Assembly: GCF_002113885.1 (NCBI RefSeq)
Contig: NW_018404943.1
Location: 991,236 to 1,055,235, forward strand
Origin: Mizuhopecten yessoensis
Lineage: Eukaryota
Length of the DNA: 64,000 bases
Direction: 5' to 3'
The notes beneath the pieces are model-generated. The model did no database searches. It was not told the DNA's origin and worked only from the letters and a program-made list of their open reading frames with translations. The translations under genes and the position numbers were made by a program. Numbering within the stretch: position 1 is the first letter of the stretch; the number at the start of each line of letters is the position of its first letter. Of the stretch, positions 1 through 64,000 are shown in pieces.

Positions 1-738
1 TCATAGGGGGGTACTTTTTGGTCAGGGTATAAAAAGTATCCGGGGGTACATTTTGGTCGGGTGTATAAAAAGTATCCGGGGGGTGGGGAATTGAATATAG
101 GTTGGGTAATGACTATAACATAACTGTAAATGTTTCTTCATGACTCTCCAAACCAGTGTTTAAAAATTATTTTGGCATCATTTCCTGGCCCCGGGGGTGG
201 GGATTGGTGGGGTAGGGGTGGATTAATATTCCCCTGTAATGTCCTGTTCAAGTTCTGAACTCAATTGGATAAAAAAAAAAGAGAAAAATCATTTTTTTAT
301 AGGGGGGTACTTTTTGGTCAGGGTATAAAAAGTATCCGGGGGGTACATTTTGGTCGGGTGTATAAAAAGTATCCGGGGGGTGGGGAATTAAATAAAGGTT
401 GGGTAATGACTATAACATAAATGTAAATGTTTCTACTTGAGTCCCAAAACCTTATTGTGTCCAGTGTTTAAAAAAAAAATTGGCATAATTTCCTGGCCCC
501 GGGGTGGGTATTGGTGGGGTAGGGGTGAATAAACATGCAACTGTAACCTTCTAATCAACTTCTGAACTGTTATTGATTAAATTTTTTGAAACATCTGGTT
601 TTTTCATAGGGGGGTACTTTTTATACAGGGGGGGTACTTTTTGGTAGGGGTATAAAAAGTATCCGGATACTTTTTATTCTGCATAAAAAGTATCCGGATA
701 CTATTTAAGCAGGAGGTACATTTTATGCATGACACCGG
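1..738. mobile_element. Terminal part of a putative non-autonomous DNA transposon with an internal ~297-bp duplication and palindromic subterminal motifs
   Basis: 1-~297 is repeated at ~298-605. AAAAAGTATCCGG and GGGGGGTACTTTTT motifs recur. A perfect 24-bp palindrome TAAAAAGTATCCGGATACTTTTTA lies at 653-676, and the block ends abruptly at ...GCATGACACCGG. The other end is outside the window, so the superfamily is not assigned. Confidence 0.5.
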
Positions 739-1007
739 TAGTATATCAAAAGAGGGTGAAAATGACGTTACACGTTATGACTTTGATTTGAAATCCCCAA
801 AGAGGGTCATCACCCTGATTTGTATGCTGAGAGGTTGACAGGTATGGAAAATGACACAATTACATTAATTGAGTGTGATATGGACAGGTTATTTACATTG
901 GAAACAATTTTGTCTCTACAAAACCGTCCACTGCATAAAATTGTCAAAATTCAAACAATTATTTTTCTTCTGACTTGAAATGATGCAATGGAGTCCCAGT
1001 GCTTCCT

Positions 1008-2018
1008 CTCTAATACTGACAGCTGTAGCAGCATCATTGGAGGTAACTGTCTATGGTCCAATTCTAATACTGACACAGCTGTAGCAGCATTGGAGGTAAA
1101 TGTCTACGGTCCAATTCTAATACTGACACAGCTGCAGCAGCATTGGATGTAAATGTCTATGGTCTAATTCTAATACTGACACAGCTGCAGCAGCATTGGA
1201 CGCACATGCCTACGGTCCAATTCTAATACTGACACCGCTGCAGCAGCATTGGATGTAAATGTCTATGGTCCAATTCTAATACTGACACAGCTGTAGCAGC
1301 ATTGGACGTAAATGTCTACAGTCCAATTCTAATACTGACACAGCTGCAGCAGCAGTGGACGCACATGTCTACGGTCCAATTCTAATACTGCCACAGCTGC
1401 AGCAGCATTGGACGCACATGTCTACGGCCCAATTCTAATACTGACACAGCTGCAGCAGCATTGGACGCACATGCCTACGGTCCAATTCTAATACTGACAC
1501 CGCTGCAGCAGCATTGGATGTAAATGTCTATGGTCCAATTATAATACTGACACAGCTGCAGCAGCATTGGACGTAAATGTCTACAGTCCAATTCTAATAC
1601 TGACACAGCTGTAGCAGCATTGGACGTAAATGTCTACAGTCCAATTCTAATACTGACACAGCTGTAGCAGCATTGGACGTAACTGTCTACGGTCCAATTC
1701 TAATACTGACACAGCTGTAGCAGCATTGGACGTAACTGTCTACGGTCCAATTCTAATACTGACACAGCTGCAGCAGCATTGGATGTAAATGTCTATGGTC
1801 CAATTCTAATACTGACACAGCTGCAGCAGCATTGGACGTAAATGTCTACAGTCCAATTCTAATACTGACACAGCTGCAGCAGCATTGGACGCCCATGTCT
1901 ACGGTCCAATTCTAATACTGACACGGCTGCAGCAGCATTGGACGTAAATGTCTACGGTCCAATTCTAATACTGACACAGCTGCAGCAGCATTGGACATAA
2001 ATGTCTACGGTCCAATTG
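1008..2018. repeat. Minisatellite, 53-bp unit, ~19 copies
   Basis: Unit TCTAATACTGACACAGCTGCAGCAGCATTGGACGTAAATGTCTACGGTCCAAT; period 53 (1381 vs 1434). Confidence 0.95.
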
Positions 2019-2317
2019 GAATCCTGGTCAGACTCTTGTATATTTTTATTCCACCTGACTTGTTTACAATTTCTGGCAATAATCAGGATCATGTTGCAGG
2101 TATTTCATCAGAGATGTATGTAATGTATATACATCTCTGATTTCATATGTTGCAAGGTAACATCAGTAGTGGATGGAAATATTCTATGTGATATTGTAGT
2201 GGTAAGTGATTTACACAATTGCATCATTATTGCATTATATTGTGAATATTAATACACTTCTGTTATATTGGACATAAAATAATAGGCATTATGTTCATAC
2301 TTCAGTTCTATTGACAG

Positions 2318-2436
2318 GATTTTTTCACTGATGGATTGTGGGATAGACTTCCGGAGGGGTGGACAGAGGGGTTATCACAGCTAGACTCACTTGATCTGGC
2401 CTTCCTTCTTGACTCCTCACTGCCGATTCCAAACAG
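2318..2436 (+). CDS. METTL25B: METTL25B/RRNAD1 exon (first visible; upstream exon not found in window)
   Basis: ag|GAT...AG|gt. Encodes DFFTDGLWDRLPEGWTEGL..., resembling the RRNAD1 N-terminal EFFTDxLWxxLPxxW motif. Its phase-2 end joins 3397. Confidence 0.88.
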
Positions 2437-2724
2437 GTACATATTTAATACTTGACATCAGACTCCATTCAAAGGGGGGCTGCTTTTGTAATACACATGA
2501 TGACAATGGGTGAATGACATGTAACGGAGAAGATTTTGAAGGCTCATGATATTTATATAAAAGCAGCCTGACTCTAGATAAAATAAGACATGGTATGAGG
2601 AATTAATAATTGTATATTGATATACTAAAGGAGCAGACAGGTTAGACAAGTATAATAGCAAGATACCGGTTAAAGGCTTAACCTGCCCGTGGAAAATTTC
2701 TGGGAAAAAAATATATTAAAGTGT

Positions 2725-3150
2725 CTTTTTTAGGTCACTCGCATGCAAGTAAGCTTATGCTGTGATGCAACGTTCATCGTCTGTCATTGTCTGTTTGTCA
2801 TTTTTTTTACTAAAATGCCTACCATTATAGAATAGCTGATTTTTTTTTACAAATTTTGATGACGAGCAATAAAAGGCTAATGAGGGGACAACACTTGGTA
2901 TATGTGAAAGATATGGTCCTCTTCGGGGAAGAGGGGTATTGGCCCAAAATTGGAAAAAGATGTTAATCTTTAAAATTCTAATCCCAGAGTATCGGTAAAG
3001 GAATTTTAACTTTAATTGTACTGGAGCATCCTTGGGTCAGTGGGTGGGACTCAATTTTGTATAATTGAATGGTGTGGCTTACTGGGCCTCTTGTTCAAGA
3101 CTCTGGAAGTACATGTAGTTCAGTTGTGATTTACACTGTATACCATCTCT
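2725..3150 (-). mobile_element. Degenerate Helentron/HINE-like non-autonomous element
   Basis: Begins TTTTTAGGTCAC followed by a degenerate (CGTC/TGTC)n tract. This is the reverse layout of the element end at 51280-51342. Boundaries approximate. Confidence 0.4.
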
Positions 3151-3396
3151 TGTATTAATCTGTGATGATAATAGAATTTATATTAAAAGTTTGCAATATA
3201 TTGTACAAATAATGAGATAAAACAGGAAATAAAACCTCTGGTCTAGTTTTTAGTGTACCAGTGCATATGGAATTCAGAAACATCAACCAATGGAATTCAG
3301 GTATTTATTTTTGAAAATGATGAAAATCTTACAACAGCTCAGAGGTTTTGATTTTGTCATACTGAAATATCTTTCATTTGTTGTTACATTTTCTAG

Positions 3397-3676
3397 GAAG
3401 GACCTTCCTTTGACTTTGCTAGCATTTAGAGAATCTACACATGCTCTGTCCTTGGACCGACAAAAAGTGGATCTGGAGAATAAAGGGATTGGTGAAGGAC
3501 TCTTTCCATTAGATAAAGACAAAGAAAGGAAGGCTGTAGTTTCACCTCATTCTGGTGTCACAACACAGACAAAGGCCAGGGCTGACATCCAATTTGGACA
3601 ATACCTGCCACTTAACGCCTGCTTTCGCACACATGTTAAACCAAAAAAACAACATGAGATCTTACAACTTGGAAAG
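3397..3676 (+). CDS. METTL25B: METTL25B/RRNAD1 exon
   Basis: Encodes PLTLLAFR...FRTHVKPKKQHEI; the KKQHEI motif is typical of METTL25/RRNAD1. ag/gt boundaries are in frame. Confidence 0.92.
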
Positions 3677-4439
3677 GTATTGGCCATGTGTCCCTCACAT
3701 TAAGATCTTGCTATGCAATGTTTCCCATCAAATGTTGCTGACACAGAATCCTAGCCTTGTTGTATTAATTATTTGCCCATTCTGAGTCACTGACGTCTCT
3801 GCTCTGTGATTCATGCCTGTCATGGGCAGATTTGATGGTTTACAGACCGGCCTTCCATACAAGTAGCTAAGATGCAGTCCTGAAGTCCTCATTGCATCAA
3901 AGATTTTTGGAGAAAATGTTTCAAGCTCACCGTCCATAAAGTTTCCTTAGACGATCTAGGGTGATGATTGCATAATTTGATTAATAGAGAATAAAATGAG
4001 TTGAAATCTCACAACATAGATCCATAGGGGGCAGAGTAATATCAATAACCTAATGCAAATGTTAGCATGATTTTTATCACGTCTGTTTCAATAAATTTGA
4101 CCTAACTCCACTTTTAAAGATCACTTTTAAGATGTGTTAGCCAGCGCCACTGATTAATAGCGATACAGTCCCACGGGGCCTCTTGTTATCTTGGCATACC
4201 ATTGGCAATATGCTCTTGCATATTCAATAATATGCGATAGATAGAAAAATTTCTTGATCAGTATAAATTACATAATATTTTATACACTTTCCGTAATATT
4301 CACTCACATGAAATATGAAAAAGTATTAACCCCTCTCAATGAACTAAAACTGTTATCCTTCAAGAAAAAAGTAATATTCTATTTGTATATATTCTGTGTG
4401 ATACATATCAATTGAGTCGACACGTTATAAATTCCGCAG

Positions 4440-4600
4440 GCGATACAGTTGTTGGGGAGTGGGTGTAGCTGTGACCATGTGGTAGACGTCGGGGCGGGCC
4501 AGGGACACCTGTCCAGACTGCTTGCCTTCGGTCACGGCTTCAAAGTCACCACAGTAGAAGCTGCAGGCTGCCATGCACCCAAAGCAGAGAAAATGGATAA
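4440..4600 (+). CDS. METTL25B: METTL25B/RRNAD1 exon, SAM-binding motif I
   Basis: cag|GCG...AA|gtaag. Encodes AIQLLGSGCSCDHVVDVGAGQGHLSRLLAFGHGFKVTTVEA, containing DxGxGxG motif I. Confidence 0.95.
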
Positions 4601-4800
4601 GTAAGATAGTGACGAAAAAACTCCTTATAGTGTGTCATTCATAAGCTTAAACTTTGCTATCCTTTTGCTAAATGGTTCAAACTTGTATCTATGAATGAGT
4701 TATGATAAATAATTTGCGAGTAACTACGAAAAAAAGAGAAAAAAGTACCTGTTCTGTGTCTGTAAGTGCTGCTGTTTTTACTTGGACATTTATTTTTCAG

Positions 4801-4834
4801 AGACATTCAAAAGAAAATACACAGAAAGTTAAAG
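4801..4834 (+). CDS. METTL25B: METTL25B/RRNAD1 micro-exon (34 nt)
   Basis: tttttcag|A...AAG|gtaaga. Encodes (K)DIQKKIHRKLK and converts phase 2 to phase 0, which is needed to join 4600 to 4984. Confidence 0.8.
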
Positions 4835-4983
4835 GTAAGAAAAAAGAAGTTTTCCAAGTATTCTTTCATGGAGGAAATTTTTATTCTTCATACTTAATTC
4901 ATGTTGGCCAATTTATACAATATTTCTCACAGTAAACTCTGATTTGTAAACTTTGATTTGTAAACTCTGATTTGTTTTAACAG

Positions 4984-5519
4984 CGAAAACATCCAACAGA
5001 GCAGGAACAAGCTTCAGTGGATGGTAGCAAAGAGGACACTACAGCCAGCAACACAACCTCACTGCCTGATCATGTGACCTGTCTCATCCAACCAGGAACA
5101 AGTGCGGAGAAGTTTTTAGAAGTGGTCAGGGACTCTTACAGAAAACAGACTGATGTTTTAGATATTGAAGGCCAAGGAAGAGTGCCAAATCAAGATCCTT
5201 CAAATATGTCAACAGGGTCAAGATCACCAAATTCAAAAATGTGTTCAAAACATTTGAAATCAGAAAAGACAAACTCACCGAGATCACAAAACATTGAGAC
5301 AGATTGTATAAACTCTCCTGTTGATAGTGTTGATACCAAAGTAACACAACCAGGACCAGGTATCAATTGTGTCCGGGATCTATCCCAGTTTGTCTTGACT
5401 GGTCTCCATGCCTGTGGTGATTTGACCCCCACCATGCTGAGGATTTTCGCCCAGTGTCCAGATATCGTTGGTGTGGCCTCTGTTGCATGCTGTTATATGA
5501 AGCTGTCCTGTAGAGAGGG
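4984..5519 (+). CDS. METTL25B: METTL25B/RRNAD1 exon
   Basis: In frame with ORF 5017-5541. Contains LTGLHACGDL and VACCYMKL motifs. Donor GG|gtatgt. Confidence 0.92.
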
Positions 5520-5894
5520 GTATGTTATTGTTATTATATGACCGGCCAAAAGGATGGTATCATCTTATCAATCTATCTGTCCAGTCATCAACAACTTCAT
5601 TTCTGCTCCCAAAACTTCACTTTTTCTAATCTCATCCTCACCAAACCTTAAGAAGTTGTTTTATTTCATAAGAGGTGGACATGTGTACTATTTTCGGTTT
5701 AACTGGCAAAGCCAAGATCATTCAAGGTTAATTCTTTCAATCTGATTGTACGTACTGGCTGCATGTCACTGGCTTATCTCCAGATACTCTGATTTTCCTC
5801 GACCACCATGACCTGGCTTCTTAAATTACCATAGCTGTTAATAGCTGTAAAACCAAAACAAATTAATCCTATGAACGTTCAATAAATATTTCAG

Positions 5895-6031
5895 GGGAGC
5901 AGATGAGGACAGTGGTGACCTGGGATATCCAATGAGCCAGTTCACTGCGAATCTCAAAGACAATCATCTGAGCTTCGAGGCCAGGGCAATGGCATGTCAT
6001 TTTGCAGATTCTTACAAAGAAAGACTCCTTG
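5895..6031 (+). CDS. METTL25B: METTL25B/RRNAD1 exon
   Basis: Encodes GYPMSQF...LSFEARAMACHFADSYKERL; phases 2/1 are compatible with the neighbouring exons. Confidence 0.9.
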
Positions 6032-6149
6032 GTAACTATGTTTAATTAAATGTCTGATTGGTATGTTAAAGAACTCATTATGAATTTTTGAGAATTCTTC
6101 AAAACAATGCTTGGGTTGTCGGTGTACCTGTGCCAAAACTGAACAGGGT

Positions 6150-6252
6150 TGATTAATTGCTGACGACCAGATTGTTGGAGTGTCGGTCAAAAGTTGGGAG
6201 GTCCGAGGTTTGAACACTGGTCTGGCTGTTACATTTTTCCACCCATGTTACA
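6150..6252 (+). mobile_element. Degenerate tRNA-derived SINE-like fragment
   Basis: B-box-like GGTTTGAACAC preceded by GGGAGGTCCGA and followed by CTGGTCTGGCTGTTACATTTT...TGTTACA. No intact cloverleaf. Confidence 0.4.
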
Positions 6253-6599
6253 TACCAGCTATTCTGTTTGTTTGTCTATGTTAACTTGTGTCTTATATTT
6301 GCAACATGCCATGGCTGTGGCCTAGCTACCGCGTGGGGATATAGGGGCAAGGAGGGTTAGCAAAAACTCTGTAAGTTAACTTTCTTAAATATATTTGGAT
6401 TTCAATGAAACTTGAGTATGTGCCTACTGTTAAATGTGAATTAAAATGAATAAAGATATTCAACTTTATTTTACAACAAGTGTCTTCTGACAGGAACTGT
6501 TCAATGTGAGTTCAGATAAAAACGTTGAGGGTCTATGGAGGGATGCATTTTTTTTCACTTGTACACCAAGTTGAATATGTAGTGTGCTTATATTGCCAG

Positions 6600-6732
6600 C
6601 CAACCCGCCTAGTCTGAAGTTGCACTGCTACAGGGCTGCATTACAGTATATCATCAAAGAGGTCTACCCAGACTTCAGCCAGGGCAGCATACGGCTCTCC
6701 ATCAAACACTCAGACACCATGACATTTGAAAG
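6600..6732 (+). CDS. METTL25B: METTL25B/RRNAD1 exon
   Basis: Encodes NPPSLKLHCYRAALQYII, containing the HCYRAAL motif; phases 1/2. Confidence 0.92.
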
Positions 6733-6986
6733 GTAGGCTGGTACAAACTCACAACTGACTATACTGTTTTATATGTATTCTCTTAGGTTATTGAAGAATA
6801 AGATGCTTATATGAAACTTCTTAACCCTTTTTTTTTTTTATATATTGTCATTTAAAATACAGACTTGGTCAAGCTCATTACTAACCATACAAAGACATCT
6901 GACACCAGAAAAGTAGACTGGCTCAAAGTTGGTACATTTGTTTATTCTCAAGTTCTTCATTGTGCTGTTTGCTCCGATTTAAAAAG

Positions 6987-7972
6987 CACATACATAGATA
7001 AATACTCCACGATAATAAAGGACATACATAGATAAATACTCAACGATAATAAAGGACATACATAGATAAATACTCAACGATAATAAAGGACATACATAGA
7101 TAAATACTCAACGATAATAAAGGACATACATAGATAAATACTCAACGATAATAAAGGACATACATAGATAAATACTCAACGATAATAAAGGACATACATA
7201 GATAAATACTCAACGATAATAAAGGACATACATAGATAAATACTCAACGATAATAAAGGACATACATAGATAAATACTCAACGATAATAAAGGACATACA
7301 TAGATAAATACTCAACGATAATAAAGGACATACATAGATAAATACTCAACGATAATAAAGGACATACATAGATAAATACTCAACGATAATAAAGGACATA
7401 CATAGATAAATACTCAACGATAATAAAGGACATACATAGATAAATACTCAACGATAATAAAGGACATACATAGATAAATACTCAACGATAATAAAGGACA
7501 TACATAGATAAATACTCAACGATAATAAAGGACATACATAGATAAATACTCAACGATAATAAAGGACATACATAGATAAATACTCAACGATAATAAAGGA
7601 CATACATAGATAAATACTCAACGATAATAAAGGACATACATAGATAAATACTCAACGATAATAAAGGACATACATAGATAAATACTCAACGATAATAAAG
7701 GACATACATAGATAAATACTCAACGATAATAAAGGACATACATAGATAAATACTCAACGATAATAAAGGACATACATAGATAAATACTCAACGATAATAA
7801 AGGACATACATAGATAAATACTCAACGATAATAAAGGACATACATAGATAAATACTCAACGATAATAAAGGACATACATAGATAAATACTCAACGATAAT
7901 AAAGGACATACATAGATAAATACTCAACGATAATAAAGGACATACATAGATAAATACTCAACGATAATAAAG
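6987..7972. repeat. Near-perfect minisatellite, 34-bp unit, ~29 copies
   Basis: Unit GACATACATAGATAAATACTCAACGATAATAAAG; period 34 (7021, 7055, 7089). Confidence 0.97.
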
Positions 7973-8062
7973 CACGAATAGGAATTTTATAGTGTTGCTA
8001 TAGTGAAATTTAAAGTTGGGTTTGGAAATTCTATATTTATTCTCTCAAGTAAACTGTTACAG

Positions 8063-8250
8063 CTATGTGAAGACTAGCCTTCGAAGACTGGGCCTAGATC
8101 CGGATGTGCCAGTCCAGGTGTTGCAGCAGGCACAGAGTTACCTCCCCTGCTGGCAAAAGGTGGTGGCCTTCTACACTTTACGATTGTCGCTTGCCCCGGT
8201 AGTAGAGAGCCTCATTCTGCTGGACAGGATGCTTTACTTGTACGAACAAG
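8063..8250 (+). CDS. METTL25B: METTL25B/RRNAD1 exon
   Basis: Encodes VVAFYTLRLSLAPVVESLILLDRMLYLYEQ, the conserved APxxExLILLDR motif; donor G|gtgag. Confidence 0.93.
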
Positions 8251-8889
8251 GTGAGAACTGGGCTGCTTTCGTTTATTGCCATCCAAACGATTTAACCGGC
8301 TTGACCAAAATTGTTCCGTTATGAAAGAAGGTCGAACGTAGTAATCTGATGCTGCTTTCAGGCGAGCCTCGACAAAGTTTTGCATGGCCTGCATAAACAT
8401 TGCAGGTCCGTCAGGATTTATACCAAAATGTTACATTTAAAAACAGACAAACCGGTTGTTCTGCATAAATGAACTGTACTATGAACTGTAATACTTTTTT
8501 GCAGATGGGTATCATGACTAGCTGCTATTTAATATATCACGCCCTTCAAAGCTTCTATGGTATGTTAGAACAGATTCAAGAAATATCTAATATTGGATTC
8601 GCCTGCCCTCCTCAACGGTAAAAAGGGGGATGGAAATTTTCAGTTTTACTATATTAAACCAATGAACAATGGAAAAAAACACATTAGTAAAGAGTCTGAT
8701 TTGTCTGATTGTGACATAAATACATGTATGTAAGTTGTCTTACTTGTTCTTCTACTCTTGTAGACAAATATCTGGTGTTATACATTTTGTGTCCAACCAA
8801 AAGATATTTTACCACGATGGAAATGGCAGTTGATTCCTTGTTTGAGGCATGTGCTATTTTAATTCAGTCTATTCCTTTATATTTTCTAG

Positions 8890-8993
8890 GGATACCAAGT
8901 GTACTGTTGCCAATATTTGACCCCGCCCTGTCACCAAGAAATTTTGTATTGCTGGCTTCTAGGAAATGTTCCGTGGACATCACCACTTCCTGA
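8890..8993 (+). CDS. METTL25B: METTL25B/RRNAD1 last coding exon
   Basis: Encodes GIPSVLLPIFDPALSPRNFVLLASRKCSVDITTS-stop, with the conserved PxFDPxxSPRN motif. Confidence 0.93.
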
Positions 8994-9055
8994 CAAATCT
9001 GATGTCTCCTTCATCAAGGAATTTTGTACTACTGGCATCTAGGACACAATCAACA

Positions 9056-9445
9056 GACATCACCACTCCCAGGAGACGTTACCCATGACATCACCACTCC
9101 CAGGATACGTTACCCATGATATCACCACTTCCAGGATACGTTACCCATGATATCACCACTCCCAGGAGACGTTACCCATGACATCACCACTCCCAGGATA
9201 CGTTACCCATGATATCACCACTCCAAGGATACGTTACCAATGATATCACCACTCCCAGGATACGTTACCCATGACATCACCACTCCCAGGATACGTTAGC
9301 AATGATATCACCACTCCAAGGATACATAACCCATGATATCACCACTCCAAGGATACATAACCCATGACATCACCACTCCCAGGATACGTTACCCATGATA
9401 TCACCACTCCCAGGATACGTTACCCATGATATCACCACTCCCATG
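9056..9445. repeat. Minisatellite, 31-bp unit, ~12 copies, in the METTL25B 3' UTR
   Basis: Unit GATATCACCACTCCCAGGATACGTTACCCAT. Confidence 0.93.
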
Positions 9446-9543
9446 ATATCAAGGAACTTCATACTTTACAATTTCTAGGAAACATGGTATCCACGGACAT
9501 CACACCTTGATACATCACCAAGGAACTTTGTGCTACTAGCTGC

Positions 9544-9625
9544 TTAACCCTTTCATCCCTATGTAGACTCTACCATGCATTGATCTGGATGTGTCCATTA
9601 TGGTCTACAGTGGTGAAAGGGTCAA
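9544..9625. mobile_element. TTAA-flanked MITE (piggyBac-like), family A copy 1
   Basis: TTAA-CCCTTTCA...TGAAAGGG-TCAA; reverse-complement match to 12796-12886. Confidence 0.75.
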
Positions 9626-10096
9626 CAATCAAATAGTTCATCAGTTTCTGTACCGATACAATATATTGATACATGTATACACAAAATCTGCATCTTCTTT
9701 ATACTTCAGTAGATACAGAAACTATTTGTGCTTCACACTGATTGTTGTTGATATCTCTTTATGTTTGACTCGGAGTATGACCCATTGTTTTTTCGCTGTC
9801 CAGAAGATTTCATGGAACCCACTTTTGGTCAGTATCATGTTATACTGCAGTACTGATTGTAGTTTTATTATTCATGGCAAAGACAGTCACAACTAGGTAC
9901 TCAATATTTTAATGCCAAAATCAGGAAAATGGCTAGCATACAATATATAATTGGAAGGTGGGTGGCTGCATGGGTTGAGTGTTCGTCTATTTAATCAAAG
10001 ACTTTACTAGTTGTACCAAAATTTCAGATATAAGAATTTTATCAATGATTATAGCTGGTCTCCTTCACATACATGTACTAGGAAAACTGACGAGAG

Positions 10097-10102
10097 AATA
10101 AA
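10097..10102 (+). promoter_or_regulatory. Candidate polyadenylation signal for METTL25B
   Basis: AATAAA about 1.1 kb after the stop codon, with a T-rich tract downstream. Confidence 0.45.
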
Positions 10103-10128
10103 ACAACAAGTAAATATCATTGTAAGAA

Positions 10129-10134
10129 TTTATT
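10129..10134 (-). promoter_or_regulatory. Candidate distal polyadenylation signal for the furin gene
   Basis: TTTATT on plus is AATAAA on minus, at the end of a ~7-kb ORF-poor tract below the furin stop codon. Confidence 0.35.
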
Positions 10135-10725
10135 TGTTTACATCATGATTTCTTTAGTAGTGCTACACAAGGAAGAATAATTTACAAATCATTTACATGT
10201 AAATGAGGACATATTTGTTGAGATGATTTTTCAGCAGTCAATTTACTGGTGTAACAGCACACCAGTGATAAGTATTACTGCTGTTCTATAACCTAGTACT
10301 GGTCAGACTTGCCTTCAGTCATTTGATTTCCCATTGGTCAACACACTCCGCTGTAATCAAGAGACCAGTAGCAAGCCTACTTACCAGTGGGTGGTGGACT
10401 GTACTGGAAAATAGCTCTCGGCACTTAATGTATATAGCGTTGTTTTACGCAGTGTTTTGTGTTGAGGATAATTCCAGTATTACACAATAACCAGCAGTGA
10501 AGACAAGTCTGTACAAAGGCATGCTATAGCCACACTCCTGTTCTGTGAGATGGTTTTAGTGTGCTACATTTCACTGTACTAGCGCTGACCTTCCAGTAAT
10601 AAAAAGGGTTGACCTATCACCAAACCAAGTCCAGCATTATTTTGGTCTGTGATAATAACCGTAAACCTTGTTGATGTGTAATCCAAGGTTTGGTGACAGT
10701 CAACCTAATATAACCTACAATGTAC

Positions 10726-10870
10726 TAGCCCTGATTCATGAAACGATCCAAGTCTAAAATTGTCTTAAGTTTTATCTCAACCAATCACACATTATGTCAT
10801 GAAAAGTGACGTCGTACATGATTGGCTAAGCAAATCCTCAAGTTTAAGATTGTTTCATGATCCCGGGACC
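10726..10870. mobile_element. Degenerate MITE, possibly PIF/Harbinger-like
   Basis: Imperfect terminal inverted repeats CCCTGATTCATGAAAC ... GTTTCATGATCCCGGG. Confidence 0.5.
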
Positions 10871-12795
10871 AGATAAATGATCTCTGTAGGCTGCTGCTAG
10901 GAAGCTATCTTACAGGATTGTACTGAACATTGCAAGCATGGTGGGTAAAGCTCAAGAATTAAATTAACTGCAAGTTGTGTGCACAGCGGGGGAAACTGGC
11001 ACTGACCAGTTCTTCAAAGTATACAGACCTCAATATTTTATAAATAAGTCACTTTGGAAAAGTGCATGACTAAAACTGTATCCTTGGAATATTTAATTTA
11101 TATTGTATCTCTAAATACAAGGATCAGGTAATACCACAATGTACATTTAAAATTGAAATGTCCAATGAAATTTGATGAAATATATCAAGAAATAGTTTGA
11201 AAATTAAAACGTTTTTGGTAAAATAATTATCATAAATATTTATATAACGTTTCCAAAAGGATTTATTTTTTTAGTATCATATGGTAATGTTATGTTAAAT
11301 GTTCAAATTTGTGAATATTGCATAATATATACAACTTGAATATTACAAATTCTCACAACATAAATTCTCATCATAGAAATATCATATTACATCTTCAATA
11401 ATAGTCTGCAAAATCCATAACTTGTACATACTGAAATCACAAAGCGCATTGCTCAATGGAAAAACACTAATGGGATCTACAAAAATAAGGTGAAATGTAG
11501 TTTATAGGAAAAGTTCATGAATCACTGATAATTATCAGTTCTGATGTTATAGTTCAATGTAATCAAAACTAGTTAAGAAAACATGCATCATTATCTCAAA
11601 ACCTTTTTGTCTGGTAAGCAGTAGCTTACAAATGATACCTTTTATTAATAGCTGAATGTAACATACATTTGTAGTAACACAAGTCTAGACTGGTCCTTAC
11701 TGAGAAACTGTAGGGGAGACAACCCAACATAAAATATGGAATCGGCAGGAACACTGCATCTACATATACACAAAAAAATGGGATCGCAAAGGCAAAAATT
11801 GATTGTCAAAGGCCAATGCTTAACATTACTGAATGACTAGAGGATTTGGCCCTAAAGTTTTCTAATCATTAATAGCAGGTTTGTGTTTCTCATAACACAT
11901 TTTTTACTCGTAACAATTGTGCAAAGTATACTTCATATAGAATCAAAGATTTCTTCTGATTCTGTCATAGAAAATGTCAACGCATTCAAAAGCAGTTTTA
12001 AGCAAAAATCCTTCTATAAAGGCTTTTATAGGTTATACTCCAATGAAAATCAGAACCACATAATTAATAACAAACTGACAATGTTTTCATCTTGAAATAA
12101 TCTCATAAAAACTACAGAACTTTGGTCTACATGTGAGGGAAGATAAAATCAAATGGCAACAGTCGGTGGAGGTGTTAGTATCCTAGTGAGTCTACAATAG
12201 AAGGTTAAAACATTGAAGCTACCTAGCAATGTTCTACAAGGTTGTAGCATTTCGAGACAGAACAATGACAACATGCCCTGTACCTACGTACATCTGCAAT
12301 ATAGAGTAACCCTGAGTTAACACAAGATATCTACACGTTTTAAAGTAAAAATGCAAAAGAAATACAAAATTTCTTGATGTTATGATACAGATTTCTGTAA
12401 GAATCACTTTTCCCTCCAGTTAAGCTCATATCATCTGCTAATGATGTGTTATACAAGATACTGAATAAGTTGTATCTTGGAAGTATTTGTGATAAGTTGA
12501 TGTTTCAAGCTATCTAACTATATAATTATATTGCTGTAATATGATATATTGTTTATTGAAATTTTCTCATCAATGGCCAGATAAGTAGACAAAGAGTTTT
12601 TTGAAAAATATTCTGAAAACCAAAACTTACCTAAATACTAATGAGTAAGAAAATCTACGAGAATTATATACCTGTTCTGTTTCGGCTGGTCCAGACACCA
12701 TGCACACATGATGCAAAAGAGAGTAGTGATTAGCCTGTATCCTGCTTTCCCTCCCACACAGATATGACAGTACATGGAGGATGAAGTTTTCTACA

Positions 12796-12886
12796 TTAAC
12801 CCTTTCACCACTGTGGACCATAATGGACCCCTCCATATCAATGCATGGTAGAGTCTACTAAAGCTACATAGGGGTGAAAGGGTTAA
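12796..12886. mobile_element. TTAA-flanked MITE (piggyBac-like), family A copy 2
   Basis: TTAA-CCCTTTCACC...GGTGAAAGGG-TTAA, with TTAA at both ends and intact TIRs. Confidence 0.8.
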
Positions 12887-14618
12887 CACATGTCAATTAT
12901 ACACGTACTTGTAGCTGATGAACACTCGCACAAGTCTACTTAACAGGATTCAGATCTGCTAACACATCTCTGATAAACAAAGGGCAAATAAATTAGACAG
13001 AAATATACATCATTTAAAAACGTAAAAACTTAAAGCTCATGTATTGATGGGATATATTTATATATATATAAAGGATGAGACGAGATGAAAGAGTGTCCAA
13101 ATATAATCCAGTGGAATATGTAAATGACAATAGTTTTTTTTATTGATCATGACCATATATGGGCAAGTTGTTAATAGATGAATGATCGTATCTTTTGTTT
13201 TCACATGCTCATGATCGTCATAATGACTTTTAAAGGCAACACATTATTTTGACATCATACACAATATTTAAATCATCTTCATGTCCATTTCATTTTTTTC
13301 TACAACGACTAACCACCAAAAGTAACAACAGAGTTCACCGTTCTACACACACTGTACAGACACAGAACTGGTGGGTGACCACGGACAGAGGACGTTCTTA
13401 CGGCATAGGGCTAACACGTTACTTATGTACACTAAACCAGGCCTCCATGCCATAGCAATGCTGTTGTGGGTACAATACTAAGTACAAATGAAGTGACGCC
13501 CAAAATACAAATCATCTATTTGTGTGGATTCAATAATAAACTGAAATATCTCCGAGAAAAAACGAGAATTCTGCCATTAAAAGAAATGTTAGTGTACCAG
13601 GAGTGAGTAGAATGTATAAGGATAACTGATCAGCTTTCACAAGAGCAGTAGCTTATGTAAGATGTTACAAAGAGTTAGGATGGTCAGATAATCTCCTAAC
13701 CAAGACGTGCTGAACAAACCGATTTTTAAGAGATTTTGTATTCTCATAAAACATAGCTGTATAATATATTTGATTAATCATTTATTGAAGTTTTCAATTG
13801 AAATTATTGCCATTCATGGACTGGCATGAAAATAAGATTTACATGAAATGTGTCATTGGTTAATCTTTCGAATAATGTTAAAAATTTAATAAAAAAAATG
13901 GTTAAAAACAGATGTTTAGCATTGTTAGCGTATATGATTTTTTGTTTGTTTTATAGATTCTTCACCTCAGCGTTAACAACTCTTTGATAAAAACCGATGA
14001 ATTGCCCAAACAGATGGATGTACTTTTAATGTCTGGTCCCATGTATAAGAACTAGTGGTCTGTTATTCTCAGAATAGCAACACAGGGGGTTTCTCTCTGA
14101 TCAAATCTACACAGTAATGTATTCATGTACACAAACATGTTGGCGGCTCACGTGACTAAAAGTGGAAGAATTTGATATACATATCTGTTGACGGGGAATC
14201 AAGAGCACCGACGATGGATCACCCAATCCAAAAACAATAACACCACTGTATAAATGGACGTCACAAGACTATATCCCTATGGAGCAGACCCCGGATTTTA
14301 AGGTCCCGGAACAATTACCCCATACAAAATGATTTTACACAATCATACTATACAACACACTGCAAATATAATCCACAAATTGTTCCCGTGAAGTTTGTAC
14401 ATGAAATTAAGTGATTGAGCAGTCCCTATGAGATTAGAGCAGACTGGCAGTACTGGTCACTAACGCACACTGACCAGTACTAACAACATCACTGACCAGC
14501 GAAAACAATCTACCCTTACATTACAACATGTAACGTCCTGTGCACATACTCCCACAAAAGTTTTGTTTGGAGATTATTGTGTTGCCATCTATAATTTGTC
14601 AAAATATCATAATAGATC

Positions 14619-14710
14619 TTAAACTTATTCACCCCTGAAGACACATTTGAACTTGTCCAATTCCAAGGTTGGAATAGTTCATTGCGAAATTTCAGGGGTG
14701 AAAGATTGAA
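14619..14710. mobile_element. TTAA-type MITE, family B copy 1
   Basis: TIR core TTCACCCCTGAA...TTCAGGGGTGAA; matches 16153-16243 (inverted) and 32260-32350 (direct). Confidence 0.75.
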
Positions 14711-16152
14711 TTATATTTTGCTGTTTCTCCCCTACAAATGAGCATTTAACTTCTGGTAAAGGGGACAGTCAACTAACAGTTTCAAATATCCGGTATCCTA
14801 TCATTAATTTACATACTGAATTTACCTTTAAATCAATACACTTTATATGATAAATAGACTTAATAACATTCAAGTTGAAATATTAATATATTTAAAAAAA
14901 ACAACACCCTGATACCTGTTGATTTCTTAAGGCAATTCATTTTTTTGTTTTCCTTTTTTTTTGGAATTTCTCAAAACCAGTGTTGTCTCTGTATCAAAAA
15001 GAGGAAAGAGAAAAACGTATTTAACATACACAATTAAGTCACCTGTGGGTTAAAACAACAATTTCATCAATAACTATATACATCTGTAAAACATAAGATG
15101 ACCATTTCATCAAAACGTTACTCGATCCAGTATCTAACAAAAAATACATAGTAAATAAATAGTTTTCAAACTCTGCATAAATGATAACAAAATGTCTTTG
15201 GGACTTAGTAACATTTTTGGTCATAAAACAACATAATAACTAAATCATTTAAAATAAGATAGAAATATTTCTTAAAAAGTGTCCTGATGACCGATATCTC
15301 GCAACCAAAATGGCTACATTTTGGGATTACAGTTATTTATTAAAGCGTATACTTAGATGGTAAAGTGAGGGTGAAGCCAGTACTAAGGGCAGTTACCCCC
15401 CTTTATTACATTAACTGCCTGTTGAGAATTTTTCAACATCTTTTTTTCTAAAGAGCAAATCCCTGAAAATATTAAGTTATTGCTACAATATCGTTCACTT
15501 TCTAAACACATTTATTAAATGTCAGAACTCTAATTGCAAGATGCTTTTTGATTTTTGAAACTACTGGTGAAGTTTTAATACAGAGCATCAATACTTCTCT
15601 AACCATTAAAACCAACTTTTCGATTCAGAAATAAAAAATGAACATACAAATTCAAACTTAGGCTACATACTTTTGATTCCAATCTAAAATTATTTCTTAT
15701 CTATAAATTCATTTGTCAAGATAAAGAGGCAACAGGTATTATAAAAACAACCAGAGTATTTAAAACAAATGATTAATTTATGGAATTCTGAAGATGTCCG
15801 GTTTCTACACCCTATAAAATACACAGTATATCACTACCATACACTACAATCACATGTACTTACAGTCTATATCTGTTTCACATTTTACAATTACATATGG
15901 GCATTAGGGAAATGTATGTATCATTATATAACCACTTGTCACAAGAGGCTTGATTCAAAATATCTGGTCCTGAAAACTTATTTTTCACTTAACATTATTC
16001 AGCCTCAGAGTCCACAATGGCAAACAAGATTTTCCTTGGTGATAGCAAACACAAACCATATGAGAAACAAAAGTTCCTATTAAGTTTTAGATTTGTAGGT
16101 GTTACAGGATAGATAATGAATCAAATCCACTTAGGTCTGCATAGCGAATACT

Positions 16153-16243
16153 TTACCTCATTCACCCCTGAAATTTCATAATGAACTATTCCAACCTTTG
16201 AATTGGAAGAGTTCAAATGTGTCTTCAGGGGTGAATGAGTTAA
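16153..16243. mobile_element. TTAA-type MITE, family B copy 2 (inverted relative to copy 1)
   Basis: CTCATTCACCCCTGAA...TTCAGGGGTGAATGAG-TTAA. Confidence 0.8.
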
Positions 16244-16354
16244 ATGGTCAAATTTTACCTTCATTTCTCTATATAATGTATCAATGATAAATGTATATCA
16301 TTATGTTAACAAACTGTTTAAATATTCAACAACATTTCAGGAGATTATTCCAAA

Positions 16355-16760
16355 GCCTGGCTACATACTTGATCTAGATAATAGACAAGTCATACATACA
16401 GTATAACTTAGATAGTAGCCAAACTACATACACAACCTAAACAATAGCTCACCATACAGATTACATAGATTATAACCCATCATACATGTAACCCAGGTTA
16501 TATCCCAGTCATACACACGACCTAGATTATAGCTCCTTTATACACAGGACCTAGATATAATAGCCTAGCCATATATATGACACAGATTATAACCTAGCCA
16601 TACACTTGATCTAGATAACAGACCACTCATACATTTGATCTAGATAGAAATGCAGCCATACCACATGTAAGCCCAGTCATACATGTAATCTAGATTATTG
16701 CCCAGCCATACACACGACCTAGATTATAGTTCAGCTATACACAATACCTAGATTCTATAT
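16355..16760. repeat. Degenerate ~30-bp tandem repeat
   Basis: Recurring CCTAGATTATAGCCCAGCCATACAC-like motif. Confidence 0.6.
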
Positions 16761-17112
16761 AAACAGAGAGAGTATTGATAATCAAAACACAACATGGTCT
16801 ACTAATTACCACAGACATCCAACAGTCTCTCTCTACAGATGGACAGACATGCTCGTACAGACACTCGCAGCATATGTAGGAGACCCATCATATATATATA
16901 TATATAATCAGTATACATAACATTCAGCATGAAACAACTCTCATAATTGTGTAATCATTGATGCGCCCTGTGTGCTACAGATTCCACCCTCGACACGTAT
17001 CTCAGGTGTACACTGTGTGACCTTCGGTAGTCCCTCCAGGCCAACACGAGGGGCCAAACTGTTCTTGTCGCTGCCAAGGGCAGGTAACTGTAGGCAGGGG
17101 CTGGAGTTGTTG

Positions 17113-17681
17113 TCAATGTCTCGTAGGTGGGTAACTATGGTTTAGGCTATACTTATTGTAAGAGTTAAGTGTGTGAATGTTTTGTAACACAGTGTGGTAA
17201 TGATCTATGTCACTTTCTCGGTCCTCCGCAGGACGAGTTGGCACGTCACGGTATTTGCCTTTTGACCCCTCTGATTGTCTTTCCTTTTCCCCACGCCAGC
17301 AGAGAATGTTGTGGTCCCGGGCTTGTAGAACTATGAAGACCACACCAAATAGCAAGATGGCCGACGTGCATAGAATTATCACCCAGACAAAGAAACTCAG
17401 CATATCTGGGTCTAAGAAATTCATGATCAGCTTTCTGCGACAGTACCCGTCCCTGATCTCATATCCCTCACTACACTGAAAACAGTCTTCAACATATGGC
17501 CCTTTACAAGTCCGACAGGCATCATTGCAGGCATGACAGATACCATGTCTCTGGTACTGTGGAGCCCAGCCAGACGAGTTATGGTTTGAGTCCATCAACA
17601 CTGTCTCCATGGTGCCGTAGTAAAACTCCGGACAGCTGGCCACACAGCCGTCACCAAACTTGTAAAATCCTGGACGGCATT
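17113..17681 (-). CDS. FURIN: Furin-like convertase, last exon of the Cys-rich isoform (FU repeats, TM helix, cytoplasmic tail)
   Basis: ttcag|AA phase 1. Encodes ECRPGFYKFGDGCVASCPEFYY...CHACNDACRTCKGP..DCFQC, a hydrophobic segment FFVWVIILCTSAILLFGVVFIVL, and a tail with YRDV and EDRESDID. TGA at 17113-17115. Confidence 0.9.
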
Positions 17682-17952
17682 CTGAAACAGGGTAACCTTT
17701 GTATCAATAATGTGGTACATTTGACAAAACGAAGTTGTCTCCGGATAGTGTTTGACAGTGTCGGGCCTACTTCACATTAAGGTCAGTAGGATTACATCAT
17801 CATAGTCTTTGATACAGGTCATATCTTTACAATCATTTGCATCTCAGGTAATGTGTTAATATTGTTGGGAGGATAAAAATATTGTAACCACATGACTCGA
17901 CTATACATCACGAGAAGCATTGTCACATCTTATTCATGGTAAGTGTACTAAC

Positions 17953-18087
17953 CTATACATATGCCGTGAGAAGTGATGCCAGCACATTTTAAGGGCTCCT
18001 TTTTCTTCACTGGTTGGGAAGTTATGTTGCGGCTTTGAGGATGAGTACCAGTGCCCATGACAACCAGTGTCCATTGTTTTAATTCGG
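17953..18087 (-). CDS. FURIN: Furin-like convertase, P-domain-terminal exon version B
   Basis: ttttaccttccag|CC...G|gttagt, 135 nt, phase 1/1. Encodes (T)ELKQWTLVVMGTGTHPQSRNITSQPVKKKEPLKCAGITSHGICI, matching the LxxWxLxxxGT end of the P domain. Not in the ORF track. Confidence 0.88.
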
Positions 18088-18596
18088 CTGGAAGGTAAAA
18101 AGATGCAATGAAATATTGGGAAGTTGAAAAATTAAAATACGCTTTTAAAATTGAACCTAACTATGGGAGTTATAAATAGATCTTTTTTTTTTAAATTTAC
18201 AAATGAATGAAAAACAAGAACTTTATACACTTATGAGGAAACTCTGAAAGAGGAGGAAAAAAAGCTATTGTCGGCAGGTGAAGTGATTTTCAAGCTTACA
18301 TCTAATTCTCCTGAACTTCAAATGTGTTTTTATATTTTTTTCTTTAACTTCAGATGTGTTCTGATATTGTCTCCAGGTCTAGTGCAGTGTAATTATACCA
18401 TAATAGGTTACAACAGAAAAAGTGCAGCAGTAGCATTGTTTAAATGTATGGAAATCATATTTACTAGTATAACTTGTACTTGTGAATGAAATTGTGTTTA
18501 GTAAGGTAAAATAATAACACGCTTTCTGTTTTAATGAAAGCAAATGCTCAACAAACATCCTTGGTGCATTATAACCAAGGTACGAGATTGGCCTGG

Positions 18597-21500
18597 CAAA
18601 TCTAACACAATATTACACTGAATTGTCCTACAAATCTAACACAATATTACACTGAATTGCCCTACAAATCTAACACAATATTACACTGAATTGTCCTACA
18701 AATCTAACACAATATTACACTGAATTGCCCTACAAATCTAACACAATATTACACTGAATTGTCCTACAAATCTAACACAATATTACACTGAATTGCCCTA
18801 CAAATCTAACACAATATTACACTGAATTGTCCTACAAATCTAACACAATATTACACTGAATTGCCCTACAAATCTAACACAATATAGCATAGAAAAGCAC
18901 AGCAAATCTAACACAATATAACACTGAATTGCCCAACAAACCTAACACAATATAACACTGAATTGCCCTACAAACCTAACACAATATTACACTGAATTGC
19001 CCTACAAATCTAACACAATACAGCATAGAAAAGCACAGCAAATCTAACACAATATTACACTGAATTGCCCTACAAATCTAACACAATATTACATAGACAA
19101 GCACAGCAAATCTAACACAATATTACACTGAATTGCCCAACAAACCTAACACAATATTACACTGAATTGCCCTACAAATCCATCACAATATTACACTGAA
19201 TTGTCCTACAAATCTATCACAATATTACACTGAATTGCCCTACAAATCTAACACAATACAGCATAGAAAAGCACAGCAAATCTAACACAATATTACCCTG
19301 AATTGCCCTACAAATCTTACGCAATATTACCCTACAAATCTAACACAATATAACACTGAATTGCCCTATAAATCTAACACAATATTACACTGAATTGTCC
19401 AACAAATCTATCACAATATTACACTGAATTGCCCTACAAATCTAACACAATATTACACTGAATTGCCCAACAAACCTAACACAATATTACACTGAATTGC
19501 CCTACAAATCTTACACAATATTACCCTGAATTGCCCTACAAATCTTACACAATATTACCCTACAAATCTAACACAATATAACACTGAATTGCCCTATAAA
19601 TCTAACACAATATTACACTGAATTGTCCTACAAATCTATCAAAATATTACACTGAATTGCCCTACAAATCTAACACAATATTACACTGAATTGTCCTACA
19701 AATCTATCACAATCTTACACTGAATTGCCCTACAAATCTAACACAATATTACACTGAATTGTCCTACAAATCTATCACAATATTACACTGAATTGTCCTC
19801 CAAATCTATCACAATATTACACTGAATTGCCCTACAAATCTAACACAATATTACCCTGAATTGCCCTACAAATCTTACACAATATTACACTGAATTGCCC
19901 TACAAATCTAACACAATATAACACTGAATTGCCCTATAAATCTAACACAATATTACACTGAATTGTCCAACAAATCTATCACAATATTACACTGAATTGC
20001 CCAACAAATCTATCACAATATTACACTGAATTGTCCTACAAATCTATCACAATATTACACTGAATTGTCCTACAAATCTATCACAATATTACACTGAATT
20101 GCCCTACAAATCTAACACAATATTACACTAAATTGCCCAACAAATCTATCACAATATTACACTGAATTGCCCAACAAATCTAACAAAATATTACAAAGAC
20201 TGGCCCACAAACCTAACAAAATATTACAAAGACTGGCCCACAAACCTAACACAATATGACATAGACTGGCCCCACAAACCTAACACAATATTACATAGAC
20301 TAACCCAACAAATCTAACACAATATGACATAGACTAACCCAACAAATCTAACACAATATTACATAGACTGGCCCCACAAACCTAACACAATATGACACAG
20401 ACTGGCCCCACAAACCTAACACAATATCACATAGACTAACCCTACAAATCTAACACAATATTACATAGACTAACCCTACAAATCTAACACAATATTACAT
20501 AGACTGGTCCCACAAACCTAACACAATATGACATAGACTGGCCCCACAAACCTAACACAATATGACACAGACTAACCCAACAAATCTAACACAATATTAC
20601 ATAGACTGGCCCCACAAATCTAACACAATATTACATAGACTGGTCCCACAAACCTAACACAATATGACACAGACTGGCCCCACAAACCTAACACAATAAA
20701 AAATAGACTGCCCCCACAAATCTCCCACAATATTACATAGACTGGCCCCACAAACCTAACACAATATTACAGACTGGCCCCACAAACCAAATACAATATT
20801 ACATAGACTAACCCAACAAATCTAACACAATATTACATAGACTGGCCCCACAAATCTAACACAATATGACACAGACTGGCCCCAAAACCCTAACAAAATA
20901 TTACAAAGACTGGCCCCACAAACCAAACACAATATTACACAGACTGGCCCCCAAACCTAACACAATATGACACAGACTGGCCCCACAAACCTAACAAAAT
21001 ATTACACAGACTGGCCCACAAACCTAACACAATATGACATAGACTGGCCCCACAAACCTAACACAATATTACATAGACTGGCTCCAAAAACCTAATACAA
21101 TATCACATAGACTAACACAACAAATCTAATACAATATTACATAGACTTACCCAACAAATCTAACACAATATTACATAGACTAACCCAACAAATCTAACAC
21201 AATATTACATAGACTGGCTCCACAAACCTAACACAATATGACATAGACTAACCCAACAAATCTAACACAATATTACATAAACTAACCCAACAAATCTAAC
21301 ACAATATCACATAGACTAACCCAACAAATCTAACACAATATGACATAGACTAACCCAACAAATCTAACACAATATTACATAGACTGGCCCAACAAATCTA
21401 ACACAATATTACATAGACTAACCCAACAAATCTAACACATTATTACATAGACTAACCCAAAAAATCTAACACAATATTACATAGACTGGCCGCACAAACC

Positions 21501-24112
21501 TAACACAATATTGCATAGACTGACCAAACAAATCTACCACAATATTACATAGACTAACCCAACAAACCTAACACAATATTACATAGGCTAACCCAACAAA
21601 TCTAACACAATATTACGTAGACTGGCCCCACAAATCTAACACAATATGACACAGACTGGCCCCACAAATCTTACACAATATTACATAGACTGGCCCCACA
21701 AATCTAACACAATATTACAGACTGGCCCCACTAACCCAACAAACCTAACACAATATTACATAGACTGACCACACAAACCTAACACAATATTACATAGACT
21801 GGCCCCACAAACCTAACACAATATTACATAGACTGACCAAACAAATCTAACACAATATTACAGACTGGCCCCACTAACCCAACAACCCTAACACAATATT
21901 CCATAGACTAACCCAACAAATCTAACAAAATATTACATAGACTGGCCCCACAAACCTAACACAATATTACAGAGAATGGCCCCACAAACCTAACACAATA
22001 TTACATACAGACTGGCCCCACAAACCTAACACAATATTACATAGACTGGCCCCACAAACCTAACACAATATAACATAGACTGACCCCACAACCCTTACAC
22101 AATATAAACTAGACTGGCACCACAAACCTAACACAATATTACATAGCCTACCCCAACAAATCTAACAAAATATTACATAGACTGGCCCCACAACCCTAAC
22201 ACAATATTACAGAGAATGGCCCCCACAAACCTAACACAATATTACTAACACAATATTACATACAGACTGGCCCCCCAAACCTAACACAATATTACATAGA
22301 CTAACCCTACAAATCTAACACAATATTACATAGACTCGCCCCACAAACCTAACACAATATTATATAGCCTGGCCCCACAAACCTAACACAATATGACACA
22401 GACAGGCCCCACAAACCTAACACAATATACCATAGACTGACCCCACAAACCTTACACAATATAAAATAGACTGGCCCCACAAACCTAACACAATATTACA
22501 TATACTGGCTCCACAAACCTAACACAATATTACATAGACTGGCCCCACAAACCTAACACAATATGACACATACTGGCCCCACAAATCTAACTCAATATTA
22601 CATAGACTGACCACACAAACCTAACACAATATGACCCAGACTGGCCCCACAAATCTAACTCAATATTACATAGACTGACCACACAAACCTAACACAATAT
22701 TACAGAGAATGGCCCCACAAACCTAAGACAATATGACACAGACAGGCTCCACAACCCTAACACAATATTACACAATCTAACACAATATTACATAGACTAA
22801 CCCAACAAACCTAACACAATATGACCCAGACTGGCCCCACAAACCTAACACAATATGACACAGACTGGCCCGACAAATCTAACACAATATGACACAGACT
22901 GGCCCGACAAATCTAACACAATATTACACAGACTAGCCCCACAAATCTAACACAATATGACACAGACTGGCCCCACAAACCTAACACAATATAAAATAGA
23001 CTGGCCCCACAAATCTAACACAATATTACATAGACTGGCCCCACAAACCTAACACAATATAACATAGACCGACCCCACAAACCTAACACAATATTACATA
23101 GACTGGCCCCACAAACCTAACACAACATTTCACAGACTGGCACGACAAACCTTATGGCCCCACAAACTTACCACAACATTACACAGACTGGCCCCACAAA
23201 CCTTATGGCCCTACAAACTTAACACAATATTACATAGACTGGCCCCACAAACCTAACACAATATGACACAGACTGGCCCCACAAACCTAACACAATATTA
23301 CACAGACTGACCCCACAAACTTAACACAATATTACATAGACTGGCCCCACAAACCTAACACAATATTACACAGACTGGCCCCACAAACCTAACACAATAT
23401 GACACAGACTGGCCCCACAAACCTAACACAATATTACACAGACTGGCCCCACAAACCTAACACAATATTACACAGACTGGCCCCACAAACCTAACACAAT
23501 ATTACACAGACTGGCCCCACAAACCTAACACAATATGACACAGACTGGCCCCACAAACCTAACACAATATGACACAGACTGGCCCCACAAACCTAACACA
23601 ATATGACACAGACTGGCCCCACAAACCTAACACAATATGACACAGACTGGCCCCACAAACCTAACACAATATGACACAGACTGGCCCCACAAATCCAACA
23701 CAATATGACACAGACTGGCCCCACAAATCTAACACAATATTACACAGACTGACCCCACAAACTTAACACAATATTACATAGACTGGCCCCACAAATCTAA
23801 CACAATATTACATAGACTGGCCCCACAAACTTAACACAATATTACACAGACTGACCCCACAAACTTAACACAATATTACATAGACTGGCCCCACAAACCT
23901 AACACAATATGACACAGACTGGCCCCACAAACCTAACACAATATGACACAGACTGGCCCCACAAACCTAACACAATATAAAATAGACTGGCCCCACAAAC
24001 CTAACACAATATTACATAGACTGACCACACAAACCTAACACAATATGACATAGACTGGCCCCACAAACCTAACACAATATTATATAGACTGACCCCACAA
24101 ACCTAACACAAT
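18597..24112. repeat. Large minisatellite, 34-bp unit, ~5.5 kb, with domains of variant units
   Basis: Constant AAA(T/C)CTAACACAATATTACA followed by CTGAATTG(T/C)CCTAC (to ~20190), then TAGACTAACCCAAC or TAGACTGGCCCCAC. Confidence 0.97.
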
Positions 24113-25244
24113 AGTACTTGGTAGATGTTAAACCCCTCCAAACACAAGATTTCCCCCTCCACTCCCCAGCAGTATCTTATATAGATTGGCCTCAGGACCC
24201 TGATACTATATTATATGGACTGCCTTTCAGACCTTACACAGACTGGCCTCACAGACCACCACTACATCACTCAATACCAGCATCAGAAGCTAAGTCCTCA
24301 ATAAAGGAGATAATGTGTCTATTGTATGGTATAATGACTGGTCTTGTAGCCATTGCTCCTCCACAATAACAGGCCTGTCCCCTAACAATCTGTCTCCATT
24401 TCATGTCAAACTCATTTCCAGGAGAGGATTGTTGATGTCCAATTAATTTGTCTGAGTAACAATGTGTCTAGGAATAAATGAATTGCGATACCTATTCCTG
24501 ATTTATGTCAAATCGTCCAGTGTACTTTCCTTATACTTATCCGCGCTGAGAGATGTGAATTAATTCTTCATACTGTACTAGCAACATCCAATGACATTGA
24601 ATGAAGGTCACTTACCAAAGTGTAGTAGAATGAAAGAAAGAAGTTTTGTATCCCTGTTTGTATTTGTACTGGTGTATATATCAGTATTTGTACCAATTTG
24701 AACCACCGGTGTTCTTATATATATTGTATTGCAAGCAAAAAACAGGTAGGTTGGAGTTTCCACATTCCTCAACTATTACAGAAATGTCCACCATTTGAAA
24801 AATCTAGCACATCAATTATTTATTCCTATTTGAAATGGAATCATTCAATGAAAATAATGTGGATATACGGTACATGCTATGACGTACAATTCTACATTTT
24901 AGTTCTTGTTTGTATTGTTTCATCATATGACCTGACCCTGGACAAAGCTTGTCAAATGATAAAAACATATGTAGCTTCATGGCAATCCAATGTAACTGTT
25001 ATCTTAAAACATTTTTTTGCTTCAAAATCATGAAATTTATGAATGAATTTCCATAGGAAGATATAACAATAAAAAAAGTAAATATTGAAATAAAAAAATA
25101 CCTTTTTGTACACTAAGGCAGAAGTTGTGAGATGGTTAAATTTTTTTTTTGGAAAACAGCTAGGATCATTTATCTCAATGTTTGAAACTGGAAATAAAGT
25201 TTACAATTACTCATGGATAAGTTTGACCTGAGATAAGATGTACT

Positions 25245-25685
25245 ACTATGGTAATATGATGTACTACCTTGGCAATATGATGTATCACCATGGCAATATG
25301 ATGTATCACCATGGCAATATGATGTGTCACCATGGCAATATAATGTATCACCATGGCAATATGATGTGTCACCATGGCAATATGTTGTATCACCATGGCA
25401 ATATGTTGTACTCCCATGGCAGTACAATGTTTTACCATCGGCAATATGATGTATCACAATGGTGATATGATGTATCACCATGGCAATATGATGTGTCACC
25501 ATGGCAATATGATGACAATATGATGTGTCACCATGGCAATATGATGTATCACCATGGCAATATGTTGTACTTCCATGGCAATACAATGTTTTACCATCAG
25601 CAATATGATGTATCACAATGGCGATATGATGTATTACCATGGCAATATGATATATTACCATGGCAATATGATGTATTATCATGGC
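25245..25685. repeat. Minisatellite, 21-bp unit
   Basis: Unit CCATGGCAATATGATGTATCA; explains the repetitive ORFs on both strands. Confidence 0.93.
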
Positions 25686-26571
25686 TTCTATGGTCAGCTG
25701 TTTATAACCATGGTAATTAAATATTGAATCAAAATTTCATGCAACAAATCATCATGAAGAAACAACTACAATCAAGAACCAAAGCATGACTGTTTGTACT
25801 TTTATATGGATTCATTCATCTACGAGCAAATGACTATAGATATAGAAACAGTTACAGGATATATAAGCGGTTATATCTATACCAATGAATATCATCATAA
25901 CATTTATAATATCATTAATAAGAAGCATACTTATGGCATGTATAGGAGATATATACATTTTTTCATATTTCTTGAATACATCAAAGCTAAACCATTCTAT
26001 AGTAGATATAGATAAATATAGATCAAACTGTGTCACTCAGTGATACAAAAAGAAAACTGCAATAAACATCAGCAGTTAAAAAAAATATAAGTTTACATAA
26101 AATATTTAAAAATAAATAAAAAAAAAAAGAAGATGAAGCTAAAAAGGTTATAGCGGAGTATGGCGAAGGGTCAGAGGTCAAGGGCAGGAAGGGGATCAAG
26201 GTCATTGCCGGCAATGTGCAACTGATATACATACAGATGGATATGTTATTTATAAAATCTAAAAATATTGACTTTTCCTTCACAATGTAGATTCTAACGG
26301 AGAAACTGAACCAGGTAATTTTGACTATTAGCTGACCAAGAAATGATGTTGTCTCAACATGTACAGACACTTCAAACAAGTTTTTGATGATTGTAGCAAA
26401 GTTTAACTTCTAGTCATGTGATAAAAAATGGGGAAAACACACAACATGCACAAAATAAATGTAGGAAAAAAGAATAAAATATAACAATGTGCAACAATGC
26501 AATGATGGAAGCCATGCAGTAGAAACACAGGGATCATCTCACAACTACATTTAGGGAAAAGGCAAGAAACT

Positions 26572-26577
26572 TTTATT
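26572..26577 (-). promoter_or_regulatory. Candidate polyadenylation signal for alternative terminal exon A
   Basis: AATAAA on minus, about 200 nt after the TGA at 26781. Confidence 0.4.
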
Positions 26578-26780
26578 AAAATGTGAGTCCTAGTGATAAT
26601 AATTATAAACTTGTGCAATTTGTACAGGAATATAAGGTCAGCAGACACCTCCCGACAGGTATGGACCCAACATGTGCATTCTCACATTGACAAAACTTCA
26701 GGTGCACTTTATAAACAGTGTTTGAGATGACCCCAAGAAATGAAATAATCTACAAGTGCCAGGCAAAACAAGCCTAAAAC

Positions 26781-27454
26781 TCAGATGACAAAGAAGAAAC
26801 TGAATACAACAGACAGAAGACAATCACAGAGAATGCTACCAGTACAGAAAAGATGGCACATGCCTGTAAGGACAAGGCCAGACAACTCAGACCAGTCACA
26901 AACCTGGTCATGCCTGATGCTTCCAACACTCACAGAGAGGCTAGAGGGCATGCCTGGGGCACAGACTAAGGACAGAAATTGGCATGCCTGGACGGAAAGA
27001 CAGACATGCCCAAGATGGACGGACAGACAGACATGCCTAGGAGTGGTTTCCTTGCCTGCCGTTAGGTTGCCTCTGACCATCCTCATATATTGTAAAGCAG
27101 ACATGTTGTTCCGTTTGGCCAAAGTTTCAAAAATGCACATGTGAGGAGGCTTCAAATTATCATATTTGGGATAAATTGAAGGGGGACGCCAAGGGTACTT
27201 ATTGGGGTAACGGTTATGGTCTCGATCTTTTGGTTTTTGGCGATTCTTCTTTGATGGCATATACTCATAGGGTGTGAAGGAAGATTCGGTGGTAGAAGTG
27301 ACGGAAGGGCGAAGGGGTTTACTTTTGCGGGGTCGGGAATTATTTTTCAAGGGAGTAATCTTTGTGGTAGTTGAGGTGGTGATGGTTGTGCGCAGTGGAT
27401 CCGTTTCTGTGCCATACAAGACCAGGACCCAATCATCTAACTTAGCCGCCCTCA
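26781..27454 (-). CDS. FURIN: Furin-like convertase, alternative P-domain-terminal exon version A (probable terminal exon)
   Basis: ttttgtttgcag|TG phase 1 joins the exon ending at 32824. Encodes (M)RAAKLDDWVLVLYGTETDP, then a Thr/Ser/Pro/Lys-rich stalk and a hydrophobic end LLSVVFSFFFVI-stop. The 3' boundary is less certain because of a possible GC donor at 27056. Confidence 0.8.
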
Positions 27455-29078
27455 CTGCAAACAAAACACATGGACAAAAACACAAGGTATTAGTAGTCAA
27501 GTCACCAACAGGTAGCCCAAGGCAGCCCTACATACAAATCCTGCTGTACCGTATCTTCTGCACTCCCTTACAGTAACACAATAACATTGGGTAAACAATA
27601 GTCAAACATCCATCATTTACCAAGCAAAAATGTATAAAGCTAAAAAATTCACAAATTTCAAAACAGGAGGTTTTTTTATAGGCATAAGGGATAGATGCAT
27701 GTGTATTCCTCGTAAGGGAGGATCCTAACATCTTAAAAAACGTTTCATAATTTTAATTATTTGTACAGATCTTCTAGAAAGGAAAATCAAAGCTGTTGTC
27801 TGGACAAAAGCAGATGTTTTTTACAGTGCTGAAAATACAGTACTTGTAAATATACAAGGCTGGGCTACATTAACAGATTGACATGTTGATGATAACTAGC
27901 TATAATTTAATACTGTAGCTCTGTTACACTGAAATGTTACCCTTGCACATTTTGATAGATTAACCTTTGACCCTGGCACCACTTTGACCTCTACGAACAG
28001 GTTATGTTCTTGGGCAGAACCAGTCCGAGGTCACCCGCGGTGGTAAGGTCAAATCAGAAATCTTTTCACATCCATGCCTGGTTCACTGTTCTTAGAACAC
28101 AAATAACAATTGAAGGACTATGCAATAAGCTTTTAACTGTTTCTTAAAATTTCAGCTTTTCAAACATACCAAATTATTTTTCTGAATTCAATACAGGTAA
28201 ATAATAAAATGTACAGAATTCTCAAACTTAACCATATGTGATAAATTCCAACATCATTTTATTATGAAAAAAAATCTGCAGTAAAATACCAAGTCAAGAT
28301 ACCAATTTAAATCACATTATTAGCTATTAATTTTTCATTCAGTAAGATTATCATTTTAGTCAATCTTATGATATTTTTTTCTCAGGTAAATTAAATCTTT
28401 CTACTTCAAGTATACATACATCATTTTGTATTTCAAAAGAGAAAGAAAACATCAGGCTACGGCTCATTAGTGTTAGTTGTTAATATAAGTTATTTGTTCT
28501 GGTGCTGAAGCGATGTGCAATGCATGCAAGGACACCAAGGAAGGGAGGTAAGCAGGAGTCGGGACTCATTTGAAGGCAAATCAAAATAAAACAACATATT
28601 TCATTAAAACTAAAATCTAGTAATTTCAGAACATAAAAGTCCGATTCAATGTTGTTTTTCCAGATACAAATTCACAAGCTAAGTAACTGAATAAAATAAA
28701 AAGTGAAAATAAAATATATTCAAATTGATCTTTTTATCATTTTTTTTTTCCAACCAAGAATTATCAAATAAAAATCTTCCTCTGTAGAAATAACCCATTT
28801 TAACAGCACTTTTGTTGTTGAAATGTTACATGTGGATGATAATGGAGGATGGTATAAAAATCAATGTTCAAAAAGACATTTACATTCAATGTGGAAAAGT
28901 GAATTTATCTCATAACTACCCTGTTATCAGTAGCACAACACCCACCCATAAGTTGTGTTAGTAACACCAAGAGGTGCTATGATTGATTACAGGTGTCCAT
29001 TGTTTCAAGTGTAATATCACAACTAGGACAACTTCACAGCATCACAACCTTTTAAGTACAATGTGATGTCATATAAAG

Positions 29079-30255
29079 AACAAGAGGCCCAGAGGACTGA
29101 TATCCGGGGAAGTTTATGCAATCATAGCTGTATATTTTCATTCAGAGTATATAATATTGTAAATATTTCCCTGTATCAGACTCTGTCACTTTGATCCAAG
29201 GATGCTTATTAGCAATAATATATGTACTGGTTGAGAACCATAAACATGTATAATATAGTTGTAGGGTTAGGATCACATCATTTCTAATAATGACCTGAGA
29301 ATAAGTCACTATAGGGGCAGTGCCAGATCCTTGCACTAATCTTGGTAGCATCTTGCATTATTTCAATCATGCCCAGTAATAATAGCCTGTGAATGGTTAT
29401 GTGGTGGGGATCTTAACAATTTTCCAAAGATATGATCCAAGGACTGAAAAAAAGTCTGCACTAGTGGTCTACATATTTCTTAAATATCATGTCTCTAGAC
29501 CTTATGATTCTTCAAATAATAATATTTTGACATATTTGACCTCTATGACTTTAAAGTAAGTGATGGTTTTTGACATGTGGAAATTTTATCACTCCGTCCA
29601 AGGTATCTCGAGGCAAAATATCAGAAACCCGAGCCTCATGGAACTTTTTGGGCCCATTATTGCTTAATGATGTTAACCTTCAATCATGGCCAGTGCTCAA
29701 AGTTGACCTTTGACCTAAACACTATGTATAATAATAAAAAAAGATTCAGTCTAGACTTCATGGTCCTTTAAAAAGCATTACTTGAAGTTTTATCATAGTC
29801 ACCCCTGTGACCTTGAAAGGTCAAGGTCGTTGATATGAGCAAACTCAAGAGAACCCCATGCCAGGTACCTACTGGCTAAATATCAGGATCCTGGACCTTA
29901 TGGAACTTAGGAACAAGATTCTTAATTTGTATATCCGCGACAGCCTGTGTTAACCTTTGACCTGGGTCTTGCTCAAAGTTGACCTTAGACTTAAGCACCA
30001 TATTAGAAAATTAGCAAATTACTGCTACTCTTCATATCCTACTTATCATGGCTGTATACCTTATGGTCATTAGAAATGTGTCTCTAAGTTTTTAACATAT
30101 CTGAACCCTGTAGGTCAAGGTCATTGTTATGAGGAAACCTTATAGTATTCCATCCAAGGGTACCCGTACATGGACCCTGGCTCTTTCAGTTTTCAAGAAG
30201 AAGTGTTCAAAAGGAAAATATGCTCAGTCATATTTTGTGGCAGGTGAGCTCAAAA
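29079..30255 (+). mobile_element. Degenerate Helentron/HINE-like element with internal TGACCTT-rich repeats
   Basis: Starts AACAAGAGGCCC and ends CAGGTGAGCTCAAAA. An internal duplicated block (AAAGTTGACCTT at ~29700 and ~29976) is present. Confidence 0.55.
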
Positions 30256-31880
30256 TTCAACAATATGATACCTTTGTCATAAGAATGAAATAGTCTGACA
30301 CCATGTATTAGAATTCAATGGTATGAAACTTGGGTATATACTTTCATTGTATGAATCTTTTGACATACCAGTGAAATGATGTTAAGCCTAGATGTATATG
30401 ATGTGGAGCACTGGTGTTTAAGCTTATGGTATGAAGTCCTGATTTACAAATTTATGAAACAATTTTTCTTTTTTTTTGCATAAAATTGTATGGGGTGATT
30501 CATTCAACATTGTTGTGCAATGGTAAATATAGCCCAGACATTTACAATTTTATGACGTTAAGCCCTGACGTATAAGCTTATGGTATGAAGGCTCTGAAAG
30601 CATGCACATGGAATGGTACGAGGGAGGTTATGAAGTATGAAAACCTTACCTTGGACAACTGGCCAATCACAATGGTCATCAGTTAAGTGACCGAAGGTCC
30701 GCTGAGAAACGCACCAACTAGAAACTCTCATTTCTAGGTCAAACTCCGTTTTATAGGACAGTTACAAATAGCGTCTGATGCGAACGGTCAGACAAAGCAT
30801 CAGCATAATCCTAATGTCTGCTTTCAACACAATGCTTATAGGAAGGATACCAATGAATTATATGAGTGAGTGAAACTGATCAAGGATGAATGGGTGAACA
30901 TAAACCACTAGGAAGGTTCCCTTTTGATAAAACAGGTTGGAAAACTTTTTTAATTTTTTAATTTTGTTATCATGTAAATAAGTTAAATCAATTCTGCAGA
31001 AATTTAAATAAACGAAAAAATTTGCATACATAAACTAACTGACAAGATTGAAAACATATATTAAAGAAGAGAAGCCAACGAAAGCTGTCCACTGGAACAG
31101 AGGTCAACCAAGGTCAAACATGCCAAACACATACACATGCTTCTAAATCACCAGGTAAAAATACAGTATTCAGAAAACAGTTGAATAATCAAATATAAAA
31201 CTGTGTTAGTTTTCACATCAAACAATAATGTCAGACACATGCATGTGGGCATGCTACATTTCCAAATGTATCTTTTAATGTGAAACATAAAAAGCAAGAC
31301 TTTAAAATGAAAATTCTACAGCATGAAAATATACCGTAAACAAAACAAAAAGGATGAAACTTAAATTGCCAAAAAAAGACAATAAGCAAGCAATTTCGCA
31401 ACTACTTTTAGAGGATACCCTTGTTTTGTGGACGTACCTGACTTGTTATAATATATAGGGATGTAGGCTTCAAATTACATGTATAAAGCAGGGTCTCAAG
31501 GATATTCAGTAGTTATTTTTGGAATTGTTTTTTTTACTTAGTTGGTAGTGATGATGTGTTCTCGTCTCCATCATCACTACTTTGACTCAAATGTTTGAAC
31601 CATTGCACACAGGGTAACTTTTCAAAGGTGTCTAGAAATGTGCAGGGGCTTCAAAACTTATCTAACATTGACCAATTAATGATTTTAGGAAAAAGTTTTT
31701 TTCAAAATGAACATGGTTTGGTTTCAATTTTATTTCCAATTCAATAACATTGGTTCTACTACAAATTAAATGCTAGTCTGCTAATGATTTGGGAACAAGT
31801 ACAGGAGAACTTAATACCATGTCTGTTAACAGTGTCAGCTGGCTTGGAACCCTGATCTATTACAGTCAGGGACATGCATT

Positions 31881-32010
31881 AATTTTGAGAAAGGTTGTTT
31901 CTAAATGAACTGTGTTTGAACACTATAGCTAGCACTGGACATGCAGTAATTTTGAGAAAGGTTGTTTCTAAATGAACTGTGTTTGAACACTATAGCTAGC
32001 ACTGGACATG
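31881..32010. repeat. Tandem duplication of ~67 bp
   Basis: AATTTTGAGAAAGGTTGTTTCTAAATGAACTGTGTTTGAACACTATAGCTAGCACTGGACATG is present twice. Confidence 0.85.
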
Positions 32011-32259
32011 AAGTGATTTTGGAAATGGCTCTATCTTGAGAAGAACATGAACTTGAATCGTTGCTGAATATTTTATAATGATTTACAAAAGGTTGTTTCA
32101 AAATATGAAGAGAATTTAAGCTATCCAAAGCTTATGATATTTTATGATGGATTTTCCCCAAATGAGCAGGACATGAACCCATATATCTATATAACATAGA
32201 TTTACAGACCTTGACCTTTAACTGAGATTCATGACAGTTTTCCATTATTCAATCTTGTA

Positions 32260-32350
32260 TTAACTCATTCACCTCTGACAACACATTTGAACCCTTCTTA
32301 TTCAAAGGCTGGAATAGTCCATCATGAAATTTCAGGGGTGAATGGGTCTT
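32260..32350. mobile_element. TTAA-type MITE, family B copy 3
   Basis: TTAA-CTCATTCACCTCTGA...TTCAGGGGTGAATGGG; collinear with 14619-14710. Confidence 0.7.
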
Positions 32351-32823
32351 TGAAGGACCAGAAAGAAAACAATGGTTTAATGTGGATATTCATTAATATA
32401 ACTGATCAGAATTACTCATAAATCTAAGTCATCCAGTTTTTAATATTATTTTTCAGAAACGAAGAGGAATGTGATTGATAATCATTTACTTTGTGATTAG
32501 AGATTTGATTTTAAAGTTTAGATATATTTTAGATAGGTGTCACATTAAGGCAGTTTCAAGTAAAAGCTTGCATTGTACAAAGATAGCAGTAAAATTGTGA
32601 AGGAAACTTTTAAGCAAATCAGAACTGAAGTGGAAATGAAAGTCAAACGAAAATCAAATCACTAGGAAATAAGGGAGACAGTCAACTATAGGAGACTGTG
32701 AAAGCTTGGTACATGTATTGCTGCATATTGGTAATGTTTAAAAGATCAGACACTGGAAACTTAGAGAAAGCAAAGCCGACAGAGAACTCAAACAACAGAC
32801 ATTGTATATATCTTGTGACTTAC

Positions 32824-33128
32824 TGGCACTGCCGCCATTTTCGATCTCCAATGTCCAGGTGCCTTTGGCGTACTCGCCCCAGTTGTGGGTGGTCATGAAC
32901 GCCCAGTTGTTAAACCCGTCACGTGACACGTCCCTCTGTCGTCGTGCCAACAGGGTTGAGCGTGTGCCCATGGGAGACCTGAGGTATATTGAGATCTCCC
33001 CCCTCCTGATGGCACACAGGGTGATCCTGGCCTGAACGTGCTCCAGGTATTTTACCTGATTTACAGTTCGAATACACCCATCTGTGTGAAGGGGCACACT
33101 AATTTTACTGTTAGCTGGAACTGGACGA
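32824..33128 (-). CDS. FURIN: Furin-like convertase, P-domain exon
   Basis: 305 nt, phases 2/1. Encodes YLEHVQARITL..RRGEISIYLRSPMGTRSTLL..GFNNWAFMTTHNWGE..GTWTLEIEN. Confidence 0.96.
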
Positions 33129-34231
33129 CTGAAATAAATCAAGTTTAGAAGTTTTATAATACCATATACGGCAGCATTCTAAAGATAAGCATTACCAGTT
33201 ATCAAAATATCAACAACAAGAGCATCAGCATTAATGAAGTGATCTAAACACTCAAAGTTTTAGCTAATGGCGGAGGGTAACACTGCATCAGGGTTTAATT
33301 TGAAGAAGAGTTCCATTCAAAAGACTTTCTTTTGACTTGGAGTATTCTCCCTTCTATATAGAAGATGAAGCAACCAAAAGGTATGTTTCTGACTTAGAGT
33401 AACTTCCCCTGTCAAATTATTCATAGCCTTTTTGTCCCATTAATTTGAGACTCATTTTGCTACTGTAAATATAGTTCCAGAATGGTAAAAATGAATAGAA
33501 ATGAATAAACTCCAGTCAAACCGTGATCTTTCTCTAAACTAGCCCCAGAATAATCTGGATCTATGTCTAAACCACCCTCAGTCTATTAGTGATACCTGTA
33601 TAAATCAGTCCAAGACTAATCTGGATCTTTCTCTGCATAAGCTTTCGTATGTCATTCCAGCATTTCCTCTTATGAGTCTAAGTATAACAACCCAGTGACC
33701 TGTCTAAACTTTGTCTTCTCTCCAGAAACAGGCATTGTGTTATTGATCTTATATGTAAATCCCATTAAAAAACATCCTGTTCAATCCAGCTTCTCCACAG
33801 TCCTCAGTCAGCTATCTCTTAATGTGTGTTATTAACATAATATGTTGTTGTTCTTGACAAATTATTATAAATATAATATTAAAACTGAACAGTTTCTTTT
33901 TTATTCCTTCATGTCATTCTCAATTACCATTCAATCACTCACCTGACCAATGCTACTGTACAACATTTTCTCAACTATCAAGAAACGCATGTGTGAATAT
34001 GCATTTGGCATGATAGTTGTTTGTCTGAATAGAATCAGACTGTTGATCGTTTTGAGTCAAACTCTGTAATATGTTGCACCAAACTGATTATGTTACTGTT
34101 ACCAGGTAATACAGATCTGACCATACACCACGATGTGTAATACTTCAGTACGATATGTTACCCCACTTTCCTGATTTATATCTACATCTGTTAGATGTTA
34201 GATGTTTATCCCAGGTAGGATATACACTTAC

Positions 34232-34346
34232 TTTCGTTCCTGTAAACGGATTTCACATATATTTTGTGGCGGCACTGTGGTCCAGTTTTTGGCTAATCTC
34301 ACCATGGCACCAGCATCCATCAAACCAAAACCAAAGGAATGACTTA
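34232..34346 (-). CDS. FURIN: Furin-like convertase exon (end of catalytic domain)
   Basis: 115 nt. Encodes (V)SHSFGFGLMDAGAMVRLAKNWTTVPPQNIC; canonical splice sites. Confidence 0.95.
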
Positions 34347-34802
34347 CTGCAGAAAATAAAGCCAGGAAGGGTTTCATAACATGGTACTGTAGACAGGCTT
34401 GATACTTTATTTCATTTTATGTTATACACCAAGATACTGCCAATCAAGGTAATTAGAACAAGGATTGTCACACAAAGACTATAATTGGGTCTTTTGGCAA
34501 AGTGTGCTTCATGAACACCAAATTATAAATTACATCAAAATTTGGCTAAAGCAATTAAATTCCAATGATTACTGGAGTTTGTTGATAATATGTAATAAAG
34601 TAATATCGAAATAATCATTCCATATCTTTAAATAAGGTCAAGAAAACCACATTTACCACAGAAAATCACAAAAACCTTGAAGTGAATGGATATAAGAATC
34701 ACTTTCATACTCTAATGAAATAATCAAACGAGAACAACCACACATGTAATGTTGTTTGAAGTATGTTTAACCACTGCTGCGGACTGGGTCCAGATGACCT
34801 AC

Positions 34803-34906
34803 CACTTCTGTTGACTCCATTGTAGGTCCAATCATCTGCCCTCAGATTTCCCCTTTTGGCCGTCATTACAACAATATGCTGTAAATCTCTCCAAGTTAAA
34901 GAAGGG
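34803..34906 (-). CDS. FURIN: Furin-like convertase exon
   Basis: 104 nt. Encodes (N)PSLTWRDLQHIVVMTA..DWTYNGVNRS. Confidence 0.95.
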
Positions 34907-35208
34907 CTGAAATATACAATGTATGGCAACATGAGGAAATTTGTTAGAGTTACCCCCCTTACATTAGAATTGGCCTCCTTGCACTAAAATTCATCATTTC
35001 GAAAATGTTGGATTGTAACTTTTCCTTAATGTTGTCAGAAAAAAAAATCCCGAAAATAATGCAGGATGACTTTATTCTGACACTTACATGAAAGTATGAC
35101 TTATGTCTGAAGTTTAATATTATTTTCTTTTAAAGTTGTCAGCAATAGGTTTGAAAAATCCCAGTTCCAATATGGAGCCATGTCACCATCAAGTCCAGCA
35201 TTACTTAC

Positions 35209-35309
35209 TTCGCCTGTAAAGCCAAGGCACATATTCCAGCAGCTAGCGGGGCACTAGCCGAGGTGCCTGTATGGGACTCAGTACAGGTCTTCCTTAGGTC
35301 AGTAGTTAC
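35209..35309 (-). CDS. FURIN: Furin-like convertase exon, catalytic Ser
   Basis: 101 nt. Encodes [33 protein letters not shown]. Confidence 0.97.
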
Positions 35310-36186
35310 CTGCAAATCAACAATCACACAATTTAAACATCAAGATTAAAATCACTATATTTGTACGATTATATTATTACATCATTTATCAGTGAATCTT
35401 GATTTAATCTTAAATCTTTCGAGACATTCAGATGTAGCCCTTCAGGTAACAATATCTTTTAGTAAAGTAAAAATACCAAATTACATGTGAAATGAGAAAA
35501 TGAAACTAAGACACTTCTCCATGCATTTTAATGCCCCCATCATTTTATTGGGAAGGGGAAAGGGAGTGGCGTATATATGTTTATACATTTTGCATGTTTC
35601 CCATGTCCGTTTCATCCCAAGGCAGCAGCGTCATTTCTGGGGATTTTGATCAAACTTTCATCCAAAAGTCAAGTAAGAGAGAGGGTACTTTGAATGAATT
35701 TGTATTTCAGAGTTCCAAGGTCAAGGATATAAGGTCACCATTACTATTTATAATTTTCTTTAAAAATTGACAGTAATCTGTATGGGAGCAGTGACACTCA
35801 TTTACCTTGGACTAGGGGCAGACATTTTCGAGTTTATTAAATCTTACATTGGTCACCTTGACCTGTTCATGGCGTAAAACACACTGCCACTTATACATTT
35901 CAGAAACCTGCTTGATAAAGCAAAGAACTGATAACTACAGAAACAAATATCCATTAATTGTTTAGTGGAGGGAAATAATAAGTCACTGTGACCGACATGT
36001 ATCTATAGTGTGTAACACACATGCATTCAACATAACAACTTTTATGAACCTGTATGGAAATGCGAAGAAACTAAACGAAATTAAACGAAGCAAAAATATA
36101 TAGGTTAGTGTAGCCTGATTGTAATATGCAACACACCTTCCAAAAGAATAAATTGCATTTATTAGTATCTTATTGTCATAACTTAC

Positions 36187-36399
36187 GATTTGTTTTTCGC
36201 CACTAGAACCACTGCTATAGGTGGTGGCGAGTGTGGAAGAACACGCCTCTGAATACCATGGAATGTTGCCGTTTTCTGTGGCACTGCTGATGGAGATGGT
36301 ATGGATGCTGTTGGTATAACCATCACAGTTACAGCTGTCGAAGTCACGCCCCCCATTACCCGACGCCCACACAAAGATGGAGCCCAGTCCACCGCGGCC
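36187..36399 (-). CDS. FURIN: Furin-like convertase exon, oxyanion Asn
   Basis: 213 nt. Encodes [32 protein letters not shown]...[18 protein letters not shown]; the [11 protein letters not shown] and [11 protein letters not shown] segments are furin-type. Confidence 0.97.
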
Positions 36400-38742
36400 C
36401 TATACAAACAGAAAATATAAATATTCAATGGATGCATCGCTGTCAGTAATCGTCATATTTTATTATGCAAAATTAACATGTATGAAATTTAATCGAGCGG
36501 CTTTCCACTGAAAACTGTACTAGATATAATATGTTGAAAGTATCATAGATAAACTCATTGTAGTGCTTTCAGTTAAGAGATACAATTACAAACAGTCACA
36601 TTTTCATGCAAAATTCATTAAAAAAGTTTTATGTTTAATCATGTCGATCTTTTCTTTCAGTGTTGAAGTTCCCGACTTTTTGTTTTAATAGAAATATCGG
36701 TATATCACTTGTGAAATGCTAATCTAAGCTAATATAAATTTTACCCAAATCTCAATACTACATTTTAAAATAGTGTGATTGAGTATTAGCCAAAATGTTA
36801 TTTCAATTCACATTCATTGTAAAAACCTGAATAGCGTGAGTGGTTTTTGTGAAATTATTGCCTTACATCGTGATATGATCAGAACTACAGGAAGGCACGC
36901 CAATCCCTGGTATTCCCTATAATATCCCGGTAATCAACTGTGCATACAATTCCTAAGATAATCATTACTGATAATGGGCAGCAAGACTTAAATTCAGCTC
37001 TTCTTTTCTACCAATCATGAGAAATGGGATAAAAGCATAGAGCTTTCATACATAAACTGCATTTATAATTAATCAGAAAACTTCTATAAGTAAATATTTC
37101 TTGATGTTTCCATGATGAGAATAAATATGCAATTGGTAAGACTTAATTGGGTCCATTTAGATTTCTACACTGTGACAATTTCAGCAACCCGAAATGCAGT
37201 GCATATTTGAATACCTATAGGGTATTTCCTCTAATTCCTAGCCTGATTACAAAATGATTGCAATCCAATGTTATCCTAAAACCAACATAGTTTTCCTCCA
37301 CAGCAATAATCCACTTAATGCTGCAGAAAATTCTAAAGAAGCAACAAAATTCTTAGTAATAAAACGTAACCATGCAACAAAGCCTTCGGAGTAACTGCTG
37401 TTTTAAATCTTTTACTGTCAAAACAAAAACCCTGGTCAGTACATTTCCACTACAAGACATTTGCAATCCCATTTAAATATCTAAGCGGCTCCCCAGCTTT
37501 GTTCATGTGCTACGAGCATTGGTATTAAACTGCCACAAATGTCTCCCGGTAATTCCAGCTCCAGGCTTGCCTCAGTCAACAGAAGTGTCAGGTTAAACTG
37601 ACGGCAGTATTTGTACTTTTCTTGGTTTGTTGTTTCCGTCTTTTTTTACTAAGACCAAACAGAACTATATCTATAAACACCTTTTCAGGTCGATGAGACG
37701 AAAGGACAATACTTAAAATCACCAGGAAAGTGACATTACTGCCAGTGACATTAGTTTTATATTGTACAGGACAAAACATATTAAGAAGAAGAAACTTGGA
37801 ATATTTATTGGCCAATCTGGGCAAATAAAAGGGGAATTGAATGTTAAGCTGCGGGGTGGGCGACATACGTGGTCGGCTTAAACTATCGCAATGTTATTGA
37901 TGGTCTGTGACCTATATATATAAAGTACATCTGATTGATGGTGATGTACTCTATTCTCATGCTGTTATGCTTTGTCTGGTTAGCAATACATATTTATAGG
38001 AGCAGATCATCCTATTATATGTGGAAAAACATCTGTGAAATGCAACTGCATGTCTGTGGTTAAAAGTATATCAGACAATAGAATATTTCCCTAAAAAAAA
38101 AAAAAACTGGTATTAACGATGGGAAGGGGATCACTTTGAGGCATTTTTTTAAGAACCATCAAACTTAGGGGTATAAAATGATTATAAACTATCCAATACT
38201 GGACCTACACTTGTGCTGCCGGTGAAAGGTTTGCCTTAAGACTGGCACCAAAAACCCTGTCACAAAGACCCTCAGTGGGATCAGTTAATATTCCGTCCAC
38301 AACACATCTGACAGTGTCTGTCCGGCGCCTAGCTATTGCACAATGGACAGGGCTGAAATCCTAGCAAACTTTACCGTATTACCGATTTACATAAGTACGA
38401 CATTTCAAAGACATACAAATCACTTTAAGTGAGGCCTTTTCTCCTTATACATAGCTACAGAGTGCAAGGTGAATGAGGAGAAGACCTGTATGAAAGAAAC
38501 CAACAGTGTGGAAATGTAGCAAGTAAGAACGTGGTAACATTATAGAAATGGAATGGAGAGCAACAGATCCACTGAAATAAATCAGTTTTTACTGTCTCGT
38601 GATCACAAACGTAATTTTTAAAATAGAAATAACATGGTGAACACTCATTTTTGGAAGGCTACCTAGGCACAAACTAAGTTTTGCATGGTTATCATCAAGT
38701 TGAGACAGGAAACAATGCTTATTTTCAGAAATGTTTTGTTAC

Positions 38743-38915
38743 CAAATTGATGCCGTCGTGGAAGGCTTTCCTAGCCAGGGTGGCAGGTCCATCAACTGTG
38801 CGCCCGTCATCATCAGGGCCCCAGCTAGCGCTGTACACGTGGATGTGATCAGGGTTCAAACTCAGGGATTGAGCTTCTACTGAGTCCGTCACATCACCAT
38901 CCAACATCCGCACAC
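38743..38915 (-). CDS. FURIN: Furin-like convertase exon
   Basis: 173 nt. Encodes (G)VRMLDGDVTDSVEAQSL..HVYSASWGPDDDGRTVDGP. Confidence 0.97.
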
Positions 38916-41599
38916 CTAGAACGGAAATAACGTACAAAATACCAAAAAATGGTCACTTCTTACACCGTCTTTATTTTGATTTAACAATCTCATCGGATTC
39001 AGTCACAATTTTATCATTTTAAATAAATAAATAAAGTAATTTTGCATCTATTTTTTATGGATCCCATTCTTACATTCAAATGTCACACTATTATACCACC
39101 AGCTTAAAATGGACACGAGAAGAAATAAATTAATCACTGTTGTGCCACCGTCCGAGACCCATATAATCAGTTTTTGATGTTCAGGTCTCACTTTGGACAT
39201 AATAAAAGCAGTCCCCCCCTGATTGTGGATTCTCCGTAACACAGGGCTGATTGATTCTATTATCCACCTCATCAAAGGACAATAGCTGTGTAAGCCAGAC
39301 CTCCCTAAATACCCTATAGTTGACTTGTCATGGACACAGGTTCAAAGCTTTTGTACGTGGAGATAACACACATACCCAGTGAAAGACCCAACTGTATCAG
39401 GACAGGTAGCTGATTAATATGTGACAAGCCACATCAATAGAAGACAAGGACCCCCACTTCAGACGTATCATGTGACGTCTTCCTTGGTAGGTACCAGTGG
39501 CCCGTTTCACCTGGCTGTAAGGCCAGGGCACGAAGGCGTGGCTAATTACAGCCGGTTCCTGTTCGGTTACACATCTTATGACAGGTAGCACTGTCTACAG
39601 GTGAATCACCTGGTCCGTGGGACTCGCCCTACGCCAGACACCTTACTTGCAAGTGTCTCAATGACCATCAACCCGCAATTTATCAATGGGACGGTTGTTT
39701 TGTAGTTAGTGTAAAGTACAGAATATAGAGTTTATTTTAGACAAATGAGATTATATCAACGACAGGGCACAACTTATTAGGCTAAACCTGTGATCTTTGC
39801 CATGTACACAACACTTATGTTAAAAAAAAATCATAGCACAGAAATATTTTTTATCATTAACCTGTTATAAACTTGATAATGATATCTCCACCCTATGACA
39901 GGATTTTTTTGCCCTGTGACACCTTTTTTTTTTTCAATGAAATCTCTGCTTGAAATCCTTTTGAGGGTTACCAGGTATCCAATTATTCTGGCATTCCCCC
40001 TGAAATTGAGGGACAGAACTCTTTATATAATCCTGAAGAAGTGCAAACAATCCCCAATTTGCTGACTTACTTACACATAGTCAAATGAATTACCGTGAGG
40101 ATGAATCACGTCTGTTGTACTTTCCCCATTACTTTCTGTATGTAAATGAATATCATTTTTATTTCTCCACTTGTGTGTTAATCTCTCCGCCAGTGTCTAT
40201 ACAGATTTAGAAACTTTGATTTAGGTCACTGGTCGATACAACAGATAAACTGCATCTATCAGTGATGATTTTTTACACTAAAACTTGTAACTGCTTAGAA
40301 CGGTACAGCAGAGTTGATAGGCAGAGATATGGACAGCTATATAACATTGAGTTAATCACCCAACGCTTCCATCAACTAGCCTCACACCCAACACCCAACC
40401 GTCCTTCTCATGCCAATCAGACCTATTCTAATCTAAAAATTAGCAACAATATAAATATCAAGTGGCGCTTCGTGCTTTGTTGGCAAGACAAAAACAAGGA
40501 AAACATGTACAAAACCCTCCCTCATAAATCTCAGCACTACTTCTGCGAAGACAGGTGCTTTTTGGGTGTAAAACCACAAAAACCGGCTACCCCGGCTGTA
40601 GTGTTGTGTACAACTCCAACTCCAGCTTTTGATGTTTGGGCTATATCTCAAATCTAAACATAGGCTATATTTGAATGTCTTACTGTCTTATCTCCTCTCC
40701 CCACCTTTCTGGTGGAAGAGAGGGAAAATTGTTGTGGAGTCAATGTGTTTGCTGATTTCTCCAAGGATTACCCCCTATCACACATTCCGGGGCCAATTAC
40801 CACCCGGTGTTAACATGGCAATAGGCTGTCATATTTTCCATGCATATTTAAAACATAATATTCTTTTACACACAAATAGGAGCATTCGTGAAATTTATCT
40901 CTCCTGTCAGGTAAACAAAATATGAAAGTATCAAGTATTATGCAACTTCATCTTCAGACGCATCTTAATGCCTTTCTACCATGGCATACGCAAGTGTAAA
41001 CCAATGTTCCATAACAGTTTTATCTCGACTCTAAATATAACACACTGCACACAATGTTTACTGTAGTAAACCTTTAAGTGCAGAGAATATAATATCTTTT
41101 CATTAGTGCAACATAGAAAAGGTAATTTGCTCCATAAAAATATGCATACTTGTAATTTAATTAAGACAAGGATGTTATAAATGTGCTAATACAAATGCTG
41201 TCTATCTGGGCAATTAATTTTTGACTAAGCCAAAGTGTATACAAGAAATGAACATCAATGATCTTGTTCTCAGGGGATTATCTATTGAAGGCAAATTTTA
41301 ATTAAAATATCAATTTTTTTAGCAAGTTTATATTTGGGGTATTACAAAAATAATTACACTGAAAGTTCCACAGACAGACGGCACCACTGGAAGTTTTTAT
41401 TACCAATAGGTGAGAGGTTAGATCTGATGCAAACTAAAACAATTCTACACATTTACCACAAATATTGATGACTAATACCAATACACAATTACAGCAATAA
41501 TGCTTGCTTTCAATGCTACTCCCATACTAAAGGGATTGAATGCCAATCAACTCATTACGTAAACTATCCTTACCACCAATACTGTGGTGCCGCTCATGG

Positions 41600-41875
41600 A
41601 CAATACTGGCACTAAAATCCACTCTTGGTTAATACTGGCACTAAATTCCACTCTTGGTTAATACTGGCACTAAATTCCACTCTTGGACATTACTGGCACT
41701 AAATTCCACTCTTGGTTAATACTGGCACTAAATTCCACTCTTGGACATTACTGGCACTAAATTTCACTCTCGGACAATACTGGCACTAAATTCCACTCTC
41801 GGACAATACTGGCAGTAAATGCCACTCTTGGACAATACTGGCACTAAATTCCACTCTTGGAAAATACTGGCATTG
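41600..41875. repeat. Minisatellite, 29-bp unit, ~9 copies
   Basis: Unit AATACTGGCACTAAATTCCACTCTTGG(AC/TT). Confidence 0.9.
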
Positions 41876-42001
41876 AATGCCACCCAGTAACAATGAATTG
41901 TTTGGCTGCAAACAACTAGTATTTGCTATATAGTTTGATGAAGTAAAAGAAAACACAGATTGCGTGAAATGCCACTCCAACATTACATGTACAATTCTTA
42001 C

Positions 42002-42090
42002 CACCAATACTGGCTTCGTAGGCCACTCCAACACTACAGATGTTGTTATTAGCGTGAGCAGCCACTTCTCCCGCGCATCGAGTTCCGTGC
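42002..42090 (-). CDS. FURIN: Furin-like convertase exon, catalytic His
   Basis: 89 nt. Encodes (R)[29 protein letters not shown]. Confidence 0.97.
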
Positions 42091-44274
42091 CTAGAAAATA
42101 GAGAGAAGAATACAACTTATAACAATGATGTGCATATATGTACTCTATGTCGGGTTTGAGGAGATTGCAAAGGAAATCACTACGTGTTTTACTGTCTTTT
42201 CTTCCTTAAAAGGACAAATCTAACCATTTGCCATCAGATATATTTTGCAAAATTCAACTCTGAAAAACTCTGTCCTGCAATTAATCTTTTTCAATAAAAC
42301 AATTAACAATATATCTCTAATGTACGTCTGCAACAAAATAGGAATGCAACAATGGCAATGACTTTGTGAAACAGAAAATATTAGAACAAAAAAATTAATA
42401 CGAATATTAACAAACAAATGCTAACAAAGGAAACCGATAACCATTTCTCGATTGAATTGTTTGCTAAATGCATCTTAGCGAAGAAAGAAAATTAACACAT
42501 GGAACACTATGGTATACTCCTTTTTAAATGCATGTTATCAATATTTCTAAACAGCTGTTGCTGAATTTTAGATTAAAACCTGATAAGCTTTCAGACAGGC
42601 AAGCCTTTCACTGTTTACCGTTACCTTTTATTCAAATTCATGCAAACTATTGTTGGACATTCTGTCAGTGTTTCAAGATTCGAACCTGACCTGTATACGT
42701 TTTAGACAGACAATCTATAAAACAATCATCTATGTAAAATTTTACTGATTCAGGCTCCCCCTTTTATTCTGGGTTAAATCTGCAGGTTTTCTTTTGGTTC
42801 TTCATCATATTTCTCATAGTCAACCACCCTCTTGTAGTTAACACATCAAATAATTGCATTCCAGTTACGAAAAACCAAACAAACTGATGTACAGTGCCAT
42901 GCAAATGGTACAATCATCAACTATAGAACTGACGTCAGGTATATTTCACAAACAGGTCTTAGTTTATGTTAGGGCTGAACAAGACAGTCTGAACCGTACT
43001 GCATTTCTTATTCCTGACAGGAGCATGTTAAAAATATCTAGTAATTAGTACTATTGGAAATACAGTTAAGAAGAATAACAATTGGAAATTATAATTATTT
43101 TTATCTCCATTATGAAGTCCCTAAGTGAATTGGTTAATGGTAACGGTGGGGTGAGTAACTCTAATAATTACTTGGCATGGCAGAAAATAGTCTGAAATTC
43201 CATTAGATTTGAAGGCTGGCCTTGCATGGCTGTGAAGCCCGAGCTATAATAATGATTATAACTTGAAAATTATTCAAAATTTACCGTGGAACCGAGAATT
43301 CTAAATAGCAACCGTGGATTAGGCTATGCTGTAATGTAAATGTTTGACATTTTTGTTATCTAAATTCAAATTGTAAATTGTGTGCGCGATGATTATTGCA
43401 CAATTTGTAATGATTTTTCAAGATGATTTTAAAATGTTTCTTTCATATAGATTTCATTTTAGTGATGGGTTTGTTGTATGGAAGTTAGATGTAAAGTTAA
43501 AATTTAAGATTTACGGACTTAAATGAATCTCATGAACGGCCTACATACATGGGTGAGTGTAGAACTTGGGATAGTGACATTGACCGTTGCAAAGTCTGAC
43601 GAGAAAAATGCAACATCCACTTCAGCTAACATAACACACAAGTCATCATTATAATATTTGAAAAGGTCATTAGGAAGTCAGATCTCAATACAATTTGTTT
43701 CAAGGACTTTTAAGGCCTCTTGCTATGAGAATGTCAAAAGCTGTGCAAGAAACTGCATTTATGCATTTTTTGGCATGAAGGTCAATTGTTGTATGACAGA
43801 GCATCTTTTGAGGGGTGTAAAATGTCACTGATATCCACTTCATAAAACTGTGAAAAGAATTTTTGGGTGTGACACAAAATTCTTAAATGAAAACAAAAGC
43901 TGAAGATTACATCATATGTAGATATTTTTGTTAAGATAAAAACTATATTACACTTGTTTAATTTAACACTGGTGTCAATCAAACTGCCAACAACATTCCC
44001 AACATTGTTCATTCATTAAGCATCTATGAACATTATGCTTTTCCATTGACCAAGATTGTCCCCAAAACAACCATAAACACCACAAAAACGATTTCAAGTA
44101 CATGTTAACATTACCCTTATCTATTGAACATCAGGTGTTCATCAAACAACAATGAGTATCACCCTAGTCTATTAAAAAGGGTGTTCACCAAGAAACTATG
44201 AACAACACTACAGTCTACTGAATACTGGAGTGCAGCTTGAACATTGGTATTTGGCCCTGAACAATTGTGGTAAA

Positions 44275-45140
44275 TTAAACAGCTTAGAAAACTGAACATT
44301 GTTACCAACCAAACAGCTAAGAAAACTGAACTTTGTTACCTATCAAAAAGCTTAGAAAACTGAACATTGTTACCTACCAAAAAGCTTAGAAAACTGAACA
44401 TTGTTACCTACCAAACAGCTTAGAAAACTGAACATTGTTACCTACCAAACAGCTTAGAAAACTGAACATTGTTACCTACCAAACAGCTTAGAAAACTGAA
44501 CATTGTTACCTACCAAACAGCTTAGAAAACTGAACATTGTTACCTACCAAACAGCTTAGAAAACTGAACATTGTTACCTACCAAACAGCTTAGAAAACTG
44601 AACATTGTTACCTACCAAACAGCTTAGAAAACTGAACATTGTTACCTACCAAACAGCTTAGAAAACTGAACATTGTTACCAACCAAACAGCCCTGAAAAC
44701 TGAACATTGTTACCTACCAAACAGCTTAGAAAACTGAACATTGTTACCAACCAAACAGCCCTGAAAACTGAACATTGTTACCTACCAAACAGCCCTGAAA
44801 ACTGAACATTGTTACCTACCAAACAGCCCTGAAAACTGAACATTGTTACCAACCAAACAGCTTAGAAAACTGAACATTTTTACCTACCAAACAGCTTAGA
44901 AAACTGAACATTGTTGCCAACCAAACAGCTTAGAAAACTGAACATTGTTACCAACCGAACAGCTTAGAAAACTGAACATTGTTACCTACCAAACAGCTTA
45001 GAAAACTGAACATTGTTACCTACCAAACAGCTCGGAAAACTCAACATTGTTATCAACCAAACAGCTCTGAACATTGAACAATGCTGTCAACTGAACAGCC
45101 CTGAACATTGAACAATGTTGTCAACCAAATAGCCCTGAAA
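44275..45140. repeat. Minisatellite, 34-bp unit, ~24 copies
   Basis: Unit AAACAGCTTAGAAAACTGAACATTGTTACCTACC; period 34 (44481 vs 44515). Confidence 0.95.
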
Positions 45141-45987
45141 ACTATTCAAGCAACAGTCGTTCTCAAAACACTGACCAGGATGCATGAACACAATCAGATA
45201 TTATGACAGGGAGTGAGCACCACAACTAACCCATTACTATAGAAACCAAGAATTGTTCTATCAGCATTTTTCCAAAACACTTTTTCAGTCGTTCGTCAAA
45301 CTGTGATAAAAGCTGAAGCACAACATTTGAAGAGTTATTTATTTGTTCATCAATACTGCTGTTTTCTACATGATAGGGAGACTGCTTCACACTGAACCTG
45401 ACACAAAGAAACCCTTCCAGGCAGACTGTCTGATGGGTAAGTGGACAGACAATAATGTGATGCTACTTCTAACCTACTTCTGGCTGTAGCCCTTTTGTTG
45501 AGCAGACAATATTGGTTCAGATAATAACATGGCACCTCCAATCTTCCTTTACATTAGTTATCATGACTTCTCCTGGCCTTAGTTATCTTGGCCAGCGACC
45601 TCATGGAGGCTTGGGAAGGTTCAGGATAAAAAAACAACATTTGAGGATAAAACAGGAAATATGAATCAGAGCAGCAGAAAATTCCGCAAGTCAAACCTCA
45701 TTTGGCAGACCAATAAAAACCATGTCTTGGTGATATGTACGCTAGGAAAACACTTGTATAGAAATACTTATCGACAACAACCATTGTCTTGGTGATACAC
45801 AAGCTAAGAATCACATGTACAGTAAGAATCATTGACGACAAACATCATCTTAGTAATGTGTAACCTAGGAATAACTTACATGGTGAATGTAACATAAATG
45901 ACAACCCCTGCCTCGGAATTATGTGTTACCTAGGGTATCACTTGGAGAGCGACAATCTTTGAAAATAACTGATTCACTGTGGTGATA

Positions 45988-47562
45988 TGTAACCTAGGGT
46001 ATCACCTGTATAGTAACAATGTAACCTAGGGTATCACTTGTAGAGTAACAATGTAACCTAGGGTATCACCTGTAAAATAACAATGTAACCTAGGGTACCA
46101 CCTGTATAGTAACAATGTAACCTAGGGTACCACCTGTATAGTAACAATGTAACCTAGGGTATCGCCTGGATAGTAACAATGTAACCTATAGGGTATCACC
46201 TGTATAGTAACAATGTAACCTATAGGGTATCACCTGTATAGTAACAATGTAACATAGGGTATCACCTGTATGGTAACAATGTAACCTAGGGGATCACCTG
46301 TATAGTAACAATGTAACCTAGGGTATGACCTGTATAGTAACAATGTAACCTATAGGGTATCACCTGTATAGTAACAATGTAACATAGGGTATCACCTATA
46401 TGGTAACAATGTAACCTAGGGTATCACCTGTAAAGTAACAATGTTACCTAGGGTATCACCTGTATAGTAACAATGTAACCTTGGGTATCACCTGTATAGT
46501 AACAATGTAACCTATAGGGTATCACCTGTGTAGTAACAATGTAACCTAGGGTATCACTTGTATAGTAACAATGTAACCTAGGGGATCACCTGTTTAGTAA
46601 CAATGTAACCTAGGGTATCACCTGTAAAGTAACAATGTTACCTAGGGTATCACCTGTATAGTAACAATGTACCCTAGGGTATCACCTGTATAGTAACAAT
46701 GTACCCTAGGGTATCACCTGTATAGTAACAATGTACCCTAGGGTATCACTTGTATAGTAACAATGTACCCTAGGGTATCACTTGTATAGTAACAATGTAA
46801 CCTAGGGGATCACCTGTATAATAACAATGTAACCTAGGGGATCACCTGTATAATAACAATGTAACCTAGGGTCTCACCTGTATAGTAACAATGTAACCTA
46901 GGGTATGACCTGTATAGTAACAATGTAACCTAGGGTATGACCTGTATAGTAACAATGTAACCTAGGGTATGACCTGTATAGTAACAATGTAACCTAGGGT
47001 ATGACCTGTATAGTAACAATGTAACCTATAGGGTATCACCTGTATAGTAACAATGTAACCTTGGGTATCACCTGTATAGTAACAATGTAACCTTGGGTAT
47101 CACCTGTATAGTAACAATGTAACCTAGAGTATCACCTGTATAGTAACAATGTAACCTAGGATATCACTTGTATAGTAACAATGTAACCTAGGGTATCTCC
47201 TGTATAGTAACAATGTAACCTAGGGTATCACCCGTATAGTAACAATGTAACCTAGGGTATCACCTGTCTAGTAACAATGTAACCTAGGGTATCACCTGTA
47301 TAGTAACAATGTAACATAGGGTATCACCTGTATGGTAACAATGTAACCTAGGGTATCACCTGTATAATAACAATGTAACCTATGGGTATCACCTGTATAG
47401 TAACAATGTAACCTAGGGGATCACCTGGATAGTAACAATGTAACCTAGGGTATCACCTGTAAAGTAACAATGTTACCTAGGGTATCACCTGTATAGTAAC
47501 AATGTAAACTAGTGTATCACCTGTATAGTAACAATGTAACCTAGGGTATCACCTGTATAGTA
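45988..47562. repeat. Minisatellite, 32-bp unit, ~49 copies
   Basis: Unit GTAACCTAGGGTATCACCTGTATAGTAACAAT; degenerate precursors at ~45720-45990. Confidence 0.96.
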
Positions 47563-50500
47563 CCAAACACTGTTGAAAGCCTTGTATGTTTTTTGAGGAG
47601 TAAGCTAGGATTCCACAAGATTTTGTTCTTTTTGAACTGTGTTGTCACTAAGTATTGAAATATTTGTACCGTGGTAAACTTTGATAGGATAATACAGAGC
47701 GACTCAGCTGGGAGTTAATGAGATAGAGTCACTGTATTGAAATGTGTTCTCCCTAAAATACTTTGAATTTCAATTACAAATTTCAATTTTGTGAAAAAGT
47801 GCATTATAATATTGATGAGATAAATAAATTGAAAATGACAGTACTGCATCTGAAAATGTTTCATAACATGCTAGGATGTTGCCAGTCTTTGAGGATTCTG
47901 AAGGCACCCTTTGTACATTCCAGTAGGGTCTTATTCTCGAAGACAATGCTCACAGCCACCGGTAGCTGTTAAGAGCTGGCTTTGTGCAGACGTGGAATCA
48001 CCAGTGAGACAGCTCCTATTAAGTGGTATTTGACAGTTATTTAGCAATTCTCCTGACATTCTGTCACAGAAGGAATGTCAAATGTCCTTGTGCCTCGCGC
48101 CAGTTTTACAACATTATAATTCCAAGTAATCCCTGGCAAAGGGAAACCAATATCTGCCAAGATGAGCTGAAATAGGCTCTAATCAAGACATATGATTTCT
48201 GCTATTATTGCTCGCTTCAAAAGCTAGTTCTATTTTCAGATATTCAGTGTCATATGCATGTGGCCAATTAAAAATGCAATTTTTAAGAAAATCTGAAAAA
48301 TTATGAAATCTTTTTTAATTCTTGCATTAAGACAAACGTATTGGATCACTACACATGTACTTTTGAATTTCAATATTTTTGAAAATAAACTACATGATGA
48401 TGACGCTGAAAGTCTTGCATGTGTAAATCAATCCTAGCCCCTGATAAAATTGATTTGATTACATCATTGATTAAACTTAGCAGGTAATATAATTGTAAAA
48501 TAGTCGGACAACACCTTGATACCTGTTTCGTCTCAGGTATAGGTGTTTTACTGGAATAGTTTTGTGAGTTCACAAGATGTAAGATAATTCTACACCAAAA
48601 TAGTTGGTAAAATATTAAGAGAAAGTATTATTCTTAAAACATTTTGTGTTTGGTAACACAGTAATAAAAAGAACATGACTATTTCTGTGTTATCTTTATC
48701 TACATATTGAGCTCTTCCATAAATCGTTAAACTCATAACTACATAATCAGTCTAAAGAGGGGACTAGCTGCATGTCCTTGGTCCCTAGTGTCATCACATT
48801 GTAATGTGACAATCATCATTGTTATAACAATGAAACAACGAGACATGCATGATTAAGAAAATAACAATAGATACAACCCTGTATGTCAGTGTCTGGATAA
48901 TACCCTAATGAGATGTTTAGTCCCATGGGACAAGGTGTAGGTGTTTTACAATGTCAATGACTAATGTGTTTCAAGTGCTTTCATAGAAGTACGCTAAGAG
49001 AAGTGCTGCCACCTATAATTCCTTTAGTCGACAGATACATGTATTCCCTGGCTAACGAGCTGCGGTGCTGTCAAAGGCAGACATAAGTTTGTTTACTCCC
49101 ACTGTTGTTGGACTTTTTATATTAGAAAACAAACAGGATCGTTTTTAAGACCGACATCATCAGCTGTGATTTGTCTCAATAGAACAGCAGCCATCTTTCT
49201 TCATGAGTTCCACAACTAGTCACGTAACGGATAAGGAAGAGGATTGTTATGTCAATTTAAATGATAGAGCGGATCTTGAGGAAAAAAACCAAAGACCTAT
49301 ATATCTCATTGTTCTAAAAACATAAATTTTACATAGAAACCAAATTTGATATAGTTAAGATGACCTTTAAACATTCATCCCCATTTTCAATCCCAAGAGA
49401 TTTATATATCAGTGGTTCAGAATATTATTTTTGCTGTTTCTTTTTTTTACCGCAGCAAAAACTATTGGAGTGATGTTTAACGAGGTTTTAAACATCACTT
49501 TTACTGCAGTTGTGTTTATAAAACATTAGGAATGGATCCTGTCTGTTCCAATGTGTAGTAAAACATTTGTTCTTGTCTTAATCTGTTGGGGGAACCTGAT
49601 GTGGATGACAGACATATCAGTTACACATAGGAGATGGAGCACAGGTAGAGAGACGGGCTTACAAAGGAGATGTAAACAGCGACAGACTACCTACTTCTGT
49701 CACTTGGTTTGGTAGCATGCAGGAGGCTGCAGTCTCAAGACCATGCCGGTGGTGGAGATATTGATTTATATAAGGTCTATATAGGATACATGTCAAGTGT
49801 CTATATCCACCCGACACTGTCAAAGCTTGCCATCACCTCTAGTATAGACATCACCACTCAACATTCTAATTGTAAATCTATAGTAACTATACGCCGCAGT
49901 CTGTAAGTTTTATGTTCTATATTTGAATGTTTTCTTTTATCTATATACATATTTCCTTTCATATTTTTCAAAGCTTTTTATCTGCCATTGTCCAATATTT
50001 TTAATTGTTTGTCTAAGCTTTCTAACCTATTCAGATTCCAAAAGATTGCACTTTTTTTTTTTTTTTTATTTGTTTTTTTAATTTTTTCCATGCCTGAATT
50101 TTTCAAAAGTGAATACCCTATTCCAGTTATAGTTTAAGTATACCTTTTAACACATAAATCCTTTTGAGCTATTTTTTCAAATGGTTTCTTTGTTGTGTCT
50201 GTGACATTATTTCCGAGTCAAAAATATTCATATCTCCTACGTGTTTGGTACCAGGACAACTTTTAACATAAAACACTGTTACCAGAAAATAAACCTGACC
50301 AGTAATTCAACCACAATGCAACAGAATGGTGCTTGGAAATAGATTAGTCTCGCCAGTAACAATTCTCCTTGCCAGAAGTCATAGATAATAGCTCCACCTG
50401 CTCCAAGGTCATCTTGACAATAACCAAGCTTAATTAAGGCCAGACATCTCCGATCTCTTTTTTGTCTAGCTCAAACCATCCAAACATTATCAATTACCCC

Positions 50501-50759
50501 CCCCCCCCCCCCCTTTGTTTTTAACAAGGATTATACAAACAGCCCTGAGGCTGTGAGTCCTTCTCTTCTCCTCATTATAAGTTGCATATCTTCATCAAAG
50601 ACTTGATGATTTGTTTTATCATTTACAGTAAAACCAGGCCACCTTGTGTTAATTCATAAAAGGTATCTAATGTCATCTTATTGAACACCAGTTATATTTC
50701 ACGAGTATTGCAGAATGCTTAAACATTTTTGACGAGACTACACCAGCAGGAGTACAAAT

Positions 50760-51342
50760 TTGATTTTTGAAATATTGGCTAATTTTCCCTTTTGGGCCCT
50801 GCCCCGGCCCCTAGGGTTGGGGTAGGAATCCCAATTTTACAATTTAAAACCATCTTCCTCCTCCAAGGATAATTCTCAACAAGTAAAAATAATTTCCAAC
50901 AGAAAATTGTCAAATTATACCCAAAAATGTTGTTTCCCTATATAAACCATCCGGGATAGTAAACTTTATCCCCCCCAGGGGAGAACGGATAGCTCGGGGG
51001 TCCTGAAATTTACAATTGAAATAAAGCCCCTGATGATCTTTCCATCCATGCAGAGAAAATGACTGTTATACCTCTGAGTCTGGAGAAGAAGATTTTTGAA
51101 ATATTGGCTAATTTTCCCTTTTGGGCCCCGCCCTGGCCCCTAGGGTTGGGGTAGGAATCCCAATTTTACAATTTGGTAGCCTCATCTACCAAGGATGCTT
51201 CTGACCAAGTTTGAAAAAAATCCATCCACTGGTTCTTGAGAAGAAGTTGATAATGTAAAAAGTTTACCCAAGACGCACGACGGACGACGGACGGAAAGTG
51301 ATTGGAATAGGTCACTTGAGCAAAGCTCAGATGACCTAAAAA
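50760..51342 (+). mobile_element. Helentron/HINE-like non-autonomous element (3' part)
   Basis: An internal direct repeat (50762 vs 51091, offset 329), a (GACG)n microsatellite, a 3' hairpin AGGTCACTTGAGCAAAGCTCAGATGACCT and an A-tract. Confidence 0.7.
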
Positions 51343-51407
51343 GACAACAACACTTCTTATAACCACTGATTTGGTGTTTTCTACCATTAATACACAGCAT
51401 ATCATAC

Positions 51408-51484
51408 CTGTTTTCATTTGTATAATCATATCGGGGCTGTGGATCTGGGTCATGGCTGTTTACATCATAGCTAGCTCGTTCATC
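51408..51484 (-). CDS. FURIN: Furin-like convertase exon
   Basis: 77 nt. Encodes DERASYDVNSHDPDPQPRYDYTNEN(R). Confidence 0.96.
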
Positions 51485-52454
51485 CTGCAACAGAAGAGAC
51501 ACAGCATAAAATTAACTTATTTTGTACACTATAAAAGTGACAATCTGTCTTATCTAGATATTGACCACATTGATCTGCATAATTTATTCGTACCGTTTGA
51601 TAACTTTTATGAATTGTACAATGCAGTTCCAAAATGTGTCAGAGATGATGGTTCCTCCTGAGGTTCAAGCAAAGAAGAACCTTAATACCGACCCACACTG
51701 CCGACATTGTGATGACAAAAAAAGAAAATTTTGCAAAATTTCAATATTTTCATATACAAAGATGCCAGAAAAATTAATTCTATTCCAAACTTCTGTGTGT
51801 TCCTAGGTCCGTATTGCAGTGACAACTCTCCTGCAGTAAAAAGATAGCCACTAAATTAATGCACAATGTAAGCTTCCTCTCTTCCACAAATACTGGTGCT
51901 GTATCCTGAAGCAAGCTTCCCTGATTAATAGTGACGACATTATGTCCACCAGAGAATTAGTCAGATTCTTCCAGATCTGATAGCTTCTTAGGCTCTTACC
52001 TAATAATAACTCAACAGATCTTTTTATTACTTCAGATGCTCTACATTTCTATGGCATTACTTGGTGATGTTGTAGTTCTTCTATTACATCACCAAGTCGA
52101 GGCTAATAAAAGGTTTGTAAACTTCCCTTCAAGATTTATTGGTCAACAGAAAATAAGTTTGTACTAAAACCAGTACATGTACCACAGGATGCAGATTTTA
52201 TGATGTTCAAGTTTCATTCTGTAACTTACACAGCAGCTATACAGTTTATAGAAGATCAGACCCGAGTCAAAACCTACCAAATAGCCATAACAAGCTCTGA
52301 CAGTACTGTAGAAGTCAATTCTGTATACATATATTACCTGTAAAACAACAAGTATGATGAATGCTGATGGAAATTAAATCTATAAGTGTATTTAATTCTC
52401 TAAATGTTACACAATGTTGAAGAAAACAACAAGAGAATACCAAAAGTGTCATCA

Positions 52455-52695
52455 AAATATAAAACTAGAGCAAAATATGAAACAAGGGCAAAATATAAAA
52501 TAGGGAAAAATATAAAACTAGGGCAAAATATGAAACTAGGGCAAAATATTAAACTAGGGCAAAATATAAAACTAGGGCAAAATATGAAACTAGGGCAAGA
52601 TATGAAACTAGGGCAAAATATAAAATAGGGAAAAATATAAAACTAGGGCAAAATATGAAACTAGGGCAAAATATTAAACTAGGGCAAAATATGAA
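52455..52695. repeat. Minisatellite, 18-bp unit, ~13 copies
   Basis: Unit AAACTAGGGCAAAATAT(G/A). Confidence 0.92.
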
Positions 52696-52899
52696 CAAAG
52701 CAAAGATTTACATGGAGACCCTGTCCTGATGAAAATTCTCTGTCGTAAGTTTGTCTATCAGCAGTCGACATAAATAACAAGAGTCTTGATATTTGAAGCA
52801 AGTTCTTGAATACTGAATCAACTGTGATGTAAACACTGTAGGTAAGAGATACAGAGATGTTACTATCAAGAAAGTGAAAGCTGAAGGTATAATGGCTAT

Positions 52900-53301
52900 A
52901 AACATGTACAACAGATTTCTACCCTCAGTAGATGTGACATAGCCTAACATGTACCACAGATTTCTACCCTCAGTAGATGTGACATAGCTTAACATGTACC
53001 ACAGATTTCTACCCTCAGTAGATGTGACATAGCTAAACATGTACCACAGATTTCTACCCTCAGTAGATGTGACATAGCCTAACATGTACCACATATTTCT
53101 ACCCTCAGTAGATGTGACATATAGCTTAACATGTACCACAGATTTCTACTCTCAGTAGATGTGACATAGCTTAACATGTACCACAGATTTTTACCCTCAG
53201 TAGATGTGACATAGCTAAACATGTACCACAGATTTCTACCCTCAGTAGATGTGACATAGCCTAACATGTACCACAGGTTTCTACTCTCTATAGATGTGAC
53301 A
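52900..53301. repeat. Minisatellite, 45-bp unit, ~9 copies
   Basis: Unit AACATGTACCACAGATTTCTACCCTCAGTAGATGTGACATAGC(C/T)T. Confidence 0.95.

Positions 53302-64000: not shown

Follow-up and report, generated by a model that had tools for sequence, protein, structure and literature searches.

Several proprotein convertases are known to acquire alternative C-termini by splicing, among them Drosophila Fur1 (Dfur1, Dfur1-CRR and Dfur1-X), C. elegans bli-4 and vertebrate PC5A/PC5B. In these genes the prodomain, catalytic domain and P domain are shared, and alternative 3′ exons determine the Cys-rich repeats, the transmembrane (TM) anchor and the sorting tail. Such C-terminal isoforms have long been invoked to account for differences in sorting, and folding has been shown to require the final residues of the P domain. 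In yeast Kex2, a Ser/Thr-rich region lies between the P domain and the TM segment. PC5A and PC5B are described as being sorted differently in PMC2121096, and PACE4C, which is without the last 11 P-domain residues, is an ER-retained inactive zymogen (PMC13765174).

Here we describe a scallop convertase gene in a 64 kb window (the whole stretch of DNA analysed), in which alternative splicing takes place just ahead of the terminal P-domain strand. In our judgement, exon A of this gene is probably an optional in-frame cassette with a weak, conserved GC donor, and an ancient exon conserved across bivalves. A literature search yielded no account of mollusc furin isoforms that involve exon A.

A convertase gene with an incomplete P-domain exon

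Judged by its sequence, the gene on the minus strand is a furin-type proprotein convertase of the furin/kexin group (subtilase S8B). A subtilisin-like catalytic domain is indicated by Pfam Peptidase_S8 matches above cut-off on two separate exon pieces, the motifs DDGI and WASGNGG can be read in the catalytic-domain ORFs, and the P (Homo B) domain that marks furin/kexin-type convertases directly follows the catalytic domain. Upstream exon pieces lie at approximately 61265-61119, 42065-41916, 38937-38725, 36372-35983 and 34932-34705, and the 5′ end of the gene falls outside the window. The P-domain exon reads ...WTLEIENGGSA plus one spare base (A, position 32824), followed by gtaagt. It matches Pfam P_proprotein at positions 1-71 of 86 (E = 4e-24) and aligns, in the PDB comparison, with residues 357-448 of the 471-residue furin chain (furin 1p8j, E = 6e-29). 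Because both alignments stop short of the end of the domain, the next exon must supply the final P-domain strand, which in vertebrate furin fragments is TKFTLVLYGT. An identical phase-1 intron was found in about 50 related genomic ORFs.

Table 1. Coordinates of the convertase exons, strand copies, motifs and splice sites within the window.
Feature	Positions	Strand	Basis
Catalytic-domain exons and upstream introns of the same convertase gene	33129..61265	-	ORF list, Pfam
P-domain exon	32824..33128	-	Phase-1 end (A/gtaagt); last P-domain β-strand absent
Exon A, long form, 399 nt, 133 codons, phase 1 to 1	27056..27454	-	RNA junction, homologues, dN/dS
Strand copy A, LDDWVLVLYGT (canonical LYGT type)	27408..27440	-	Sequence reading, profile comparison
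Internal alternative donor AAAA/gtaaac, cut 27323/27322, phase 1	27317..27326	-	X5 contig
Conserved motif HMCIFETLAKRNNMSALQYMRMVRGNLTA	27057..27143	-	Alignment and AlphaFold2
GC-type 5′ splice site AG/GCAAG, cut 27056/27055, phase 1	27050..27057	-	Nucleotide conservation; Dreissena model
Read-through ORF beyond the GC donor, 91 codons, stop 26783-26781	26781..27055	-	X4, X5 and X7 contigs
Exon B1, 135 nt, phase 1 to 1; strand copy B and beginning of the Cys-rich region	17953..18087	-	
Strand copy B, LKQWTLVVMGT	18082-18050	-	Start of exon B1
Exon B2: Cys-rich repeats, TM helix, cytosolic tail, stop codon	17113..17681	-	Sequence reading
TM segment in exon B2	17394-17326	-	
YRDV, cytosolic tail of exon B2	17253-17242	-	
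Acidic EDRESDID, cytosolic tail of exon B2	17226-17203	-	

Two downstream exons begin with copies of the capping strand

A first-pass annotation had proposed that the phase-1 end at 32824 can be followed by either of two acceptors, at 27454 and 18087, each supplying a copy of a duplicated capping strand with the motif LxxWxLxxxGT. The coordinates and phases proved correct. At 27454 (...ttgcag/TG), the spare A and TG encode M, followed by RAAKLDDWVLVLYGT; at 18087 (...ttccag/CC), A and CC encode T, followed by ELKQWTLVVMGT. Translated in six frames, the 64 kb window contains only two matches to the strand pattern, which are the starts of exons A and B1. The strand peptides alone (21-44 residues) found no match in Pfam or the PDB, being too short as queries, and profiles of the two exon starts (12 taxa versus 6 taxa) were therefore compared by hhalign, which aligned them over 18 columns with a probability of 96.8% (E = 2.7e-10). 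By this sequence comparison the starts of exons A and B1 are homologous, that is, paralogous copies of the P-domain capping strand, as had been proposed. The homology is restricted to the first 18 residues and does not extend over the full length of the exons, which measure 399 and 135 nt.

The route through B1 and B2 had been described as the classical furin C-terminus, and direct reading of the two exons bears this out: they encode a Cys-rich region, one TM segment, and a tail with a tyrosine motif (YRDV) and an acidic cluster (EDRESDID). Pfam returned weak matches only (GF_recep_IV and VSP) on these exons. Orthologues of B1 were found in five loci (L001, L004, L006, L012 and L014), and exon B2 is 51-55% identical to the Dreissena and Mactra loci. 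Exon A encodes, in order, the strand cap, a Thr/Pro/Lys-rich disordered stalk that is probably O-glycosylated, and a conserved helix-loop-helix motif. Within the latter, the H, C, E, T and A of H-x-C-x-x-E-T-x-A are invariant across 22 aligned sequences, and an N-x-S sequon is present. AlphaFold2 predicted helices at residues 107-114 and 119-129 of exon A (pLDDT 84-89), and the 28-residue helical module had no Pfam match.

Exon A and its GC donor are conserved in bivalves

Approximately 20 homologous ORFs contain the strand, a T-rich stretch, a basic low-complexity region and an HMCIFETLAK...QY motif in that order. The placement of exon A, with the P exon on one side and B1 on the other, recurs in four other genomes (L001/L002, Dreissena polymorpha (L004), L006 and Mactra antiquata (L012)); Dreissena and Mactra retain B2 as well, after B1, and L006 keeps A followed by B1, with the P-exon match absent within its flank. 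The frame is open across 133-192 codons in 12 taxa, the exon length is divisible by 3 in all eight taxa measured (399 to 576 nt), and dN/dS values were 0.12 (dS 1.4) and 0.25. Exon A is thus old and under purifying selection, and the first-pass reading, which had been made to depend on its conservation, withstood that check.

The GC donor at the end of exon A is conserved at the nucleotide level. The sequence AG/GCAAG is identical at seven positions in 11 of 12 taxa. Nearby synonymous sites, by contrast, vary, and so do the third codon positions of residues that are invariant in the motif. The residue preceding the donor Gly is variable (A, E, P or S), but the last base of its codon is A in every case. 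The twelfth taxon has TAG/GTAAC 15 nt upstream of the GC donor position, with the phase unchanged. PMC2490688 describes alternatively spliced sites as being enriched for GC donors. KAH3837626.1, a deposited Dreissena gene model that terminates in an odd 11-codon exon, has the sequence ...KKDLTS-A-ELTEWKLVLMGT, in which the orthologous GC donor links exon A in frame to B1. The GC donor is probably in use in the scallop as well. Beyond the donor, neither the length nor the sequence of the read-through tail is conserved, the stop codon lying 4-17 codons downstream in five other taxa. A GPI-anchored, tail-less form was considered and was not adopted, as the hydrophobic read-through tail of this species shows the same lack of conservation.

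Both deposited genome annotations inspected misplace exon A, entering it as a hypothetical gene of its own inside the furin gene, and the main furin models of Dreissena and Mactra omit it. This omission, together with the weak donor and the long, unconserved read-through tail in this species, might suggest that inclusion of exon A is non-productive, the exon being a regulated poison or decoy that lowers furin output, or noise, with no protein function. We regard this explanation as highly improbable, given that the frame has stayed open in all 12 taxa, that dN/dS is low and invariant residues fall in the predicted helical module, and that inclusion of A with splicing to B1 preserves the frame.

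RNA contigs join the P exon to both exons

The RNA evidence consists of contigs of the runs X1, X4, X5 and X7, the depth of which gives no isoform ratio. The junction 32824>27454, with GT..AG ends, is present in contigs of X1, X4 and X5, from three studies, and 32824>18087 is seen in two studies, as loose ends at 32824 that match the start of B1 in X1 (30 nt) and X7 (255 nt). Both proposed junctions are therefore used. Inclusion of exon A varies among runs, being prominent in X5 and undetected in X7 contigs; the exon A words sampled came in every case from runs of only 70-400 Mb, in 7 studies. Protein-collection searches for spliced fragments returned unspliced genomic-type ORFs only, the Dreissena model excepted, and RNA support for the P>A join is thus confined to this species.

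On the downstream side, an X1 contig made up of 30 nt from the P exon and precisely 27056-27454 breaks at 27056, the sole local sign of splicing at the GC donor. An X5 contig joins the internal donor 27323 straight to exon B1, of which it includes the first 29 nt; this join, which one contig of one run supports, yields a short cassette of 132 nt (44 codons). The internal donor may be species-specific: GTAAAC occurs in four taxa, and the codon alignment placed these occurrences at non-homologous positions. The junction 27056>18087 was absent among the loose ends and contigs listed for this species. Contigs of X4, X5 and X7 continue across the GC donor; as the contigs of these runs extend over introns too, the read-through could represent pre-mRNA and not a terminal exon.

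These data bear on the earlier proposal that A and B1 are mutually exclusive, which can be understood in two ways. In one, which follows the first-pass annotation, the two exons are strictly alternative, A being the terminal exon of a soluble or stalked convertase devoid of the Cys-rich region, TM segment and tail, and joins of A to B1 being noise. This would account for the capping strand of A, which is needed only when B1 is bypassed, for the X4 and X5 contigs that cross the donor by 0.8-1.4 kb or more (at a depth of 11.5 in X5, against 0-4 over the upstream intron), and for the early stop codons past the donor in the five other taxa. Coding constraint alone, however, leaves the near-invariance of AG/GCAAG unexplained, the Dreissena model links A to B1 and X5 links 27323 to 18087, and the read-through tails are unconserved. 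In addition, the X4 and X5 contigs run past the sole AATAAA within 2 kb of the donor, at 26577, although contigs cannot show RNA ends. We consider strict alternation unlikely.

In the other, A and B1 form a classical mutually exclusive pair, the GC donor of A being spliced to B2 (17681) with B1 skipped, so that one strand copy is present and the TM tail is kept. The phases would permit this, as A (399 nt) and B1 (135 nt) each run from phase 1 to phase 1 and G+AA at the B2 acceptor is in frame, and the need of A for a strand of its own would be explained. No such junction was seen, however, both downstream joins of A that were seen or annotated lead to B1, and loss of B1 would cost the Cys-rich region its first two cysteines, which makes this arrangement very unlikely. 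Together, the X5 join, the Dreissena model and the conserved GC donor leave mutual exclusivity unsupported. The related claim that route A is without the Cys-rich region and sorting tail is likewise unsupported as it was put: isoforms containing A can keep the Cys-rich region, TM segment and tail, although a truncated form may arise through donor read-through.

A model for optional inclusion of exon A

In the optional-cassette model that we favour, the conserved phase-1 intron just before the last P-domain β-strand allows either of two downstream exons to come next. By default, the P exon would be spliced to B1 and then B2, giving a classical type-I membrane furin. When exon A follows the P exon, its own strand copy would complete the P domain, and splicing from the GC donor to B1 would place 133 extra residues, or 44 if the internal donor is used, after the P domain and ahead of the Cys-rich/TM/tail region. 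The insertion would comprise the stalk and then the 28-residue helix-loop-helix module with its one invariant Cys and N-glycosylation sequon, and the strand copy of B1 would remain as a second, redundant one. If the weak donor were left unused, the protein would end soon past the helical module and would be soluble, lacking the Cys-rich region, TM segment and sorting tail; exon A may thus also serve as a terminal exon. That the last P-domain residues are essential is in keeping with this model, but a cassette placed before B1 has no strict need for a strand of its own, which fits an origin or use that bypasses B.

A more speculative possibility, to which we give little credence, is that the A+B1 isoform is a functional convertase with two competing final strands, separated by a glycosylated linker and helix hairpin, either of which closes the β-sandwich. 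If so, a conformational switch or an intermolecular strand swap could tune folding, zymogen activation or oligomerisation, and the proportion of single- to double-strand enzyme would be governed by the conserved, weak GC donor.

Comparison with known convertase systems

At this locus, splicing before an indispensable strand has been solved by duplicating the strand, and the arrangement is conserved in both of the major bivalve lineages sampled, represented by scallop on the one side and by Dreissena and Mactra on the other. The two natural strand variants (LYGT and MGT) on one catalytic core could be used to assess how the cap affects stability, pH dependence and calcium dependence. The analysis also defines a conserved, previously unannotated helical module, corrects the two deposited annotations, and provides a clean case of a GC donor maintained among distant taxa.

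Exon A and its alternatives are a variation on known convertase C-terminal splicing. As in Fur1, bli-4 and PC5, one gene uses alternative 3′ exons to choose its C-terminal architecture; in the scallop, the switch precedes the last P-domain strand and a second strand copy is supplied, which may set it apart from Dfur1 and bli-4, and exon A, with its conserved GC donor, can be included as a cassette that leaves the frame unchanged. In the human PCSK6 isoforms PACE4C and PACE4CS (PMC13765174), it is the final 11 residues of the domain that differ. In contrast to PACE4C, in which the strand is lost, both scallop routes restore an LxxWxLxxxGT strand, and both products should therefore be foldable. 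Exons A and B1 resemble mutually exclusive homologous exons in having homologous starts, an equal entry phase and one donor of which they are alternative partners, but they share only about 18 residues, are of different size and are included together in at least some transcripts or models. Finally, like yeast Kex2, the scallop enzyme has a Thr-rich, presumably O-glycosylated spacer directly after the P domain; unlike that of Kex2, the scallop spacer is optional, encoded by an alternative exon and followed by the conserved helical module.

Two exons each provide a final P-domain strand

The P-domain exon (P exon) of the furin gene covers positions 1–71 of the 86 in Pfam P_proprotein (E 4e-24) and aligns to residues 357–448 of the 471-residue furin crystal chain, and the TKFTLVLYGT stretch, as read in vertebrate furin fragments, falls among the next 23 residues of furin. 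Because the match stops before this stretch, the P exon lacks the last β-strand of the P domain. Its end is in phase 1 in all four other readable loci (two assemblies of one taxon, Dreissena and a further homologous locus). A phase-1 intron directly before the strand was seen in essentially all mollusc-like genomic ORFs (P0055–P0111), where T|GTAAG or T|GTGAG, read through unspliced, translates as 'CK' or 'CE'; fragments of vertebrate furin end after NYG, likewise just ahead of the strand. Judged from these sequences, the intron position looks ancient.

A six-frame scan of the whole window with a loosened strand pattern returned two sites only, the starts of exon A (399 nt) and of exon B1. The first-pass annotation had proposed that either exon completes the P domain from its own phase-1 acceptor, route B leading through B1 and B2 to the classical C terminus, and these elements can all be read in the sequence (see table). 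Comparing a 12-taxon profile of the first 18–20 residues of exon A with a 6-taxon profile of the same stretch of B1 gives a probability of 96.8% (E 2.7e-10); both contain L-K-x-W-x-L-V-x-x-G-T-x-x-H/x-P-Q. Copy A carries the canonical LYGT, as in vertebrate furin, and copy B reads M/R-G-T in 6/6 taxa; past the shared start the two exons are unrelated. Their likeness fits a duplication of only part of the start of the exon, with shared structural constraint adding to the similarity.

Features of the furin locus (window coordinates)
Feature	Position	Strand	Basis or content
Furin-type convertase gene, catalytic ORF pieces	~61265-34705	minus	subtilase motifs; Pfam Peptidase_S8 match on two pieces
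P exon	33128-32824	minus	translation ...NWGEYAKGTWTLEIENGGSA; one extra base, then gtaagt
Exon A acceptor	27454	minus	polypyrimidine tract, phase 1; gives M-RAAKLDDWVLVLYGT
GC donor cut, end of exon A	27056|27055	minus	AG|GCAAG alignment
Exon B1 acceptor	18087	minus	polypyrimidine tract, phase 1; gives T-ELKQWTLVVMGT
Route B exons B1 + B2	18087-17953, 17681-17113	minus	Cys-rich repeats, TM helix, YRDV, acidic cluster
Further minisatellites, 29-72-nt units, furin introns and downstream flank	1009-2017, 6983-7972, 9059-9448, 41593-41883, 44277-45080		
Further minisatellites, 29-72-nt units (continued)	45987-47566, 52453-54421, 56661-57224, 58186-60644		

Exon A is conserved within the furin gene

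With the exon A ORF as query, about 20 homologous ORFs of 146–281 residues were found, and no long protein was among the matches. All share, in this order, (R/K)LKDWVLVLYGT, a run of Thr, a low-complexity segment that is basic, rich in Tyr, Asn and Pro and highly variable in length, and an H-x-C-(I/L/V)-(F/Y)-E-T-L-A-(K/R)...N-x-S...Q-Y block; the H, C, E, T and A of this block do not vary among the 22 aligned sequences (the window and 21 homologues). An AlphaFold2 model built from the alignment places two helices over this block (pLDDT 84–89) and leaves the remainder disordered; no Pfam family matched the block.

The DNA of 11 other taxa was retrieved for comparison. The order P exon, A, B1 is kept in Dreissena polymorpha, Mactra antiquata and two further assemblies, in one of which the P-exon match is absent within the retrieved flank; B2 follows in the same order in Dreissena and Mactra. 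In each of the eight taxa measured, the acceptor of exon A is clean and the exon spans a multiple of three nucleotides (399 to 576 nt); two close pairs give dN/dS values of 0.12 (dS 1.4) and 0.25. The exon is thus conserved under purifying selection, the opposite of the outcome by which the first-pass proposal would have been refuted. In the GenBank annotations of Dreissena and Mactra it is a separate 'hypothetical protein' nested in the furin gene model, and its membership of furin appears to be unrecognised. We found no paper describing it in a search that left the older mollusc convertase literature uncovered, where a Lymnaea or Aplysia cDNA precedent is possible.

A conserved, probable GC donor at the end of exon A

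Directly after the helical block all exon A homologues keep 'G-K', beyond which the sequences diverge. The underlying DNA is A G|GC AAG in 11/12 taxa, while the invariant His, Cys, Glu, Thr, Leu, Ala and Lys residues immediately before it have codons whose third positions vary freely. The residue preceding Gly is Ala, Glu, Pro or Ser, and the last base of its codon is always A; from Gly and Lys codon usage within exon A, GGC-AAG has a chance of ~0.13 per lineage. In the twelfth taxon, TAG|GTAAC stands 15 nt further upstream and keeps the phase. At the level of DNA conservation, the A G|GC AAG pattern is the signature of a phase-1 5′ splice site of the GC–AG class (AG|GCAAG); enrichment of GC donors at alternatively spliced sites is reported in PMC2490688.

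In Dreissena, the deposited protein KAH3837626.1 has the sequence ...MSTRQYYQMMKKDLTS-A-ELTEWKLVLMGTKTHPQ..., in which exon A passes into B1 at the GC donor with a split codon G+CT; the equivalent join in the window would give G+CC (Ala), in frame. After B1 this gene model closes with a very short additional exon, VAIFLGRLFAW plus stop, and not with the Cys-rich exon (Dreissena locus L004, 14006–14040), which is either a minor further alternative end or an annotation artefact.

Both acceptors are used in RNA

The sampled exon A words all occur in 18 sequencing runs from 7 studies, most of only 70–400 million letters, too small for a genomic-DNA assembly of an animal locus. Contigs of one run from each of four studies (X1, X4, X5 and X7) were aligned to 27000–32990. 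The junction 32824>27454, with GT..AG ends, occurs in contigs of X1, X4 and X5, and loose ends at 32824 continue as the exact start of B1, for 30 nt in X1 and for 255 nt in X7, so that both junctions by which the two routes were to be recognised are present. Strict exclusivity of A and B1, which was also proposed, is not supported: besides KAH3837626.1, there is one X5 contig that matches as far as 27323 and then passes directly into the initial 29 nt of B1. The donor used, AAAA|gtaaac, lies inside exon A and makes its first 132 nt an in-frame cassette ahead of B1.

The P exon–B1 join was found in X7 contigs, which contain no P exon–A join, and the latter is prominent in X5; exon A inclusion therefore appears to differ between samples. 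Since introns are covered and the data are contigs only, isoform ratios and RNA ends are not readable from them.

Cassette or terminal exon

Route A had been described as ending without the Cys-rich domain or sorting tail. The conserved phase-1 GC donor and the Dreissena A–B1 model argue instead for a frame-neutral cassette with a weak donor over a dedicated terminal exon, and the X1 contig carrying the P exon–A join stops exactly at 27056, the GC donor cut. Among the loose contig ends listed, none carried the join 27056>18087 itself. Contigs of X4, X5 and X7 overrun this donor by up to ~1.4 kb, and the X5 read-through is deeper than the upstream intron, which makes a truncated isoform ending past the helical block possible. 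The read-through tail is not conserved, reaching a stop 4–17 codons past the donor in five taxa versus 91 codons in the window, and the sole nearby downstream AATAAA is overrun by contigs. Exon A is most likely an optional cassette that duplicates the strand, possibly doubling as a terminal exon.

Repeats in the introns and flanks

A 34-nt minisatellite of ~163 copies (5.5 kb, 18597–24117) makes up most of the A–B1 intron and stops ~500 nt short of the B1 acceptor; with a second array of a 21/42-nt unit (25233–25685) it fills about two thirds of the intron. The 58–60 kb array creates long spurious ORFs on the plus strand. Within the P exon–A intron, an ~80-nt element (32262–32344) without an Rfam match reaches a summed contig depth >5000 in X1 and X4 and about 500–800 in X5 and X7; its many different flanks indicate an abundant dispersed repeat present in many transcripts, and a related copy lies near 16121–16264. 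In the same intron, X1 and X4 contigs skip 560 nt (29549–30110) and carry 7 other letters instead; this is probably not splicing but an indel polymorphism affecting an intronic element.

Comparison with known convertases

Alternative C termini are known in Dfur1, bli-4, PC5A/B and PACE4, according to references within PMC2121096, and bivalve exon A adds a variant to this C-terminal splicing. The closest precedent for splicing within the P domain is PACE4C, an isoform without the last 11 P-domain residues that stays in the ER as an inactive zymogen (PMC13765174); in the bivalve gene, by contrast, the strand is restored by the optional exon. The bivalve gene differs in two further respects: this exon most likely acts as a cassette that would leave two strand copies per protein, and its GC donor is conserved at the nucleotide level.
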